A stretch of 64,000 nt of DNA. Origin: Candidatus Minusculum obligatum (GTDB lineage: Bacteria > Patescibacteriota > Minisyncoccia > Phycocordibacterales > Phycocordibacteraceae). Where the stretch lies: assembly GCA_002331145.1 (NCBI GenBank), contig DCYT01000001.1:90002-154001 (forward strand), read 5' to 3'. The notes below the pieces were generated by a model. It saw nothing but the letters and a program-made list of their open reading frames with translations. It ran no database searches and was not told the DNA's origin. The first letter of the stretch is position 1. Each line of letters opens with the position of its first letter. A program made the translations under genes and the position numbers. This document shows, piece by piece, positions 1 through 64,000 of the stretch.

Positions 1-1071
1 AAGTTCACTTAACTTCCCTTCAGGGATTCCAAGTAGATCAGCATGACGTACAGACCTACGAATAAGACGTCGCAGTATGTATCCAGCCTCAGTATTACTT
101 GGCATAACACCATCACCAATCATAAATGTTGCTCCTCGTAAGTGATCGAGTATCACACGGAAAGAATTCTCATTTCCAACATATGCTTTCCCTGAAAGCT
201 CTTCAATCTTTTCTCGTGTTGGTGTAAATACATCAACAAGAAATACATCAGGATTCCCAAGTGTTGCTGCAGTTATACGCTCAAGTCCTCCTCCGAAGTC
301 TACATTCCTTCGTGGCAGCGTATCGAAACTTCCATCCTCCTTCTTTAGGAACTCCATAAACACTGAGTTTCCAATCTCAATGAATTGTCCTGAGTCACTA
401 TTTGGATGCAATTCCTTATCTGCATAACTAGGATCTGCAAACTCTTCTCCAAAATCATAGAAGACTTCTGAGTCTGGTCCTCCAGGCTCTCCAGCTGGCA
501 TCTTATCTGGCGTACCAGACCTGCTCCACCAGTTCTTCTTCGCATCATAGAAAAAGATTCGCCCTCCCTGCATTCCTTTTGTATACCCATCTTCTTCAGA
601 CCCAATATGCACTTCCTTTGCTTCAATACCCTTTGATGCAAAAAGTTCCTTCCAGATCTCTACAGACTCAGTATCTTTTTCAATTCCTTCCCCTCCTTCG
701 TATACCGTTACGTAAATTCTATTTGGATCGAGCCCAAGCTCATCTACCAAGAATGAGAAAAACCATGGGAGCTGTTCTTTTTTGAAATAATCTCCCAAAG
801 ACCAGTTTCCAAGCATCTCAAAGAAGGTGGTGTGCCTATTGTCTCCAACCTCTTCAATATCATCTGCTCTAAAACACTTCTGAGAATCTACAAGCCTTGC
901 TCCTGCAGGATGTTCTTCTCCCAACAAATATGGAACAAGTGGCTGCATTCCTGAGCTTGTAAAAAGAGTTGTTGGATCATTCTCAGGAACAATAGGAGCA
1001 GAAGCGATCTCTGCATGATCGTTTCTCTTGAAAAACTCTAGATATTTTTCTCGTACTTCACTTACTTTCAT
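1..1071 (-). CDS. alaS: Alanyl-tRNA synthetase, N-terminal ~356 aa. The ORF runs off the window start; the start codon is at 1071.
   Basis: Manual translation of the minus strand from ATG at 1069-1071 gives MKVSEVREKYLEFFKRNDHAEIASAPIVPENDPTTLFTSSGMQP...CFRADDIEEVGDNRHTTFFEMLGNWSLGDYF, which matches the AlaRS catalytic-core motifs. There is no stop before position 1, which is presumably why it is absent from the complete-ORF track. Confidence 0.85.
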   Translation of the reverse strand, partial: MKVSEVREKYLEFFKRNDHAEIASAPIVPENDPTTLFTSSGMQPLVPYLLGEEHPAGARLVDSQKCFRADDIEEVGDNRHTTFFEMLGNWSLGDYFKKEQLPWFFSFLVDELGLDPNRIYVTVYEGGEGIEKDTESVEIWKELFASKGIEAKEVHIGSEEDGYTKGMQGGRIFFYDAKKNWWSRSGTPDKMPAGEPGGPDSEVFYDFGEEFADPSYADKELHPNSDSGQFIEIGNSVFMEFLKKEDGSFDTLPRRNVDFGGGLERITAATLGNPDVFLVDVFTPTREKIEELSGKAYVGNENSFRVILDHLRGATFMIGDGVMPSNTEAGYILRRLIRRSVRHADLLGIPEGKLSEL

Positions 1072-1073
1072 AC

Positions 1074-1307
1074 TTAAAATGGCAATAACTCAAGACCAAC
1101 AACCTCAAGAACGTATCCAATAACAATAAGAGCAAGTCCTAGAAGGACAAAGTTTCGCTCCTTATGATACTCAGTTACAACGGCGTCACTAATTTTGTGA
1201 TCTTTACTAATCTTTCCATGCAAAGCAAGAGCTGCAAGAATCACCATTACCTTTCCAGCAACAGTGAGTGTCATTCCCCAGAAAATTAGATTTTCTAACA
1301 TATCCAT
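1074..1307 (-). CDS. Small hydrophobic (2-TM) hypothetical protein
   Basis: The 77-aa ORF is tightly packed between alaS and the peptidase gene. It has two hydrophobic stretches. Confidence 0.45.
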   Translation of the reverse strand: MDMLENLIFWGMTLTVAGKVMVILAALALHGKISKDHKISDAVVTEYHKERNFVLLGLALIVIGYVLEVVGLELLPF

Positions 1308-1315
1308 AGAGTACG

Positions 1316-3064
1316 TTACTTTACAGCTTTTTCAAATGCTTCAATGTCTTCTTCGAGCGCCTTAAGCCCCTCCTTAAATACTTCTCCATCTTTAAATGAA
1401 AGACCGATGTTTTCAAAGATTTCCTCTGCCGGCATAGATCCTCCACTTGTTAGGAATGTATCAATCTGCTTTGCATACTCTTTATCCTTTTTATACCGGG
1501 CAAAAAGTGCACGAGATACAAGCTGTCCATATGTATAGGTGTATACATAGAAGAAGTTTCTAAAGTGACTAATATAAATATATGAGTACCCATCATCATC
1601 TGAAACAGATACTGCATCACCCAACTGATCTTTTAGGTGTTTTGTGAGCATTTTTGCAATATCTTCCTCTCCTACAAATCCATCTTCTCGAATCTTTGCA
1701 TGGAGCTCTCTCTCAAAATTATAAAAGGTTGTCTGCCGAGAAATAGAAGAGATATCGTTTTGAATTGAATTATGTAGAAGCAAGAGCTTATCTTCCTCCG
1801 GAAGCTCCTGAAGCAACTTCTCTCGAACTACAGCCTCAAAGAAAGTGCTGGCAGTCTCTGCTACTGCAGTTGAGTACCCCTCATACATTGGAGACTGTGT
1901 CTTACTTCGCTCTGAGTGAATAGCGTGCCCCATTTCATGCGCCAATGTTTCAAATGATCGTAGGTTATCTACATGATTTAAAAGAAGCATTGTTGGAATT
2001 CCAACACTGTGTGCGCAGAATGCTCCACCGCTCTTTCCTTTCTTTGGATATACATCTATCTGTCCATTATCTAAGAATCTTTGGAATGTTTCAGCGTAGA
2101 GAGGATTTACTTCTCCAAATGCATCCTTTACAAGCTCAATACTCTTTTCAAATGAAAATTCAGTACTAAACTTCCCAATATCTATATTCTTATCCTCGTA
2201 TCTAAGTTCTTCTCCTAGATACTTTGCTTTTGCTGCATAGAAGCGGTGCGAAAGCGAGAATGCCTTTGTTACCGTATCTGCAAGAGAATCAATGACTTCT
2301 TGCCTATTTTCATTCCCTCGAACAGTTGGCTCCTCTGGAGTTTTATATCCTCGAAGCTCTCCATTTATTTTGTGATTTGAAATAACAGCATTCATCTCAT
2401 GTGCTGACATTTCTCCCATGTCTTTTAGAACAGCAACAATGTTTGCCCATAGTTCTCTTCGCTTTTCTTTTGGAAGCTTATTGAGTTGCTCAAGCGCTTC
2501 AGGTAAAGGAAGATCTCCATCACTAAATGGCACCATTTTCTTTGCTTCAATAGTTGAAACCATACTCACCCAACGCCCGCGTGATACATCACTCTTAAGT
2601 GAAAGAATTTTCTCTTCTTTTTCTGAGAGAGTGAACTGAGCATTTTCAAATAGCTCCTTAAGGTAGTACTTATAGTGCTCAAGCTCTGGAGCATTTAAAA
2701 AGATCTCCTGCTGCTCTTTTGATGCGGCACCAAGCTCTACACCAAAGAAAAGAGTTTTGTTTCCTGCCTTTGTGTACCGCTCAGACAATTTAGACTCAAG
2801 AGCAAGTGCCTTAGTATTTGTTGCATCTAAGTCTCGAACAAAGAAAAGATAGTAGAGAGGTTTAACAAAAGCTTTCTTTGCTTCCTCTTCTTGCAAATCA
2901 AGAGCTTCTTTAAGAGCTTTTGGATCGGTTAGGAAACTTTTATCTTCAGTATATTTCTTCGCAAAAGATTCTTGAGAGCCTTCAAAAGCTTCCATGTCTT
3001 TTTCAATCTGAGGATCCTCAAGATTTTTGTAGTATAGATTTTCTAAATCCCAATTAGTCTTCAT
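1316..3064 (-). CDS. pepF: Oligoendopeptidase F-like M3 family metallopeptidase
   Basis: The 582-aa ORF carries an HEMGHAIH zinc-binding HExxH motif. Its length and context are typical of M3B PepF. Confidence 0.8.
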   Translation of the reverse strand: MKTNWDLENLYYKNLEDPQIEKDMEAFEGSQESFAKKYTEDKSFLTDPKALKEALDLQEEEAKKAFVKPLYYLFFVRDLDATNTKALALESKLSERYTKAGNKTLFFGVELGAASKEQQEIFLNAPELEHYKYYLKELFENAQFTLSEKEEKILSLKSDVSRGRWVSMVSTIEAKKMVPFSDGDLPLPEALEQLNKLPKEKRRELWANIVAVLKDMGEMSAHEMNAVISNHKINGELRGYKTPEEPTVRGNENRQEVIDSLADTVTKAFSLSHRFYAAKAKYLGEELRYEDKNIDIGKFSTEFSFEKSIELVKDAFGEVNPLYAETFQRFLDNGQIDVYPKKGKSGGAFCAHSVGIPTMLLLNHVDNLRSFETLAHEMGHAIHSERSKTQSPMYEGYSTAVAETASTFFEAVVREKLLQELPEEDKLLLLHNSIQNDISSISRQTTFYNFERELHAKIREDGFVGEEDIAKMLTKHLKDQLGDAVSVSDDDGYSYIYISHFRNFFYVYTYTYGQLVSRALFARYKKDKEYAKQIDTFLTSGGSMPAEEIFENIGLSFKDGEVFKEGLKALEEDIEAFEKAVK

Positions 3065-3617
3065 ATAATGACAGCTCTTTATCTAATGTTTCCTTATATA
3101 ACTCAACAATTTTACTCTCCCCTAATTTCTCCTTCACAATATCGTATACCGCACTGTGATACCAGATGTATTTTTTATCAAGGAGACCCAAGCTTTTCAC
3201 AAACATAAATCCCTGATCATTATGAATACGATACTTGGACTGCATATTGTGAATCTTATCTGCTGCTGCAATAAGTACAGCATCTACAGGACCATCTTCC
3301 AGCTTCTTAAGATAGATATCTTTTCGCTCCTTCCAGGGAATATTTCCCTTTGGTTCACTTACATTATCTACCAATTCGCTTACACGCTCTCCGAAAAACT
3401 TTATAAGTTCTTCATGCGTCATCTCAGTATCCTCTACCGTATCGTGTAAAAGTGCTGCAATAACGATGTCTTCATCTTCTGTGTAGTTAGACACTAACGA
3501 AGCCACTGAGAATGGGTGTGAAATATAAGGAAGCTCATCATGCTCCTTTCGAAATTGCCCATGATGATATTGACTTGCAATGCGAATCGCATTTTCTAAC
3601 CGTGGTGTGTATTTCAT
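3054..3617 (-). CDS. HD-domain metal-dependent phosphohydrolase (small RelA/SpoT-like HD protein)
   Basis: It has the H...HD...D pattern (ISHPFSVASLV...LLHDTVEDT). It overlaps neighbouring genes by a few nt, consistent with an operon. Confidence 0.65.
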   Translation of the reverse strand: MKYTPRLENAIRIASQYHHGQFRKEHDELPYISHPFSVASLVSNYTEDEDIVIAALLHDTVEDTEMTHEELIKFFGERVSELVDNVSEPKGNIPWKERKDIYLKKLEDGPVDAVLIAAADKIHNMQSKYRIHNDQGFMFVKSLGLLDKKYIWYHSAVYDIVKEKLGESKIVELYKETLDKELSLYED

Positions 3618-4216
3618 ACAAATTGTTTTAGTACTTTAAAATCTTCCTTTATTACGCTCTTTAGTTTTTGATTATATATAGATGCAGAAGGATGATAGAG
3701 CGCTACAATTTTAATTCTTTGTGCACCAACTTTCCCCTCAAAAACTGACCCATGCAGTTCAGAAATAGTTTTCTTCTCTATGTCTACACCATATCGATCA
3801 AAGAGATACTCCATTGCAAACCTTCCAAGTGCCACCACTACCTTGGGAGCAATGATTTCTATCTGCCTATCAAGATACGGAGCATACCATGCAATCTCTT
3901 CCTTTGTCGGATCCCTATTCTTTTGTGGTCGATCTTTTACAACACTTGTCACAAACACGCTTTCCCTATCAAGATTAATGCTTTCAAAAAGTTCATCTAG
4001 TATTTTCCCTGTCTGACCACAAAACGGACGTCCTGTCTCTGCTTCATTTTTTCCAGGAGCTTCACCAACCATAACTATCTTTGCATTTGTCCTCCCTTCT
4101 CCAGGAACTGGAAGATAGTTATTTTCTTTTCTATATGAATACAGCGGTGCTTTCTTTGCTTTGATGAGTTCTTTTCGAATTTCTTCTAATTTTTCTTTCT
4201 TTTGCTGAATATTCAT
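3614..4216 (-). CDS. Uracil-DNA glycosylase, family 4 type
   Basis: It has the GEAPG motif (VMVGEAPGKNEAETGRPFCGQTG) and a C-terminal HPS motif (ALYHPSASIY). The 4-nt ATGA overlap with the downstream HD gene indicates an operon. Confidence 0.8.
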   Translation of the reverse strand: MNIQQKKEKLEEIRKELIKAKKAPLYSYRKENNYLPVPGEGRTNAKIVMVGEAPGKNEAETGRPFCGQTGKILDELFESINLDRESVFVTSVVKDRPQKNRDPTKEEIAWYAPYLDRQIEIIAPKVVVALGRFAMEYLFDRYGVDIEKKTISELHGSVFEGKVGAQRIKIVALYHPSASIYNQKLKSVIKEDFKVLKQFV

Positions 4217-4224
4217 ATTTTTAC

Positions 4225-4260
4225 AACTACGTAGTTAATTACGTAATTAACTACGTAGTT
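4225..4260. promoter_or_regulatory. A perfect 36-bp palindrome built from three consecutive 12-bp dyads (AACTACGTAGTT / AATTACGTAATT / AACTACGTAGTT), 9 nt upstream of the udg start. It is a candidate operator or RNA hairpin.
   Basis: Read directly: aactacgtagttaattacgtaattaactacgtagtt equals its own reverse complement. A related triple dyad is at 48576..48611. Confidence 0.6.
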
Positions 4261-4513
4261 CTTTTTCAAGCAATTTTTTCTTCATTTCACTTCCTCCACG
4301 ATTGTATTCCCCCACAGAACCATCAGCTTTTATGACTCGATGGCAAGGAACAGTCTTATCGTAGTTATTTTTCATAATAGAACCAACAGCACGAGCAGCC
4401 CCTGGTGCCCCTGCTACAGCTGCTACTTGCCCATAGGAAAGAGTTTTTCCTTTTGGGATCTTTCGTACGACATCCCGGACTCTCTCTGTAAAATTATTTT
4501 TTGACCTTTCCAT
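4247..4513 (-). CDS. Minimal methylated-DNA-protein-cysteine methyltransferase (MGMT/Ogt C-terminal DNA-binding domain with the active Cys)
   Basis: It has the PCHRV active-site motif and an HTH (LSYGQVAAVAGAPGAARAVG). The start is set at the internal Met (MERSKNN), so that the overlap with the upstream ORF is only about 20 nt. Confidence 0.65.
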   Translation of the reverse strand: MERSKNNFTERVRDVVRKIPKGKTLSYGQVAAVAGAPGAARAVGSIMKNNYDKTVPCHRVIKADGSVGEYNRGGSEMKKKLLEKELRS

Positions 4514-5270
4514 CTTTATGTTTTTGTAAAAGAAGTTGTCCTGCAGCACTTCTATATGGGCAGTGCTCACAAAGCTCTCCTGACTCTGGAACTTCGTCAC
4601 TATCTAGCGTTTCTTTAATGGCAAGAAGTCGCTCTTCAATCCAATCAGTATTTCCTTCATATGCAATAACATCCATATCGAACTTAAGTTCTGCATCAAA
4701 CTCATCCTCTCCTTTTCTTCCATTTGCATAGACAAAGTATCCAGTATCAGAAACCTTGAATCCATTTTGTCGAAGCAGCCACTGATATACATCCATCTGC
4801 CGCTGGTACTGCTCTCCCCACCTCCCCTCAAGTGTTGGCTTCTCTTCTTTTGAAGTTGCCTTGTAGTCTACAACCATAAGTTCCCCTTCTTTATTTACCC
4901 AAATATCATCAACCGCTCCAAAGATTTCAAAACCAGTTGCCTCGTGGAAATGAGTAACTCCGGTAAAGTTCTCTCGCCATGTTTCTAGATCCTTGTGCTG
5001 GTATGGCACTGCATCAATATCAAACTCCTTCATTAAAGGATGCGGCTCTTCCTTCTCTCTATATGTATCAAACTCTTTCTTTAGAAGTGCGTCTACTGCC
5101 AAGTTAAGTGTAAAGCTTGGCATTCCAGGACGTGCTATCCCATGACGCTGGTCAATATAAAAACAACGAGGACACTCTCCAAAATAATCTATCTTTGTTC
5201 GACTTATTCTATGAGTTTTCTTTTGTCCTGGTGTGTAGTTCCAATTCTTATTTCGTATCTTATATGCCAT
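4494..5270 (-). CDS. Cas4/RecB-like PD-(D/E)XK nuclease with four Cys residues
   Basis: The Cys residues are N-terminal CPRC and C-terminal CEHC. There is a D...E-x-K core (GAVDDIW; LMVVDYK) and a QxxxY motif (GEQYQRQMDVYQW). Confidence 0.65.
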   Translation of the reverse strand: MAYKIRNKNWNYTPGQKKTHRISRTKIDYFGECPRCFYIDQRHGIARPGMPSFTLNLAVDALLKKEFDTYREKEEPHPLMKEFDIDAVPYQHKDLETWRENFTGVTHFHEATGFEIFGAVDDIWVNKEGELMVVDYKATSKEEKPTLEGRWGEQYQRQMDVYQWLLRQNGFKVSDTGYFVYANGRKGEDEFDAELKFDMDVIAYEGNTDWIEERLLAIKETLDSDEVPESGELCEHCPYRSAAGQLLLQKHKDGKVKK

Positions 5271-5273
5271 AGA

Positions 5274-6125
5274 TTATTTTTGCTCTTTATATGGCATTTT
5301 ACCTAAGTGCACAGCTTCCTGCAAAACTTCCTTTATATGATCCTTTGAAAGCCCCAAAGAAAGCACTGCCTCCTTATTCTTTTCCAAATCTTCACAGAGA
5401 ATAATTCCTTTTTGAATAAGAGATTGCTTCTGAGATCTTGAAAGTGTTGTGAGAGTTGTAATGGGAAATACCTCATACTTCATAATCAAATCCAGAAGTG
5501 AATTCTTTTCAGGGTAACTCCATCCAATAATATCGAGCCCCACACACTCAGCATACTCAACAGCATTCTTCGTGAATTTAGTATTTGTAATAAGCAATCC
5601 TTTATTTACCGGACAACTAGATGGATCCTCTGCTCGCTTCTCAAAAATGTCATTCATTCGAGCGTGTACGTAAAGCGCTGTTCGCACATTTGTTTTAAAT
5701 CCAATGCTGTTATGGAACTTCACCTCAACAGCAATACATTCCTCATCATTGCTTGCAACCACATCAAGCTCATGATTAATACACTTTCCAGGAACTACCT
5801 GGCGAAGTTTTGTTTTGTATCCCATCTTCTTATACAAAGCTCCCACAAAATCCTCAAATGGAAATCCTGTAGGTCCCAGATCAAAAAGAGCACGGCGAAG
5901 TGAGTACCTTGCAGCAGTTGGCCTGCTTTCCCTTCGAAGCTCTCTAAAAGCTGTTTTGTAAATTTCTGAGGTTGTAACACCAGATACAGCACCTTCTACA
6001 ACCTCACTTACAATCTGCTTTGCGAGTTTTTCCTCTGCTCCTGCATTTACAAGAGAGTTAATAAGCTTCTCCTCACGAAAGACTTCGCTTGTTCCATCAG
6101 CTTTTGTTACGTAAAAGTCGAGCAT
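5274..6125 (-). CDS. ATP-cone domain fused to a restriction-endonuclease-like (Mrr/PD-(D/E)XK) domain
   Basis: The N-terminus (MLDFYVTKADGTSEVFREEKLINSL) resembles an ATP-cone. The central region (IAVEVKFH...KTNVRTALYV) resembles a Mrr-type REase core. Confidence 0.6.
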   Translation of the reverse strand: MLDFYVTKADGTSEVFREEKLINSLVNAGAEEKLAKQIVSEVVEGAVSGVTTSEIYKTAFRELRRESRPTAARYSLRRALFDLGPTGFPFEDFVGALYKKMGYKTKLRQVVPGKCINHELDVVASNDEECIAVEVKFHNSIGFKTNVRTALYVHARMNDIFEKRAEDPSSCPVNKGLLITNTKFTKNAVEYAECVGLDIIGWSYPEKNSLLDLIMKYEVFPITTLTTLSRSQKQSLIQKGIILCEDLEKNKEAVLSLGLSKDHIKEVLQEAVHLGKMPYKEQK

Positions 6126-6131
6126 TGTGTG

Positions 6132-6548
6132 TTACTCCACAACGAGACTTGGCACAGGAATATCTACCCCATCAAATGTAAGGGCAAAGCTTGCAGCAAC
6201 ATCAACTTCCACATCAATAGAAAAGGCTCGCTCATCAATTACCTGTATACAAATGCCTCCTGTATCTACTGTTGTTAGGTCGATAAATACTTGCTCTGGA
6301 AAGCTCTCCGCAATGCGAATATTTTCATTCAACTCATGACATGGAGTTGGAAGCATTACCGCCCCTGAAATAGTGTGTATTCCATCATCAAAATCGTGTT
6401 CTATTTCATAGCTCTCTTCTTCTACAGCAGGAAGATTATCATCTATAACAACATCATCAGATGAACTCTTCTCTCCTGGCCAAAAGAAAAATATCCCAAG
6501 GACAATTCCTGCAATTACAACAATTCCTAATACCGCTCGTGTGTACAT
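6132..6548 (-). CDS. Membrane-anchored hypothetical protein
   Basis: There is an N-terminal TM segment (AVLGIVVIAGIVLGIFFFW). The start is set at the internal Met to avoid overlap with mnmA. Confidence 0.45.
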   Translation of the reverse strand: MYTRAVLGIVVIAGIVLGIFFFWPGEKSSSDDVVIDDNLPAVEEESYEIEHDFDDGIHTISGAVMLPTPCHELNENIRIAESFPEQVFIDLTTVDTGGICIQVIDERAFSIDVEVDVAASFALTFDGVDIPVPSLVVE

Positions 6549-6553
6549 ATCTA

Positions 6554-7600
6554 CTAGTATACGATAGTTCCCCCGCCCAAACATTCTTCTCCACGATACA
6601 AAACTAATGCCTGCCCTTCAGCTGGAACTTCGGGAAGATTTTCTTTAAAGGTTACAACTCCTTCAGGAGTAATGCTCTCCACAGCAACCTCAGGGCCATG
6701 ATACCTATATTGTGCAGTTAGATTGTTTCCTGCAGGAAATACATGTGTCCATGACATATTTTCGATACGAAGTGTTTTGGGAGTATTTTTTGCTTTACTC
6801 TTTTGTGGACCAACAGTAATGGTATTTTTATGAATATCCTTTGAGAGAACATACAGAGCTTCTTCTGAATTTTCTCTCGTCTCAAATCCATGACGCTGTC
6901 CCAATGTATAGATAACCGCTCCATTGTGGGCCCCAATAATCTCACCCTTTTCATTTAGAACATCTCCTGGAGTTGTTTTTATGTGCGTACTTAGAAACTC
7001 CTCCATATCAACATGACCAATGAAGCAAAGCCCTTGCGAGTCTCTCTTTTCTGCAACAGGAAGATCATATGCTCGTGCTTGCTTTCTTGTCTCTGACTTT
7101 TCTTTTATATCTCCTAGAGGAAAGAGAATATGAGAGAGTTCATTTTGTGTAAGTGTGTAAAGGAAATAACTTTGATCCTTTTTCCCATCAACACCCCGAA
7201 GCAATCTATAAATCCCCTTCTCTTCTTTTACCTGCGCATAGTGCCCCGTAGCAACTTTATCTACGCCCTTTTCCTTTGCCCAGTCTAGAAATGCACCGAA
7301 CTTAATATCTCTATTGCAAAGCGTGTCAGGATTTGGAGTTCTTCCTGCTTTGTATTCACTAATCAAATAATCAATAACTGATTCTTTGTAGTTTTTAGTA
7401 AGGTCGAGTGTTGTAAATGGAATACCAATATGCGCTGCTACCCGCATAGCATCTTGCCTATCTTCCTTCCATGTACATGGCACATTTTCTGGATACCATC
7501 CCTTAAGGAAAATACCAGCCACATCATGGCCTTCTTTATGCAGCTGAGCTGCTGTTACTGAGGAATCTACTCCTCCACTCATCCCAACAAACACTTTCAT
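6554..7600 (-). CDS. mnmA: tRNA 2-thiouridine(34) synthase MnmA
   Basis: It has the PP-loop motif (MKVFVGMSGGVDSS). The start is set at MKVFVG. Confidence 0.9.
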   Translation of the reverse strand: MKVFVGMSGGVDSSVTAAQLHKEGHDVAGIFLKGWYPENVPCTWKEDRQDAMRVAAHIGIPFTTLDLTKNYKESVIDYLISEYKAGRTPNPDTLCNRDIKFGAFLDWAKEKGVDKVATGHYAQVKEEKGIYRLLRGVDGKKDQSYFLYTLTQNELSHILFPLGDIKEKSETRKQARAYDLPVAEKRDSQGLCFIGHVDMEEFLSTHIKTTPGDVLNEKGEIIGAHNGAVIYTLGQRHGFETRENSEEALYVLSKDIHKNTITVGPQKSKAKNTPKTLRIENMSWTHVFPAGNNLTAQYRYHGPEVAVESITPEGVVTFKENLPEVPAEGQALVLYRGEECLGGGTIVY

Positions 7601-7638
7601 AGCGAGAAAATAGCATTTGTCGCTTACTTTGTACATTT

Positions 7639-8007
7639 TTGCTATGCTTAAGATACCAAGTAGTGGAGGTTGCTGTGGTGCGTTCTTTGCCAAGAAAACT
7701 CTCCGTTGATGTTTGGGACGAACTTTCCTTAAATGCTTTTAAAGCTACAGGAGAGAAAATAGCCCAAATAAAAGCTCCTATTGCTGAAAAACAGCAATGT
7801 ACGGTGAAAATATCGAAAACCCGAGAAGGGCGCGAAGTCCTTTGGCTTTTATTTCTAGTTAAAGGAGGTCGAGAATTTGGATTATCTCTTCCTCATATAT
7901 GGAAAGAGTATGAAGAAGGTGTGGTCGATTTTGAAGCTGGAGGAGAAGACGGTTTCCTGGATCAACGTGAGTTAGAAGAATATCTGAGGCTGTACCTTCA
8001 TCTATGA
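7639..8007 (+). CDS. Possible small hypothetical protein. It is the only plus-strand ORF in a 425-bp gap.
   Basis: A 122-aa ORF fills the gap between mnmA and mltG. I recognise no motif in it. Confidence 0.3.
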   Translation: MLCLRYQVVEVAVVRSLPRKLSVDVWDELSLNAFKATGEKIAQIKAPIAEKQQCTVKISKTREGREVLWLLFLVKGGREFGLSLPHIWKEYEEGVVDFEAGGEDGFLDQRELEEYLRLYLHL

Positions 8008-8024
8008 ATGTGCAGCCTTTTTCT

Positions 8025-8987
8025 TTAGTCTAAATAGAGTGCGCGATTTCTTCTGTGCCCATCAAATGTCTGTGCATAGTGCATAAGCCCATCATTTCCT
8101 GTTAGATAGAAAAGATACCCTGTCTCAATTGGATTTGCTGCAGCATAGAGAGAATCAATTCCAGGGTTGCTGATAGGTCCTGGAGGAAGTCCTCTGTACT
8201 TATACGTATTGTACGGAGAATCAATTTCAAGATCTTCTAGACTTGGATGGAATGTTTCTCTCTCAAAAATATATCCAAATACTGCATCTACCTGGAGTGC
8301 CATTCCAATATCAATCCGATCCCACAAAATTCCAGATACCTTTTGTTTTGTCTCAAGCTGACGAGCCTCTCGCTCCAAGATGGAAGCCATAATTACAATA
8401 TCTGAAAGTGGCTTATCAAACTCAATATCTTTTATTTGTCTTTGAAACTCTCCATGCATTGTATTTACAATTGTCTGCGCTGAGACATTGGGTACAAAGT
8501 TATATGTATCTGGGAAAAGGTATCCTTCTAAACCATCTGCTTTCTTTTTAAACTCCTCTGCACTTATGTGTGGGAACTTTGCCTCAATATCCTCTGCCAT
8601 CTCTCGAATGGTAAGTCCCTCTGCAAAAGTAATGGTTGTTGGCTCTACACCATGAACTCCTGTAGCAATACGATACGCGACAATAAGTGGCCCTACTTGA
8701 TTTGAAAAGAAATAATCTCCTGCTTTTAATTTATTTGAATTAAAGAATCCTCGTGTAATTCCTATGTACAGTTTTTTTGATTCAATAACATTTGCATCGT
8801 GCAAAATATCAGCAATCTGCTCTGTTGTTACCCCTAAGGGAATATTGATTGTTTCTCCTATTGGAAAATTCTTTGGCGCATCAAACACTGCTCCCCAAAT
8901 GAGTACAAGAATAGCAACTGTCAAAAGACCTGCCCCTATATAAACACGTCTAATACGCAGCAAAAATGAAATTATTTTCTGAATCAT
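8025..8987 (-). CDS. mltG: Endolytic murein transglycosylase MltG (YceG family)
   Basis: It has an N-terminal TM segment and YceG-like features (LKAGDYFFSNQVGPLIVAYRIATG). Confidence 0.8.
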   Translation of the reverse strand: MIQKIISFLLRIRRVYIGAGLLTVAILVLIWGAVFDAPKNFPIGETINIPLGVTTEQIADILHDANVIESKKLYIGITRGFFNSNKLKAGDYFFSNQVGPLIVAYRIATGVHGVEPTTITFAEGLTIREMAEDIEAKFPHISAEEFKKKADGLEGYLFPDTYNFVPNVSAQTIVNTMHGEFQRQIKDIEFDKPLSDIVIMASILEREARQLETKQKVSGILWDRIDIGMALQVDAVFGYIFERETFHPSLEDLEIDSPYNTYKYRGLPPGPISNPGIDSLYAAANPIETGYLFYLTGNDGLMHYAQTFDGHRRNRALYLD

Positions 8988-10255
8988 GTTGGCAAGTTTG
9001 CAGGAGGCTCTCCTGTTGATGACTGGATTCGTGGAAGCGTAGGAACTTCAATCGTTCGAGAAGGAATACGGAAAATTGTTGCAAGCTCTTCTACAGAAAG
9101 GACAAATGTATGGTCTACATCAGGAGCTCTAAAGAACCCTCGACGCTTATATTTTGTAAGGAGATGCGCTTTTACTTCGTCCTTCATTCTCTGACTCTCC
9201 CATGGATAGTCATCAAATTGCGTCATTCCTCCCTTTGGCTTAAATCCATTCAGGCTCTCTGAACTAAATTGCCTATATGCATTAATAAGTCCTGGAATCA
9301 TTGCCCCATTAAACTTATCCTGCTCTGCAATATAAATACCTCGCATCCCTACATCGTATGCAAGCTTGCTTGTATTTCTGTCCACTGCATCTACCGCACG
9401 CTTTTGATCTTCAGAGAGCATCACTGGCCCTTCACTTCCTTCAGCCTCCTTGGCTTCCTCTTTAATTTTTTTAATTTCTGCTGCCCCATCTTTCCTCCAG
9501 TCTTTTGTTGTTACCTGGATAACCATCTGAATCCATACTTGCTGCCCTTTCCCAACTGAACCCAAAAACTCAAGAACGTTTCCAAAAGGGTCTACCTTAA
9601 ACTCTTCTTTAGGATCTTTATCCAAACCATAGTCCACATATGTCTTAATTGGATATACATCATCTTTTGTAAGAGCATATTGCATTCCCCACACTCCATA
9701 CTTTTCTAAGTCAATTGGAAACCTAAGTGCATAATCATCCACCTCTACAATCTGAACTTCCGGGAACTGTCCATAGAAACTTGTCTCAATTGCATTTTGC
9801 ATCCCCTTCCTTCCCCACACAAAAAATCTAATCTGCCCTTCAAATGACACAAGCTCAAGAGAGTACGCTGGACGAAACTTTCCTAAAATGCTTCTATCCC
9901 AAAATGTTCCTTCTCCTCCTGCTCGGTGCATAGAAGCCAGTACTGTCTCCATAGCAAGTGGAGACTTTAGAACTTCTCGAGGAATCTTAAGCTCAAAAAG
10001 CTTTGTGTCTTGTTTACTCCACCAATATGCCTGGCGAAACTTCATCCACGTACCCCAGGTAATAACTCCAAGGAGTGGCGGTACCCACAGTGCCCAGAGA
10101 TGACCTGCAAGCAATACTCCCTGATACGTAGAATTTGGTGCTAGTGACCAAAGAATAAAAACAAATGCAAAAACAAGAACCGGTGCCACATAAAATGGAA
10201 TCGGTATCCCAACAAAGGTAAATACTGGTTCTTTTGCTGTACTAAAAACACCCAC
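8984..10255 (-). CDS. Large membrane-anchored hypothetical protein (GTG start)
   Basis: The 423-aa ORF has two N-terminal hydrophobic helices. The start codon is GTG when read from the sequence. I recognise no domain. Confidence 0.55.
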   Translation of the reverse strand: MGVFSTAKEPVFTFVGIPIPFYVAPVLVFAFVFILWSLAPNSTYQGVLLAGHLWALWVPPLLGVITWGTWMKFRQAYWWSKQDTKLFELKIPREVLKSPLAMETVLASMHRAGGEGTFWDRSILGKFRPAYSLELVSFEGQIRFFVWGRKGMQNAIETSFYGQFPEVQIVEVDDYALRFPIDLEKYGVWGMQYALTKDDVYPIKTYVDYGLDKDPKEEFKVDPFGNVLEFLGSVGKGQQVWIQMVIQVTTKDWRKDGAAEIKKIKEEAKEAEGSEGPVMLSEDQKRAVDAVDRNTSKLAYDVGMRGIYIAEQDKFNGAMIPGLINAYRQFSSESLNGFKPKGGMTQFDDYPWESQRMKDEVKAHLLTKYKRRGFFRAPDVDHTFVLSVEELATIFRIPSRTIEVPTLPRIQSSTGEPPANLPT

Positions 10256-10303
10256 GTTGGGCTTATGATAGCACTTACGTGGGTGTTTTTTACCTTCTCC
10301 TTA

Positions 10304-11341
10304 TTAGACTAGTGAATATGTCCCGTCTGTATTTCGCTTGAACACTTTTCGATCGTTTAGGTTTACAAGAATAGTATTGTCCTTCACGTATCGCTCCTTC
10401 TTTACTCGATCGATAATCTCTTCTCGAGTAAGTGGGCCTTCTCGCTCAATAAGCTCTCGTAGTACATCTCGTACAACTCCTGTCTTGTATCCCCACTCCT
10501 TAAGAGCGTAAAGTCCTCGTCCAACAAGAACAAATCGAGAGTCCTTAATTAGTTCATTGTGACATGTTGCAACATGTGCACGTCGATCAAATAGCTCAGC
10601 AATTGCAGATGCTACTTCGCTGAAGTGCATTGGAGATCCATGACGCTTCATTGCAAGATATGCAAAGTCTCGGATTCCTTTAGCTCGAATAGCAGAAGAA
10701 CTAACTCGTCCCCACTCTCCTAGGGGGTTTCGATCTAAATTCTTAAACATTGAAAGCCATCGCTTTAGCATCTCTTCCTTCTTATACTCTTCATTTAGAT
10801 CCTGAAGATTCTCAAGGAATCGATCAATAAGCTCTGCCTCGTTTAGGATTTCATCTCCAGGGATAGTCTTGTATAGACTCTGAAGTGCACCCTCAACAGA
10901 TGAAGCAACACTCTCATCTACATGCCATCGCGCTTTAAACTCTGGAGTCTCCTTTGCCTGTACAAAAAATTCACCAAGTACAAGTAGAAGGTGTACGTGG
11001 TTTTGAATACTTGGAGTTGACCCAACTGCATCAAGAAGATCGTTCTCAGAAACAATGCATCCCATATCCTTGATAACTCCCTGCAGTTCAGTAAATACAG
11101 CCTCATCAGTCTTCATCTGATCTGACTTTCGAATAGCATCAAGACTGTGATTCTCAATCTGTCGTACACGCTCACGTGTAATACCGTATTCCTGTCCAAT
11201 AGCCTCAAGCGTTGCTTGCTTCGTACTCTTTCCAAGTCCAAAACGAAGCGTCAAAACTTCTTTTGATCGCTCAGGTAGTGCAGACAGAAGGTGGCGAACC
11301 ACCTTCTTAGGGTCGTGCGCAAGTTGTATCTTGCTTGTCAT
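10304..11341 (-). CDS. Sigma-70 region-4-like HTH domain protein
   Basis: The N-terminal block (SKEVLTLRFGLGKSTKQATLEAIGQEYGITRERVRQIENHSLDAIRK) resembles sigma region 4. The remainder is unassigned. Confidence 0.6.
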   Translation of the reverse strand: MTSKIQLAHDPKKVVRHLLSALPERSKEVLTLRFGLGKSTKQATLEAIGQEYGITRERVRQIENHSLDAIRKSDQMKTDEAVFTELQGVIKDMGCIVSENDLLDAVGSTPSIQNHVHLLLVLGEFFVQAKETPEFKARWHVDESVASSVEGALQSLYKTIPGDEILNEAELIDRFLENLQDLNEEYKKEEMLKRWLSMFKNLDRNPLGEWGRVSSSAIRAKGIRDFAYLAMKRHGSPMHFSEVASAIAELFDRRAHVATCHNELIKDSRFVLVGRGLYALKEWGYKTGVVRDVLRELIEREGPLTREEIIDRVKKERYVKDNTILVNLNDRKVFKRNTDGTYSLV

Positions 11342-11375
11342 ATAAAGCTATTTGTACAGCACTCTTGACTTTCTG

Positions 11376-13760
11376 TCAAGTAATCAGGATGTTGATAATC
11401 CGGCCAGGTACAAAGATCACCTTTTTAATCTCTGAATCACCGATATAAGCGCTTAACTTATCGTTATTTTTTACTAATTCAAGTGCATCATCTTCACTTA
11501 TATCTTGAGCCACTTCTATAGCCCCCCTACTCTTTCCGCCTATTTGCACCGCCAACATTACTGTTGCAGCCTCCAAAACCTTAGAATCAGCTTCCGGCCA
11601 TTTTGCGTGATCAATAAATCCTTCTCCCCCTATCTTCTCCCACAACTCTTGAGAGACATGTGGCGCAAACGGAGCAAGAAGCAATAGCAATGTTTTGTAC
11701 ACCTCATCAGCTACAGACTCCTCTTTTTCAAGAATATTAATAAGACCCATAAGAGATGCTAGAGATGTGTGGAACTTTGCCTCTGGCAAATCACGACTCA
11801 CCTTTTCAATTGTTTTCTGAAGCTCAAGATTTACTTCATCTGTTACCTCTCCTCCAAGCTTTGAAGATAGTGTGTACACACGATCCAAGAATCGCCTGAT
11901 TCCTGCAATTGATTGTGGATCCCACGGATAAAATCCTGTCTCATTGTATGGGCCAATGAATGCTAGATAACTCTTGATAGTATCTGCTCCGTACTTCTCT
12001 ACTAAATCATCAGGGTTAATTACATTCCCTTTACTCTTGCTCATTTTATTTCCATCAGGCCCTAGGATAAGTCCTCTGTTCATTCGAACTCTAAACGGCT
12101 CCTCAGCTGGAACAACCTCCATATCGAATAGCGCCTTGTTAATGAATCGTGAATACAGCACATGAAGTGTTGTGTGCTCACTTCCTCCAGAATACCGATC
12201 AATTGGCATCCACTGCTTTAGAATATCTTTATCAGCTAGAGCATTCTCATTCTTTGGATCAAGGTATCGATAGAAATACCATGAAGAGTCCATGAAGGTA
12301 TCAAGTGTCTCAATCTCTGGCGTCCAGCCCTCTCCAAAAATCTTTTCTGTTCGCTCTTTAAGCTCTTCACTCTTTGCAAGTGGAGCTACTCCTGTAGGCG
12401 TAAAGTCCACATCCGTTGGAAGTGTCCATGGAAGATGCTCTTTCGGGATCGCATGAGGATTTCCTTCTGGATCGTACACAATAGGAATGGGACATCCCCA
12501 GTACCGTTGACGACCAATAGACCAGTCCCTTAGGCGATATGTTGTTTTCATTTCTCCTCCTGCAGCTTTCGCTAACTTCTCTCGGGCATTATGCGTTGTC
12601 TCAGTATCAAATTCTCCTGAGTTCATCAAAACTCCCTCTCCGCTATATGGAATCTCTTCTTCTTTCTTTGTGTCTACTACAGGGATAATTTCAAGATCAT
12701 ACTTTGTTGCAAATGCATGATCTCGCTCATCGTGCGCTGGCACCCCCATAACAACTCCTGTTCCATAATTTCCAAGTACATAATCTGCTACATACACAGG
12801 AATCTCCTTTTTAGAAATAGGATGAGTTGCTACAAGTGGAGTCTTCACTCCTGTCTTTTCTTTATTTGCCTCTCGATCTCGAGCGGGCTTGCTTACTGAC
12901 TTTAGAGCGTACTCTTTTACATCCTCTCCAAGATCCCACCCATCTTCGATAAGTTCTTTTGCTCGCTCTGGTGCGATAGTTACGAACGTAACTCCCATAA
13001 GAGTATCCGCCCGTGTTGTAAAGACACTAGTATTCCAACTCTTCCCATTGTGAGAGAGAACAAAAGGAATCTCAGCACCATGAGATCTTCCAATCCAATT
13101 GCGCTGTGCATCTTTAATTTCCTCCGGCCAATCAAGATCATCTAGATCATCAATCAAACGATCAGCATAGTCAGTAATCTTAAAGAACCACTGATTCATG
13201 AGCTTCTGCTCAACCAATGCGCCAGATCTCTCTCCTGTTCCATCAGGCAATACCTGCTCATTTGCAAGCACTGTCTTATCTACCGGATCCCAATTAACTG
13301 TTGCCTCCTTTTTATACGCAAGATCTTTTGCAAAGAGTTGTGTAAAGATCCACTGTGTCCATTTGTAATAGCCAGGATCTGCAGTTACAACCTCTCGATC
13401 CCAATCAAAACTATTTCCCATTGAACGTAACTGCTTATGCATTCGCTCAATATTTTGAAAGGTCCATTCCTTTGGATCTTCTCCATGCTTAATAGCTGCA
13501 TTCTCTGCAGGAAGTCCAAATGCATCAAATCCAATTGGATAGAGAACATCTTTTCCATTCATACGAAGATACCGCGCATAAATATCTGGCACCGCAAATG
13601 CAAACCAATGCCCGACATGTAGATCTCCTGATGGGTATGGGAATTCAACCAAAAGATACGCTTTGTCTTTTGCGCTTTCTGTGTCAACGGCATAGAGCCC
13701 AGCTTCCTGCCAGGCTTCCTGCCATTTCTTTTCTATATCTTTATGGTTGTAACCTTCCAT
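11376..13760 (-). CDS. leuS: Leucyl-tRNA synthetase
   Basis: It has the HIGH-type motif (HVGHWFAFAVPDIYARYLRMNGKDVLYPIGFDAFGLP) and the KMSKSKGN motif. It is 794 aa. Confidence 0.95.
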   Translation of the reverse strand: MEGYNHKDIEKKWQEAWQEAGLYAVDTESAKDKAYLLVEFPYPSGDLHVGHWFAFAVPDIYARYLRMNGKDVLYPIGFDAFGLPAENAAIKHGEDPKEWTFQNIERMHKQLRSMGNSFDWDREVVTADPGYYKWTQWIFTQLFAKDLAYKKEATVNWDPVDKTVLANEQVLPDGTGERSGALVEQKLMNQWFFKITDYADRLIDDLDDLDWPEEIKDAQRNWIGRSHGAEIPFVLSHNGKSWNTSVFTTRADTLMGVTFVTIAPERAKELIEDGWDLGEDVKEYALKSVSKPARDREANKEKTGVKTPLVATHPISKKEIPVYVADYVLGNYGTGVVMGVPAHDERDHAFATKYDLEIIPVVDTKKEEEIPYSGEGVLMNSGEFDTETTHNAREKLAKAAGGEMKTTYRLRDWSIGRQRYWGCPIPIVYDPEGNPHAIPKEHLPWTLPTDVDFTPTGVAPLAKSEELKERTEKIFGEGWTPEIETLDTFMDSSWYFYRYLDPKNENALADKDILKQWMPIDRYSGGSEHTTLHVLYSRFINKALFDMEVVPAEEPFRVRMNRGLILGPDGNKMSKSKGNVINPDDLVEKYGADTIKSYLAFIGPYNETGFYPWDPQSIAGIRRFLDRVYTLSSKLGGEVTDEVNLELQKTIEKVSRDLPEAKFHTSLASLMGLINILEKEESVADEVYKTLLLLLAPFAPHVSQELWEKIGGEGFIDHAKWPEADSKVLEAATVMLAVQIGGKSRGAIEVAQDISEDDALELVKNNDKLSAYIGDSEIKKVIFVPGRIINILIT

Positions 13761-14281
13761 TAATCTTTGAACTTTCGATACGCAATGATAAGTACGAGCA
13801 CGAGAGCCGCACCTACTGCGAGGATCTGTGTAAGTTGATCAAGATCCCCAAGATATCGCATTCCAGATGTAATAAGTAGCACCACTCCACCATATGAGAG
13901 TCCTGCCGCAACAATACTTGAACCTTTTAGGAACATTCCAAGAATAATTGCTGCTGCACCTACTACAAGAAGTATAAGGAATGAAGTTTGAGCATGATCC
14001 ACTCGAGCATCATCATATGCCATTGAGCATTCATAATTTAGATCACAGTACCCAAGAGGACCTTCTTTAGGAGCTGTTCCTTGGTATGCATTCCACTTTC
14101 CTTCATTTTCAAGACACTGAGATTCAGTTTCAATAATTCCTACATTCTCCCGCTCACAAAAATCATTAAATTCAGGCTCAGGAAATGCATAAGAGACACT
14201 AATAAATGAGAACACGTTTAGGAGCACTACAATTCCTATAAGTACTGCCCATCGAACGAATTTTGGTGGTTGATTTTCCAT
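13760..14281 (-). CDS. Multi-pass membrane hypothetical protein
   Basis: The 173-aa ORF has hydrophobic N- and C-terminal segments. Confidence 0.55.
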   Translation of the reverse strand: MENQPPKFVRWAVLIGIVVLLNVFSFISVSYAFPEPEFNDFCERENVGIIETESQCLENEGKWNAYQGTAPKEGPLGYCDLNYECSMAYDDARVDHAQTSFLILLVVGAAAIILGMFLKGSSIVAAGLSYGGVVLLITSGMRYLGDLDQLTQILAVGAALVLVLIIAYRKFKD

Positions 14282-14371
14282 ATACCTTCATAGTACAAGC
14301 TATATACAAAATGAAAAGCCCACCGTCTGCGTTCTGCAGTTGGTGGACTGTTTTGCGCGCTTTTGCGCGAC

Positions 14372-14842
14372 TTAAAGACTGTTGATCACTTCCAGGTAGC
14401 CTTCACGATTCTGGCGAACCAGATGTTGGATCTGGGTGGTCACATTGTGAATCCGACGACTAGCATCTTCGTGCCGGTCATACGGACCAGAAGACATCGT
14501 CTGAAACCACGTAATGTTGTTCCCGTGGAAATCATATACGTCGAAGTGAATTTCGACTTCTGTACGATTTCCTTCGTGACGATATTCTTGCTTCCGCACA
14601 ACGATGCGGAAGTCATGCCAGTCACCGCAGCTCACAAGGTAAGCGTCGGAGTCTTGAATGATCGCAGCCATTTCTTCCCGAGCGGCAGTGCTGTTCGTTT
14701 CCAAACAGACATACGCTTGAGAAGCGTTTCCATCAGCCCACGAATGTGGGGCGATTTTGGGCGAAACCATGATGATCAGAAAGATGACTGTCGCCACAAT
14801 AGCAAACAGAAAATCTTTTGGGGTCAGTTTTTGAAAGTTCAT
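14372..14842 (-). CDS. Signal-anchored hypothetical protein encoded on a short GC-rich insert
   Basis: The minus-strand ORF has an N-terminal TM segment (FLFAIVATVIFLIIMV) and a sensible composition, whereas the overlapping plus-strand ORF looks like a shadow. Hairpin terminators lie at 14318..14369. G+C is visibly elevated locally. Confidence 0.5.
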   Translation of the reverse strand: MNFQKLTPKDFLFAIVATVIFLIIMVSPKIAPHSWADGNASQAYVCLETNSTAAREEMAAIIQDSDAYLVSCGDWHDFRIVVRKQEYRHEGNRTEVEIHFDVYDFHGNNITWFQTMSSGPYDRHEDASRRIHNVTTQIQHLVRQNREGYLEVINSL

Positions 14843-14900
14843 TTTGCCCTCCCTAGGCAATACCACAACAGACTTTATTATACCATTCCTACGCTTACTG

Positions 14901-16001
14901 TCAAGAGTGTAGAAATACCATTACGTCCCCATCTTGCACTATATATTCCTTCCCTTCAGTACGAACTTTCCCTAATTCTCGTGCTTTTCCATAGCTCCCT
15001 GCTTCTAGAAGCTCTTCTGTTCCAATAACCTCAGCTCGAATAAACTTATCTTTAAAATCATTATGGATTGCAGCTCCTGCAATAGGTGCAGAACTCCCCT
15101 TTTTAATAGTCCACGCACGAGTCTCTGTGTCTCCTGTAGTAAAAAATGTCATGAGCCCCAAGATCTCATAACTCTTTCGAATAAGGTCAACAAGACCATC
15201 TCCCTGAGCTCCTAACTCTTGCCTAAATGAATCTTTGTCTTCATCTGCAACATCATTTAAATCACGCTCTGTCTGCGCATCCATAATTACATACTGCCCT
15301 CCCTGCTCCTTTATATAGTCAAAAGCCTTCTCTGCTCGCCCATCATTTAACTCCTGTAGGTTGTGTCCTCCAGTTTTTGTATTAAGCGCATAAAGCATTG
15401 GCTTGTATGTAAGAAATGCCATCTGCTTTACAAAAGGAGTCTCCTCTTCGGTAAACTCAAGAGCTCGAACAGGTGTACTCTCACGAAGAGCATGAAGAAT
15501 TTTCTTCATTACCTCCTCCTCTGCAACAGCATCCTTATCTCCCCGCTTTACATCTCGCTCCAACTTCTGCAAACGATTATTTACCTGCTCTAGGTCAGAG
15601 AGCATAAGCTCAAGGTTAATAACCTCCATATCTTTAATAGGATCAATGTCTCCTGATACGTGTGTAATATCAGAATCATCAAAGAAACGTACAGTATGCA
15701 AAATTGCATCTACCTCTCGAATATTAGAAAGGAACTTATTTCCAAGACCCTCTCCCTCTGATGCTCCCTTTACAAGCCCTGCAATATCTACAAACTCAAC
15801 AACCGCTGGAATTGTTTTCTCTGAATTTGAAAATTGAGAAAGTTTATCAATGCGAGAATCAGGAACAGGAACAACTCCAACAGAAGGATCAATGGTGCAG
15901 AAAGGATAGTTCTCTACCGCCACGTCATGTTTTGTGAGTGCACAAAAGAGCGTGGATTTTCCCACGTTTGGTAGACCAACGATTCCCATCTTAAGTGACA
16001 T
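14901..16001 (-). CDS. ychF: Ribosome-binding ATPase YchF
   Basis: It has the P-loop motif (MGIVGLPNVGKSTLF) and the C-terminal TGS region. Confidence 0.95.
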   Translation of the reverse strand: MSLKMGIVGLPNVGKSTLFCALTKHDVAVENYPFCTIDPSVGVVPVPDSRIDKLSQFSNSEKTIPAVVEFVDIAGLVKGASEGEGLGNKFLSNIREVDAILHTVRFFDDSDITHVSGDIDPIKDMEVINLELMLSDLEQVNNRLQKLERDVKRGDKDAVAEEEVMKKILHALRESTPVRALEFTEEETPFVKQMAFLTYKPMLYALNTKTGGHNLQELNDGRAEKAFDYIKEQGGQYVIMDAQTERDLNDVADEDKDSFRQELGAQGDGLVDLIRKSYEILGLMTFFTTGDTETRAWTIKKGSSAPIAGAAIHNDFKDKFIRAEVIGTEELLEAGSYGKARELGKVRTEGKEYIVQDGDVMVFLHS

Positions 16002-16017
16002 AGATGTAGGTTGTACT

Positions 16018-16269
16018 CTATCCTTGCAACTCTTGCAATTCTTTTTGGTACTTCTTCATTACCTCAATACTTGCCTTCATCTGGTCTTCTCCTCCTTTCT
16101 TTACCCGATGATTGATCTCTTCCCCAATTTTCTTAAACAAATCTGGGTTCTTTTGAACCATTTCAATCATCTTCTCCTGCTGCTCAGCAGGAACATCCTT
16201 CATCTGATGCTTCATCAACTGTCGTGTGAAAAAATTCTTTAACATGGCAGGAGTATAGCATGTAGACAC
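16018..16269 (-). CDS. Small charged hypothetical protein
   Basis: The 83-aa ORF is K/E-rich. Confidence 0.4.
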   Translation of the reverse strand: MSTCYTPAMLKNFFTRQLMKHQMKDVPAEQQEKMIEMVQKNPDLFKKIGEEINHRVKKGGEDQMKASIEVMKKYQKELQELQG

Positions 16270-16338
16270 AATGCAGAAATCCTTTACTAAAATCCTAATT
16301 TATTGTATTATTCTGCCATTAATTTCTAGGTAAAACAC

Positions 16339-17916
16339 ATGAAGTACGTAAGAAAAATTGCATTACTTGTGCGATCAATAGTTGCACGATTTAAGAGCGC
16401 TCGGCGTCGGACAAAGATCATTATCCTCGCTGTAGGGGCTTTTATACTTATTGGTATCGGAGCAAGCACTCTCTTTGGAGGAAGTAAGACTCCAGAAGAG
16501 CTTGCTAACGCAACTCCTATTGTTGAACTAAAGTCAGCACGAGAAATTGCAACAACACTTGATCCCCTACCACTTGTAGGGACAGTTCGATCTGCAACAG
16601 AGGCAACAATTCTAACTGAAGCAAGCGGACGAGTTATCGGTGTGTATCGATCACTTGGACAATTTGTTTCTCGAGGAGCAATTATTGCTGAGATTGAAAG
16701 CTCTTCAGAGCGAGCACAAGTACTTCAAGCTGAGGCAAACCTAGCTCGTGTTCTAGAATCTTCAGAAGATCAGCAAATTGAATCTGCTGCTGCAGGACTT
16801 GCAACTGCAAAGGAGTCTTCTCTTACAACACTTCTTTCAGCATATGCGACGGTGCAAAGCGCTATTCGCCAGGAAGCTGACCAGACATTTACCAACCCAA
16901 CAACAAGCGCTGCAGAATATGTACTTCTTACAAGCGATAGCGCACTAGAAAATACTATCGAGGGAGAGCGTGTTGGCATTCAACTTATTCTTTCACGACA
17001 GCAAAACTCTGGAGCAATACTAACAACAGAAAGTAACCTGGATGGAGAACTTTCTATTGCTATTGATGAGCTAAAAGACGTTCGAGCATACTTAGACCTT
17101 ATTGTTGATTCTCTAACAAAGGCTATTCCGGACAATACCTACAGCGCATCTGATATTTCTGGATTCAAAACAAGCATCAGCGCAGCACGTACAAGCGTAA
17201 CCACATCTATTAGCACTCTTGCTGCAAGCACTGAGACCCTTGCCGCAAAACGAGCTGCAAATGAGGTTGCGGAGAACAATCTAGAAAACAGTACTGCTGG
17301 AGAAAAGCGTCAGGATGTACTGCAGGCTGAAGCATCTCTTGCTGCGGCACGAGCAACACTTGAGAAGAAAATTATCCGCGCACCTTTTGCCGGATCACTT
17401 AATGCACTGAATATCGAGCTTGGACAGTTTGTTGGAGCGTTTGAGCCTGCAGCCACTGTTGCAAACAACAACTTGCTTGAGATTCGTGCATACGTGACAC
17501 AGCGCGACAAAGAATTTGTAGCACCAGGACTTGAAGTTGCATCACGAGATGGAATCACTGGAGTTATTACTTCTGTTGCTCCAGCACTTGACCCTGTTAC
17601 AAAGCGTATTGAGGTACGAATTGCACTCAATAATTCAGATGCCATTACCAATGGACAGTCTGTACGACTTCTTGTTGAGCGAACAAATGAAGAGGTAGAG
17701 GTTACAACTCCAGCTGTCCCTCTAACGGCAATTTCATTTATTGGAAATGATCCTCATGTTCTTACAGTGGATCAAGAAGAAACTCTTATCGCACTCCCTG
17801 TAGAGCTTGGCGTAATCCTTGGAGATCAGGTTGAGATTGAAGGAATTGATCTTGATACCAAAGTCGTCGTAGATGCTCGAGGATTCCTTGCAGGAGATAA
17901 GGTAGACGTAAAATAA
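16339..17916 (+). CDS. RND efflux periplasmic adaptor (membrane fusion protein)
   Basis: It has an N-terminal TM segment, coiled-coil-like A/E/Q-rich repeats and a beta-barrel-like C-terminus. It abuts the downstream RND permease, with the stop and start 2 nt apart. Confidence 0.75.
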   Translation: MKYVRKIALLVRSIVARFKSARRRTKIIILAVGAFILIGIGASTLFGGSKTPEELANATPIVELKSAREIATTLDPLPLVGTVRSATEATILTEASGRVIGVYRSLGQFVSRGAIIAEIESSSERAQVLQAEANLARVLESSEDQQIESAAAGLATAKESSLTTLLSAYATVQSAIRQEADQTFTNPTTSAAEYVLLTSDSALENTIEGERVGIQLILSRQQNSGAILTTESNLDGELSIAIDELKDVRAYLDLIVDSLTKAIPDNTYSASDISGFKTSISAARTSVTTSISTLAASTETLAAKRAANEVAENNLENSTAGEKRQDVLQAEASLAAARATLEKKIIRAPFAGSLNALNIELGQFVGAFEPAATVANNNLLEIRAYVTQRDKEFVAPGLEVASRDGITGVITSVAPALDPVTKRIEVRIALNNSDAITNGQSVRLLVERTNEEVEVTTPAVPLTAISFIGNDPHVLTVDQEETLIALPVELGVILGDQVEIEGIDLDTKVVVDARGFLAGDKVDVK

Positions 17917-17917
17917 T

Positions 17918-20900
17918 ATGTTTCACTTCTGGAATTTCTTTCTAAGCAAACGATCGTTTAGCTACCTGCTTATCGTAGCGCTTCTTTTCTTTGGATTTAC
18001 TTCTATTGTTTCAATTCCAAAAGAATCTTCACCTGAAGTTGTTGTTCCTATTGGAGTTGTAAGCTCTGGACTTCCAAATGCTAGCGCTGAAGATGTTGAG
18101 ACACTTATTACAAATAAACTTGAGCAGGAATTTCGATCATCTCTAGATGACGTAAAGCAAATCACTTCAACTACTCGTGAAGGTTCTGTTGGTGTTGTTG
18201 TTGAGTTTGAGGCAAGCGCTGATCTTGATACATCACTGCGAAAACTTCGAGACGCAGCGGATACTGCACGAAGTGAGTTGCCTGATGATGCATTTGATCC
18301 AGTTGTCTCTGAAGTAAACCTTGCAGACCAGCCAATTCTAACTGTTGCTGTTCTTGGATCTGTGCCAGTAGAAGAGCTAACAAAAGTAGCAAACTTTGTT
18401 GAAGAAGAGCTTGAAGGAGTATCTGGTGTTTCTAATGTAGACACTGTAGGAGTACGAGATGAAGAGGTGCAGGTAATTGTCTCTCAAGAATCTCTCAAGA
18501 CATATGGTATTGGCATCTCTGATGTTACAAGAGGACTAGCCTCAGCAAATACTTCAGTCCCTGTGGGAGATATTTCAATTGGGAATGCAAAGTATGCAAT
18601 TAAGTTTGAAGGAGATATTGAGTCTCCTGAGGATGTGGCAGGACTTCCAATTCTTGCAGTTGGAGGAGAGCCTGTATATGTACGAGATATTGCAGATGTG
18701 CGTGTTGGTCTTGCAAAGACACGTTCTATTTCTCGAGTGTCAGTAGAGGGAAGCCAGCCTCAAAACGCAATTTCGTTTTCAGTATATAAGCGAAGTGGCG
18801 GAGACATTACGTCTATTGCACGAGATGTACGAAACAAAGTAACTGAACTTGAAGAGACAAAGGAGCTACAAGGGCTTACTACTTTAATTACTTATGATAA
18901 TGGAGAGCTTGTGGAGGATGACCTTGTAAACCTTACGCGAACAGGAATCCAGACTATTTCTCTTGTGATCCTTATTCTTCTTGTTGCTATTGGATGGCGA
19001 GAGGCTCTTATTGCAGGACTTGCAATCCCTCTTTCATTCTTTATTGGGTTTATTGGACTCTATACATCTGGAAACACACTTAACTTTGTTTCTCTCTTCT
19101 CACTTATCCTCGCAGTTGGAATCCTTGTAGACTCTGCGATTGTAGTTGTAGAAGGAATCAATGGGCGCATGAAGGAGTGGCATGGAAAACTCCAAAGTGC
19201 ACGTGAAGCGCTTCGTGAGTACAGCTACCCTATTACAGCAGGAACACTTACAACCATTGCAGTATTTGCTCCCCTATTCCTCGTATCTGGAGTAACTGGG
19301 CAATTTATTGCATCTATTCCGTTTACGATAATCTTCGTACTTGCTGCATCACTATTTGTGGCCCTTGGTCTTATCCCTCTTATCGCCTCAACATTCCTTA
19401 AGCGACGAACAACAACAAAGTTTGGAAAACTTCAGGAAAAGAAGACTGAGGAGATTCGATCTTGGTACAAAAAGAATGTGCAGAAAATTGTAGGAAACAA
19501 GAGACGAGAGACTATCTTTATTTGGACTATTATCGCAATGTTCATTCTCTCATTCACGCTCCCTGCATTTGGTCTTGTGCGAGTTACATTCTTTGACCAA
19601 GGAGATGTAGACAACCTCTTTGTAGATATTGAACTTCCACAAGGAACAACACTTGCTCGAAGTAATCTTGAGGCACAGAAAGTAGAAGCAATTCTTCTAC
19701 AGGATTCTCGCATTGAAGACTTCACTACCGGAGTTGGAGTGGCAAGTCCATTTAATGGGTCAGGTTCTGCAGACTCAAAGTTTGCAAACATGCAGATTAC
19801 TCTTAAAGAAGATAGGAAGCAGACAAGTACTGAGATCCTCGAAGACATCCGCGCAAGCCTTGCACACATCACCACATCAGATATTCGTGTTGATGAGCCA
19901 AGTGATGGACCTCCTACAGGAGATGCCATTGCTCTCGAGCTTTCAGGAACAAATAATGATGACCTTATTGCAGCTGGAACTACTGTCCGGCAATTCCTTG
20001 AGGGAATTCCAGGAACTGCAAACGTACTTACAAGTGCACGAGACAATGTCGCGCAATTTGTACTTACCATTGACCGAGCAAAGGTTGTAGAGCTTGGACT
20101 CTCACCTCTTGCTGTAGCTGAGGTGCTTCGAACTTCTATCTCTGGAGTAGATGCAACATCAATCCCACAAAATGATGAGGATATTGATATTGTCGTAAAG
20201 ACAAACCTTGCAGCAGACTACACAGACCCTCACGAGACCAATCGAGCAACACTTGATGAGGTGCGGCAGCTAACAGTACAAGGGCCTAGGGGACCTGTGC
20301 TTCTTGGATCTCTTGTAACAGAGAGCTACGAAGTAAGTAATGCTGTTATCTCACACAAAGATGGAAAGCGTATCCTTACCGTATCTGCAGGACTCGCAAA
20401 AGATGGAAATACATACCAAATCCTTGGAGAGATTATGAAGGGACGAGAGAGTCTTGATCTCCCTGCTGGAGTGTCACTCAATATTGCAGGAGAGTCTGAC
20501 GAATCAAATCAGGCATTTGTTGAGATGCTTCTCTCACTTATCGTTGGAATTATCGCAATGCTTGCGATCCTTGTACTACAATTTAATTCATTCCGATATG
20601 CACTCTACGTGCTTTCAGTTGTTCCATTCTCACTTATTGGAATCTTCTTTGGACTTATGATTTCAGGACAGGCACTATCCTTCCCTTCTATTATGGGATT
20701 CATTGCTCTAACTGGAATTGTGGTAAATAACTCAATTATCCTTATCGATGTAATGAACAACATTCGTCGAAAGAATCCTGAGAAGTCTATTGATGAAGTT
20801 GTGCTTGAAGGAGCAACAGCTCGACTGCGACCAATTCTTCTTACTACCCTTACAACGGTAATTGGAATTATGCCACTTATCTTTGCTTCAGCACTGTGGG

Positions 20901-21052
20901 CACCACTTGCATGGGCAATTATCTTTGGACTTACCTTCTCGGTTGTTCTGACTCTTATCCTTATCCCAACAATCTATAGGCGTTGGCCAGGAATGCTTCC
21001 AGAGGAAAAGGAAGCAAAGAAACTCGCAGAAGAACAAGCAGTGCAGCATTAA
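17918..21052 (+). CDS. RND family efflux permease (AcrB/HAE1-like)
   Basis: The 1044-aa ORF has 12-TM architecture with two large periplasmic loops and typical TM4/TM10 regions. Confidence 0.9.
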   Translation: MFHFWNFFLSKRSFSYLLIVALLFFGFTSIVSIPKESSPEVVVPIGVVSSGLPNASAEDVETLITNKLEQEFRSSLDDVKQITSTTREGSVGVVVEFEASADLDTSLRKLRDAADTARSELPDDAFDPVVSEVNLADQPILTVAVLGSVPVEELTKVANFVEEELEGVSGVSNVDTVGVRDEEVQVIVSQESLKTYGIGISDVTRGLASANTSVPVGDISIGNAKYAIKFEGDIESPEDVAGLPILAVGGEPVYVRDIADVRVGLAKTRSISRVSVEGSQPQNAISFSVYKRSGGDITSIARDVRNKVTELEETKELQGLTTLITYDNGELVEDDLVNLTRTGIQTISLVILILLVAIGWREALIAGLAIPLSFFIGFIGLYTSGNTLNFVSLFSLILAVGILVDSAIVVVEGINGRMKEWHGKLQSAREALREYSYPITAGTLTTIAVFAPLFLVSGVTGQFIASIPFTIIFVLAASLFVALGLIPLIASTFLKRRTTTKFGKLQEKKTEEIRSWYKKNVQKIVGNKRRETIFIWTIIAMFILSFTLPAFGLVRVTFFDQGDVDNLFVDIELPQGTTLARSNLEAQKVEAILLQDSRIEDFTTGVGVASPFNGSGSADSKFANMQITLKEDRKQTSTEILEDIRASLAHITTSDIRVDEPSDGPPTGDAIALELSGTNNDDLIAAGTTVRQFLEGIPGTANVLTSARDNVAQFVLTIDRAKVVELGLSPLAVAEVLRTSISGVDATSIPQNDEDIDIVVKTNLAADYTDPHETNRATLDEVRQLTVQGPRGPVLLGSLVTESYEVSNAVISHKDGKRILTVSAGLAKDGNTYQILGEIMKGRESLDLPAGVSLNIAGESDESNQAFVEMLLSLIVGIIAMLAILVLQFNSFRYALYVLSVVPFSLIGIFFGLMISGQALSFPSIMGFIALTGIVVNNSIILIDVMNNIRRKNPEKSIDEVVLEGATARLRPILLTTLTTVIGIMPLIFASALWAPLAWAIIFGLTFSVVLTLILIPTIYRRWPGMLPEEKEAKKLAEEQAVQH

Positions 21053-21090
21053 AAATAAAACCCCACACAACTGTGTGGGGTTTTATTTTT
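21051..21090. terminator. Bidirectional rho-independent terminator between the RND operon and atpC
   Basis: The sequence aaaaataaaaccccacacaactgtgtggggttttattttt forms a 9-bp GC stem flanked by A and T runs. Confidence 0.8.
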
Positions 21091-21334
21091 ATAGAATCAC
21101 CGTCACCTGATTGTTTGAAATCTCAATGACACCAGCATGTTTAAACTCAATGTCATGCCTGTGCTCTTTTCCGTCATAGACAACAGCAGTACAAGGCACC
21201 ACAGGAGCTACAAATGGTTCGTGATCTGCAAGCACTGTTATTTCACCATCTACACACGCAAGTGTGAGTGAATGTGCATCACCTTCGTAGAGAGATTCTC
21301 CAACTTTAGAAATAGTAAGGTGAAAAGATTTCAT
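21089..21334 (-). CDS. atpC: F1 ATP synthase epsilon subunit
   Basis: It is 81 aa and is last in the atp operon. Confidence 0.8.
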   Translation of the reverse strand: MKSFHLTISKVGESLYEGDAHSLTLACVDGEITVLADHEPFVAPVVPCTAVVYDGKEHRHDIEFKHAGVIEISNNQVTVIL

Positions 21335-21335
21335 A

Positions 21336-23622
<2,287 letters not shown>

Positions 23623-23625
23623 GGT

Positions 23626-25170
23626 TTATGATCGATCCTTAAATGTCTTCACGAGCTCAGCTAGCTTCTTTGCAGAATCTTCACTGATCTCTTTATCTTT
23701 CTTGATTGCCTCAAGCACCATTACTCCCTCTCGAGCGAGGAAGGTCTTAAATTCTGCCTCAAGCTCTCGAACCTTTGCAGGATCAACATCATTTAGAAGA
23801 TCATCTCCTGCAGCAAATAGAATTGCAGCAATCTCCTCAAACGGCATAGGAGCTCCCTTATCCTGATTCATAAGCTCAGTCATTCTTCGCCCTGAATCAA
23901 TTCGATCCTTTGTATCTTTATCAAGATCTGATGCAAACTGCGCAAATGCCTCAAGCTCTCTAAACTGAGCAAGCTCAAGTCGCACCGTTCCTGACACCTT
24001 CTTAACCGCCTTTGTCTGAGCTGCAGACCCTACTCGAGATACAGACAGTCCTACGTTAATAGCTGGACGCAGTCCCTTGTTAAAGAGATCTGATTCAAGA
24101 TAAATCTGTCCGTCCGTAATTGAAATTACGTTTGTTGGAATGTATGCAGACACATCATTCTCTTGTGTCTCGATAATAGGGAGTGCAGTAAGAGATCCTC
24201 CTCCCTTATCTTTTGAAAGCTTTGCGGCTCGCTCCAAAAGCCTAGAGTGAAGGTAGAAAATATCTCCAGGATAGGCCTCTCGTCCTGGTGGACGCCGAAG
24301 AAGTAGCGAAAGCTGCCGATACGCTACCGCCTGCTTTGAAAGGTCATCATAGATAACAAGTGCATCTTGCCCTCGATCCATAAAGTACTCTCCAATGGCA
24401 GCTCCAGCGTACGGTGCAAGGTATTGAATAGCAGCAGGCTCAGCAGCAGAAGCGGTAACCACAATGGTGTAATCCATTGCTCCCTTTTCCTCAAGCTCAG
24501 CTACGATACGTGCTGTCTTTGATTCCTTCTGTCCAATAGCAACATAAATACAAATTGGTCGATTCTTTGGAGACTCATTCTTCTGATTAAGAATCGTATC
24601 AATAGCGATAGTTGTCTTTCCTGTATACCTATCTCCAATAATAAGCTCACGCTGTCCTCGACCAATTGGAATCATGGCATCAACCGCCTTAATTCCAGTA
24701 TGAAGAGGAACATCAACTGGAGATCGCTCAATCACAGAGTATGCATCGCGCTCAATAGGGACAAATGTTTTTGCTTTTGTCTTTCCTTTTCCATCTACTG
24801 CTTCAGCCAATGGGTTTAGTACTCGTCCGATAAGCTCATCACCCACAGGGAGTGACAGAAGCCTTCCTGTACGACGAACAAGCATTCCTTCGTACACTGT
24901 ATTGCTCTCCCCTAAAATAGCTGCTTTTACACCATCCTCCTCAAGGTTTAGTACAAGACCGTAAGTTAGAGAATCATCTTTTAGCGCAGCCTCAAGAGAC
25001 CTATCGTGCGTCTTATCAAAGAGCACCATCTCCATCATCATGGCATTTTGCAGCCCTTCGATTTCAACAATACCGTCTCCAGTACTCTTGATGTGACCTA
25101 CTTCCTCCTGATGCTTTACCGGGGTAAAGGTATCAATCTCTTTTTGAATTCTTTTAATAATTGCATCCAT
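23626..25170 (-). CDS. atpA: F1 ATP synthase alpha subunit
   Basis: It has the motif [15 protein letters not shown]. Confidence 0.97.
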
Positions 25171-25171
25171 A

Positions 25172-25528
25172 CTACTTTGTGATATTTCGATAAAGCTCCA
25201 TAAGCGACCTCTTGTAACTTGCGTCAGTTAGCACTCCGTCTTTGAAGTGCTGCCATCCACCGACTAAGTTTGGATCGATGGTCGCACCAACTTTTATTCC
25301 GGCTGCTTTGCGTGCAGCAACAACATCTTTCTTTCTTCCAACAATAAGTGTTTCCTTCCCTTTCTCTGCCCCACCTTTCTTTAAAGAAGCAAGGATTCCT
25401 GGCAAAAGTTTCTCGTGCCTTCTAGCTTTTATATACTTTAAAAACTTTGTAAGGACTTTCCCCTGCTCACTTGCAGTTTTCCCTTCTAGGGATTCTCTTA
25501 GAGCTGCTGCATAGGTGCGTGCATTCAT
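25172..25528 (-). CDS. atpH: ATP synthase delta (OSCP) subunit, unusually short at 118 aa
   Basis: It sits between atpF and atpA. Its N- and C-terminal ends resemble OSCP, but the middle is missing. Confidence 0.6.
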
Positions 25529-25529
25529 A

Positions 25530-25973
25530 TTATTTCTTCTCTAACACCTTCTCTGCTGCAAGGATAGAAAGTTTTGCAATTTCTTTCTCTGCATCCTTTC
25601 GAGCCTTCTTCTCTGTCTCTTTGGCTCGAAGCTCTGCATCTTTTGCAACTTTAGCCGCACGCTCCTCTGCATCTTTAAGAATCTTTCCTCGCTCGTCAGA
25701 TCCCTGCTGCTTTGCAGCAGTTACAACATCGTGCGCCTCAGTCTCGGCAGACTTTAGAATCTCTCCCTTCTTCTCTTCTACATCTTTTCGTATCTCCTCT
25801 GCAGCCTGCGCATCCTTAACACCCTTTGCAATCATCTCCTCTCGTCCACGCAACATAGAAAGCACTGGTTTATACAAGAAAAACCATAGTGCTCCTACAA
25901 GAATTCCAAAATTGATCACCTGCAAAATAAGCAGCCGCCAATCAATTCCAAATGCGTGAAAGAGTTCAGACAT
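25530..25973 (-). CDS. atpF: Fo ATP synthase b subunit
   Basis: It has one N-terminal TM segment followed by a long charged helix. Confidence 0.8.
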   Translation of the reverse strand: MSELFHAFGIDWRLLILQVINFGILVGALWFFLYKPVLSMLRGREEMIAKGVKDAQAAEEIRKDVEEKKGEILKSAETEAHDVVTAAKQQGSDERGKILKDAEERAAKVAKDAELRAKETEKKARKDAEKEIAKLSILAAEKVLEKK

Positions 25974-25976
25974 GAT

Positions 25977-26213
<237 letters not shown>

Positions 26214-26288
26214 CTAAACCTTAATAATTGATGGCCAATTTAAAGCCACGCATCGAATCACCACAATGATCCGATGTGTGGTCTCAAA

Positions 26289-27038
26289 TTAATGAGGCTC
26301 GGCTACTGCAATCTTTATAAAGAAGAGTGTCAGTAAGGCAAAAATTGCTGCCTGTATGAATCCCACAAAAAGCTCAAAGGCTAGAAGTGGAACAGGTACC
26401 AAAAGTGGCACAAATGAAAACACAACGAGAATCAAAACTTTCCCCGCGAAGATGTTTCCAAAAAGACGGAAAGAGAATGAAATCAGCCGTGCTAGTTCAC
26501 TAAAAAGTTCAATGATACCGACAGCAAATGCTAGCGGCGACTTAAAAGTAACAAATTTTCCTCCATACCTCAAAGCACCGAGGGTGATAATTCCAGCAGT
26601 TTCAATTGCAAGGAGTGCAATAATTGAAAGTGCGAGCGTAACATTGAGATCTGTATTGATTGGATAGAAAAATGGAAGGAAGTGTCCATGGTCTTCTATT
26701 CCAATTGCTCCAATAAATGGCAAAAGTCCAAACCAGTTTGCGGTAAGAACAAAAATAAAGATTGTCATTACAAGTGGGAATACCCACGCAACAAGTTTTT
26801 TATCGTATTCGAGTGTCTCTCGAACAAATGAATATGGAAATTCAATGATTCCCTCTACCGCAGCCTGAAGTTTTCCAGGAACAAGCTTTAAATTCCTTCC
26901 CAAAAAGTACGCACTTACAATAAGTAGCGCACTTACAACAATAGTACTCAAAAGCGTGTTGGTAATCGGCAAACCAAAAAGGTGCGTGAGCACCGTTGGT
27001 TCAAGATGAATCGCAATTTCTTTTGCCATTTCGCGCAT
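26289..27038 (-). CDS. atpB: Fo ATP synthase a subunit
   Basis: It is a multi-TM protein with a conserved Arg-containing penultimate helix. It is first in the operon. Confidence 0.85.
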   Translation of the reverse strand: MREMAKEIAIHLEPTVLTHLFGLPITNTLLSTIVVSALLIVSAYFLGRNLKLVPGKLQAAVEGIIEFPYSFVRETLEYDKKLVAWVFPLVMTIFIFVLTANWFGLLPFIGAIGIEDHGHFLPFFYPINTDLNVTLALSIIALLAIETAGIITLGALRYGGKFVTFKSPLAFAVGIIELFSELARLISFSFRLFGNIFAGKVLILVVFSFVPLLVPVPLLAFELFVGFIQAAIFALLTLFFIKIAVAEPH

Positions 27039-27074
27039 CAGTTTAACATGTACAGAACGTATGAGAAGTGGACA

Positions 27075-27112
27075 AAAAGCGAAAAATCCCCGGTAATACC
27101 GAGGATTTTTCT
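27075..27112 (-). terminator. Rho-independent terminator separating the DUF378 gene from the atp operon
   Basis: The stem aaaatcc...ggatttt has a 13-nt loop. A T-run follows on the minus strand. Confidence 0.6.
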
Positions 27113-27129
27113 AAAAGCAAAATTAGATG

Positions 27130-27324
27130 CTATTTCTTCATGAACATGTTGAAAAGCATGTACAGTGCTGAAATTCCTACGAGAATATATACAATATTCG
27201 CGATATTTCCTGCACCAAAAATCATTTCTACCAAGTTAAGGTTTGCAGCACCGATAAGTCCCCAGTTGATACCTCCAACGAAAACTAAAATGTATGCAAT
27301 CCAATCGAGAGCGTTCATTCGCAT
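27130..27324 (-). CDS. DUF378 family small membrane protein
   Basis: It has the signature WIAYILVFVGGINWGLIGAANLNLVEMIFG. The start is set at the internal Met. Confidence 0.65.
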   Translation of the reverse strand: MRMNALDWIAYILVFVGGINWGLIGAANLNLVEMIFGAGNIANIVYILVGISALYMLFNMFMKK

Positions 27325-27417
27325 ATGCGTTATGTGAATTTCCGGTAATACGACCACATATATTTTATCACGCAAGCACTAGAGCCTCATTTTGTCTAGA
27401 AAAGGAGGTGTATAACC

Positions 27418-27885
27418 CTAATTTAGGAAAAATAGACTTGCATTGAGGTATGTTGCAAACAACACCCAAAGTAAATACGGAATGAGAATAACTCCAGCAA
27501 TCTTTGAGATTTTGTAAAATCGCCTAATTATCTCTAGAAGCATCAAGTCTAGGATGATAATTACACCAAGTGCTAATCCTATATTCTGTTCTCCAAAGAA
27601 AATGATAGACCACGAAGCATTAACAAAGAGATGTGTGAAGAATAATGCCAATGCCCTTCTATAATTTTCACCCTTACTCTTCCAGACAAGATATGAGCTA
27701 ATACCCATAAGTGTGTAGAGAGTTGTCCAAACAGGACCAAATACCCAACTTGGAGGATTAAGTGCTGGTTTTATAAGAAAATCATACCAAGAATCAATAT
27801 TTGGCACTGTTGCGAAACTTCCTAAAATTCCAGCAGCTTGAGCTACAAGAATAAAGAAAAGAAGAATTACTGCTTGTTTAATCAT
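27418..27885 (-). CDS. TspO/MBR family tryptophan-rich sensory protein
   Basis: It has five TM segments and W-rich motifs (PPSWVFGPVWTTLYTLMG). Confidence 0.8.
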   Translation of the reverse strand: MIKQAVILLFFILVAQAAGILGSFATVPNIDSWYDFLIKPALNPPSWVFGPVWTTLYTLMGISSYLVWKSKGENYRRALALFFTHLFVNASWSIIFFGEQNIGLALGVIIILDLMLLEIIRRFYKISKIAGVILIPYLLWVLFATYLNASLFFLN

Positions 27886-27888
27886 GCA

Positions 27889-28464
27889 TTAAGTATACTT
27901 CTGTACTTCTTTCCTACGGAAACAATCAACAGAATGATCATTTACCATTCCTGATGCCTGCATATGTGCATAGACAGTAGTTGGTCCTAAGAATTTAAAT
28001 CCTCGCTTTTTTAAATCTTTTGCAAAAACGTCTGATTCTTTTGTTGTTGCAGAATAATCTTCTATCTTCTTTATATTGTTTTGTATTGGCTTCCCCCCTA
28101 CAAAACTCCACATGTACGTATCAAAGGTCCCGAATTCCTCCCGAATTTCCAAAAACTTCTTTGCATTGTTTATTGCAGACTCAATCTTTGCTCTATTTCG
28201 AATAATAGAGGAGTCTTGCAGCATTCGCTCCACATCTTTTTCTGTTAGCTTTGCAACTTTCTTTGGATCAAAGTTTTTAAAGTTTTTTCTATACCCATCT
28301 CTCTTTTTGAGTATTGTCTCCCAAGAAAGTCCTGCTTGTGCACTCTCAAGAGTTAGGAATTCAAAAATCTTATGATCATCATGCAATGGTACTCCCCATT
28401 CAGTATCATGGTATTCAACATAGAAATCTTTTTCGAGTGGTACCCAAGGACAACGCTTTTTCAT
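27889..28464 (-). CDS. tag: DNA-3-methyladenine glycosylase I
   Basis: The match CPWVPLEKDFYVEYHDTEWGVP...FEFLTLESAQAGLSWETIL starts at MKKRCPW, where the start is set. Confidence 0.85.
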   Translation of the reverse strand: MKKRCPWVPLEKDFYVEYHDTEWGVPLHDDHKIFEFLTLESAQAGLSWETILKKRDGYRKNFKNFDPKKVAKLTEKDVERMLQDSSIIRNRAKIESAINNAKKFLEIREEFGTFDTYMWSFVGGKPIQNNIKKIEDYSATTKESDVFAKDLKKRGFKFLGPTTVYAHMQASGMVNDHSVDCFRRKEVQKYT

Positions 28465-28521
28465 AAAGCATATAGTATCAAATATTAGAAAACACACCCC
28501 TGAAGGTGTGTTTTCCGCTTT

Positions 28522-28551
28522 TGTGGAGCAGTTAGGAGCTGGTTGGAATCT
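28522..28551. repeat. Repeat R1, carrying the Ra arm only (tgtggagcagttaggagctggttggaatct)
   Basis: It is identical to the right halves of R2 and R3. Confidence 0.7.
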
Positions 28552-28555
28552 ATAT

Positions 28556-28584
28556 TTGACAGTATCTAATATATACGTTATAAT
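28556..28584 (+). promoter_or_regulatory. Consensus sigma70-type promoter (TTGACA, 17-bp spacer, TATAAT) driving the small peptide gene
   Basis: The -35 element is at 28556-28561 and the -10 element at 28579-28584. An AAGGAGGTG Shine-Dalgarno sequence at 28606-28614 lies 9 nt before the ATG at 28624. Confidence 0.6.
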
Positions 28585-28623
28585 CAATAAGAATTTTAGA
28601 AGGGAAAGGAGGTGTAAATACTT

Positions 28624-28791
28624 ATGCCCTTCAATAAAGATTCTTCGGGAGAATTTCGTCATTCTTCCAGCGGGGTCATTTTGGCCATAACAGCCATTCT
28701 TGCCCTCATAATTATACTTGGCATCGCAAACCTTCCTCTTTTCTTAGAGGAATGGCGAGCTGAGAACTACGCATATTCCGAACAAAAATAA
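28624..28791 (+). CDS. A 55-aa single-TM peptide, MPFNKDSSGEFRHSSSGVILAITAILALIIILGIANLPLFLEEWRAENYAYSEQK. It is a candidate type I toxin-like or small membrane protein.
   Basis: It is not in the ORF track because it is shorter than 60 aa. It has a perfect promoter, a strong SD and its own hairpin terminator. Confidence 0.5.
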   Translation: MPFNKDSSGEFRHSSSGVILAITAILALIIILGIANLPLFLEEWRAENYAYSEQK

Positions 28792-28829
28792 CAACAAGGA
28801 CATGCGTGCCAAGAAACTGTTCACAACTT

Positions 28830-28864
28830 GCCACCCGCACATAATAGTGGGTGGCATATTTTAT
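28830..28864 (+). terminator. Rho-independent terminator for the small peptide gene
   Basis: The stem gccaccc...gggtggc is followed by atattttataat. Confidence 0.6.
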
Positions 28865-28878
28865 AATGTGCTCCGTTT

Positions 28879-28931
28879 GTTTTTTGGATAAATCCAAACT
28901 TTGTGGAGCAGTTAGGAGCTGGTTGGAATCT
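28879..28931. repeat. Repeat R2 (La+Ra): tttttggataaatccaaactttgtggagcagttaggagctggttggaatct
   Basis: It is near-identical to R3. It contains the dyad TTGGATAAATCCAA. Confidence 0.75.
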
Positions 28932-28932
28932 T

Positions 28933-29355
28933 TTAGCTCTGAGGAGAAATAAAATGATTATAAACTGGATACACTTGCGCAGAAATTACTTGTGAAATCA
29001 TACTTAGTTGAGCTGGTTTAATTTGCTCTCTCATTTCAAGGATTTTTTCATATGAAAAGAACTCACAGGCTGCAGTCTCTACACCATCTGAAGTTGGCTC
29101 CCCACTTTCAATGTGAGCATCAAATAAAATTACGATTCCTTGAGTCTTTTTTTGAGAAAAAATGCCAAGTAATTGCCCAAGTTTAATACCACAACCTGTC
29201 TCTTCTTTAACTTCCCGAACTAACGCATCAGGCATAAGTTCTTGGAAATCGGGACCTCCTCCTGGCAAAGTCCAGAGCTGCTGACGAGTTACATCCTTAA
29301 CGAGAAGAATTTTATCCTCTTTGTTCTTTATAAAAGCAAATACTCCTACATCCAT
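28933..29355 (-). CDS. NUDIX hydrolase
   Basis: It has the Nudix box (GGGPDFQELMPDALVREVKEETG). It is precisely bracketed by R2 and R3. Confidence 0.85.
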   Translation of the reverse strand: MDVGVFAFIKNKEDKILLVKDVTRQQLWTLPGGGPDFQELMPDALVREVKEETGCGIKLGQLLGIFSQKKTQGIVILFDAHIESGEPTSDGVETAACEFFSYEKILEMREQIKPAQLSMISQVISAQVYPVYNHFISPQS

Positions 29356-29373
29356 TAATGTAAGAGTATCAGC

Positions 29374-29426
29374 TTTTTTTGGATTTATCCAAACTTTGTG
29401 GAGCGGTTAGGAGCTGGTTGGAATCT
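29374..29426. repeat. Repeat R3 (La+Ra)
   Basis: The sequence tttttttggatttatccaaactttgtggagcggttaggagctggttggaatct differs from R2 at two positions. Confidence 0.75.
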
Positions 29427-30366
29427 ACAGGAACATAAAGAGACCTCCTTTTGTACCATCTAAATTAATTTCATAAATAGCAAACTCTTCTTTGGGCCCT
29501 GGCATACCTGGAGAACCGCTTGGCATACCTGCCATGCCAATACCTTTTATGGGAGGTCGCTCCGCAAGGAGCTTCTGCACAGCTTCTTCAGGAACATGAC
29601 CTTCGACCACATACCCTCCAATCGTCATGGTGTGACAGCTTCCAAGTTCACTTGGGACGCCAAACTGCTCTTTTATAGCAATAAGCTCATCTGTATTTTC
29701 TGCAACCACATCGTACCCTTTACCTTGGAGGTGTGCGACATACCCTGAACAACATCCACATGTGGGTGATTTATATACAGTTGCAATAACATCTTTTGCC
29801 TCAATCATCGCAGATTCACTAGAGCTAATCTCCCGATAAATGTCTCGCATTAAATTAATCTCTTCTGATTGATTTACGATAATTGCGTTAGCAAGAGTCA
29901 TTATCTCCTCGTACTTTGCAACAGGAAGCACAGTTTGTGCCATCATAATTGCACCCATGTGATGCATGGTCATGTCATGAAGAAATATACGGTCAAGAGG
30001 TTCTCCTGAAAGAGATTCAAGCTCTCGCATCATTGGCATATATACACCCTGATCCACATACTCCTCCCCATACCACGTCTGGTAATTTTCCTTCATTTGC
30101 GCAACCTCTTTTGTTTGTGTTGAGATAATGTTTTTTGAGAGAGAAACCATTCGCTCCACAGTCCCTCCTCGCTCAAGAACCTCTTGTGCTGTAGAAATAG
30201 CCTCTTCATGATGAGGAATCATATGCTCCAAAAACTCACGTTCATTTGAGAAGTTTGGAACCATCGCATGCTGTACCTGCTGTTTTTCAGTAAAAGAATT
30301 ATCCAGAAATAAAACTGCTACGGCGACTACAACTCCTCCTAAAAGAATCAATCCTGCTTTTTTCAT
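29425..30366 (-). CDS. Secreted or anchored DUF305 (ferritin-like, MIPHH...HHMGAI) fused to a DUF411/CopG-like Cys-rich metal-binding domain. It is a copper-homeostasis-type protein.
   Basis: The N-terminal domain has HxxH/HH motifs (MIPHHEEAI; MTMHHMGAIMMAQ). The C-terminal domain has TCGCCSGY...GSCHT...GMPSGSPGMPG. Confidence 0.7.
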   Translation of the reverse strand: MKKAGLILLGGVVVAVAVLFLDNSFTEKQQVQHAMVPNFSNEREFLEHMIPHHEEAISTAQEVLERGGTVERMVSLSKNIISTQTKEVAQMKENYQTWYGEEYVDQGVYMPMMRELESLSGEPLDRIFLHDMTMHHMGAIMMAQTVLPVAKYEEIMTLANAIIVNQSEEINLMRDIYREISSSESAMIEAKDVIATVYKSPTCGCCSGYVAHLQGKGYDVVAENTDELIAIKEQFGVPSELGSCHTMTIGGYVVEGHVPEEAVQKLLAERPPIKGIGMAGMPSGSPGMPGPKEEFAIYEINLDGTKGGLFMFL

Positions 30367-30426
30367 AGTTTCCCAATTCTACACTAATGAACAAAAGACG
30401 TTAAATTCATTTGCTACACTGTATGC

Positions 30427-30879
30427 ATGAATAATTATAGAAATCTTCTTTTTTCAATTGTGACAAGCTTTTTGGTGATGTACGCGCTTACCTATATTGC
30501 CGTATATACGTGGGGCGATATCTCTATCTTTAGCACCCGAAGCTTATACATGGCAATGATCATGATTGCTCCAATGATCATGATCATGATCATTTTTATG
30601 GGAAACATGTATAAAAACAAACAACTAAATATGAAGCTCTACGCATTTAGTGTTGGTTTATTTTTCATTTCTCTTTTTTTTATACGTGGACAAGTATTCG
30701 TAAATGACACACAATTCTTGCGTTCAATGATTCCCCACCACTCAAGTGCAATTACTATGTGCCGAGAAAGCTCTCTTTCTGACCCAGAGGTTATTGAACT
30801 TTGTGAGAGTATTATTACCGCTCAGCAACAAGAAATAGATCAGATGAATTCTATTTTGAAACGGCTAAAAGATAATTAA
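30427..30879 (+). CDS. Membrane protein with a DUF305-type domain
   Basis: It has three N-terminal TM helices, then MIPHHSSAITMCRE...ELCESIITAQQQEIDQM. It is divergent from the preceding gene. Confidence 0.6.
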   Translation: MNNYRNLLFSIVTSFLVMYALTYIAVYTWGDISIFSTRSLYMAMIMIAPMIMIMIIFMGNMYKNKQLNMKLYAFSVGLFFISLFFIRGQVFVNDTQFLRSMIPHHSSAITMCRESSLSDPEVIELCESIITAQQQEIDQMNSILKRLKDN

Positions 30880-30920
30880 AGTTTTAGCCAAAAAGAAAAC
30901 CTAGCAGTTGCTGGAATTTC

Positions 30921-30976
30921 TTTTTTTGGATAAATCCAAACTTTGTGGGGTTGATCGGAAGTTAGGTCGAACTTTT
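30921..30976. repeat. Repeat R4 (La+Rb hybrid): tttttttggataaatccaaactttgtgg | ggttgatcggaagttaggtcgaactttt
   Basis: Its left half equals R2/R3 and its right half equals R5. The switch point is at GTGG. Confidence 0.75.
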
Positions 30977-31066
30977 CTGAGCTTTGTGAGGAAGCTTCAG
31001 AGAGCTGACGAAAAGGCGCGGAAACCTCTCAAGGGCCTAGACGTCGACGATTGCTAATCGATCCAA

Positions 31067-32707
31067 CTAATGCGTCTGGGCAGCTTGAACCTTTCGCACT
31101 CTCTCCCAAAACGTCTCGTATGCCTCCCCAGCCCACTCGCTACGATACTCATCCGCCTGTGCAATCCAGTTTTGAGCTTCGGTACGAATTGGTTGCTCCA
31201 ACGCTAAAAGCTCCAACTGGGCTTGCAAACCTATCGAGGTCGTTTTCATCCATTGAAACGGAGAGTCTGTAAGTGTGCGATACATGACTGCTTTGGCACA
31301 CTCATCCATCACCGCAATGAACTCCTCAACTGAGGGATTCTTCTGAGCAGCAAGTAGCCGCACTTCGGCGATGTTTTTCCTCACCATCGCCCACTCGTAT
31401 GGAGCGGTCTTCTCAGTCCACCAGCGTTCAGTTTTTTCGTATTTTTCTTTGGCGGCATCAGCGTGCGAAAGCTCGCCGGAACGCCCCATCATCTCTTTGT
31501 GATAGTTTCCGTAATTATTGTAGACCTTCGGACAGAGCATGAAGCTCCGATAGTCCGACCCGTCCAGCTCGATCGAAAGCGCGTCATCAAGCGCACGCTT
31601 TGCCCCTTCGAGAAACTCGGGATCGCTTGTGAGTTGATATTTTCGAATGTGCGTTATTGCTGCATTGTTATAAGCATCCGCGGCCACCAACGCATCATCC
31701 CCAGCAAGCTCGGTTGTTAACTGGAACAAATCGCTCGCCCGATTAAGCTGAGTGATATCTCCACGCTCTCCCAAACGTCGATATGCTAGCCCCAGCGCGT
31801 TGGCCATTTCATGATTGAAATTTGAAGAGCTTTCAAATTTTTCCAGAACGCCGATCGCCTGCGATAGTCCATCTGTATCCGATGATCGCGTGCTGATTTC
31901 CTGGACGATATTGGCCATCGCCGCGACGCTGTTAGGATCTAGTTCAAAATCACCTTCGGAGATCCGGTCGACAACATCGGTAAGTCGCTCGATACGGTTC
32001 TCGATGCCGTAGCAAATCAGTCCTGATTGGAGGTACTTGTAGACTGCCTCATCTCGCTCGACAGCGGTGAGCTCTTCTGAATGATCGAGCACATAATCCA
32101 AATCACGATGCGCCCTCAGAAATTCCTGTCTACTGAAGTGTTGGTTCGCGGTATCAAATTTGGTTTGGATTAGATTCATATGCTCATTGGAACGGTTCCC
32201 GACGCTAGGCGCGTCACCGGTCAATGCCGGCAAAGTTTTTTCCAGCAGCTCAAGCTTTGCGAGCTCGTCTACGAGAGCAAGGTTCTGCTGAGCCATCGCT
32301 GAAAAAATGTCGCTGAAAATTGATTCTGGCAATCCTAGCCGATCGGCTGCCTGAATACGTGGAGACACCACCAACTCTGGAAATATCACGTTTAAATTTG
32401 CGATGTTATAGGTTTTGTTCTTCTCAACAAAGTCACCACCAGCCACCTTGGATTCGTCGTGGACAACTCCATCCTTTGAAACATTTCCCAGGATACCGGC
32501 AGAGACATCTCCCCCGGCTGCCACACCATGCTTGCTAGCGCGTTGAGTTGGCTGGTTGGACTTGTAAATCAAGTATGCAGCTAGGGCCGCGGCAACCAAA
32601 AAGAGGCCACCGACCACAACCAAACCTCGGATGCCGAAACTCCTGAAGAATTCTAACACATCGCTTTGCTGTAGAAATTCTAGCATGTAGCTCTCCGCAG
32701 ACTTCAC
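31067..32707 (-). CDS. Membrane-anchored hypothetical protein (GC-rich cargo, helical repeat-like)
   Basis: The 546-aa ORF has an N-terminal TM segment (LVVVGGLFLVAAALAAYLIY). Its composition is clearly more GC-rich than the host. Confidence 0.55.
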   Translation of the reverse strand: MKSAESYMLEFLQQSDVLEFFRSFGIRGLVVVGGLFLVAAALAAYLIYKSNQPTQRASKHGVAAGGDVSAGILGNVSKDGVVHDESKVAGGDFVEKNKTYNIANLNVIFPELVVSPRIQAADRLGLPESIFSDIFSAMAQQNLALVDELAKLELLEKTLPALTGDAPSVGNRSNEHMNLIQTKFDTANQHFSRQEFLRAHRDLDYVLDHSEELTAVERDEAVYKYLQSGLICYGIENRIERLTDVVDRISEGDFELDPNSVAAMANIVQEISTRSSDTDGLSQAIGVLEKFESSSNFNHEMANALGLAYRRLGERGDITQLNRASDLFQLTTELAGDDALVAADAYNNAAITHIRKYQLTSDPEFLEGAKRALDDALSIELDGSDYRSFMLCPKVYNNYGNYHKEMMGRSGELSHADAAKEKYEKTERWWTEKTAPYEWAMVRKNIAEVRLLAAQKNPSVEEFIAVMDECAKAVMYRTLTDSPFQWMKTTSIGLQAQLELLALEQPIRTEAQNWIAQADEYRSEWAGEAYETFWERVRKVQAAQTH

Positions 32708-32765
32708 TCAGAAGTAGCACGGGCATTTATCAAACGCACTTTGTGCGAACCTACGAGGGAAGAAC

Positions 32766-32935
32766 TGGGGATAAAGAACTAGCGCCTGAGAGATTATCTC
32801 AAGCGCTTGCTCGAACGATGTTTCGATCACGACTCTGCTGTGCCGTGAAATCTACTGGCCTGGTCACACGGCTCGTGTGCAAATTTCCAAGCCTTGACGT
32901 TAGTGGGGTTGATCGGAAGTTAGGTCGAACTTTTT
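32766..32935. repeat. Long direct-repeat copy 1 plus R5 (Lb+Rb). It is a diverged duplicate (~80%) of the ~140 bp immediately 3' of tRNA-Ala. The identical 30-nt core is ctcgtgtgcaaatttccaagccttgacgtt.
   Basis: It aligns with 33909..34049: tggggataaaga...ttcgatc...ggtcacacgNctcgtgtgcaaatttccaagccttgacgtt(a/g)gtgg. It is followed by the Rb arm shared with R4. Confidence 0.7.
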
Positions 32936-33000
32936 GGAAGTTCATCGAGAAGCAGCATCAGCTCGAAGGTAGGCAGCGCAGCGAGGGTAGATCTTGACTC

Positions 33001-33843
33001 CTAAGCCGAAGCTTCGTCCGGCTCGAACCCTTCAAATTCAATGATGATGAAGATCTTCTTTCCTAGATCAACGCGATCGATCTCAACCTGAAACGAATGT
33101 TCGGTGAGGTTTTGAATGTAGCCGGCATGATCGACATCAGATGGCTCAAATATCTTGTCCGCATCCCAGAACTGGGTCTCGCCACCGTCCTCTTTGACCC
33201 GAATTCGTTCGATTTTACGATCCGCGCTGACTTCAACCCGAAGGTTTCTGCACGGCGTTAGAGACGCGACCGTGATTGATTTCTGGTATGGCCCCTCACC
33301 TTTAGGAAACAAGTAGCTGTACGAATGAGTATAGACATCCCCTGCATAGATCGGCTTGGGAGGTTTCCAGTACACATTGTAAGCGTCGGGACGAGGTTGT
33401 TCCGTCTTGTCGATGGTTGCGTCAGATGTCTTGTAGCGCATGTCATCAAAAGACAATCCGACAGAACCGAACAGCGTATCAACCAGCTCCTCAGACGTCG
33501 CATCGCGATGGAATAACATGGTCTTGTCACAGCCTACGTTCCGCGATCCGTCCTCGTTGAAATGCCAACGCTGAACAACGTCATTGTAAACAAATGACGC
33601 TTTTTCGTGTCGGTTGTATGTGGTGCGAACGTCAAACATAAACCATGCTAAGAAGATAAGTAAAATCAACCATATAATCGTGGATCCCGCAAGGAACGCG
33701 AGGCTCGGCCCTCCGGTCTCGGACAAAAAGAGAATAGCTTGAACAAGTGCGATAGCTGTGAGAAAGAGCGCCACAATTGCAGCTGCGGTTTTTCTTGGCC
33801 GCAGTGCGCGCTGTACGAGAATGCTCTCAATGCGCCTCCACAT
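33001..33843 (-). CDS. Membrane hypothetical protein (GC-rich cargo)
   Basis: The 280-aa ORF has two N-terminal TM helices. It lies between the two long direct-repeat copies. Confidence 0.5.
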   Translation of the reverse strand: MWRRIESILVQRALRPRKTAAAIVALFLTAIALVQAILFLSETGGPSLAFLAGSTIIWLILLIFLAWFMFDVRTTYNRHEKASFVYNDVVQRWHFNEDGSRNVGCDKTMLFHRDATSEELVDTLFGSVGLSFDDMRYKTSDATIDKTEQPRPDAYNVYWKPPKPIYAGDVYTHSYSYLFPKGEGPYQKSITVASLTPCRNLRVEVSADRKIERIRVKEDGGETQFWDADKIFEPSDVDHAGYIQNLTEHSFQVEIDRVDLGKKIFIIIEFEGFEPDEASA

Positions 33844-33908
33844 CCTACGCGACCTTTCTCAGACCCACACGGCTTCAACGATAAACTGTTCACCTCATTC
33901 TTCGCAAT

Positions 33909-34049
33909 GTGGGGATAAAGACAATCGCCCAAGGTTTCACCCTGGGCGATTGTCGCTTCGATCTATCGATCGCGACTCTACTGAGCCGCGATTTTCACCA
34001 GCTTGGTCACACGTCTCGTGTGCAAATTTCCAAGCCTTGACGTTGGTGG
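33909..34049. repeat. Long direct-repeat copy 2 (the native tRNA-Ala 3' flank). It includes a hairpin (caatcgcccaaggtttcaccctgggcgattg) that is the likely tRNA terminator.
   Basis: See copy 1. It abuts or overlaps the tRNA 3' end. Confidence 0.7.
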
Positions 34050-34118
34050 ACTCGAGAGGAATCGAACCCCCGACCTCCTCAGTGCAAGTGAGGCGCTCTA
34101 GCCAACTGAGCTACGAGC
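34043..34118 (-). tRNA. tRNA-Ala (anticodon UGC) with an encoded CCA
   Basis: The minus-strand read is GGGCTCGTAGCTCAGTTGGCTAGAGCGCCTCACTTGCACTGAGGAGGTCGGGGGTTCGATTCCTCTCGAGTCCACCA. It has a G3:U70 pair, the anticodon loop CTTGCAC, and a T-loop TTCGATT. The T-stem contains two G-U pairs. Confidence 0.9.
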
Positions 34119-34141
34119 CCGTAAATGAGAGAATACAAGAC

Positions 34142-35065
34142 TTATCGCTTCAGCGCAAGGTCTTTTATGTGAGCCACAAACTCCTTTGAATTAGACCCGA
34201 TAGACTCTAATGCCTTTGAAAACAGTGATCCCTCATGGAATTTTGGAAGCGCATTTGCCTCTAAGAAATAAACTGTGTGGGGTGTAATAAGGAAATCAAT
34301 CTTCCCATAATGTCGCATGTTAAGAGCCTTAAATATCTCCTTGCTTGAGGCTTCAATCTCTTCTCTTTGTGTACGCGTAAAGTTCCCAGGACACCTCTCT
34401 ACCCACTCTCCATCAATCTTTTGGAGCTCTATTGGGGGAATCATATACAGAGGATTATCCCTAAATCCCTCAACTACATATACGCTTGCCTCCTTCCCTT
34501 TTATAAACTCCTCAAACTGTATTGGACCATGTTGTATAAGCTCCTCAGAAGCTCTATAGAGCTCCTCAGGCGTTGTTGCAATACGAACCCAGTGGCTTCC
34601 CTCTCCGTGCACACTTTTAACAACAAGAGGCAACCCCAAGTTTCGAACAGCAACAGCTCCCTGCATTTCAAGATCTTCTTCACTCTCACAAAGTACATAG
34701 CGCGCAATAGATACCCCATGCTCTTTCACTGTCTCCTTTGCGAGCACTTTATGTGAGCAGGTAAATGAAGGAAGTGCTGCAGACCCTGTATATGGAATTT
34801 TATGCTGACTTAGAAGCTTTTGCACTGTTCCATCTTCTCCATATGGACCATGCAGTGCATTAAATACAAGATCTACCATATTGAGCACTTTGTGTGGATC
34901 TGCTACTCGCCCACGATCAAACCACGTACCATCCTTATCTATATAGATATCTCTATGAGTCCCTGGAGACTCATAGAGATAATCTAAAACCAACTGACCA
35001 CTTTTAAGAGATGCTTTGTGATCTAGGGATGGTCCACCACGAAGTACAGCTACAGTGCTACTCAT
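34142..35065 (-). CDS. ddl: D-alanine--D-alanine ligase (ATP-grasp)
   Basis: The N-terminus (VAVLRGGPSLDHKASLKSGQLVLDYL) and the C-terminal ATP-grasp region (FLEANALP) resemble Ddl. Confidence 0.85.
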   Translation of the reverse strand: MSSTVAVLRGGPSLDHKASLKSGQLVLDYLYESPGTHRDIYIDKDGTWFDRGRVADPHKVLNMVDLVFNALHGPYGEDGTVQKLLSQHKIPYTGSAALPSFTCSHKVLAKETVKEHGVSIARYVLCESEEDLEMQGAVAVRNLGLPLVVKSVHGEGSHWVRIATTPEELYRASEELIQHGPIQFEEFIKGKEASVYVVEGFRDNPLYMIPPIELQKIDGEWVERCPGNFTRTQREEIEASSKEIFKALNMRHYGKIDFLITPHTVYFLEANALPKFHEGSLFSKALESIGSNSKEFVAHIKDLALKR

Positions 35066-35085
35066 AGTGCTAGTGTATCACTTTC

Positions 35086-36774
35086 TTAGAACTCCTCGAA
35101 GTCAGGAGGGATATTAACTGTTATTGATTCAGTAAATGTTTGCGTTGAAGCATCACACTCAATTGAGTACACACTTCGCTCAGTAATAGTTACATTTGCA
35201 GAACCATCGAGAGGATCATCTGTTGCGTTATTTACAAGAATACCAGGACCTACAATGTCACAACTATCAGTATCTTCTGCATGCCACACAACATTTACCA
35301 CCTCACCCTTTGGCACTCGAATAGAATCTGCCTCCCCATTCACGGTAATAGTAATATTTGGCTGTAGCACCTCAACATCTGCAAAGTCTCCTGCTCCACC
35401 ACAACTTACCTGATATGTTGCATCGCTTGTTGGCGCAACCTGCACACTTCCACTTGTCGAACCTCCTGTATTAAACCCAGTTCCAGTACATGAGCTTGCA
35501 GATGTAGAACTCCATGTAAGCGTTGTGCTCTCTCCTACAAGAATTTGAGTTGGAGATGCTGAAAGACTTGCTGTGGAATTTGAACCTCCACCATTTAGCG
35601 TCACTTCAACATTACATGTTGCAAATGTAGAAGCGTTTTCCGCATCAACATCAATACGTGCATTTTTTACCCCTATAGATCCGTATGTCTTTGCTACAGA
35701 AGCTGAACTTCCTGAAAGACTGTCTGTACCGCTCCATGAGTAGTTGGTAGTACCAATATTATTTTGAACGGTTGCAGTCCATGTCACTGACTGATTTACA
35801 GCAGGCTGCAGTGGACTTGGAGTACAACTTACTGAAAGCCCTCCCCCTGTTCCTGGGTTGTCTACCTGGAATGTAGTTATTGGACCACAGTTGTTTCCTT
35901 CGTTCTCCTCTGCAATCTCATTACCTGGATCGGCACATACACGCACTTGATGTCGTCCACTTGGTGGATTATTCCATGTATATGAGCCAGTCTTAAAGTT
36001 TCCTGCAGTTAGATTTGTAATTGCATTATTTACATCAATATTTTGATCAAAAGCTGAGCTGGCGTCTGAGTTGATTGCAATTTGCAACCGCATATCAATA
36101 CCTCCTGCAATATCAGACCCTCCAATATTCTGAATTGGTACCTCAAAGAGCATTTCTCCACCACCGTCTTGCTCTGTGGCAACTACTGTTCCAGCTGTTA
36201 GATCAGGGTCACCTCCTCCACCAACACAAGCTTCATTTGTTCCTGTTACTCCATACCCAGGGCCTCTAAATGAAAGCCATCCGATTGTTGCTGTTCGCTC
36301 ATTACTTCCTCCTCCCCATGCTTCTCCCTGCCAAGCACAACTAACCGCTTCAACTTGCACACGTGGTGTTCGCCCTAGATAAATCCAACCATCCCAATCT
36401 CCTGAATTTGAAACTCCACCTGCAAGCGCTTTTGCCCATCCGCTTACATGTCCGGTATTACTATCAAAACTTGCCTGACACGTACCGCTTGGACATCCTG
36501 CAGTATCTGCGCTATTAAAACTAATCCAACCAACATTTGAAGACCATGCATACCCTTCAATGTTTCCATTATTTTTAACTCCTACCCAGTATGAAGAATT
36601 CCCACACACCCCAGCATTCTCACAAGTAAGACTTACCCACCCAATTGTTGAAGACCATGCATACCCAGTAAGGTTTTTAGGTACTGATGGACTTGTTTGT
36701 GCCTGTGCTGAAACCGCACCTACAAATAAAGCACTTATGAAAAGTAGTGTGAATGTAAGAAGTGTTTTTTTCAT
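35086..36774 (-). CDS. Large secreted repeat protein with W-rich GYAWSS(T/N)(I/V)GW(V/I)S(L/F) repeats and Ig/CARDB-like beta domains
   Basis: It has a signal peptide (MKKTLLTFTLLFISALFVGAVSAQA), a thrice-repeated GW motif, and T/S/G/N-rich beta-strand-like segments. Confidence 0.65.
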   Translation of the reverse strand: MKKTLLTFTLLFISALFVGAVSAQAQTSPSVPKNLTGYAWSSTIGWVSLTCENAGVCGNSSYWVGVKNNGNIEGYAWSSNVGWISFNSADTAGCPSGTCQASFDSNTGHVSGWAKALAGGVSNSGDWDGWIYLGRTPRVQVEAVSCAWQGEAWGGGSNERTATIGWLSFRGPGYGVTGTNEACVGGGGDPDLTAGTVVATEQDGGGEMLFEVPIQNIGGSDIAGGIDMRLQIAINSDASSAFDQNIDVNNAITNLTAGNFKTGSYTWNNPPSGRHQVRVCADPGNEIAEENEGNNCGPITTFQVDNPGTGGGLSVSCTPSPLQPAVNQSVTWTATVQNNIGTTNYSWSGTDSLSGSSASVAKTYGSIGVKNARIDVDAENASTFATCNVEVTLNGGGSNSTASLSASPTQILVGESTTLTWSSTSASSCTGTGFNTGGSTSGSVQVAPTSDATYQVSCGGAGDFADVEVLQPNITITVNGEADSIRVPKGEVVNVVWHAEDTDSCDIVGPGILVNNATDDPLDGSANVTITERSVYSIECDASTQTFTESITVNIPPDFEEF

Positions 36775-36787
36775 AAAAATGCGCATA

Positions 36788-37420
36788 CTAATTTAAATCA
36801 AGACGAGGTCCGTTTCCTCCACCGTTATCATCATTACTTCCATTTCCACTGCTACCACCACTTGAATTACCACCAGTATCTCGAAGTGTATCTTCTCCAG
36901 CACTAAAGGTAAGGCCAGCATCACAAGTAAGCTTCAAATACTGACAGTAGTTTACTCCTGCACAGTCTCGCCCCTGCACTCCAGGACACTTGTCATGAGC
37001 TACATTTATCCACCCTTCTGATGCACGAGACCCAAGAACATTGTCACAACCTCTTCCAACTTCTTCCGGCTTTACATTTGCCTGAGTAACGTGAGGATTC
37101 CCCTCCAAAATAAGATACTCCCACCTACATGTTGTTGAAAGCGTTGATCCAGAAGGAGAAGGCCATGAGCTTCTACAATCACTCCCAATGCATACCTGAG
37201 AAGAACCCTTTACGTTATATCCACTTACATTTCCTGCACTAAGGTCTCCAACTTTTACTTGATCAACTGTTGATGTTTGAAGTGGGAGCTCAGCGTTATT
37301 TCCTGGGAAATTAGCTGTTGGCATGGCAAAAGATGCGGCCATTGCTGTCCCTGCCAAAAGAAGCATTCCTGCAATTAGCATTCCTGCACCAGTTTTTATT
37401 TCTGTAAGATTTTTACTCAT
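36788..37420 (-). CDS. Cys-rich secreted protein, paralog 1 of 3
   Basis: It shares the motifs C(I/L)GSDCRS(S/A/T)W and C-P-G-V-x-G-R-D-C-x-G-x-x-Y-C-x(5)-C-D-A-G-(I/L)-T with the next two genes. It has an N-terminal signal anchor. The start is set at MSKNLTEI. Confidence 0.65.
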   Translation of the reverse strand: MSKNLTEIKTGAGMLIAGMLLLAGTAMAASFAMPTANFPGNNAELPLQTSTVDQVKVGDLSAGNVSGYNVKGSSQVCIGSDCRSSWPSPSGSTLSTTCRWEYLILEGNPHVTQANVKPEEVGRGCDNVLGSRASEGWINVAHDKCPGVQGRDCAGVNYCQYLKLTCDAGLTFSAGEDTLRDTGGNSSGGSSGNGSNDDNGGGNGPRLDLN

Positions 37421-37421
37421 A

Positions 37422-38111
37422 TTAATTTGCTTGGAGTCCACCACTTTCATTATTATCATCTGGAGTCTCACAGTTAATATCATCCATGTCTGTTCGACCA
37501 TCATTATCGTTGTCTCGTCCATCAGAACATTGTGAATCTGGATTTGGATTAGCAATTGCAAAGCTTCCCTCCTCAAAAGTGATTCCAGCATCACATTCAA
37601 ATCGAATGTACTTGCAATAACTTGCCCCTGAACAGTCTCGCCCTGATACTCCTGGACAGTTATCAAATGAAACCATCATAAATCCAAGATCTTTTTCTTC
37701 TTGAGTAAGTTGGCCATCACAATTCTCTGCAAGACGCTCTTGGGTAATCCTGGTATTTTCATGAGCTGCACCTGGCTGCCCATCTACATCTGCAATAGTG
37801 AGCGTATGAACCTGACATGAAGTAGAAAACTCAGAGCTTCCTGAAGGCCAAGCGCTTCGACAGTCACTTCCAATACATACTTCATTCTGTCCTGTTACTC
37901 TGCTCTGACCAAAAAGATTGCGGACAGAAAGGCCGGCTTCTTTTACCTGGTTTGTAGAACCAATATGCAATGGAGCTGCAGGATTACTATTTGTAGGACC
38001 TGCTCCAGGATGTGTAAAGTTTGCAGCATACGCAACGATTCCAACAAAAAGACCTAAAAAGACTAGTGGTCCAAGAATGTATTGCGCTTTTGTGAACATT
38101 TCTTTTTTCAT
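37422..38111 (-). CDS. Cys-rich secreted protein, paralog 2 of 3
   Basis: It has the same two Cys motifs (VCIGSDCRSAWPSG; NCPGVSGRDCSGASYCKYIRFECDAGITF). Confidence 0.65.
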   Translation of the reverse strand: MKKEMFTKAQYILGPLVFLGLFVGIVAYAANFTHPGAGPTNSNPAAPLHIGSTNQVKEAGLSVRNLFGQSRVTGQNEVCIGSDCRSAWPSGSSEFSTSCQVHTLTIADVDGQPGAAHENTRITQERLAENCDGQLTQEEKDLGFMMVSFDNCPGVSGRDCSGASYCKYIRFECDAGITFEEGSFAIANPNPDSQCSDGRDNDNDGRTDMDDINCETPDDNNESGGLQAN

Positions 38112-38116
38112 AAAAA

Positions 38117-38698
38117 TTAATATCTTCCTGCCTGTGTGGTTATACCTGCATCACACTGCAATTGGATAAAGTAACAGTAACTTGCTCCTGCACAATCTCG
38201 ACTTGAAACACTTGGACAATTATCAAAACTTATAAGCATCCAGCCTGCTGCTCTATCTGCAGTTGAAATTTGCTGATCACACTTAGCTGCCATTTGCCCC
38301 ACTTGAACTGTTCCATTTTGATAGTGCGGAATGCCTGGAGAATCTTGAGGACTTGCAACAATACGCCTATTCACTGTACATGTTGTTGAAAAATCTGAAC
38401 CCTGGCTTCCCCACGTACTTCGACAATCACTTCCAAGGCAAAGTTCTGAAAGTGCAGTTAATTTCTCTGCAATAATATTATCTGCCCAAAGGTTTCCAGA
38501 CTTTGTTTGAGCTATAGCACTTGTATTGAGTGGTGCTGAGACATTTCCGTTTGGAGGATTACTTCCTGGCTCAGTAAAACTTCCTGACACAACCCCAACA
38601 AAACCAAAGAAAAGAATCATTGGAAGAGCTGTGGTGAAAAACACTTTTGCTGTAAAAATCTTTTTCATACTATTGATTGATTGCATTAAACTTCCCAC
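38117..38698 (-). CDS. Cys-rich secreted protein, paralog 3 of 3
   Basis: It has the motifs LCLGSDCRSTWGSQG and NCPSVSSRDCAGASYCYFIQLQCDAGITT. Confidence 0.65.
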   Translation of the reverse strand: MGSLMQSINSMKKIFTAKVFFTTALPMILFFGFVGVVSGSFTEPGSNPPNGNVSAPLNTSAIAQTKSGNLWADNIIAEKLTALSELCLGSDCRSTWGSQGSDFSTTCTVNRRIVASPQDSPGIPHYQNGTVQVGQMAAKCDQQISTADRAAGWMLISFDNCPSVSSRDCAGASYCYFIQLQCDAGITTQAGRY

Positions 38699-38924
38699 CT
38701 CGAGTTAAATCTCCTTGCGGTTGAGTCTCCGCAAATTCCTTTAGCTCTTCAAGTTTTGCAGCCTCCTCTCTTTCTTGGAACCAAGAAATGACTGACTGAC
38801 GAATAGGAGTAATGGCATAACCAAGAACAACAAGAAGAATTATTATTCCCAAAACAATACCTCCAATTTTCACAAGAGAACTCTCTTCTTGCGGAGCTTC
38901 TGTTGTTATCTGCTCTTCGTTCAC
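38670..38924 (-). CDS. Small single-TM protein, first gene of the secreted-protein operon
   Basis: The 84-aa ORF has a TM segment (IGGIVLGIIILLVVLGYAI). Confidence 0.45.
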   Translation of the reverse strand: MNEEQITTEAPQEESSLVKIGGIVLGIIILLVVLGYAITPIRQSVISWFQEREEAAKLEELKEFAETQPQGDLTRGGKFNAINQ

Positions 38925-38938
38925 AGATAAAGTATAGC

Positions 38939-40150
38939 CTACCTTTTTAAGTTATCCCTCCGTGATCTGTGGAAAGAAATCGAATACCTATGTGCTTCTG
39001 CATTTGCAAGAATAATATCTCCTTCTGGAGTTGAAACTCCTGGCAGTCCAATAATCTTTTTGGGTCTGTGATATTCATCTTTTGTTACGGCAACCACAGG
39101 AATTTGTAATCCTAATCTATCTAAAACTTTCAGTGCAGCATTTTTCTGCGCCACCCCTCCATCTACTACAATTACCTTCGGATATTCCCACTCAGGATGT
39201 CCAAAACGTCTTTCCAATAGTTCAGTTAGAGAACCCACATCATTATTCCCATGCTCTTTGATAAGAAACTTTCTGTAGTTTTTCTTTTCAACCTCCCCAT
39301 CTACAACAATTGTCATAACTCCAACCGTGTCTTGTCCACTTGTGTGCGCTACATCGTACCCTTCTACGCGTACACCGTGCACTCGTCGCAGGTCATTTTT
39401 AATAAGTGACACATCTTGAATATGAGTTAATGAGAACATTTGTCTCTTGTGCCGCTGTGCATCTTCAAAACGCTCCTCTTTTGCAGCTTTTTTCATCTCC
39501 TTCTCAAGCTCTTTGAGGATTATCTTCTTTTTTCCAGATAAAAAGAGTTCTATGTGGCGAATATTTCGCACATACTCAGTATGCGAAACATCCCGTGGAT
39601 ACCTTCCAATCTGCCTATTAAATTCTAAGTGTGCACCCTGATGCTTACTCTCTCTTGTTACTGCATTTTTTGTATCGTAAAAGGGAAAGATCTTTCGAAT
39701 AATATCGAGTGCTTTTTTAAGCGATGGCCCACTGGTAAATGGCCCATACTTATTTTTTACCAAATCTAATTTAAATGTAGTTCCCAGGTCTTTCCCACGC
39801 ACCGCCAAAACCCTTGGCCACTCTTCTTTTGTTACAACAGCATAGAGATAACTTTTATCGTCCTTTTCTTTTACATTATAAAAAGGTTGATGCTTTTTAA
39901 TTTTTAGAGATTCAAGAATAAGAGCTTCGAGAACTGAATCAGTTTCTTCATACAAAACTTCATCTGCCTTCGTAACCATGTCTACAATACGAGGACCGCG
40001 AGAAGAAATAACGTCATCATTAAAATAACTCCGCACTCTATCGCGAAGAGATGTTGCCTTTCCAATGTAGAGAATCTTTTTCTTTTCTAAAAATGTATAT
40101 ACACCGGGCTTATCAGGCAGATCAAAATTATTTAGATCCTTTCTTTGCAT
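38939..40150 (-). CDS. uvrC: Excinuclease ABC subunit C, short form (GIY-YIG + UVR + RNase-H-like endonuclease domain, no C-terminal HhH)
   Basis: It has the GIY-YIG motif (PGVYTFLEKKKILYIGKATSLRDRVRSYF) and the VEGYDVAHTSGQ region. It is 403 aa and overlaps the uvrA 3' end. Confidence 0.8.
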   Translation of the reverse strand: MQRKDLNNFDLPDKPGVYTFLEKKKILYIGKATSLRDRVRSYFNDDVISSRGPRIVDMVTKADEVLYEETDSVLEALILESLKIKKHQPFYNVKEKDDKSYLYAVVTKEEWPRVLAVRGKDLGTTFKLDLVKNKYGPFTSGPSLKKALDIIRKIFPFYDTKNAVTRESKHQGAHLEFNRQIGRYPRDVSHTEYVRNIRHIELFLSGKKKIILKELEKEMKKAAKEERFEDAQRHKRQMFSLTHIQDVSLIKNDLRRVHGVRVEGYDVAHTSGQDTVGVMTIVVDGEVEKKNYRKFLIKEHGNNDVGSLTELLERRFGHPEWEYPKVIVVDGGVAQKNAALKVLDRLGLQIPVVAVTKDEYHRPKKIIGLPGVSTPEGDIILANAEAHRYSISFHRSRRDNLKR

Positions 40151-42752
40151 GTTTTTTTAGTGTCTTTGCAAGGTATTTCCCTGTAAATGAGCTTGTAACT
40201 TTTGCCACTTCCTCTGGAGTTCCTTTTGCAATAACTACCCCACCATTTTCTCCTCCTTCTGGCCCAAAGTCCACAATATGATCAGCTGACTTAACTACAT
40301 CAAGATTGTGCTCAATAACAAATACTGAATTCCCTCGCTCTACAAGCTCTTGAAGAATAGTAATAAGCTTTGCAACATCGTCATAGTGAAGTCCTACTGT
40401 TGGCTCATCAAGAAGATACACTGTCTTTGTTTGAAGTGGACGGAAGAGCTCTGACGCAATCTTCACGCGCTGTGCTTCTCCACCAGATAATGTGGTTGCT
40501 GATTGTCCAAGTTTTAGATACCCAAGACCTACATCAAGCAATGCCTTAAGACGATCATTGATTGCAGGAATATCTTTATAGAATTCATATCCTTCCTCTA
40601 CGGTCATCTGAAGTACTTCATAGATATTCTTTCCTCTATATGTCACATCAAGCGTTTCTTTCATAAATCGCTTTCCATCACACACATCACACTTCACATA
40701 CACTGTTGGAAGGAAATGCATTTCTACCGCCACTGTTCCATTTCCCTGGCATGCTTCACAACGTCCACCTTTCACATTGAAAGAAAATCGTCCTGGCTTC
40801 CAACCACGAGCTCTTGCCTCACTTGTTGCAGCAAACAGGTCTCGTATGTGCGTGAATGCTCCTGTATATGTTGCAGGGTTAGACCGAGGAGTTCTTCCAA
40901 TTGGTGACTGGTCGATAAGCACTGCACGATTTACATACTCACTTCCCAAGAACTTTGCACAGTTGTGATGCGCTGCCTGCTTTGTTTTCCGATCAAATCG
41001 GCTCACCAAGTTTTTATGAACAACATCATATAAGAATGTAGATTTACCAGATCCTGACACACCGGTAATACAAACAAGCTTTCCAAGAGGAAGATCTACA
41101 TTTTGATTCACCATATTATGCTTGCTTGCCCCCACAATCTTCAAACTTCCCTTTTCTGCAGTTCGCCTTTTCTCTGGCACGGGAATCATTTTCTCTTCTC
41201 GAAGATACGCGAGAGTTCTTGATCCGCTTGTATTTTTCTTTGCAGTTAGCAAATCATCTAGATATCCAGAGACTACAATCTCTCCACCGTGCACTCCAGC
41301 TCCTGGCCCCACATCAATAAGATAGTCTGCAGCGTAGATAGTATCTTCATCGTGCTCTACTACGATAATGGTATTTCCAAGATCCCTTAGCTGCGTAAGC
41401 GTTTGGATCAAACGATCATTATCTCTTTGGTGTAGACCAATCGTTGGCTCATCAAGCACATACAGGGCCCCGACAAGACCTGATCCAAGCTGAGATGCAA
41501 GACGAATACGCTGCGCTTCTCCACCTGATAGCGTATTTGCCTTTCTATCAAGTGTTAGATAATCAAGTCCTACATTAAGAAGGAATGAAAGCCGTGCTCG
41601 TACCTCACGCAAGATTGGCTCTGCAATCTCTTCCTGCTTCTTTGTGAGATTTAAGTTATCAAAGAATTCTGCTGCATCTGTAATCGAAAGATGTGCAGCC
41701 TCTACAATATTTTTTCCAAGATCTTTTCCTTTTCCTCCCAAATAAACCCTTAATGCCTCGGGACGAAGTCGCTTCCCATCACACACTGCACAAACCTCAT
41801 CATCAAAAAGCGCAACTGTTCCAAGACCATTACACTCAGGACACGCTCCATATGGAGAGTTAAATGAAAATAGGCGAGGCTCAACATCTGGGAACCCTGC
41901 TCCATCGACAGGACAAATGAATTTTGCAGAAAGAGTCTCAAACTCTCCATTTGCATGACCAATCTTTACAAGACCTTCAGTCTCACGCAGCGCAAGCTCG
42001 AGCGCTTCAGAGAGTCGCTCCTTTGCACCACTTGGATCATTCTTAAATTCTGTTACATAAATCTCATCAACAAGACCATCGATATCATGTCGCTTTGTTT
42101 TGGTAAGGGTAATCTTGTCTCGAAGTGAATGTATTTTTCCATCAATCATCACGCGCTCAAATCCCTTCCCGAGCAAATCATAAAGTAGCTGATAGTACTC
42201 ACCCTTTCTTCCCACAACTACAGGAGCAAAAATTTGAATCTTTTGCTTGTTTAGTGGCACACCCATAACCTCTTCTGCCTTCTCTTCATCCGGAATAATC
42301 TTCTTTGTAACTAAAGTGATCATTTCATCTTTTGAAAGCTTCTCAATCTTTACGTCATCATCCAAACAATACGGCTGCCCTATACGAGCATAGAGCACTC
42401 GAAGGTAGTCATAGATCTCTGTAATAGTGGCTACCGTAGATCGAGGATTGTTTGACCTGCTCTTTTGATCAATTGAAATGGCAGGTGATAGTCCTGAAAT
42501 CTCATCAACCTCAGGCTTTTGCATTTGATGCAAGAATTGCCGCGCATAAGCAGAAAGAGATTCAACATAACGCCTTTGTCCTTCTGCAAAGATCGTATCA
42601 AAGGCAAGCGAAGACTTTCCAGAACCAGAGAGTCCTGAAATAACAACCATTTTGCCGCGAGGCATTGAAACGGTTACATTCTTAAGATTGTGGGTCTTTG
42701 CGCCCTTAACAACAATCTCATCTGATGGTTCATGTTTTTTATGATTTGCCAT
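40128..42752 (-). CDS. uvrA: Excinuclease ABC subunit A
   Basis: It has two ABC modules and zinc fingers. The N-terminal motif is [35 protein letters not shown]. The start is set at MANHKK. Confidence 0.95.
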
Positions 42753-42802
42753 ACGTATTGTCCCTACGAGCTGCTCATAGGGTTTGTATAGAAGCACTAT
42801 AC

Positions 42803-42828
42803 ACAAAAGGCTCCCTTTCGGGAACCTT
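42803..42828 (-). terminator. Hairpin terminator after the response-regulator gene (ggctccc-tttc-gggaacc)
   Basis: The stem-loop is followed by a T-run on the minus strand. It resembles the hairpin at 46435..46458. Confidence 0.5.
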
Positions 42829-42852
42829 AGTTGTCAACAGTGTAAAGAGAAT

Positions 42853-43239
42853 TTACGCTTCTTGGAAAAACTGATCAATCTTTGAAGTAATCTCCTCGAT
42901 TGCCACCTCAGCCTTTACCATGTAGTCATTTGCTCCAAGCTGCTTTGCCTTCTCTTGATCACTCTCCTGTGAAAGATTAGACACTACAATCACCGGAATA
43001 TCTTTAAGCTCATCTGTTCGAGCTCGAAGCTGCTCAAGCACCTCAAATCCTCCCATCTCAGGAAGCATGAGATCAAGCAAAATAATATCTGGCTTATACT
43101 CCTCTACATACTGAAGTGCCTCCTGCCCTGTTCCTGCATACATTGCTGTATACCTTCCAGAGAAAGTATTTCCAAGAAGGTTCTTCAGGATTGGGTCATC
43201 CTCTACCACCAAAACTGTTCGTTGTGTTTCGTCTGCCAT
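42853..43239 (-). CDS. Stand-alone response regulator receiver (CheY-like)
   Basis: It has the conserved residues D-D...D...K (LVVEDDP...ILLDLMLP...GANDYMVK). Confidence 0.85.
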   Translation of the reverse strand: MADETQRTVLVVEDDPILKNLLGNTFSGRYTAMYAGTGQEALQYVEEYKPDIILLDLMLPEMGGFEVLEQLRARTDELKDIPVIVVSNLSQESDQEKAKQLGANDYMVKAEVAIEEITSKIDQFFQEA

Positions 43240-43268
43240 AATGCGTTTATCCTATCATATATATACCT

Positions 43269-44372
43269 CTATGTTGCAACAGGCACTGAAAAGAAGAACG
43301 TTGTACCAATTCCTGCTTCATTTGCCTTAAAGTCGAGATCTCCTCCATGATCGCGCACCACATTTCGAGCAATATAAAGCCCCAGCCCATTCCCTCCATT
43401 TTGCATCTTTGCAGCTGCCTTGCCTCGATAGAACCGCTCAAAGATATTATTTCGCTCATTATCTGGAATCCCAATTCCAGTATCATGCACATATAGAAAG
43501 ACTCTTCCTCGGGCAGGCTCAAGAGAAATAGTTACCGAACCTTTTGGAGGTGTATAACGAATAGCATTTTCAATAAGATTGATGAGTACCCAGCGCAGTC
43601 GCTCCTTATCTGCTTTTACATCTGGGACATACTCTGGAGGTGTAAATCGAACGGTAACTTGCTGACGAGTAGCATGCTCTTGCAACTGCTCAATGGTTGT
43701 TCCGATAAGTTCAGGAAGTGATGTTGGCTCAAACTTATAGTTGTATCGCCCTGACTCAATGGCAGAAACATCAAGAAGTGTTCGCACAATTTGAATAAGC
43801 TGCTTATTTTTCTCAAGCGCATCTGCTACCACTGCCTTCTTTCCTTCTTCCATTGGCTCTTGCGCCATAGCTTCAAGCGCCCACCTAATACCAGTTAGCG
43901 GAGTACGCAATTGATGAGCTGCAGTTGAAATAAAGTCAGACTTAATTCGAGACATCTCCTCATCTCGAGCTCGAGCCTCCTCTACATGTTTTGCCATGGT
44001 AGTGAAGGTTTCAAAAATGTGATCAATCTCATGGGGCGCACCCTTGGGCTCTGGAATATCATCAGCATGCAGCCCACTTCCAAACTGCTGGATAACAGCA
44101 GAAAGAAGATTCAGCGGCTTTACTACCATCCTCTCAAGAATAATTACGATAATAATCGCAACAATAAGGAACGTAGCAACAGTAATAATTCCTTGGGCTA
44201 TGAGGATGTCTGTAAGCTGTTGTTGGAATTGTGGAGGAAGTGTATTTGTTCCAAGAAATCCTAAGATATTTTCTCGAAGGAGCTCTGACCCGAAATATAC
44301 TGAGACACCTGCAATAGCAAGTGCAAGCACCGCCAAAATTACGGAAAGCATCCGAAGCGAGATGTTCTTCAT
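43269..44372 (-). CDS. Sensor histidine kinase
   Basis: It has two TM segments, the H-box STAAHQLRTPLTGIRWALEAM, and N/G boxes (NLIENAIRYT; GTGIGIPDNERNNIFERFYRG). Confidence 0.85.
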   Translation of the reverse strand: MKNISLRMLSVILAVLALAIAGVSVYFGSELLRENILGFLGTNTLPPQFQQQLTDILIAQGIITVATFLIVAIIIVIILERMVVKPLNLLSAVIQQFGSGLHADDIPEPKGAPHEIDHIFETFTTMAKHVEEARARDEEMSRIKSDFISTAAHQLRTPLTGIRWALEAMAQEPMEEGKKAVVADALEKNKQLIQIVRTLLDVSAIESGRYNYKFEPTSLPELIGTTIEQLQEHATRQQVTVRFTPPEYVPDVKADKERLRWVLINLIENAIRYTPPKGSVTISLEPARGRVFLYVHDTGIGIPDNERNNIFERFYRGKAAAKMQNGGNGLGLYIARNVVRDHGGDLDFKANEAGIGTTFFFSVPVAT

Positions 44373-44393
44373 GCTTTTACTTTAGCATTTGCT

Positions 44394-46400
44394 CTACTTC
44401 TTTTTTGTTTCTGTCCCCGACTCTTCTAGAGTTGCAATCTGATCTCGAATAATCGCAGCCGTTTCAAAATCAAGACGCTCCACCGCAGCTTCCATTTGTT
44501 TCCGCTTCTCTTTTATATATTTCTTTGGGCTCTTCTTATATAGTTCCTCTTCCACCTTTAGAACTTCATCTACTGCTTTTTGATGATCGGTACGCAACTG
44601 CTCTGCAATATCCTTAATTTCCTTTTTAATAGTTTGCGGTGTAATACCATGCTCTTTGTTGTAGGCAAGCTGTTTTTCCCTTCGTCTATTCGTTTCTCCA
44701 ATAGCCTTGTCCAAAGATCCTGTCATATTGTCCGCATACAAAATTACCCGTCCATTTACATTTCGAGCAGCTCGCCCAATTGTCTGGATAAGTGATGTCT
44801 CACTTCGAAGGAACCCTTCCTTATCTGCATCAAGAATTCCTACAAGCTCTACCTCGGGCAAATCGAGCCCCTCTCGAAGCAAGTTAACTCCAACCAAACA
44901 ATCAAACTTTCCTTTTCTAAATTCTGAGAGGATAGTAATTCGATCAATTGTTTTTACATCGGAGTGTAGCCACTCTGCCTTTACACCTTTATCATTTAAA
45001 TACTCAGAGAGATCCTCTGCCATTTTCTTTGTAAGAGTTGTTACGAGTACTCGCCCCCCTCCTTTTACGACCTTCTCGCTCTCTTCAATAAAGTCTTGTA
45101 CCTGACCTATGTACTCTTTTGTCTCATTAACTCCCCTTATAACAATCTCAGGATCCAGGAGCCCTGTAGGGCGAATAACCTGCTCAACAGGATCTCCTGA
45201 ATGCTCAAGCTCATACTTTCCCGGTGTTGCAGATGTGTAGATTGTTTGATTAACCGCTTTTTCAAACTCCTCAAACATAAGAGGTCTATTGTCTTTTGCA
45301 GAAGGAAGTCTAAAGCCAAACTCAACAAGCGTATTCTTTCGAGACTGGTCTCCAGCATACATAGCACCTAGCTGAGGTACCGTAACGTGCGACTCATCGA
45401 TAACAGTAAGAAATCCTTCTGGGAAATATGAAAGTAATGTATACGGTGCTTCCCCCACCTTTCTTCCATCAAAGTGCCTAGAATAGTTTTCAATACCATT
45501 GGTATATCCAATCTCACGAATCAATGCCAAGTCATTTTGTGTTCGGCGCTTCAGTCGCTCACGCTCTAATGGCTTTGCTTCTCGCTCAAACTTTGCAAGC
45601 TGTTCTTCAAGCTCTACTTGAATGTCGTGAATTGCCCGCTCCCTCTCATCCTCAGGCGTTACAAAGTGCTTTGCAGGGAATACAAAATATGAATCGAGGT
45701 CTTTTAGGTTACTTCTTGAAATTGGATCTACCTGCGTAACAGCACTAACTTTCTCTCCTTCAAATTCAATACGATAAATTGTCTTTTCGTTTACCGGCAT
45801 AAGTTCAACACTGTTTCCAACAGCACGAAACTTTCCAGGCTCAAGATCTGCATTTGTGCGCTCAAAGAAAATACCCACAAGCTTTCGCACCAACTCACTG
45901 CGAGAGAGATTCTTTCCTTTCTCAATTGGGAGATGGAATTTTTTATACTCCTCTGGAGATCCAAGACCATAAATAGCAGATACTGACGCAACGATAATTA
46001 CATCATCTCTTGTAAGGAGCGCTTGGGTGCTCGCATGGCGTAGTCGATTAACTTCTGCATTAACCTGCGCCTCCTTCTCAATATATGTATCAGAACCTGG
46101 CATGTATGCTTCAGGCTGATAGTAGTCATAATAGGAAACAAAGTAATGCACAGCATTCTCTGGAAAGAACTCCCTATACTCTTGCGTTAGCTGTGCTGCA
46201 AGCGTTTTGTTGTGAGCTAAGATAATTGTTGGCTTTTGCACCTGCTCAATAACGTTCGCAACAGTGTAGGTTTTTCCAGATCCAGTAACACCCAAAAGCG
46301 TCTGGTGTTTCTTCCCAGACTTAATTCCCTTCACAAGAGATTTGATGGCCTCTGGCTGATCTCCTGCAGGTTCATATGGAGCATGAAGCTTAAATTTCAT
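44394..46400 (-). CDS. uvrB: Excinuclease ABC subunit B
   Basis: It has the motif GVTGSGKTYTVANVI and the C-terminal UVR domain. It is 668 aa. Confidence 0.95.
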   Translation of the reverse strand: MKFKLHAPYEPAGDQPEAIKSLVKGIKSGKKHQTLLGVTGSGKTYTVANVIEQVQKPTIILAHNKTLAAQLTQEYREFFPENAVHYFVSYYDYYQPEAYMPGSDTYIEKEAQVNAEVNRLRHASTQALLTRDDVIIVASVSAIYGLGSPEEYKKFHLPIEKGKNLSRSELVRKLVGIFFERTNADLEPGKFRAVGNSVELMPVNEKTIYRIEFEGEKVSAVTQVDPISRSNLKDLDSYFVFPAKHFVTPEDERERAIHDIQVELEEQLAKFEREAKPLERERLKRRTQNDLALIREIGYTNGIENYSRHFDGRKVGEAPYTLLSYFPEGFLTVIDESHVTVPQLGAMYAGDQSRKNTLVEFGFRLPSAKDNRPLMFEEFEKAVNQTIYTSATPGKYELEHSGDPVEQVIRPTGLLDPEIVIRGVNETKEYIGQVQDFIEESEKVVKGGGRVLVTTLTKKMAEDLSEYLNDKGVKAEWLHSDVKTIDRITILSEFRKGKFDCLVGVNLLREGLDLPEVELVGILDADKEGFLRSETSLIQTIGRAARNVNGRVILYADNMTGSLDKAIGETNRRREKQLAYNKEHGITPQTIKKEIKDIAEQLRTDHQKAVDEVLKVEEELYKKSPKKYIKEKRKQMEAAVERLDFETAAIIRDQIATLEESGTETKKK

Positions 46401-46423
46401 ATCACTACCTTACCTTTATATAC

Positions 46424-46459
46424 TAAAAAGAAAAGGCGGCTCCCATATGGGAACCGCCC
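46424..46459 (-). terminator. Rho-independent terminator of the GC-rich secreted-protein gene
   Basis: The stem ggcggctccc-atat-gggaaccgcc is followed by a T-run on the minus strand. Confidence 0.65.
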
Positions 46460-46480
46460 TTGTTTTGACTGCCGGCCGCG

Positions 46481-46990
46481 TTAGGCGGCTTCGGTCTGCC
46501 GAGGCTCGGTCTGAGCCGGACTGGTCGTCGTCTGAACCGTGAAGCCGCGGCGCTCGATGATATCGTCCACGACTTTCGAAACAGCGTTCTTGGCCGCCGA
46601 ACGATCGCCCAGGATGGTGCCGGTGAGGAAGTCGTAGACATCCTCATGACCCTTCGCCGCGAGATCTTCGATCACCTCGTTGAAGAGATCGTTGATCGCC
46701 GTAGAGTGATTGATCGCGAGCATCACCATCGACTGGGAGAATTCCGCGTCGGTCGTGAAGCGGGCCGTCAGCTCTTCCATCGAGACCGTGCCCTGACCCA
46801 GGGTCGCCCAGACGTCTTCAGCGAATTCCGGTTCGGAAGCTTCGATCGTCGGCGCGGTCGAAAGCGAAAGAACCGTAGCGAGCTTCAGAACGACTTCCGG
46901 GCCCTGGGCCGTAGCGTTGATCTGAGCGACGGCCGGCGTATTCAGAGCAGCGATGCAGACTGCAGTCAAAGAAAGAACAGTGCGCTTCAT
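46481..46990 (-). CDS. Secreted hypothetical protein on a GC-rich insert
   Basis: It has a signal peptide (MKRTVLSLTAVCIAALNTPAVAQ) and high local G+C. I recognise no domain. Confidence 0.5.
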   Translation of the reverse strand: MKRTVLSLTAVCIAALNTPAVAQINATAQGPEVVLKLATVLSLSTAPTIEASEPEFAEDVWATLGQGTVSMEELTARFTTDAEFSQSMVMLAINHSTAINDLFNEVIEDLAAKGHEDVYDFLTGTILGDRSAAKNAVSKVVDDIIERRGFTVQTTTSPAQTEPRQTEAA

Positions 46991-47119
46991 TTGGAATTCC
47001 TTTTCCATTTGAAAACTCGACTTTCGTCGAGTACCTGAACCATTTCAGGAATCAAGAAGATACCAGTATTAAAATATATGTCAAGGGGCAATTACAATAC
47101 TGCAATTGCCCCTAGAAAT

Positions 47120-47290
47120 TAGCTACGACAGACTCGCCCAACGCCCTTCCAGGCACAGTGTCCAGGATGTGAGATTCCGCCAAGCTTCTTATCGTCAGCA
47201 GCAAGCGCTTCCTTCCACTTTTGACGATCTTCCTCAGAGAGAAAATCTCCCTGTGGATGACGCTCGGAATTTTTCGTCTTCTTTCCCATC
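47120..47290 (-). CDS. Possible 56-aa basic protein (MGKKTKNSERHPQGDFLSEEDRQKWKEALAADDKKLGGISHPGHCAWKGVGRVCRS) on the same GC-rich insert
   Basis: The ORF was hand-translated. It is followed on the minus strand by a perfect 10-bp-stem hairpin (47084..47113). The competing plus-strand ORF looks like junk. Confidence 0.3.
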
Positions 47291-47346
47291 ACGCTCTCCC
47301 TTCTTTGTTCAAACCTTCGCCAAAGTACAACTTTTTACACCTTTAG

Positions 47347-48543
47347 TCAAACGTAGTACCGATCGCAAAACTCTTTCCTAAACTCTTCAAACCTTCCCTC
47401 TTTAATAGCTTCTCTCATGTCATCAACTAACTTCAAAATAAAGTAGAGATTATGCTGTGAGACAATCATTCCTCCAAGCATTTCTTTTGCCCTAAAGAGG
47501 TGTGCTAGATACGCACGAGTATATGGAGCAGATGGAGAATCAGGAAGGTCCTTCTCTATTGGATTCATATCCTCCTTGAAAGGTTCTTTTCTTAGATCAA
47601 TAGGTCCATCAAGTGTGTATGCTGTTCCGTTTCGGGCAAGACGTGTTGCTGCAACACAATCAAATGTATCAATACCACGTGCTACTCCCTCAAACATATC
47701 TGCTGGCTCTCCAATGCCAAGCAGGTGCCGAGGCTTATCCTCTGGCAAATGCTTAAGTCCCGCGTCGAGTGCTGGCCCCAAGTCTTCTTTACTAAAACTT
47801 CCGCCAATTCCATATCCATCAAAATTCATATCCCCCAATGTCTTTGAAGATTCTTCTCGAAGATCAGTGTGCCTACCACCTTGCACAATTCCAAAAATTG
47901 CCTGTTTGCTGTCTAGGTTTCTTCGGTGTGCATCAAGAGAACGCTTCGCCCACTTGTGCGTTCTGTTCATTGCTTCTCTTTGATAATCATAGTCCGCATC
48001 AGGAGATGTGCACTCATCAAAAGCAAAAAAGATGTCAGCTCCAAGATTGTGTTGAATCTCAACTGATCGCTCCGGCGTAAATCGATAGAGTGTCCCATCT
48101 ATATGAGATGTGAAGGAAACTCCCTCATCATCAACTATGGCGAGCTTCCCATGCTCATTTAATATTGCTTCATCAAATACTGCAGGAGTTCTACTTTGCA
48201 CCTCCTTTTTCTCTCCCATTTTAGAGACACTCTTATCAAAACCAGCGCCAAGACTAAATACTTGAAATCCTCCAGAGTCCGTAACAATGGGACCTGCCCA
48301 ATTCATAAACTTATGGAGTCCTCCATGCTTTTTAACAAGCTCATCTCCTGGCTGCAAAAAGAGGTGGTAGGTGTTTGCAAGCACTACTTGTGCACCAATA
48401 TCCTTTACCTCATGTGGATGCACTCCTTTAATAGTTGCTTTGGTTCCAACAGGAATAAACGCAGGAGTTTCAATATTTCCGTGCGCTGTTTCTATGATCC
48501 CTGCTCTTGCAGCACCATCTTTGTGTGTTTTTGCAAACTTCAT
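47347..48543 (-). CDS. tgt: Queuine/guanine tRNA-ribosyltransferase family (Tgt)
   Basis: It has the motifs IETPAFIPVGTKATIKG, VTDSGGFQVFSLG and FDCVAATRLARNG. I did not see the C-terminal zinc CxCxxC motif. Confidence 0.85.
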   Translation of the reverse strand: MKFAKTHKDGAARAGIIETAHGNIETPAFIPVGTKATIKGVHPHEVKDIGAQVVLANTYHLFLQPGDELVKKHGGLHKFMNWAGPIVTDSGGFQVFSLGAGFDKSVSKMGEKKEVQSRTPAVFDEAILNEHGKLAIVDDEGVSFTSHIDGTLYRFTPERSVEIQHNLGADIFFAFDECTSPDADYDYQREAMNRTHKWAKRSLDAHRRNLDSKQAIFGIVQGGRHTDLREESSKTLGDMNFDGYGIGGSFSKEDLGPALDAGLKHLPEDKPRHLLGIGEPADMFEGVARGIDTFDCVAATRLARNGTAYTLDGPIDLRKEPFKEDMNPIEKDLPDSPSAPYTRAYLAHLFRAKEMLGGMIVSQHNLYFILKLVDDMREAIKEGRFEEFRKEFCDRYYV

Positions 48544-48575
48544 ACCTGCACACTAGAGTGTTAGAGAAAAAATGC

Positions 48576-48611
48576 AACTACTGAGTTAACTACGTAGTTA
48601 ACTCAGTAGTT
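48576..48611. promoter_or_regulatory. Second perfect 36-bp triple-dyad palindrome (AACTACTGAGTT / AACTACGTAGTT / AACTCAGTAGTT), 33 nt upstream of the tgt start
   Basis: Read directly: the sequence equals its own reverse complement. The central 12-mer is identical to the outer 12-mers of the 4225..4260 element. Confidence 0.6.
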
Positions 48612-48636
48612 AGAAAAAAGCACCCGTACGGGTGCC
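48612..48636 (-). terminator. Rho-independent terminator of the FKBP gene
   Basis: The stem gcacccg-ta-cgggtgc is followed by TTTTTT on the minus strand. Confidence 0.65.
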
Positions 48637-48664
48637 AATCTCTCTATTATGATAAATATTCTGC

Positions 48665-49162
48665 TTACTTTACTTCAAGTAGCTCAACTTCGAAGACAAG
48701 TGTTGCACCCCCTGGAATTGGTCCGTATCCCTGGTCTCCATATCCAAGATCTGAAGGAATAACAAGGACACGCTGTCCTCCCACTTTCATTCCCGCAACT
48801 CCCTGATCCCAACCAGCGATTACCTGACCTGCTCCAAGCGTAAACTCAAATGGTGCACGCCCAACAGAACTATCAAATACAGTTCCATCTTCAAATGCTC
48901 CAGTGTAGTTCACAACAACAGTCTTCCCGGCAACAGCTTCAGCGCCATCTCCGAGAACCGTGTCTTCACTTATAAGTCCTGTTTCTGGATTCACTGAAGC
49001 AGTATTAAACGCCGTGGTTGCATTTGCAAGCTCTTCAGGTGATTCAATAGTTGAGACAAGAGGCTCAGTAAGTCCTCGCCCAAATCCTATGATTGAAAAG
49101 AATGTTACAAATGCGATCACTGCAACCAGCATCGCAATTCCGTGGTTTCTGCTTTTACTCAT
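48665..49162 (-). CDS. FKBP-type peptidyl-prolyl cis-trans isomerase (secreted or anchored)
   Basis: It has an N-terminal TM segment, then the region [17 protein letters not shown]...[36 protein letters not shown]. Confidence 0.85.
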
Positions 49163-49233
49163 ATATAGGCAGTATACGCCAAAACCATTCTCCTGCACTA
49201 GCAAGAGGTGAATTATGCGCTATAGTCTTGTAC

Positions 49234-49977
49234 ATGGAATTACAACTACTTATTGCAGGAGGAATTATTGCTTCAGCTTCATTAATTGGAGTAGTGACAA
49301 CACATGCACTCCTTGGGAAGTTTTTTACAAACAATATTCGATACTTGATAAGTTTTGCCACCGGAGTATTTATTGTACTTACCTACACACTTCTTGAAGA
49401 AGTTTTTCATGAAGGAGACATGCTCTACACAAGCCTTGCGATTGCCATTGGTTTTCTATTCTTTGCAGGACTTACTACTTTCCTCTCAAAAGCACATCAC
49501 CACCATGGACCCACACAAGAGCACTCTCACTCGTCTATTGATGCGAGGCGCATGCTTCTAGGAGACTCACTCCACAACATCGGAGACGGCATCTTGCTTG
49601 TGCCTCTTTTTATAGCAAGTCCCGTCCTAGGGGGTGCAGCTATTGTTGGAATTCTTATACACGAGATGGTTCAGGAAATTGCTGAATTCTTTGTACTAAA
49701 AGAAGCTGGTTACTCAACCAAGATGGCACTCTTCTTTAACTTCCTTACTGCCCTAACTATTTTCATTGGAATTGGTATTGGACTTCTTGTTACAGATATT
49801 GAAGGTGTTGTAATTCCTCTTCTTGCATTTACCGCAGGAGGATTCCTCCACATTATCCTTCGAGACTTTATCCCGAGTATCTTTAAATCGATTCATCATG
49901 AGTGCAAGCCTGTGCCACACATCATTTTCTTTGTAGCAGGACTCATACTTATGATCCTCGTAACTGGCGGGCACTAA
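49234..49977 (+). CDS. ZIP family metal (zinc) transporter
   Basis: It has His-rich motifs (KAHHHHGPTQEHSH; HNIGDG; HEMVQE). The start is set at MELQLL. Confidence 0.75.
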   Translation: MELQLLIAGGIIASASLIGVVTTHALLGKFFTNNIRYLISFATGVFIVLTYTLLEEVFHEGDMLYTSLAIAIGFLFFAGLTTFLSKAHHHHGPTQEHSHSSIDARRMLLGDSLHNIGDGILLVPLFIASPVLGGAAIVGILIHEMVQEIAEFFVLKEAGYSTKMALFFNFLTALTIFIGIGIGLLVTDIEGVVIPLLAFTAGGFLHIILRDFIPSIFKSIHHECKPVPHIIFFVAGLILMILVTGGH

Positions 49978-49987
49978 TATTAATTAA

Positions 49988-50022
49988 AAGAAGACCAGCT
50001 GTACGCTGGTCTTCTTTTTTAT
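49988..50022 (+). terminator. Rho-independent terminator of the ZIP gene
   Basis: The stem aagaagaccagc-gtac-gctggtcttctt is followed by tttt. Confidence 0.75.
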
Positions 50023-50178
50023 ATTTGGCCTGCCGAGCCTTGTTGCGCTACATTAGAGTGTATTGTACTTCTCCCTGAATATGCACAATACGGTAACGCA
50101 TAGAAACCCTAGCACAATGTCAATCACATGTAATTGTTTATTTCCATGTATAAACTGTGGAAAACTAACAAATACAGC

Positions 50179-51252
50179 TTAGTTAAGCTCTTTTTCTATA
50201 AAATTAGGTGATTTTTCGGCTTTTTTGAGTGTAAACACCACCCTTCCAAGCACTTGGTCTCTTTTCGTAACAACTTGCACACGCCATTTGCCCTCAAAAA
50301 TATTGCTCTTTTGCGTATATCCCCTAAAGCCACTATCTCTTCCTCCTGATATTGGGAAGCTTATTCTTCCTTGAGGAATCCATGCGTTACTCTCCGCATC
50401 AAAGTATTCCCATGAGTGAGCTATGTTTGTAGAAAGCCCTGTCGGAGCAAAGACGGCACTGTACATTGCAAGTGACTCTCCTTCTTCAAAATGAATAGTT
50501 GTCCCTGGAAGGATTTTCTCAAAGAAATTTTCTTTCTCTTCAACTCCAACAAATGTTTGCTCGCTCTTATATACATCGTGATAAATTCCTTTGTCTTTAA
50601 GAGCAAGCGGCACGGGAGGAATAATATTTGAGAAATAAAGGAGCTGAAGCAAGATAACAATGCTTCCGATACTAATACGAAGTCCGTTGCGAGAACAGTT
50701 CACTCTCTCTGGTACAAAAAGTTTTAAAAACTCAACAAGAAGGAAAATGGCAAATGCCGCAACTACATTTGCGAGAATAAATACCCATGCGCCAACTGCA
50801 CTTACCAATACAGGAATATACAGTGCAAAGAATGACGCGAGTGCTACAAATAGTACAGAGAACTGAAAGGCAAACTTTTGATATTTCTTTCTAAAGAATT
50901 CATTTCCAATAAGGAGACCTAGGAGGATGAGTACAAAAACAAGAGTTGTAGTAAACGATGCGCTCTTTATATAGAAAATAGTTAATGCACTAAAGAGTGC
51001 CCCAAATGACACCTGCATCAGTATAGGAGCTACAGTTCGTATATTCCCAAAGAACCAGCCTTTAAGATCCTTCCCTTCAATTATATTGATAAGAAGAATC
51101 CAAAGAACAATAAGCGAGGTATGTGTACCAAGCACCAACACTTCAAAGAAGTAGTCTATTCGAGTAAGAGTTAGAGCATCCCAAAAAAATCCAACAAGAA
51201 GAGCTCCTGCTGAAATTTTCTGCTGATGCTTTTTAATGAACTCTTTTATCAT
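50179..51252 (-). CDS. Polytopic membrane protein with a C-terminal soluble domain (hypothetical)
   Basis: The 357-aa ORF has about 7 TM helices, then a beta-rich C-terminal domain. Confidence 0.6.
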   Translation of the reverse strand: MIKEFIKKHQQKISAGALLVGFFWDALTLTRIDYFFEVLVLGTHTSLIVLWILLINIIEGKDLKGWFFGNIRTVAPILMQVSFGALFSALTIFYIKSASFTTTLVFVLILLGLLIGNEFFRKKYQKFAFQFSVLFVALASFFALYIPVLVSAVGAWVFILANVVAAFAIFLLVEFLKLFVPERVNCSRNGLRISIGSIVILLQLLYFSNIIPPVPLALKDKGIYHDVYKSEQTFVGVEEKENFFEKILPGTTIHFEEGESLAMYSAVFAPTGLSTNIAHSWEYFDAESNAWIPQGRISFPISGGRDSGFRGYTQKSNIFEGKWRVQVVTKRDQVLGRVVFTLKKAEKSPNFIEKELN

Positions 51253-51261
51253 TTAAAGTTA

Positions 51262-51296
51262 GTGTACTACAAAGCGCCTTGAGTAATACTCAAGGC
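51262..51296 (-). terminator. Perfect 12-bp-stem hairpin (aagcgccttgag-taata-ctcaaggcgctt) between genes
   Basis: Read directly. It lies after the stop of the 51306..51737 gene. Confidence 0.5.
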
Positions 51297-51305
51297 GCTT
51301 GTTAA

Positions 51306-51737
51306 TTAAAAGAATCCAGCACATTGGCGAATTCTGTTTGCTCGCTGGAAACCAGTCCCGTGAGCGTAATCTCCGCGCTGGCCATTTCTTAAGAAGTAAT
51401 TATATGCAGCAATTACTTCATTCCGTGGCGCATACTGTGCGGCCCAGCAGTCTGCTTCTGCTTCTGCAAACACTGGGTGTCGACGAGTTATTACATGTCG
51501 TAAGTTAACATGACCGAACTCGTGCGCTCTAAAAAAACCACAAACGAGAGCTCCTAACATCCGGCACTGGTTTGGATTGTAGATAATTACAACCTCTCCA
51601 GTATTAAGGCGAGTCACCATTGCAATGTCATTCAGTCTGACATCTGGTATCTCACGAGTCCTCCATTGCGCTTCTGCGGCCTGCGGAAGGGCAACAAATG
51701 AAAAGAACAAGGTGAAAAGAATAAAGAAAATTCTCAT
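51306..51737 (-). CDS. Small secreted HExxH protein (putative minimal zinc metalloprotease)
   Basis: It has a signal peptide and the HEFGHVNLRH motif. Its composition is somewhat GC-enriched. Confidence 0.5.
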   Translation of the reverse strand: MRIFFILFTLFFSFVALPQAAEAQWRTREIPDVRLNDIAMVTRLNTGEVVIIYNPNQCRMLGALVCGFFRAHEFGHVNLRHVITRRHPVFAEAEADCWAAQYAPRNEVIAAYNYFLRNGQRGDYAHGTGFQRANRIRQCAGFF

Positions 51738-51785
51738 TTAATCCTCCATCAAACTTTGATGACCATACAGTAAAACTCCCATAAT

Positions 51786-51816
51786 AAAAAGCCCCGAAAA
51801 TATTTCAGGGCTTTTT
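51786..51816. terminator. Bidirectional hairpin terminator (aaaagcccc...agggctttt) after the DEAD-box helicase
   Basis: Read directly. It is flanked by A and T runs. Confidence 0.6.
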
Positions 51817-51817
51817 A

Positions 51818-53125
51818 TTAATATCGCCTACGTCCTCCTCCGCTGTATGAACGTCGTGGTCGTGATGATGATTGTGGTCGACGATTAGATGATGGTCGTG
51901 CTGGTCGCTTCTGCTGTCCTGCTGAAGTTCCTCCGCCAATAAACGTAAACGCCTTTCCTGTCTGATCTCCACGTCCTGTTCGCCCAATTCGGTGAACATA
52001 ATCTTCATACGTCATTGGAAGATCGTAGTTGATTACGTGAGATACGTTAGGAATATCTAGTCCTCGTGCCGCAACGTCTGTTGCCACAAGAATATTAGAC
52101 TGATCCTCCTTAAAGCGTCGAAGAGCTCGCTGCCTTTGCGGGTGACTCTTGTCTCCGTGCAGTGCCTCACTCTTGAATCCTCGAGTAATAAGGTCTTTTG
52201 AAAGACGCTCAACCCCGTGCTTTGTTGCCCCAAAGACAATTGCTTTGTCACAATCTCGCTCATTAAGTAGATCGTGCAGCATTTCAATCTTCTCCTGCCC
52301 TTGTCCAATTCGAATAACATCCTGATCTACATTCTTTGATGTATCTCCAGTTGTAACTGAAATACGCACAGGGTTAGTAAGGAACTCTGAAATAAGTTTT
52401 TCAATATCCTTTGAAAGAGTTGCTGAGAAGAATAGCGTGTGACGCTTCTCATTCATTCCTTTTGCAATAAACCGCATGTCATTAACAAATCCCATATCAA
52501 GCATTCGGTCTGCCTCATCAAGAACGAGTGTCTCAAATGCAGCAAGCCTTATGCTCCGCCTTTCTACGTGATCTTTGATTCGCCCTGGAGTTCCAATAAT
52601 GAAATTGTTGTTGTTCTTAAGTTGCTTTAGCTGTGGACGCATTGGCGTTCCTCCAACAGTACATACAGAAGAAATATTCATTCCCTTTGTAAATCCCTTG
52701 AGCTCTTCATTAATCTGAATGGCAAGCTCTCGTGTAGGTGCCATTACAAGAACCTTTGTATATGGATTCTTAATTACCTTGGTAATAAGTGGGAGCAAGA
52801 ATGCTGCCGTCTTACCAGTACCTGTATTTGCAATACCTACTACATCCTCTCCATTTAAAACATGAGGAATAGCCCGATCCTGGATCGGTGTAGGATTCTC
52901 ATATCCTTTATCTATAATATTTTGCTTTAGCTCGGGAGCTAGATCAAAATCAACGAACTTATGCTCAGGAGTAAAGACAGCCTGCTCCTGCTTTGTTGCT
53001 ACTGCCTTGCTAACAAATTTAGCAGGGTCAATAAAAGTACCACGCTGTGGGCGCTTACCTCCTCTCCCCCCTCCACCACATGAAGAGCGCATCGGTCGTT
53101 TACTTGAAAACCGTTTCTTATACAT
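51818..53125 (-). CDS. DEAD-box ATP-dependent RNA helicase with an RG-rich C-terminal tail
   Basis: It has the Q-motif, AxTGTGKT, the DEAD box (VLDEADRMLDMGF), SAT and HRIGRTGR. Confidence 0.95.
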   Translation of the reverse strand: MYKKRFSSKRPMRSSCGGGGRGGKRPQRGTFIDPAKFVSKAVATKQEQAVFTPEHKFVDFDLAPELKQNIIDKGYENPTPIQDRAIPHVLNGEDVVGIANTGTGKTAAFLLPLITKVIKNPYTKVLVMAPTRELAIQINEELKGFTKGMNISSVCTVGGTPMRPQLKQLKNNNNFIIGTPGRIKDHVERRSIRLAAFETLVLDEADRMLDMGFVNDMRFIAKGMNEKRHTLFFSATLSKDIEKLISEFLTNPVRISVTTGDTSKNVDQDVIRIGQGQEKIEMLHDLLNERDCDKAIVFGATKHGVERLSKDLITRGFKSEALHGDKSHPQRQRALRRFKEDQSNILVATDVAARGLDIPNVSHVINYDLPMTYEDYVHRIGRTGRGDQTGKAFTFIGGGTSAGQQKRPARPSSNRRPQSSSRPRRSYSGGGRRRY

Positions 53126-53236
53126 TTTATTTACTTTTTTAACTTGCTCTAGTCCCAGAGATTTTCAGAGCAAAGTTCTTAAATCGTGAGAATTGAGTTA
53201 GCGAGAATATATAATATTTTTTATATTATGTCAATA

Positions 53237-55033
53237 TTATTTGCTTCCTGAGCGCTTTTCCCTTACTCGCTCTGATTCCTTTAGAAGCTGCTTCCGCAGA
53301 CGTACGCTATCAGGAGTAATCTCCAAATACTCATCACTATTCATAATCTCAAGCCCTCGCTCAATAGAAAGTGTAAGTGGTGGCACAAGGTCAACTGACT
53401 CATCAGAACTTGATGAGCGCATATTGGTTAGCTGCTTTCCTTTTGTAGGATTTACTGTCATCTCCTCCCCCTTTGCAGTATTTCCAATAACCATTCCCTC
53501 ATATACTTCAGTACCGGCTCCAATATATAGCTGCCCACGATCCTGAAGTCCCCACAGAGCAAATGCTGGAGTTTTTCCTTGCACCATTGAAACCATAGAC
53601 CCAACAGTCTTCCTTTGAATATCTCCTGCATATGGCTTAAAGCCAATAACACGTGATGCAAAAATTCCTTCTCCTCGTGTATCTACTACAAACTGGTTTC
53701 GATATCCAAGCAATCCTCGTGTGGGTCCTTCAAATGTAAGGCGTAGGATGGCATCTACATGCTCAAGGTTCTTCATCACAAAACCACGAACTCCAAGCTT
53801 CTCAATAACAACTCCTTGGAATTCCTCAGGTACATCGATAATTACTTCCTCAAATGGCTCCACCTTCTGACCCTCTTCCTCCTTAATAATTACCTGCGGC
53901 TGAGACACCTGAATCTCATATCCTGAACGCCGCATATTCTCAAGAAGAATTGCGATGTGAAGCTCTCCTCGTCCATATACTTTGAAATGATCTCCTGCAT
54001 CAAAATCAACCTTAAGTCCTACATTTACCTCAAGCTCACGCTCAAGATACTCTCTAATTTCTCGAGAAGTTACAGACTCACCTTCCTTCCCACGAAATGG
54101 AGAACTGTTTGCCATAAATGCTAGAGAGATCGTTGGCTCATCTACAGAAATAGCAGCAAGAGGCTCTACGCTCTCATCTGTAGTTACCGTCTCTCCAATA
54201 TCAATATTCTCAAGACCTGCAACAAGCACAATGTCTCCTGCCTTAGCTTCTTGTACTTCTACTCGCTCAAGACCATTAAATGAAAAGATCTTTGTTGTCT
54301 TTCCGGCCCGAGTCTCTCCATCTGGCTTTTTAATAAAAAGAGGATCTCCAAGCTTTAGTACTCCATCATATACTCGCCCTACTGCCATACGCCCAAGGAA
54401 GTTGTCATACGCTAGGTTAAATGACTGGAATCGAAGAGGCTTCTCTTCAAGCTCAGGACTTGATGCACTTGGTACGTGCTCAAGAATTGTATCGATAAGA
54501 GGAGTTAGATCCTTTGCCTCATCCTCCATCTTTTTCTTTGCAACTCCATCTCGTCCAATTGCGTACACTACTGGGAAGTTTGCCTGCTCATCACTTGCAC
54601 CAAGCTCATAGAAAAGCTCAAGCACCTGCTCCTCTGTTCGATCAGTGTCAGCGGCTGGCTTATCAATCTTATTGATAACAACAATAGGATTAAGCCCTAG
54701 GTCGAGTGACTTCTTTAGCACAAAACGAGTCTGCGGCATTGGCCCTTCTTGGGCATCAACAACAAGTAGCACGGTATCGATTGATCGAAGTACTCGTTCT
54801 ACCTCTGATCCAAAGTCAGCGTGGCCTGGAGTATCTACGATATTAATTTTTGTATCTTTATACGTAACCGAAGCATTCTTAGAGTAAATGGTAATACCAC
54901 GCTCTTGCTCAAGCGTGTTTGAATCCATTGATGAACCAGCTTTAACCGCGCCTGTCTGCTGCATAAGCGCATCAGTTAGCGTAGTCTTTCCGTGGTCCAC
55001 GTGGGCAATAATTGCAATGTTTCGAATTTCCAT
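53237..55033 (-). CDS. typA: Translational GTPase TypA/BipA
   Basis: It has the motif AHVDHGKTTLTDALM. Its 598-aa architecture is EF-G-like. Confidence 0.95.
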   Translation of the reverse strand: MEIRNIAIIAHVDHGKTTLTDALMQQTGAVKAGSSMDSNTLEQERGITIYSKNASVTYKDTKINIVDTPGHADFGSEVERVLRSIDTVLLVVDAQEGPMPQTRFVLKKSLDLGLNPIVVINKIDKPAADTDRTEEQVLELFYELGASDEQANFPVVYAIGRDGVAKKKMEDEAKDLTPLIDTILEHVPSASSPELEEKPLRFQSFNLAYDNFLGRMAVGRVYDGVLKLGDPLFIKKPDGETRAGKTTKIFSFNGLERVEVQEAKAGDIVLVAGLENIDIGETVTTDESVEPLAAISVDEPTISLAFMANSSPFRGKEGESVTSREIREYLERELEVNVGLKVDFDAGDHFKVYGRGELHIAILLENMRRSGYEIQVSQPQVIIKEEEGQKVEPFEEVIIDVPEEFQGVVIEKLGVRGFVMKNLEHVDAILRLTFEGPTRGLLGYRNQFVVDTRGEGIFASRVIGFKPYAGDIQRKTVGSMVSMVQGKTPAFALWGLQDRGQLYIGAGTEVYEGMVIGNTAKGEEMTVNPTKGKQLTNMRSSSSDESVDLVPPLTLSIERGLEIMNSDEYLEITPDSVRLRKQLLKESERVREKRSGSK

Positions 55034-55098
55034 AAAAAATACGGCCTTGGGGCCTGATTTCCCAAAGAGTACGTTAGAAGTGTACTAATGTCTAGGTG

Positions 55099-55515
55099 TT
55101 ATTGTTCTACCCGAGTAAATTCAAGAACTCCACCTCGATCTAGATAAATAAGAGTGAGTTTCTCTTCTGTCTTTTCTACCACCTTAAAGTAGAGAGACCC
55201 TTCTTCATCCATAAGCTCAAGGTACATTGCACCGTCTTCAATAGAATACGGGAAATCCACAAGTGAAGCATCTCCTAGGAAAGTAACCCATGGACCATTT
55301 GAAACCTCTTCTCCTTCATAGAGATCACTGTATCCTCCATTTTCATAAATGGTTCGTACAAAATTTGGATCTTCTATACTCTGCCAAACTCCTGCGAGTG
55401 AATCTGCTTCAAGCGGTGCATCCACCACCTGCCTCTCCTCAACAATTTTGTTTAGATAATAAAAACCTCCTCCAATTAGAATAATTGATACAACAAGAAT
55501 AATAAGATTCTTCAT
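55099..55515 (-). CDS. Membrane-anchored hypothetical protein
   Basis: The 138-aa ORF has an N-terminal TM segment. Confidence 0.5.
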   Translation of the reverse strand: MKNLIILVVSIILIGGGFYYLNKIVEERQVVDAPLEADSLAGVWQSIEDPNFVRTIYENGGYSDLYEGEEVSNGPWVTFLGDASLVDFPYSIEDGAMYLELMDEEGSLYFKVVEKTEEKLTLIYLDRGGVLEFTRVEQ

Positions 55516-55524
55516 ACCTATGTA

Positions 55525-56772
55525 TTATACATTCTTCCCCGCAATATATCCGCTGGTCCAGCAAAGCTGTAATGAGTACCCTCCTGTAGGTCGTGTGATA
55601 TTGAAAAGGTCTCCAGTAATAAATAGATTCTTTATTACCTTTGACCGCATAGTCTTTGTATCTATTTCAGTTAGTGGCACTCCTCCATCTGCAATAACAG
55701 CTTTCTCAGGATCCATAAGTCCTGAAATGACCAGAGGAATACTCTTTAGAAATTCAACCATTCCCTTTCGTTGCTCTTTTGTAACTGAGTGCACCTTTAT
55801 TTCTGTATCAATATTTGGGAAACGCGTTACAAGCACATCGTGCGTTCCAGCTGGAAGGAATCCCTTGAATACATTTGCTACATTTTTATTCTTATTCGCG
55901 TCAAAGAGTTCTTGGATCTTTGCATCGAGTGCCCCAAGGTCCAAATCTGGAAATAGATCAATATGCGCATTTACAATTCCTTCATGTAGAAGGTCTTGCA
56001 CTTTAGCTGCACTGTTTAGAATAGTTGGCCCAGATAAACCAAAATGTGTGAACAAAATCCTTCCACGCTTTGAGAACTTCTTTTCCTTTCCAAGGAGGAA
56101 TGTGATCTTTGCATCAGGTGCTGAGTTTCCTGACAAATCTCGAATCCACTTTTGTTCAACCTTTAGAGGAACAATGGTTGGCTTTGGCTCATGTGCTGTG
56201 TGCCCAAGACTTTCAAGCCAAGCAAATCCATCTCCTGTAGAACCAGTCTCGGGGTGCGAGACTCCTCCTGTTGCAAGGACAATAGATTCAGCTGCAAACT
56301 CCTGATCTCCAGCACGCACACGTGTGATTTTCCCACTTCGCTTCACAAGCTCTGTTACCTCAATCTTTTTTCTAACTTCTACTTTGTATTCTCGAAGCAA
56401 GTCCTCAAAAAACTTACACACGTCCTCTGCACTCTCTGATGCTGGAAATGCTCTATTATTTTCCTCTTCCATAATAGGGAGTCCGTTTGATTCAAAGAAT
56501 TCTCTTGTTTCTTTCATTCCAAACTGTGCAAATGGAGAGAAGAGGAATTTATCTGCTTCTCCAAAGTTTGAAAGCAGCTTTCGTGTATCTTCTTCAGTAT
56601 TTAAAATATTGCATCGTCCCCCTCCTGAGATTCGAAGCTTCTCACCAAGATTCTTATTCTTCTCAAGCAAAAGCACACGCTTTCCGCGCTTTCCTGCAAT
56701 AACTGCTGTCATCATTCCGGAAGCTCCTCCTCCGATTACGATGACGTCGTATGTATTTTTAGGTAATCCCAC
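55525..56772 (-). CDS. HI0933/BaiN-like FAD-dependent oxidoreductase
   Basis: It has the Rossmann GxGxxG motif (YDVIVIGGGASGMMTAVIAGKRG) and ISGGGRCNILN. Confidence 0.85.
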   Translation of the reverse strand: MGLPKNTYDVIVIGGGASGMMTAVIAGKRGKRVLLLEKNKNLGEKLRISGGGRCNILNTEEDTRKLLSNFGEADKFLFSPFAQFGMKETREFFESNGLPIMEEENNRAFPASESAEDVCKFFEDLLREYKVEVRKKIEVTELVKRSGKITRVRAGDQEFAAESIVLATGGVSHPETGSTGDGFAWLESLGHTAHEPKPTIVPLKVEQKWIRDLSGNSAPDAKITFLLGKEKKFSKRGRILFTHFGLSGPTILNSAAKVQDLLHEGIVNAHIDLFPDLDLGALDAKIQELFDANKNKNVANVFKGFLPAGTHDVLVTRFPNIDTEIKVHSVTKEQRKGMVEFLKSIPLVISGLMDPEKAVIADGGVPLTEIDTKTMRSKVIKNLFITGDLFNITRPTGGYSLQLCWTSGYIAGKNV

Positions 56773-56799
56773 GAAGTCACACTAACACTAATACCTTTT

Positions 56800-56835
56800 A
56801 ATAGAAAAGGCCCGACCAACAAGTTGATCGGGCCT
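56800..56835 (-). terminator. Terminator hairpin of the GC-rich ORF (ggcccga...tcgggcc)
   Basis: Read directly. A T-run follows on the minus strand. Confidence 0.55.
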
Positions 56836-56853
56836 TTGTGCGGCTGGAAACTG

Positions 56854-57183
56854 CTAGCATGCCGGACGGAAATCGTTCCGAGCTGCAAGGTAGTGCTCCC
56901 ACCCCTCGCTCCTAGACCACGGCCTCTCCAGCAGTCGCTTGAAAGCGACCGGGTGTTTGGAGAGGAACGAGAGGCCCTCATGGGCCCAGTAACGAACCTC
57001 ATCGGGGTAAGCCCACCCCTGAATCGATTCATCATGCAGTAGGCGCATGAGATTGCCGGCATGGTAGATGTTCTTCGCATAACGATAGAACAAAAACCAG
57101 CGAATTGCCGAGAGAGATTCGAAGCGCAGAAGATACGCCACGACCTCAATCATCACACGCTTAATCCAAGTTTCCTCGAACAT
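56854..57183 (-). CDS. Hypothetical protein on a GC-rich single-gene insert
   Basis: The 109-aa ORF has its own terminator. Its W/Y/H-rich composition is plausible. The competing overlapping ORFs look less protein-like. Confidence 0.4.
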   Translation of the reverse strand: MFEETWIKRVMIEVVAYLLRFESLSAIRWFLFYRYAKNIYHAGNLMRLLHDESIQGWAYPDEVRYWAHEGLSFLSKHPVAFKRLLERPWSRSEGWEHYLAARNDFRPAC

Positions 57184-57242
57184 AATATTTCTCCCCGTGC
57201 TAAAGATCCTATATTTTTATTATAACATTTATATTATTAATG

Positions 57243-57491
57243 TCAATTTATAAGTGAAAGTTTTTCTGCTCTCGTTAGTTTCTTTAGCTCTATCTCTCTA
57301 CGCATTGCATCCCCTTTATTATCAAAAGCTTCTTTGTAGACAAGCTCTACAGGTCTTCGTGCTTTTGTGTACTTTGCGCCAATCTTCTCAGAATTGTGCT
57401 CTAAAACTCTACGCTCTACATCTATTGTATAGCCAGTATATAAAGTGTTATCTGCACACTTAAGTATGTAGACAGTATGGTTCATTACCAA
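57243..57491 (-). CDS. GIY-YIG nuclease superfamily small protein
   Basis: It has the motif YILKCADNTLYTGYTIDVERRVLEHN. Confidence 0.75.
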   Translation of the reverse strand: MVMNHTVYILKCADNTLYTGYTIDVERRVLEHNSEKIGAKYTKARRPVELVYKEAFDNKGDAMRREIELKKLTRAEKLSLIN

Positions 57492-57499
57492 AGAATACC

Positions 57500-58993
57500 T
57501 TATTTCTTCTTCCCCAGATCAAGGACATCATCTATATGTATTTGATCCACAAACTCAGGTACATGAGATACAAGAATCATTGCCCCTTTATATTCATCTA
57601 GTGCTTTTGCAATTACCGGGATATGCCTAAAGTTAATGTGGTTTGTTGGCTCATCAAGAATGAGAAGCCCTGGCTCAATTATTTTAAGACGTGCAAAAGC
57701 AACAAGTCCTTTCTGTCCCTCTGAAAGGTTTCCGATCTTTGTTTTCATTATCTCTCCATCAAGCAAGAACCCTGCAGCAATTGATCGCATATCTTCTTGA
57801 ATCTTTTTGTCCATTGCATCCATAAGACAATCGAATACTGTCTGATCAAAGTCTAGGTTTGAGAAGTCTTGTCGGTAGTATCCAATCTTTACTCCCTTTG
57901 CCACCTCCTCACCAGCTGCCTCACCGGATGCAAGAGATTCAAGCAGTGTTGTCTTTCCAATACCATTTGGTCCGATGATCTGGAGGTGACTTCCTCGCTT
58001 AAGTGTAAGCTCACACTTCACATCCTTTGGCTTATGATCTTTTATTACCTTGTATGAAGTTAGCTCAAGTACATTAAGAGGAATGTCTTTCTGTGTAGGA
58101 ATTTCAAAATCTCGAATAGTTCTATCTTCTTTCCGTACATCAACTTTATTTTCTTCTGCAAGATCTACCTTCTCTCGCATACGCTTTGCAACCATACGCA
58201 TCTGCCCTCCTTTATTTGCAAAGAAGTTCGCCTTGTCTTTGTTTGCTTGAATTTCCTTTGAAAGCTGTGCGTTCTTTCTTTTCTCTTTCTCTACCCGTAC
58301 AGAAATCTCTTCTACCACATCGTTATAGTTTCCTGTGTACTGCTCAATACTTCGTGTCTGTGTATTTAAATAAAGCACTCCCTGTGTAAATGCATTAAGG
58401 AAGTCTGCATCATGGGAAATAACAATAACGGTCTTCTTATACGCTTTAAGAAAATCCGTTAGATGTTCAATTCCTTCTACATCTAGATTATTTGTTGGCT
58501 CATCAAGTAAAAGCACATCAGGATTCTGAATAAGAGCAGAAGCCAAAAGAAGCCTCGCCTGCTGTCCTCCAGAGAAACTTCCTACAAGACGATCTTTAAA
58601 CGTTTCTTTTACTTCTTTGTCTTTTGGAGAGAGATTTACAACCTCCAAGATTGCATCAATGCGCGGATCAATGTCATAGACCTTTTCACTAAAACACTTT
58701 GAAAAGAAGTCTCGAACTGTTATCTCAAGATCTTCTCGAGGAATAACCTGTCTTGATACTGCAATACTCGTACCATGTACGATATTTATTCTTCCTTCAT
58801 TTGGTGTGTGCTGTCCTGTTATAAGTCCAAAGAGTGTACTTTTCCCAGCACCATTTTGACCCATAAGGGTTAGCTTTGCTCCTCTTCGTATAGAAAAAGA
58901 CGACTCGATGAGAATCGGCTTATTAGCGGTGTGCTCGTATGAGACATCATTAAAATTGATGAGTGCTCCGTTACCTGACATAAGCGTGCACAC
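57500..58993 (-). CDS. ABC-F family ATPase (two NBDs, no TM segment)
   Basis: It has two Walker A motifs (GQNGAGKST; GPNGIGKTT) and two signature motifs (FSGGQQARL; LSEGQKGLV). Confidence 0.9.
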   Translation of the reverse strand: MCTLMSGNGALINFNDVSYEHTANKPILIESSFSIRRGAKLTLMGQNGAGKSTLFGLITGQHTPNEGRINIVHGTSIAVSRQVIPREDLEITVRDFFSKCFSEKVYDIDPRIDAILEVVNLSPKDKEVKETFKDRLVGSFSGGQQARLLLASALIQNPDVLLLDEPTNNLDVEGIEHLTDFLKAYKKTVIVISHDADFLNAFTQGVLYLNTQTRSIEQYTGNYNDVVEEISVRVEKEKRKNAQLSKEIQANKDKANFFANKGGQMRMVAKRMREKVDLAEENKVDVRKEDRTIRDFEIPTQKDIPLNVLELTSYKVIKDHKPKDVKCELTLKRGSHLQIIGPNGIGKTTLLESLASGEAAGEEVAKGVKIGYYRQDFSNLDFDQTVFDCLMDAMDKKIQEDMRSIAAGFLLDGEIMKTKIGNLSEGQKGLVAFARLKIIEPGLLILDEPTNHINFRHIPVIAKALDEYKGAMILVSHVPEFVDQIHIDDVLDLGKKK

Positions 58994-59014
58994 TACACTA
59001 CGTACTCTTTAGTA

Positions 59015-59347
59015 TCAATCTTGATATCTAAGAACTTCTTCTGCTAGGTCAACAAGTTGGCTACCACCCTCCATTGCATCCTCAGGTACTGACCACCAGT
59101 TTTTAATAACCACAGGATCTTTTTTGTCTTTTCTTGTGTATGAAAATTGCTTTGATCCTTCGCTCTCATACCTTTTCTGCACTTCAGAGTTTGTAACTTT
59201 AAAATACAACTGATCTTCAATTATTATCCCAAGTTGTTTATTTTGAACCTTTAGAAGTACACCTCCAAACATTCTCTTCACCTCTATATTTCCTAGAGGA
59301 GAAAGAAGGTCAAGAATGTAGTTTGTGAATTCCTTTGAGGTACTCAT
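59015..59347 (-). CDS. TfoX N-terminal-domain protein
   Basis: It has the KRMFGG core. It is 110 aa. Confidence 0.65.
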   Translation of the reverse strand: MSTSKEFTNYILDLLSPLGNIEVKRMFGGVLLKVQNKQLGIIIEDQLYFKVTNSEVQKRYESEGSKQFSYTRKDKKDPVVIKNWWSVPEDAMEGGSQLVDLAEEVLRYQD

Positions 59348-59509
59348 GTATATAGAATACCAAATCTGCTACCCGTTCAATGCCACTATTCGAACTTTAA
59401 ATGAGCCAGGCCTTGATGCGGCGAACGATAACGAGGTTGATAACGCGGACGCGGCATCTGCAAGGAAGAGGACGTAACGCCACAAGCGCACGACCTATTA
59501 CTCGGTAGA

Positions 59510-60832
59510 TCACTGCCCAGGTCGTCGTAAAATAACGTTCTGACGACTTCTAGCGACACAAATTCCGTTACGAATGGCGAAGCACTCAACATAGTGGTTG
59601 CCATTGTGCCTAGTGGATTCTGGGTCGTTTTTCGTTTGGTGATCTGTGATCTCTCCACGCGGTTGATCACAGCCATCGTCGTTCTTCACCTTCCATTTGA
59701 ATATGTCCGCCACGGGCGGATTTTGGCCGAGCCTGAATTCGATCTTTCGATCCACGTTTATCAGTCCTACTGCATCCAAGAAAAACGCCCGAAAGCCGCC
59801 ATCACGCGGTTGTACATGCCCGACGATTGAGAACTCGGCCTCAGTTAGAACTGGTATGCCCTGATCAAACAAAAACTCTTCTGACCCGCGCGCTCTTGGT
59901 CTTGGTGGAAGAGAAAGCAGATCTCCCACATCGTCGCCTTCATCAAATTTTTCCAACCCAACGAGAAATGCATCACGTGCTTGGATGATCAGGATTCTGT
60001 CCTGCTCATTTAGATCGTTGACGTAGTCGTCAATATTGCGATCTGAGTCGGCCCTATCAGGAAATTGGGGGTAGCGAACGAAATCTGGAACCCGTCGGAA
60101 GAACTCAAAGACAATATCGAACATCTCTGCTCGTGGGTTTTGCTGCACCCACGTTGTTATCGCCTGCTCCAGATGGAAGGACTTCAGAGCAAAGCTGTCG
60201 TTCCTTTCTTTGTGAGCACAGCGCCACCCCTTCACAAGCTTCACCGCTTTGCGAAAGTCATCGTTCTGGGCATTTGTTTGGCTGGCGATAGCTATGTATC
60301 CACGCGGGTCGGATTTGATCCAACCCATTTCGCGCTGCCCGCTCCTCACCGCCTCACGAATTTGTTGCCGTTCAACACGTGATGCTCGCGCGATCTCGGG
60401 AACAACATACGTGTCATCGCCAAACTCGTTCTGTCCATTGATGTAGGCTGGCACGACATCGACGCTGAACACCTCTTCTTCGCCGTCGAGAAAGCGGATT
60501 GTAACCGAGTGGGTTTGTCGTCCGATATGTACTTCATAATGAGTAGGATTTTCGTACTCAGCGCGCATCTGGCGCTCAAGGTCTTCCAGCGCCTGCGATG
60601 GGTCGTGATGTTCCCGGTCCCAGTTGCCCAATACGAAGAGCACATCAAGGTCGTGCAACGGGGTGATCGCCGTATATCGAGGGAAGGAACCGATTTGAAG
60701 CGAGTTCGCAACTCCTAGAACCTGCTGCACAGAGTTGTACACTAGACTTACAAAATCCCGCTCATCCTGGGTTGGGGTCAAATTATCGCGAACGTATGAC
60801 CGAAAAGCCGCGTTGAATGCATTTTTATTCAT
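59510..60832 (-). CDS. cGAS/DncV-like (SMODS/CD-NTase-type) nucleotidyltransferase, 440 aa
   Basis: It has an N-terminal helix, then GSFPRYTAITPLHDLDV (GS-x11-[D]h[D]h), a third acidic residue in VFSVDVVP, and KAVKLVKGWR. There is a C-terminal ~170-aa extension with a Cys-containing tail. Confidence 0.65.
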   Translation of the reverse strand: MNKNAFNAAFRSYVRDNLTPTQDERDFVSLVYNSVQQVLGVANSLQIGSFPRYTAITPLHDLDVLFVLGNWDREHHDPSQALEDLERQMRAEYENPTHYEVHIGRQTHSVTIRFLDGEEEVFSVDVVPAYINGQNEFGDDTYVVPEIARASRVERQQIREAVRSGQREMGWIKSDPRGYIAIASQTNAQNDDFRKAVKLVKGWRCAHKERNDSFALKSFHLEQAITTWVQQNPRAEMFDIVFEFFRRVPDFVRYPQFPDRADSDRNIDDYVNDLNEQDRILIIQARDAFLVGLEKFDEGDDVGDLLSLPPRPRARGSEEFLFDQGIPVLTEAEFSIVGHVQPRDGGFRAFFLDAVGLINVDRKIEFRLGQNPPVADIFKWKVKNDDGCDQPRGEITDHQTKNDPESTRHNGNHYVECFAIRNGICVARSRQNVILRRPGQ

Positions 60833-61337
60833 GGCCAGTTGTGATCATGCTCACGATAATATCGTTTAGAAGACGTCCACGGAAATTGACCAGAACAACA
60901 TTACGGTGCTGCTCGAGCTCCTGAATGGCATCGTTGTCGACACGGCCACCGGCTTGCGGCGCATACACAACCAGCGCTGTTCGATCCTTCTTCAGCTCCA
61001 AGATTCGTCGAAGACCGGCAAGGTTCCAATCTGGCCAATGAACAAGGAATGTTGTCGCCTCTTCTGCCCTCCCGGCGTCATTCAACATACTGACTGACAT
61101 AATATTTTTCTTAGTGAAGAGTTTCGTGTCGCCGAGAAGGTCAACGAGGCTTGTAAGCGTGGAGCCCTTGGCAAACACCACGATCTTCTTCCGCCGCAGT
61201 CCCTTCCCCAGCCGCCAAAGTGCAGGCAGGAACCCACTAAACGTCAAATAGCCAGCGTAAAGCGCACCGGCGATAGCGATTAAGATTCCGCCCCATCGAA
61301 AGTACGGAAGGGCCGCTTGTACGAATTCCATCATTGT
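60825..61337 (-). CDS. Membrane protein partner. It has an N-terminal ~26-residue hydrophobic segment (1-2 TM) and a C-terminal ~120-aa alpha/beta domain. It is an effector-like candidate.
   Basis: The start is at ATG 61337, where MMEFVQ is preceded by GGTGGT-N6, or at GTG 61376. It overlaps the NTase start by 8 nt. The strand pattern is IVVFAKG / TFLVHW / ALVVYAPQ / VVLVNF. Confidence 0.55.
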   Translation of the reverse strand, partial: TMMEFVQAALPYFRWGGILIAIAGALYAGYLTFSGFLPALWRLGKGLRRKKIVVFAKGSTLTSLVDLLGDTKLFTKKNIMSVSMLNDAGRAEEATTFLVHWPDWNLAGLRRILELKKDRTALVVYAPQAGGRVDNDAIQELEQHRNVVLVNFRGRLLNDIIVSMITTGHE

Positions 61338-61443
61338 TAAACCACCATACCATGGATTGTATTTTGTATTGCCCACACCAAGATGAGCTGCTTCGATCAG
61401 AAACGCAAAATATCAGCCTGATAGGTTCGACGGATGCCAGTCT

Positions 61444-61911
61444 GTGAGACTTGGCGGATTTGTTTCCCCAATCCCAGTCGAGTTGTTGGATTTGGCCGCA
61501 CAACGCCTTCTTGATTCACGCGCGTTGATCGACGGGTTCGAAACTTCGATACAAGCCCAGCATTTCTTTCTTTCGCTGGCCAGCGCGGCTGCGGTCGGCA
61601 AGTCAACGAAGCTCGCGGAGAGATTGACCTTCGCAGTCAGTGCGCACTGTCAGCAAGTGAAGCATCGACTGCCAATAGAGATCGCCATGGTGATCGGTGT
61701 AAGCGCGTCTGCCGCGCAACCCTCCGAGCAAGATGCCGATACTTGGCTCGGGGAGTACGCAACAAGGCTTGCTTTCGGAGTTAGAGAAACCGATGAAGCC
61801 AAAAGGTTGTTGGGCGTGATAAGCACGCTTTGCCGAGTACGCCCCTCTCTACGAGCACAGCTCAGCAAGTCGATTGTCGCTGCCCGCGCGGCTAGTTGGT
61901 TAGATGACTGA
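61444..61911 (+). CDS. Hypothetical protein (GTG start) on the GC-rich island
   Basis: The 155-aa ORF is only weakly supported, because GC-rich DNA yields many ORFs. Confidence 0.25.
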   Translation: MRLGGFVSPIPVELLDLAAQRLLDSRALIDGFETSIQAQHFFLSLASAAAVGKSTKLAERLTFAVSAHCQQVKHRLPIEIAMVIGVSASAAQPSEQDADTWLGEYATRLAFGVRETDEAKRLLGVISTLCRVRPSLRAQLSKSIVAARAASWLDD

Positions 61912-62217
61912 CTAGGATCTTCGCCCATAGCTGAGTGTTCCGCCTGGTGGCAACTCGAATGGGCGCTTTGTCGCTGATTGTGATTATCCGGCGGTGGAGC
62001 GGCATCGACATCGAACGTCCGCTTTCGGGATATACCTGACATTGAATACGCTCTGAGCGAGACGCAACTTGCGAATGCTCTGACCGGTCAAATTGCATGA
62101 TCTTGAATGAGGTAAATTTAGCACTCCAAATGGGATGCATACTCGGGCCGGGGCGCCGCAACGATGCGCGTATATCGCGCCTGAACAAGCCCATGTGGAT
62201 AGCGAAGCTATGGCACA

Positions 62218-62601
62218 ATGAGTGTGCCTTTGCCGCTAATTGCACAGGCCTATCCCTCTATGATCAACGCCAATGCCATTCGGCTTCGCGCCTGCCGCAG
62301 ACGCGGCGGGCTTGATCAAGTCGACCTCGCTTTTTTACTTGGCATCAGTCGTCACGCCGTCTCAAGGCTTGAACGTGGACTGGCAACGCCAAGTGCTGAA
62401 ATACTTATTCGTTACGAGCTAATTTTCGAAGTGCCGGCTGCAAACGTCCTACCCGACACCCGCATCCTCCTATCTGGACAAATACACGCTCGAGCGCAGC
62501 AAGCCTTAAGCCGATGCCGCCTGTCGAAGTCTGAGGCCGGTCGACAGAAGGCCATCTTTCTCCAGACGATGTGCGGACGGTTGGCTCGACCCAGCCAATG
62601 A
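62218..62601 (+). CDS. XRE-family helix-turn-helix transcriptional regulator
   Basis: It has the HTH region QVDLAFLLGISRHAVSRLERG. Confidence 0.5.
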   Translation: MSVPLPLIAQAYPSMINANAIRLRACRRRGGLDQVDLAFLLGISRHAVSRLERGLATPSAEILIRYELIFEVPAANVLPDTRILLSGQIHARAQQALSRCRLSKSEAGRQKAIFLQTMCGRLARPSQ

Positions 62602-63083
62602 CTCCCCTCTCAATTTGGGTGCTTGCGGTGGAACCCCACGCACACGGCCTAGCCTTCGCGGCGTTCGCAGCCGGTGGAGATCTCGTCGATTGGGGAAGCT
62701 ATGATGGACGCGATTGTGAGTGCAGCGCTATGCGTCAACGCTGCAGACGCTTGGTCCATGAACTTTCCCCTTCTATCGTTGGAATTGAAGATGTGGACCA
62801 GCCAGATTGCGTGCGTTCCAAGCGAATGCGCGACTTGTTGAGGTCGGTTCGCCAAGATGTCTTGGATAACGGTATAGCGGTCGTCCGCGTGCCGCGTCGG
62901 TTGATGCGCAAGCGTGTGAAGGGGTTGGATCGACATTCCTCTACACTCTACCACCTGAGTGACCGGTCTAGTGAGGTTCAGTACCTATCGGCGCACCGAT
63001 CCACCCGAGCGGTGCCGGTACGAAAGGCCATGCGTATCGGGTTGGCGGTCATCGCGACGAGGCGCAAGTCGAATATCTCGTGA
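62571..63083 (+). CDS. Hypothetical protein downstream of the XRE gene
   Basis: The 170-aa ORF overlaps the XRE gene end. No motif was recognised with confidence. Confidence 0.3.
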   Translation: MRTVGSTQPMTPLSIWVLAVEPHAHGLAFAAFAAGGDLVDWGSYDGRDCECSAMRQRCRRLVHELSPSIVGIEDVDQPDCVRSKRMRDLLRSVRQDVLDNGIAVVRVPRRLMRKRVKGLDRHSSTLYHLSDRSSEVQYLSAHRSTRAVPVRKAMRIGLAVIATRRKSNIS

Positions 63084-63315
63084 ACTTGGCTACCATCGGA
63101 GTTCGAAGGCTTATTCCTCAACCGGCCCTCTGAACCAACGTCAAGTCAGGTGTTCAACCTCGGTCAAAATTGCTCGACGAGGCTCTTCAAATTGGCCGGC
63201 TCCGATTAGCCCGTGATCGTCTGCCAAGATGCCTATCCGGCAGGCACAATTGAGGGGATTCGCCTGGTCTCTGGTTGTGATAGACTGTCTCCACACTAAT
63301 AGTCGGAGGCGGATA

Positions 63316-64000
63316 TGGACGATGCTGCAGGCAAAGCTGTAGCGATATGGATTCGCGTATCCACCGAAGACCAGGCGCGTGGCGAAAGCCCCGAGAACCA
63401 CGGACAACGTGCAAAGTTTTACGCGCACTCCAAAGGCTGGTCTGTGGAGCGCGTCTATGACCTCTCAGGGGTATCGGGACAGTCGGTGGCCAACCACCCT
63501 GAAGCCAAACGAATGATGGCCGACATCCAGAGCGGCGCGATCACAGGCCTTATCTTTTCCAAGCTCGCTCGGCTGGCCCGCAATACCAAAGAGCTACTCG
63601 ATTTCGCCGAGTTCTTTCGCGCCAAAGACGCAGATCTAATCTCACTCCAAGAAGCGATGGATACGTCATCGCCTGATGGCCGTCTTTTCTACACGATGAT
63701 TGCTGCAATGGCGCAATGGGAGCGAGAAGAGATCGCCGAACGTGTTGCGGCCTCCTTTCCCGTGCGCGCCAAACTAGGCAAGCCTCTCGGAGGCCAGACG
63801 ACGTTTGGCGATCATTGGAAAGATGGTGAGCTGGTTCCCAACCCCGATGAAGCACCCGTTCGCAAGCTCATCTATGAGTTGTTTGCCGAGCACAAACGCA
63901 AGAAGACCGTGGCTCGTCCCCTCAATGAACGCGGCTACAGGCCCCGTAAGGGCGCCAGGTTCTCCGACACCACGATCACTCGGCTAATCACCGATCCAAC
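63316..64000 (+). CDS. Large serine recombinase (resolvase/invertase catalytic domain + recombinase domain). The C-terminus is beyond the window.
   Basis: The ATG at 63316 is preceded by GGAGG. The protein begins [20 protein letters not shown] (catalytic Ser), followed by [13 protein letters not shown]...[31 protein letters not shown]. It is not in the ORF track because there is no stop within the window. Confidence 0.85.

Follow-up and report, generated by a model that had tools for sequence, protein, structure and literature searches.

The closest described parallel to the proteins discussed below is found in the mosaic adhesive trimer (MAT) fibres of Bdellovibrio bacteriovorus (Caulton et al. 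2024, PMC10769870), in which a signal peptide precedes an N-terminal domain that does not vary and presumably attaches the protein to the cell, and the C-terminal tips can be exchanged. MAT proteins are fibres of about 1,000 amino acids, their N-terminal domain of about 130 residues is beta-rich and without homologue in the PDB, and no surface binding partner of this domain is known (PMC10769870). For Patescibacteria, the literature that we searched offers type IV pili and giant adhesin-like proteins as candidates for the recognition and holding of host cells. The locus described in this work lies in a 64,000-nucleotide stretch of DNA (the window), and points to a separate, widespread and wholly unannotated system beside these two. 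With moderate confidence we propose that it is a conserved three-component extracellular operon of Patescibacteria, which would encode a modular surface fibre, probably trimeric, docked on a W-repeat/Ig-like partner. An earlier note on this DNA had supposed an episymbiont-like organism, which agrees with the lineage, that of the ultra-small Patescibacteria.

Organisation of the locus

The locus is composed of five closely packed genes, all on the minus strand and at the positions previously given for them: an 84 amino acid membrane protein, the three paralogs A, B and C, and a 566 amino acid W-repeat/CARDB protein (Table 1). The intergenic gaps from uvrC through this cassette to ddl are 14, 1, 5, 1, 13 and 20 nt in turn. 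A promoter and terminator scan found no terminator within the cassette, and promoter-like sites were rarer than in shuffled sequences; tRNA-Ala was the sole match of the Rfam scan. An equivalent cassette is present in the uvrC–ddl interval of at least five further contigs or genomes, a pattern which exceeds chance.

Searches with the five proteins found nothing in PADLOC, and nothing useful in Pfam, NCBIfam and PHROGs beyond the CARDB domain and one sub-threshold acidic repeat. Regular expression and hydropathy scans of the same five proteins detected neither an LPXTG motif with transmembrane span and basic tail nor an N-terminal lipobox cysteine, and a sortase substrate or lipoprotein was rejected on this ground.

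Table 1. Features of the cassette, in window coordinates.
Feature	Position	Strand	Details
Small single-pass membrane protein	38670..38924	-	84 aa, GTG start
Paralog A (parA)	38117..38668	-	183 aa; signal peptide, N-module, Cys-rich knob, without C-terminal tail
N-module of paralog A	38411..38581	-	aa 30-86; SFTEPGSNPPNGNVSAPLN...QTKSGNL...CLGSDCRSTW
Knob of paralog A	38135..38380	-	aa 97-178; 6 conserved Cys, variable loop aa 106-129
Paralog B (parB)	37422..38111	-	229 aa; signal peptide, N-module aa 31-88, knob aa 99-180
Paralog C (parC)	36788..37420	-	210 aa; signal peptide, N-module aa 30-86, knob aa 98-173
Secreted W-repeat/CARDB/Ig-like protein	35086..36786	-	566 aa; 562 aa from second ATG, 36774
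W-repeat domain	36217..36681	-	aa 36-190; GxAWSxxIGWISF hairpin-like repeats
CARDB domain (PF07705)	35887..36207	-	aa 194-300; E 1.1e-11, 45.2 bits, cut-off 22.7
C-terminal motif PPDFEEF	35089..35109	-	instance of P-x-[FWY]-x-E-[IFL]

The three paralogs

Paralogs A, B and C share two motifs. The first, C[IL]GSDCRS[SAT]W as originally described, is present in exactly one copy per paralog; the second is likewise present in all three, but the pattern first given for it had to be corrected to CP[GS]V.[GS]RDC.G..YC-x6-CDAG[IL]T, since paralog A carries the variant CPSVSSRDC and the spacer has six residues and not five. Where at least six invariant cysteines had been claimed, eight were counted across the paralogs, and these eight are invariant in 15 homologs as well. 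The statement that the paralogs belong to no known family holds: no match was found in Pfam (E<=1), PHROGs (E<=0.1), NCBIfam at its curated cut-off, PADLOC or the PDB, and a PDB sequence search with profiles of the paralog and W-repeat families gave chance matches only (EF-Ts, antibody Fv).

The C-terminal ends differ. Paralog C has a tail rich in Gly, Ser and Asn, and paralog B an acidic, Cys-flanked DxDxDG tail (aa 191-216), which matches NCBIfam NF033662 acid_disulf_rpt below its cut-off of 41 (E 8.5e-5, 22.2 bits). The CxDGxDNDxDG...C unit of this tail also occurs within W-repeat proteins of other cassettes. For paralog C the ATG at 37420 gives 210 amino acids, while an upstream ATG chosen by one gene caller gives 220.

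Tandem paralogy had been taken as a sign of diversification, a view that did not stand. A, B and C are distinct orthogroups whose order is kept in at least three genomes, with 46-67% identity among orthologs versus 33-40% among paralogs, so that the trio is ancient, and a rapidly diversifying tandem array is excluded. In other lineages one or two N-module gene copies are found.

The N-terminal module and its family

The N-terminal half of each paralog starts with a signal peptide, after which comes the conserved end of the mature protein, [WF]TxPxxxPPxGNxxAPLN...QxKxG...CIGxDCRxxWP. The earlier note had described an N-terminal signal anchor; each paralog does have one N-terminal hydrophobic span and nothing else that is membrane-like, but a cleaved signal peptide is more likely. 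Secretion itself, also claimed there, is borne out by signal peptides with a classical AxA-type site. Among 177 distinct N-module sequences, 149 have an aromatic residue (W in 94, F in 46) after the cleavage-site alanine at -1 (94) and Ala or Val at -3 (94), and the hydrophobic region stops a median of three residues before this pattern. The secreted components of the cassette all carry Sec-type signal peptides, as predicted from their sequences.

An exhaustive HMMER search gave 3,481 protein clusters at E<=1e-3 and 289 at E<=1e-10, the majority of matches being confined to the N-terminal module (paralog A: E 2e-38 with the N-module HMM, 1e-29 with the knob HMM). What follows the module differs from lineage to lineage, the heads being swapped. 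Out of 86 N-module relatives, ten carry Peptidase_S74 and ten the Shufflon_N fibre-repeat region, and Collagen, Gp34_trimer, Gp53-like_C and Collar domains are also found; among 34 cassette-linked relatives S74 is present in five, together with collagen-IV C4, GP38, Dockerin and Ig domains elsewhere in the set. In one cassette, L067, each of three N-module paralogs in tandem bears a pair of collagen-IV NC1 (C4) domains (E 1e-56 to 1e-61). Some relatives are named in NCBI as "tail fiber domain-containing protein" and others are auto-named PilV.

Such names raise two alternatives. A remnant of a prophage or tailocin tail-fibre module would account for the names of the first kind and for the phage-tail-fibre type of the relatives' domains. 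It is nevertheless a very improbable origin and was rejected: the neighbourhood holds no phage genes, the cassette sits at the identical chromosomal position in several genomes, its GC content equals that of the surrounding genome, no PHROG matches, N-module patterns run against 2.9 million viral contigs yielded no confirmed relative, and a Sec signal peptide, absent from virion fibres, is present in all members. We likewise reject, as also very improbable, type IV pilin-like or pseudopilin subunits, which the N-terminal hydrophobic helix, the dependence of Patescibacteria on type IV pili and the PilV names might suggest. The check for sortase and pilin motifs, proposed in the earlier note, was run on the paralogs and found neither LPXTG nor the prepilin motif G|FxxxE; the AxA signal-peptidase I site comes after the hydrophobic segment, and the Shufflon_N matches of the relatives cover profile positions 206-289, an internal repeat region outside both the pilin N-terminus and the N-module.

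The knob domain

Because the module in the N-terminal half is widespread and is also found in tail-fibre-like proteins, lineage specificity is limited to the C-terminal knob. A first AlphaFold model, built with 15 sequences, was poor (pLDDT 52), while a second, of paralog A and with 42 sequences, was usable, with a mean pLDDT of 77.9 and 81-94 in the knob. The Foldseek comparison put forward earlier as a check matched the knob model to no known structure, neither in the PDB nor in BFVD, and no significant structural match was found to the C-type lectin-like, TNF-like and gC1q folds. A C-type-lectin-like knob, suggested by a loose resemblance in Cys spacing, is thus unsupported by the fold search. 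The loop of the knob is its least conserved part (29% identity, against 74-100% in the remainder).

These data bear on a further explanation, in which the proteins would be a structural component of the envelope, e.g. a wall- or S-layer-associated scaffold, serving envelope integrity without host recognition. The core-genome site between uvrC and ddl with its conserved synteny, the evident purifying selection on the three paralogs, the likeness of the acidic, repeat-rich W-repeat/Ig-like protein to wall-associated proteins, and the absence of hypervariation machinery nearby are all compatible with a scaffold. We regard it as possible though unlikely, given that the N-module relatives bear receptor-binding parts of phage tail fibres (gp38, S74 chaperone, collar), that head swapping between lineages is typical of recognition proteins and less so of scaffolds, and that the knob has a variable loop.

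The mature paralogs have about 150-200 amino acids, some 45 residues separating the conserved N-terminal peptide from the Cys hairpin, and contain no recognised fibre repeat, S74, collar or collagen segment; for these short proteins the term fibre may therefore overstate the shape.

The W-repeat protein and the small membrane protein

The 566 amino acid protein was correctly predicted to join W-repeats to Ig/CARDB-like domains. Copies of the repeat are GYAWSSTIGWVSL, GYAWSSNVGWISF and a degenerate GEAWGGG...IGWLSF, the match to the W-repeat HMM has an E value of 1.4e-65, and 11 of the 16 tryptophans lie within the first 166 residues. The CARDB domain scores above the gathering threshold, and PKD-like repeats are indicated by a weak PKD_4 match. 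The W-repeat domain has 126 homologs, mostly in Patescibacteria, and neither a Pfam or other curated model nor a relative in the PDB. A P-x-[FWY]-x-E-[IFL] motif at or near the C-terminus is common to most of about 75 complete W-repeat proteins, and this PxFxE[IF] end likewise has neither a curated model nor a PDB relative. The protein as a whole is acidic and repeat-rich.

The 84 amino acid protein has the one transmembrane span expected from the earlier reading: the span lies in the region of about aa 13-46, between a short N-terminal stub and a tail that is helical and acidic (pI 4.5). Orthologs of 82-112 aa are found at the equivalent position in four other loci (L003, L005, L006 and L012), and in most cassettes a small transmembrane ORF adjoins the W or N genes. 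Of the 22 ORFs matched by a profile of the small-TM family, 21 are no more than 300 bp away from a W or N gene; the match of this profile to the 84 amino acid protein of the window is marginal (E 0.005, with 43 sequences searched).

With secreted, Cys-rich paralogs in tandem and a small membrane protein beside them, the layout recalls bacteriocin-immunity loci, and the paralogs could accordingly be read as disulfide-rich toxins or bacteriocin-like effectors with the membrane protein as immunity factor. In one relative the knob is fused to a pretoxin-HINT domain, an observation in line with such a role. We rejected it as quite improbable: no gene dedicated to export or processing is present, the proteins exceed the typical size of bacteriocins, the N-terminal module is common to long fibre-like proteins, the linkage with the large W-repeat/Ig-like protein is conserved, and PADLOC and the toxin families of Pfam and NCBIfam gave no match.

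Recurrence of the cassette

Linkage was determined in 80 metagenomic loci fetched by the W-repeat domain, a sample which includes near-duplicates, so that the statistics given here overcount somewhat. An N-module gene lies within 1.6 kb of the W gene in 42 of the 80 loci, and in 22 of the 32 that are flanked on either side by 2 kb or more. All N-module genes are co-oriented with the W gene (53/53); 52 lie within 2 kb of it and one beyond, in similar amounts of DNA (Poisson P ~1e-50). A small single-pass membrane protein usually accompanies the two (about 45-fold enrichment). The genes also remain linked in L012, where their order is permuted, and in L010, a distant Giovannonibacteria genome. 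No N-module gene was detectable in about half of the W-repeat loci, some of which are short-flanked, while others adjoin RNase Y or rpsB.

The genes in the window had been proposed to form one module, and same-strand linkage of the three gene types across many unrelated contigs indicates that these neighbours do belong together. With N-module, W-repeat and small single-pass TM genes adjacent on the same strand, the locus has the composition of the recurring co-oriented cassette and is thus one instance of a conserved three-component operon. No description of this cassette was found in the literature, searched by motif strings and by topic.

Proposed function

In the explanation which we favour, the operon encodes three kinds of protein: a small membrane protein with a single span, between one and three N-module proteins, which are secreted, and a W-repeat protein, likewise secreted, with Ig-like (CARDB/PKD) domains. 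Cleavage by signal peptidase would expose the invariant mature end [WF]TxP...PPxGN..APLN..QxKxG as a conserved base by which the protein is kept on the cell; this base would most likely be bound by the co-encoded W-repeat protein, and the small membrane protein may act as anchor or assembly factor. The C-terminal part would be an exchangeable distal head, in the lineage of the window a compact knob of about 80 amino acids with a variable loop and three predicted disulfides. The three paralogs are old, individually conserved subunits and probably represent either three chains of one trimer or three fixed specificities, which would make contact with another cell or surface. The S74 ends and GNVGIGT-type repeats of many N-module relatives point to a trimeric fibre architecture in the superfamily, and the three NC1-bearing tandem paralogs of L067 back the trimer reading. 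From the family context, the cassette plausibly serves in adhesion or attachment to a host cell.

A narrower version, speculative and in our view rather doubtful, is that of an unrecognised Patescibacteria appendage. The translationally coupled paralogs would form a 1:1:1 A/B/C heterotrimer comparable to those of C1q or collagen IV, whose newly exposed [WF]TxP..PPxGN..APLN peptides would insert in the aromatic W-repeat domain; the W-repeat partner would be tethered by the PxFxE[IF] motif at its C-terminus together with the small membrane protein, and one docking platform could be directed to different hosts by exchange of the head (knob, S74 fibre, NC1, gp38, dockerin). If true, the cassette would give the Candidate Phyla Radiation a general means of host recognition in addition to type IV pili.

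The operon as we favour it would join a docking end common to thousands of secreted proteins with interchangeable heads, several of them borrowed from, or common with, phage receptor-binding proteins, and with two conserved partners. The locus provides three domain families without curated model, two conserved terminal motifs and one defined operon. The collagen-IV NC1 domains in bacterial cassettes bear on the origin of that animal basement-membrane domain.

Comparison with known systems

Among surface proteins with CARDB/PKD Ig-like domains, the 566 amino acid protein has a true CARDB domain besides PKD-like repeats that match weakly, while its defining W-repeat domain and PxFxE[IF] end fall outside the curated models. 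Collagen IV NC1 and C1q A/B/C offer an analogy only, i.e. three adjacent paralogous chains with a conserved stem and a disulfide-bonded globular head; the knob is related to NC1 and gC1q neither in sequence nor in fold. In fibres of the K1F endosialidase/T5 pb1 type, the C-terminal Peptidase_S74 and GNVGIGT-type repeats match many N-module relatives, whereas the paralogs of the window have no S74, collar or fibre repeat and no PHROG match, and the N-module family is chromosomal with Sec signal peptides throughout.

The likeness to MAT fibres is one of architecture: signal peptide, conserved N-terminal domain and variable C-terminal tips. Compared by description, the MAT N-terminal domain (about 130 aa, beta-rich) differs from the N-module (about 60-65 aa, mostly predicted coil), and the MAT fibres of about 1,000 aa differ from the window paralogs of about 200 aa, which have no long trimeric shaft. 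For MAT genes no W-repeat or small-TM partner is reported, unlike for the cassette. Both families split into S74 and non-S74 subfamilies and both are found in bacteria living by contact with other cells; the chimeric fibres of the predator Bdellovibrio are a natural parallel.

Organisation of the locus

The cassette is composed of five genes lying on one strand between uvrC and ddl: one for a small single-pass membrane protein, three for Cys-rich secreted proteins (paralogs A, B and C), and one for a Trp-repeat protein with a CARDB domain (the W-repeat protein). The gaps from uvrC through the five genes to ddl are 14, 1, 5, 1, 13 and 20 nt. For A and C the ATGs ahead of the hydrophobic segment were taken as starts (the listed long ORFs start further upstream), and these match the gene calls on identical public contigs. 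Apart from slight differences in motif wording and Cys count, positions, paralog motifs, W-repeats and CARDB domain were recovered as the earlier note had described them, and the feature is real and non-random. In the 64-kb window, profile matches to the N-module, i.e. the signal peptide and conserved mature N-terminal half of the paralogs, and to the W-repeats fall in the cassette genes only.

Coordinates of the cassette and its neighbours in the window
Feature	Position	Strand	Remark
uvrA	40128-42806	minus	upstream of cassette
uvrC	38939-40150	minus	directly before cassette
single-pass membrane protein, 84 aa	38670-38924	minus	
paralog A, 183 aa	38117-38668	minus	
paralog B, 229 aa	37422-38111	minus	
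paralog C, 210 aa	36788-37420	minus	
W-repeat/CARDB protein, 566 aa	35086-36786	minus	
PPDFEEF, instance of P-x-[FWY]-x-E-[IFL]	35089-35109	minus	
ddl	34142-35065	minus	directly after cassette
tRNA-Ala	34044-34120		beyond ddl

The paralogs and the N-module family

Identity among the three paralogs is 33-40%. They share eight invariant cysteines, where at least six had been counted before, as well as the motifs C[IL]GSDCRS[SAT]W and CP[GS]V.[GS]RDC.G..YC-x6-CDAG[IL]T. Both motifs are thus present as noted earlier, except that A has Ser for Gly and that the spacer of the second is six residues long. The absence of any match in the curated libraries Pfam, NCBIfam, PHROGs and PADLOC bears out the view that the paralogs stand outside known families; their family profile had no match in the PDB, and in a word-indexed search of 5.8 billion proteins no more than about 15 relatives matched over their full length.

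When 1.84 billion cluster representatives were searched exhaustively with HMMER, 3,481 of them matched at E<=1e-3 (289 at E<=1e-10, 13 at E<=1e-30), most of them only over query positions about 1-95. The N-module is built of a signal peptide, the motif [WF]-T-x-P-x3-P-P-x-G-N-x3-P-[LI]-N ... Q-x-K-x-G, about 15-20 variable residues and the Cys hairpin C-I-G-x-D-C-R-x-x-W-P, which is repeated in longer relatives (up to 14 matched stretches in one protein of 3,523 aa). The mature-end motif was found in 149 of 177 distinct N-module sequences; among these 149 its aromatic residue is W in 94 and F in 46, position -1 is Ala in 94, position -3 is Ala or Val in 94, and the hydrophobic core stops a median of 3 residues earlier. 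As this is the classical signal-peptidase I pattern, the conserved motif would be the mature N-terminus after cleavage, and the secretion of the paralogs proposed earlier finds support in this sequence pattern.

Lipobox, LPXTG and prepilin motifs are absent from the cassette proteins, and the check for sortase or pilin motifs recommended for the paralogs therefore came out empty. The NCBI names of relatives include 'pilus tip adhesin PilV'; with no prepilin motif in the cassette, it is unlikely that the paralogs are pilins. Tested for membership, they belong neither to the phage S74 fibres nor to the type IV pilins, sortase substrates or lipoproteins.

Peptidase_S74, the intramolecular chaperone of trimeric phage fibres, ends 10 of 86 N-module proteins. 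Another 10/86 count applies to the internal repeat region of Shufflon_N, matched at profile positions 206-289 by protein residues 77-200, which leaves the N-module and the pilin N-terminus uncovered. Further domains among the 86 are Collagen, Gp34_trimer, Gp53-like_C, Collar, and Gly_rich_2 or Hint, and the remaining NCBI names include 'tail fiber domain-containing protein' and 'cell wall surface anchor family protein'. The organism names are mainly of Patescibacteria groups (Niyogibacteria, Paceibacterota, Parcubacteria), with one Aerophobetes and one Woesearchaeota record. No N-module could be confirmed when 2.9 million viral contigs were scanned by pattern. Given these domains and the viral scan, the N-module heads a large cellular family of secreted, tail-fibre-like proteins with exchangeable distal parts; a prophage remnant, for all the tail-fibre names, is an unlikely reading. 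The heads of the 34 cassette-linked N-module proteins include S74 (5/34), GP38, collagen, dockerin, Ig and collagen-IV C4.

Some relatives carry extensions behind the knob, the C-terminal Cys-rich head of the paralogs. One knob-bearing protein (L014:2762-3724, also P0033) runs on into a pretoxin-HINT/intein-like domain (PT-HINT, E 4.8e-12), which suggests autoproteolytic release or a polymorphic-toxin-style C-terminus in some members; for the cassette itself, a toxin with its immunity protein is an unlikely explanation. In P0049, P0100 and P0118 (599-629 aa) N-module and knob are followed by long beta-propeller-like repeats (Lactonase/WD40-type Pfam matches), and their C-termini have the same acidic Cys-flanked DxDxDG units as the tail of paralog B.

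The W-repeat protein

Behind its signal peptide, the 566-aa protein has an N-terminal domain rich in Trp, made up of GYAWSSxxGWxS[LF] repeats. It also contains a CARDB domain (E 1.1e-11), which is the only true family membership in the cassette, and weak PKD-like repeats, and it ends in PPDFEEF. For the W-repeat domain (aa 36-190), 126 homologs were found at E<=1e-3, nearly all of them unnamed Patescibacteria proteins without Pfam domains, and no relative in the PDB. W-repeat proteins nearly always end in P-x-[FWY]-x-E-[IFL], at or a few residues from the C-terminus, which looks like a terminal docking or processing motif. Variants in the window and in L013-L092 include PPDFEEF, SPEFKEI and LPEWEEVSP, and a transmembrane segment never follows the motif. 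In a 686-kb genome (L011:1-3840) a 169-aa W-repeat gene stands alone, with neither a signal peptide nor an N-module gene beside it detected; the type IV pilus genes pilM, pilO and an MshEN-domain ATPase are a few kb away, and this proximity may be a coincidence.

Linkage of the three gene types

Linkage was analysed in 80 metagenomic loci fetched by W-repeat alignment only, whose six-frame ORFs were scanned with locally built HMMs. An N-module ORF lies within 1.6 kb of the W gene in 42/80 loci, and in 22 of the 32 whose flanks both measure 2 kb or more. Without exception, the 53 N-module ORFs share the strand of the W gene; they precede it in 23 loci and follow it in 19. The 212 kb of DNA up to 2 kb from the W gene contain 52 N-module genes, versus 1 in the 182 kb beyond, an enrichment of about 45-fold (Poisson P about 1e-50, optimistic due to near-duplicate loci); even with these duplicates the effect is plain. 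The Giovannonibacteria genome L010 has a 267-aa W-repeat protein, preceded by a single-TM protein of 78 aa and by an N-module protein of 194 aa whose head is a different one.

In most cassettes the W or N genes have a small single-pass ORF (70-130 aa) beside them. An iterated profile from one of these small ORFs matched 22 of 4,139 ORFs, 21 of the 22 within 300 bp of a W or N gene; the 84-aa protein of the window shares their architecture and position, but its match to the profile is marginal. The ectodomains carry SxxEKxxILxSL[ST]xP in 1-4 copies or the Pro-rich PEPTxxxPL (e.g. L037:4530-4844, L049:4484-4855, L018:1550-1873, L055:1092-1430), the latter resembling TEPTxxPP...APLN at the mature N-terminus of N-module proteins. 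The acidic CxDGxDNDxDG...C unit of the paralog B tail occurs also in W-repeat proteins of other cassettes, suggesting that parts are shuffled within one complex.

Genomic context and age

Identical or near-identical cassette proteins occur on marine Tara Oceans contigs, the longest of 602,686 bp, and the closest named genomes are 'Patescibacteria group bacterium UBA3533' (L007) and 'UBA2103' (complete, CP174360.1, 578,798 bp); the lineage is one of the ultra-small Patescibacteria (CPR). L001/L002, L003 and L006/L007 share the order uvrB, histidine kinase, response regulator, uvrA, uvrC, small membrane protein, three paralogs, W/CARDB protein, ddl. The same order is found in L005/L013 with one paralog and a 938-aa W protein, and it is permuted in L012 (W protein, small membrane protein, two paralogs), so that copy number, which the earlier note had proposed to compare, varies from one to three. 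The cassette is core chromosome and not an island. This position would also suit the main rival, a housekeeping envelope scaffold, which we consider rather improbable next to a conserved module with variable heads.

In a neighbour-joining tree A, B and C form three groups, each with the window, L006 and L003 copies, and orthologs are 46-67% identical versus 33-40% for paralogs. The trio is old, not DIVERSIFYING, and the tandem arrangement, formerly taken as a sign of diversification, reflects long-separate orthogroups. Single-copy forms of the L005 type are a clade apart, outside A/B/C, and separate duplications produced the two copies of the L012 lineage and the three of the L014 lineage.

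The cassette of L067 (metagenome contig Ga0326597_10003354, 4681-8875) combines a small membrane protein and a W-repeat protein with three N-module paralogs in tandem, and every one of these paralogs has two collagen-IV NC1 (Pfam C4) subdomains (E 1e-56 to 1e-61). In animals this domain selects and locks collagen-IV trimers, and such strong bacterial matches to a basement-membrane trimerisation domain are unexpected. Together with the S74, collagen and Gp34 relatives, the C4 pairs point to a likely trimeric assembly, possibly a heterotrimer of A, B and C.

Two other segments of the window differ in composition. Beside tRNA-Ala, 31067-33843 (GC 0.50 vs about 0.42) holds ORFs of 546 and 280 aa with N-terminal TM segments and no Pfam family; the genes after ddl differ in relatives (a serine recombinase in L006; HD, adenine glycosylase and TspO genes in L003 and L005), and the segment looks like a variable island. 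The stretch 61400-64000 (GC 0.53-0.56) holds nothing but short overlapping ORFs, among them one for an XRE-type HTH protein at 62218-62601, and Rfam gave no match there; the DNA may be of foreign or mobile origin, or contigs may have been joined here in the assembly.

Proposed function and comparison with known systems

The window holds one copy of a three-component cassette for secreted proteins that is widespread among Patescibacteria and unannotated; it is best classed with modular surface fibres or adhesins in which the base is conserved and the heads can be exchanged. On the basis of the export signals on the secreted components, the conserved module with variable heads and the three-gene linkage, we lean slightly towards a modular surface fibre cassette as the overall reading. 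Within it, the components are highly likely to be extracellular and the three gene types very probably work together; adhesion or host recognition specifically is a more tentative assignment, at somewhat under even chances. Signal peptidase would expose the invariant N-terminal peptide, which with the adjacent segment would form a proximal base. The W-repeat/Ig-like protein, the small membrane protein or both would keep this base on the cell; the knob would be a distal, ligand-facing head with a variable loop, and the function would be contact with another cell or surface.

No description of the N-module, the W-repeat domain, the knob or their operon was found in open-access texts; other literature may hold one. 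The closest functional analogue, compared here by architecture, is the set of mosaic adhesive trimer (MAT) fibre proteins of Bdellovibrio bacteriovorus, in which a signal peptide is combined with an invariant N-domain, whose surface partner is not known, and with variable tips; their subfamilies are of S74 and non-S74 type (Caulton et al. 2024, PMC10769870).

Follow-up and report, generated by a model that had tools for sequence, protein, structure and literature searches.

A GC-rich, alphaproteobacterial-type island at a tRNA-Gln gene of a marine Patescibacteria genome, probably inserted by a 511-residue large serine recombinase

Genes at the left end of the island

The last part of the window, by which we mean the whole 64,000-nt stretch of DNA analysed, carries a host gene, tfoX, followed by foreign DNA with a two-gene CBASS operon, two hypothetical genes, an XRE-family regulator and the 5' part of a truncated large serine recombinase. 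The tfoX gene (59,015–59,347, minus strand) encodes a TfoX_N-only protein of 110 aa (Pfam TfoX_N, E=2.1e-18) and is 88% identical at the nucleotide level to tfoX of UBA3533. At positions 59,366–59,376 the GC content steps from 0.42 to 0.54–0.57, and the high value is kept thereafter; in 200-nt windows it lies at 0.33–0.45 up to 59,399 and at 0.46–0.62 from 59,300–59,499 through 64,000. GC content is 0.423 for the host part (1–59,365), 0.538 for positions 59,376–64,000 and 0.573 for the recovered 31 kb of the island, which is ~7 standard deviations away from host 4-kb windows (mean 0.4245, sd 0.020). The tetranucleotide correlation with the host profile falls from +0.89 to about -0.2 at the island. 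The abrupt shift near 59.4 kb, lasting to the window end, that the original prediction described is therefore borne out by the GC profile and by the k-mer comparison with the host that had been proposed as a check on it. The placement of the island directly after tfoX stands in that the two adjoin; tfoX is on the minus strand, however, so the foreign DNA begins not past the end of the gene but 18–28 nt upstream of its start codon.

The ABC-F protein encoded beside the island is 99% identical to that of Patescibacteria UBA3533 and 82–85% identical to those of NORP156, UBA2163 and UBA2103; the genomes of UBA2163 and UBA2103 are complete and measure 0.58–0.72 Mb. Nucleotide identity to UBA3533 is 88–96% and stops at 59,365, and homology to the relatives ends at 59,365–59,375. 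Judging by these identities the host is a marine ultra-small member of the Patescibacteria closely related to the MAG UBA3533. Patescibacteria are ultra-small, mostly uncultured and presumed to be epibionts whose hosts have seldom been identified.

The first two genes of the island, at 59,510–61,376, had been taken for hypotheticals and encode instead a CBASS cyclase and a transmembrane effector. The cyclase (59,510–60,832, minus strand) is a 440-aa CD-NTase with a SMODS nucleotidyltransferase and an AGS-C sensor that matches PADLOC Cyclase PDLC00785 over its full length (E=7.7e-192); Pfam detects AGS_C (2.9e-12) and SMODS (1.2e-7), the motifs G48-S49 and D61xD63 are present, and the match to the NCBIfam CBASS cyclase (7.5e-28) lies under the curated cut-off. 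The effector (60,825–61,334, minus strand) has 169 aa as called, in an ORF that reaches 61,376, and matches PADLOC Effector '1TM' PDLC00664 (E=4.3e-50). Its gene overlaps the start of the cyclase gene by 8 nt, and the two therefore form one operon. With a cyclase and an adjacent effector, flanked by a 155-aa ORF and tfoX and lacking Cap2/Cap3 and HORMA/TRIP13 genes, the operon can be assigned to type I CBASS, with which it shares the SMODS/AGS-C cyclase and the transmembrane effector, both as full-length PADLOC matches. It differs from type I CBASS as otherwise described in lying on imported DNA in a Patescibacteria chromosome, and we predict that it is active, with a phage-triggered nucleotide signal acting on the effector.

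Divergent from the CBASS operon is a gene for a 155-aa hypothetical protein (61,444–61,911, plus strand), called in independent assemblies, for which Pfam, PADLOC, PHROG and NCBIfam gave no match. The XRE-family HTH gene claimed at 62,218–62,601 (plus strand, 127 aa) was found as such (Pfam HTH_3, 6.9e-11); it is 74% identical in nucleotide sequence to an XRE module in L171, one of the related loci described below. A second hypothetical gene (62,598–63,083, plus strand, 161 aa, from gene calls) overlaps the XRE stop codon, and its product has no family match in the same four collections. A CapH/CapP-like reading of this pair is unsupported, the XRE protein giving a weak CapH-like match (4.4e-5, PADLOC) and no peptidase motif being present.

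The gene at the window edge begins at 63,315 (63,315–64,000 in the window, plus strand) and is a serine recombinase, as proposed, with Pfam matches to Resolvase (E=1.2e-30) and Recombinase (E=1.5e-8) only and the motif IRVSTEDQ. Its ORF runs to 64,568, whereas true homology stops at ~64,139; only the first ~275 residues are recombinase, and the remaining 140 codons are an out-of-frame read into gspG, which is full-length and starts at 64,237. By blastp and tblastn it is 60% identical to a 642-aa recombinase of the same island (LSR-642), over residues 7–275 only, and 21% identical to the 511-aa recombinase at the far end of the island (LSR-511). The C-terminal zinc-ribbon and coiled-coil of large serine recombinases are needed for att binding and synapsis. 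The window-edge protein has neither, and its homology to LSR-642 ends at residue 275. As a remnant without these parts, and with 21% identity to the recombinase at the att site, it was rejected as the integrase of the island. It is probably inactive because it is cut off past the Recombinase domain where it abuts gspG, and it is best read as a relic of an earlier element. That it is the only recombinase in the window agrees with tblastn searches using two serine and two tyrosine recombinase queries, which found no other at their limited sensitivity. The idea that it might service the att-like array at 28.5–34 kb in trans found no support; the array consists of tRNA-Ala-3'-end-like units with no match to the island att and is unrelated to the island.

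Extent, cargo and junctions of the island

Extension by contigs 100% identical to the window gives an island of 45,135 bp with ~38 genes, lying between tfoX and tRNA-Gln(TTG)/dnaX and making up ~7.5% of a marine Patescibacteria genome of ~0.6 Mb; window positions 59,376–64,000 are its first 4.6 kb, at the left end. All sequences are metagenome assemblies. Logan contig SRR5324488_7 is 100% identical to positions 49,510–64,000 and runs on to position 90,288 of the extended coordinates (ext) at a GC content of 0.55–0.63. At the far end, contig L168 carries dnaX and tRNA-Gln, then a GC jump and LSR-511. A single Tara scaffold holds, in order, tfoX (236,818–237,150), the cyclase, GspE, RHS and alcohol dehydrogenase genes, LSR-511 (280,877–282,412) and dnaX, and all of these are also present on ~602.7-kb contigs (602,686 bp; 602,674 bp for LSR-511). 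The recovered island sequence comprises 33 kb of the 45 kb and leaves out ext 90,289–101,962 (11.7 kb). An integrated phage, ICE or island with its far end beyond the window had been proposed, with extension of the contig as a means of locating the other boundary; the island and its outside far end are borne out, the boundary being found at tRNA-Gln/dnaX. An element ending near the window-edge recombinase is not what was found, as the GC-rich DNA continues for 45.1 kb.

The remaining cargo comprises a Maricaulis-like type II secretion cluster with a secretin, an RHS toxin, an alcohol dehydrogenase, a glutamate mutase, a desaturase and, as a third recombinase, LSR-642. The secretion cluster has GspD, E, F, G and K and N-methyl pseudopilins and is syntenic with Tara alphaproteobacterial contigs of GC 0.61–0.63; GspE is 70–75% identical to marine alphaproteobacterial proteins, including those of 'uncultured Maricaulis sp.'. 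In the recovered island sequence the candidates for L, M and C have no Pfam match, gspO is missing and the adjacent regulator has become a pseudogene. The secretion system is presumably non-functional baggage, and the rest of the cargo is apparently DNA brought along from the donor. Protein identities of 70–79% point to an alphaproteobacterium as the donor.

LSR-511 lies 40 kb past the window (window-equivalent 103,074–104,609). It contains Resolvase (4.3e-25), Recombinase (1.9e-14) and Zn_ribbon_recom (3.4e-5; 24.6 bits, just under the Pfam cut-off of 25.3) domains, the motif CxxC...CxxxxC and the catalytic motif YTRVST, and so combines Resolvase, Recombinase and zinc-ribbon in one protein of the ~450–700 aa expected of large serine recombinases. 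At its right end the island is 88% identical in nucleotide sequence to L171, LSR-511 is 89% identical in amino acid sequence to the L171 recombinase, and its best plasmid match is in Sulfitobacter.

Both island junctions and the empty site have in common an 8-bp core, GCTACCCG (59,368–59,375 in the window), identified from alignment of the junction sequences as the reverse complement of the tRNA-Gln 3' acceptor end CGGGTAGC. The left attachment site (59,368–59,444, plus strand) consists of the host arm and a P' arm and reads GCTACCCG followed by TTCAATGCCACTATTCGAACTTTAAATGAGCCAGG. An nhmmer att profile matches the window at 59,348–59,444 only (E=8e-24), and a 28-mer of the left att is unique in the window, with 0 occurrences expected. 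The P' arm is 83–97% identical by blastn to DNA just downstream of related recombinase genes (L171 11,433–11,495 and 13,902–13,933). Intact attP is found beside near-identical large serine recombinases of 502–515 aa in other marine genomes; it reads CCCTACTGGCTGCCCG followed by TTCAATGCCACTATTCGAAC in L171, L173 and L179. The attB reads TTTGCTACCCG followed by ACAGGGATTCGAACCCC, the window junction CAAATCTGCTACCCG followed by TTCAATGCCACTATTCGAAC, and the far junction CCCTACTGGCTACCCG followed by ACAGGGATTCGAACCCC, running into the tRNA. With attP taken from relatives that are 83–97% identical, the two junctions are exact reciprocal products of attB (the tRNA-Gln 3' end of UBA2103) and attP, which share the 8-bp core only. 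The relatives of LSR-511 were seen only with unrecombined attP-like copies.

The comparison with related genomes that had been suggested for defining attB proved informative. The island is absent from three of them, and one, UBA2103, has the empty site, in which 24 nt separate an identical tRNA-Gln from the ATG of tfoX; sister genomes carry different cargo at the same site. The tRNA-Gln gene is intact after the insertion and no tRNA fragment has been regenerated. The Islander signature of an intact tRNA, a displaced tRNA fragment and a tyrosine integrase is not seen in the recovered sequence, since the repeat is only 8 nt and not a tRNA fragment and the enzyme on site is a serine recombinase. 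The junction is carried by all contigs with exact TfoX (10/10) and all with the cyclase (11/11), and neither an excised circle nor an in-population empty site was observed in the metagenome assemblies.

Mode of insertion

Taken together, we consider it probable (roughly 0.8) that the window shows the left end of a 45,135-bp alphaproteobacterial-type island inserted at tRNA-Gln by LSR-511. A circular element would have carried attP embedded in the 3' end of the 511-aa recombinase gene, and strand exchange by LSR-511 between attP and the terminal bases of the tRNA-Gln gene would have taken place within the core, leaving the tRNA intact. The recombinase gene would thereby land at one end of the island and the DNA past attP at the other, so that the window end would receive the type I CBASS operon, the XRE module and older cargo. 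We infer that LSR-511 was the catalyst from the fact that attP adjoins the recombinase gene in all relatives.

The insertion could also be real and the work of a tyrosine integrase encoded in ext 90,289–101,962, with LSR-511 merely adjoining the site. The 3' ends of tRNA genes are classic targets of that class, which is the usual one for tRNA sites (PMC4383910), and relatives such as L171 carry tyrosine integrases nearby. However, attP lies within the last codons of the large serine recombinase gene in at least nine loci of at least three distinct arrangements, an 8-bp core with no regenerated tRNA fragment is typical of serine integrases (PMC4383910), and no Phage_integrase domain occurs among the genes called on the recovered 33 kb, which together make this explanation unlikely. 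The island is highly unlikely to be a prophage or a self-transmissible conjugative element. The recovered sequence has no capsid, terminase or tail genes and matches PHROG at the XRE regulator only, no relative was found in IMG/VR, the recovered 33 kb of 45 kb have no relaxase or T4SS genes, and among the 120 best ParB_N matches there is no orthologue from the 602,686-bp contig. On the other hand, relatives of the recombinase have as neighbours ParB_N, DUF3768 and TrwB/DUF87-type genes, typical of alphaproteobacterial ICEs, and the 11.7 kb outside the recovered sequence could hold transfer genes.

A small self-contained element of ~5 kb, comprising CBASS, XRE and recombinase genes and mobilised by the window-edge recombinase, would be close to the original prediction and would fit the contiguity of these genes and the 74%-identical XRE module in L171. 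It is hardly credible given a recombinase that has nothing past about residue 275 and an ORF tail of out-of-frame gspG. Moreover, the foreign DNA runs on for 40 kb more, the att profile detects no second att copy within 59.4–90.3 kb, there being one per island end, and the left att fits the attP of the other recombinase family, that of LSR-511. The composition and gene content of the two sides, which come from different phyla, would also be expected of an assembly or binning chimera that joined a Patescibacteria contig to an alphaproteobacterial one without real insertion; two Tara contigs break at ext 64,912 and L168 starts 2.5 kb inside the island, and the interior therefore assembles poorly in that sample. 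Yet the only sequence common to both sides is the core, too short for an assembler join, and both reciprocal junctions exist. The same junction recurs across several samples, in Logan, JGI, ENA, Tara and NCBI assemblies, and syntenic host genes bound the island on both sides, so that a chimera is very improbable.

Relation to known elements and significance

Insertion by LSR-511 would place the island beside the SCC/SCCmec islands of staphylococci (CcrAB/CcrC), in which a large serine recombinase likewise inserts cargo, including defence systems, at the 3' end of a conserved RNA-related housekeeping gene with a short core. The target there is rlmH and here tRNA-Gln, host and cargo here are of Patescibacteria and alphaproteobacterial type, and the matches of this recombinase to NCBIfam Ccr models are sub-threshold (82–141 bits against cut-offs of 700–900). 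The island has a single att pair, and a tandem array of the SCC kind is seen only in relatives L171, L173–L175 and L179–L181. In relatives L171 and L173–L181, repeated att-like sites delimit tandem cassettes that carry Gabija, Shedu and AAA_13 genes and resemble the tandem SCC-like defence cassettes of PMC11470126. Like the islands of the tycheposon accretion model (Hackl et al., bioRxiv 10.1101/2020.12.28.424599), the present one abuts an intact tRNA in a streamlined marine genome and has the degenerate recombinases and apparent previous-host flanking DNA that the model predicts; tycheposons differ in using tyrosine recombinases with a long regenerated tRNA segment, as against a serine recombinase with 8 bp shared. 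Tyrosine tDNA integrases in general carry a longer tRNA segment (PMC4383910). In groundwater Patescibacteria, horizontally acquired islands of up to 13% of the genome have been predicted by composition, most single-gene transfers being reported as within the phylum (PMC12455944); a word search of the paper gives no mention of integrase, recombinase or tRNA. In comparison with the islands described there, the att junctions, the empty site and the attP relative are base-resolved here, and the donor type is of a different phylum.

The cross-phylum origin, the tRNA target and the size of ~7.5% of the genome are what stand out in this island. A concrete pair of recombinase and att site is provided, with a tRNA gene as the apparent target of a large serine recombinase; serine integrases had been stated not to be known to use such targets (PMC4383910). 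Among the relatives of the recombinase, defence-cassette arrays of the SCC kind extend beyond staphylococci. A reduced genome of this sort can evidently take up and keep a large mobile element that carries both an anti-phage CBASS and a Gram-negative secretion system. The island DNA is most like that of Maricaulis-like Alphaproteobacteria, which points to a candidate partner organism. As to the route of entry, the island may, though this is less probable than not, record the passage of DNA into a Patescibacteria epibiont from its host, a Maricaulales-like alphaproteobacterium. The vehicle would be a family of serine-recombinase elements that, in marine Alphaproteobacteria, shuttles att-bounded defence cassettes (Gabija, Shedu, AAA_13, CBASS) in the manner of SCC, and whose integrase can take a tRNA gene for attB in more than one phylum. 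If this is true, a candidate host would be named for an uncultured marine CPR lineage, and the known targets of large serine integrases would come to include tRNA genes.

Composition and host of the flanking DNA

In 200-nt windows the GC content lies between 0.33 and 0.45 before about 59.4 kb and between 0.46 and 0.62 from there to the window end, which bears out the predicted sharp switch from AT-rich to GC-rich DNA near 59.4 kb; the averages are 0.423 over positions 1–59,365 and 0.538 over 59,376–64,000. In 4-kb windows the host mean is 0.4245 (sd 0.020) and the island mean 0.575, and the tetranucleotide correlation to the host profile, the k-mer comparison that the original prediction had proposed, drops from about +0.9 to about −0.2 in the island. 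The adjoining ABC-F protein shares 99% identity with its counterpart in the Patescibacteria MAG UBA3533 and 82–85% with those in NORP156, UBA2163 and UBA2103; the genomes of the last two are complete, at 721 kb and 579 kb, respectively. The DNA of the window is 88–96% identical to UBA3533 up to position 59,365, with no homology past there. These protein and DNA identities to UBA3533 indicate that the AT-rich host is a marine ultra-small Patescibacteria bacterium. The foreign DNA had been placed immediately after tfoX; the adjacency is correct and the side is not, since tfoX (59,015–59,347) is on the minus strand and the foreign DNA therefore starts just upstream of its start codon.

Elsewhere in the window, a lone 175-aa ORF with a signal peptide (46,481–47,008, minus strand) lies between uvrB and tgt at a GC content of 0.56–0.62, against a background of 0.42. 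It has no Pfam match and may be another small foreign insert.

Far boundary and attachment sites

The island was followed beyond the window by exact-protein matches to assembly contigs (Logan, JGI DNA); positions marked ext are window coordinates carried past 64,000 along these overlapping contigs. Logan contig SRR5324488_7, 41.8 kb long, matches window positions 49,510–64,000 at 100% identity, and three further contig extensions reach ext 90,288 with a GC content of 0.55–0.63 throughout. The far end was located on a separate contig, L168. In UBA3533, NORP156 and UBA2103, dnaX and tRNA-Gln(TTG) are found upstream of tfoX, next to it in UBA2103 and at a distance of 2 to 4.6 kb in UBA3533 and NORP156. 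The DnaX orthologue of the present genome (P0124), 98% identical to the UBA3533 protein, is encoded on a 602,686-bp contig. On L168, dnaX is followed by tRNA-Gln, a jump in GC to 0.52–0.61 and a full-length serine recombinase of 511 residues (LSR-511) whose ORF tail runs into tRNA-Gln, so that the other boundary, expected outside the window, is the tRNA-Gln/LSR-511 junction. Gene coordinates on one Tara scaffold (TARA_072_MES_0.22-3_scaffold60333_1) give the order tfoX, cyclase, GspE, RHS, ADH, LSR-511, dnaX, and every one of these proteins is also recorded on contigs of about 602.7 kb (602,686; 602,674 for LSR-511). The two core copies are 45,135 bp apart and enclose about 38 genes, corresponding to about 7.5% of the 0.6-Mb genome.

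At the same site UBA3533 carries a HAD hydrolase, a glyoxalase, a 147-aa ORF and a tRNA_bind protein at host GC (contig L006, 7,054–9,037), and NORP156 carries 4.6 kb of host-GC cargo (L007, 5,029–9,641). With its different cargo in these sister genomes, the tRNA-Gln/tfoX site is a variable hotspot. In UBA3533 a Peptidase_S51 gene (L006, 9,388–9,963), absent from the window, separates tfoX from the ABC-F gene. Two competence-related genes, dprA (L168, 4,062–4,928) and tfoX, flank the insertion site.

Of the related genomes with which comparison had been advised, UBA3533 marks the end of homology and UBA2103 provides the empty site, in which the ATG of tfoX lies 24 nt beyond an identical tRNA-Gln. 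Other marine assemblies, among them a 3.37-Mb contig, encode recombinases that share about 89% identity or more with LSR-511, and there the 3' end of the recombinase gene runs directly into the counterpart of the island's left end in the window. In window orientation, the attP of these relatives reads CCCTACTGGCTGCCCG joined to TTCAATGCCACTATTCGAAC and the attB of UBA2103 reads AATTTGCTACCCG joined to ACAGGGATTCGAACCCC; the window junction reads AAATCTGCTACCCG joined to TTCAATGCCACTATTCGAAC and the far junction CCCTACTGGCTACCCG joined to ACAGGGATTCGAACCCC. Each junction is an exact hybrid of attB and attP, the two are reciprocal, and the core that the sites share does not exceed 8 bp. Excision is predicted to yield an attP circle junction containing CCCTACTGGCTACCCGTTCAATGCC and a restored attB containing AATCTGCTACCCGACAGGG.

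The tRNA-Gln is intact after insertion, and attP is embedded in the final codons of the recombinase gene. Together, the short core, the lack of a regenerated tRNA segment and this position of attP point to integration of the island at tRNA-Gln by LSR-511; the target of this serine recombinase appears to be a tRNA gene. An assembly chimera at the junction is ruled out, as no assembler would make a join from an 8-bp overlap and several independent assemblies contain the two reciprocal products. No empty-site variant from the same population was found among contigs encoding the exact TfoX. The island DNA that was read amounts to 33 kb of the approximately 45 kb. The other 11.7 kb (ext 90,289–101,962) could encode a tyrosine integrase or transfer genes; integration of the island by such a tyrosine integrase we regard as improbable. 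Two contigs from one Tara sample, L002 and L003 (JGI and Logan assemblies), stop at the same base, ext 64,912, and L168 starts at ext ~101,963, only 2.5 kb from the far island end. In that sample the interior of the island is poorly assembled, which could result from sequence common to another organism or from strain variation.

Recombinases, cargo and probable donor of the island

The serine recombinase predicted at the window edge from its N-terminal motif is present, starting at 63,315 with an ORF of 417 codons, and is separate from LSR-511. A third serine recombinase, of 642 residues (LSR-642; ext 87,466–89,391, minus strand), has two C-terminal XRE-type HTH domains. Residues 7–275 of the window-edge recombinase are 60% identical to LSR-642, with no homology beyond residue 275, and the last ~110 codons overlap a complete gspG out of frame (Pfam T2SSG, 1.6e-30); the zinc-ribbon/coiled-coil part is thus missing. 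Large serine integrases require this part, and the window-edge gene is treated as a remnant. An inversion that would have split this gene, leaving a C-terminal HTH fragment at ext 78,863–79,227 (minus strand), was considered and rejected: in L086, a donor-like contig, an intact double-HTH homologue adjoins gspO and gspD, so the fragment belongs natively beside the secretion cluster and is now a pseudogene.

It had also been suggested that the window-edge recombinase could service in trans the repeat array at 28.5–34 kb. These repeats are tRNA-Ala-3'-end-like units in a chain ending at tRNA-Ala(TGC) (34,044–34,120, minus strand), the island att motif occurs once in the window, where an att profile search returned no other att, and the recombinase is truncated; the suggestion is therefore unsupported. 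The segment 28,500–34,120 contains three copies of TTTGTGGAGCRGTTAGGAGCTGGTTGGAATCT, two of TTTGTGGGGTTGATCGGAAGTTAGGTCGAAC and a 103-nt repeat, with DUF305/DUF411 genes as cargo, and its GC-rich part at 31–34 kb encodes 546-aa and 280-aa ORFs with no family match. No integrase was seen in this segment, which looks like serial insertions at tRNA-Ala.

The genes next to tfoX, previously listed as hypotheticals, encode a 440-aa CD-NTase (PADLOC cyclase, E = 7.7e-192; Pfam SMODS and AGS_C) and an overlapping transmembrane effector (PADLOC 1TM effector, E = 4.3e-50), and by these matches are a type I CBASS operon. They are followed by a 155-aa ORF and by the XRE regulator at 62,218–62,601, correctly called before, which a 161-aa ORF overlaps. 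Past the window edge, gspG comes first, with the remaining type II secretion cluster on the opposite strand (GspC/M/L candidates, two pseudopilins, GspF, GspE, GspK and the GspD secretin). The other genes encode a 113-aa ORF followed by a 1,411-aa RHS/YD protein, a zinc alcohol dehydrogenase, glutamate mutase S and E subunits, a fatty-acid desaturase and a 1,244-aa ORF. The 155-, 161-, 98-, 113- and 1,244-aa island ORFs have no match in PHROGs, NCBIfam, Pfam or PADLOC. The CBASS operon is now directed into tfoX with no predicted terminator in between, so that tfoX may be transcribed from island promoters after the insertion. Promoter and terminator counts around the junction were not above those of shuffled sequences, and the scan is thus uninformative on tfoX transcription.

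GspE is 70–75% identical to marine alphaproteobacterial proteins, one labelled 'uncultured Maricaulis sp.', and synteny with Tara contigs that have a GC content of 0.61–0.63 extends over the entire secretion cluster; the donor-like comparators are metagenome contigs with GspE at 75% or less identity. From protein identities of 70–79% we infer an alphaproteobacterial donor, with conjugation from a host cell or natural competence as possible routes of entry. Unlike the syntenic donor-like contigs, the island cluster has no gspO, which suggests decay of the secretion system, and the long ORFs of the island are intact despite this loss. Patescibacteria-type cells are generally described as lacking an outer membrane, and secretin-based secretion is of no obvious use there; the secretion system is read as recent baggage.

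Relation to known mobile elements

Large serine recombinases are already known to drive site-specific islands. Elsewhere, relatives of LSR-511 sit in an ICE-like backbone with ParB_N, DUF3768 and TrwB/DUF87 genes. Phage genes were absent from the 33 kb of island read, no LSR-511 relative was found in IMG/VR, and no orthologue of the ParB_N protein of one such contig (L171) was placed on the 602,686-bp contig among the 120 best matches. In marine genomes of GC about 0.54, these relatives are accompanied by two to four tandem att-like copies of ~100 nt bounding defence cassettes (L171, 11,401–13,977; L173, 7,400–13,099; L179, 7,400–9,105), with AAA_13 in one array, Gabija GajA/GajB in another and Shedu plus Gabija in the third. 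In the island CBASS occupies the equivalent slot; a second att copy that would make it a discrete cassette was not found with the att profile over 59.4–90.3 kb. The arrays of the relatives resemble the SCC-like tandem defence cassettes of staphylococci with their Ccr serine recombinases (PMC11470126).

Genomic islands have been described in Patescibacteria before and can reach up to 13% of the genome (PMC12455944). A model for streamlined marine genomes, in which degenerate integrases and donor DNA accrete next to a tRNA gene (bioRxiv 10.1101/2020.12.28.424599), is matched by the degenerate recombinases and donor DNA of the island beside its tRNA. According to an earlier statement, serine integrases were not known to target tRNA genes (PMC4383910), and a non-exhaustive literature search found no later counter-example. 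What is distinctive of the present island is a donor type from a different phylum, its large size relative to the genome, the carriage of a Gram-negative secretion system, and a serine recombinase that appears to target a tRNA gene.
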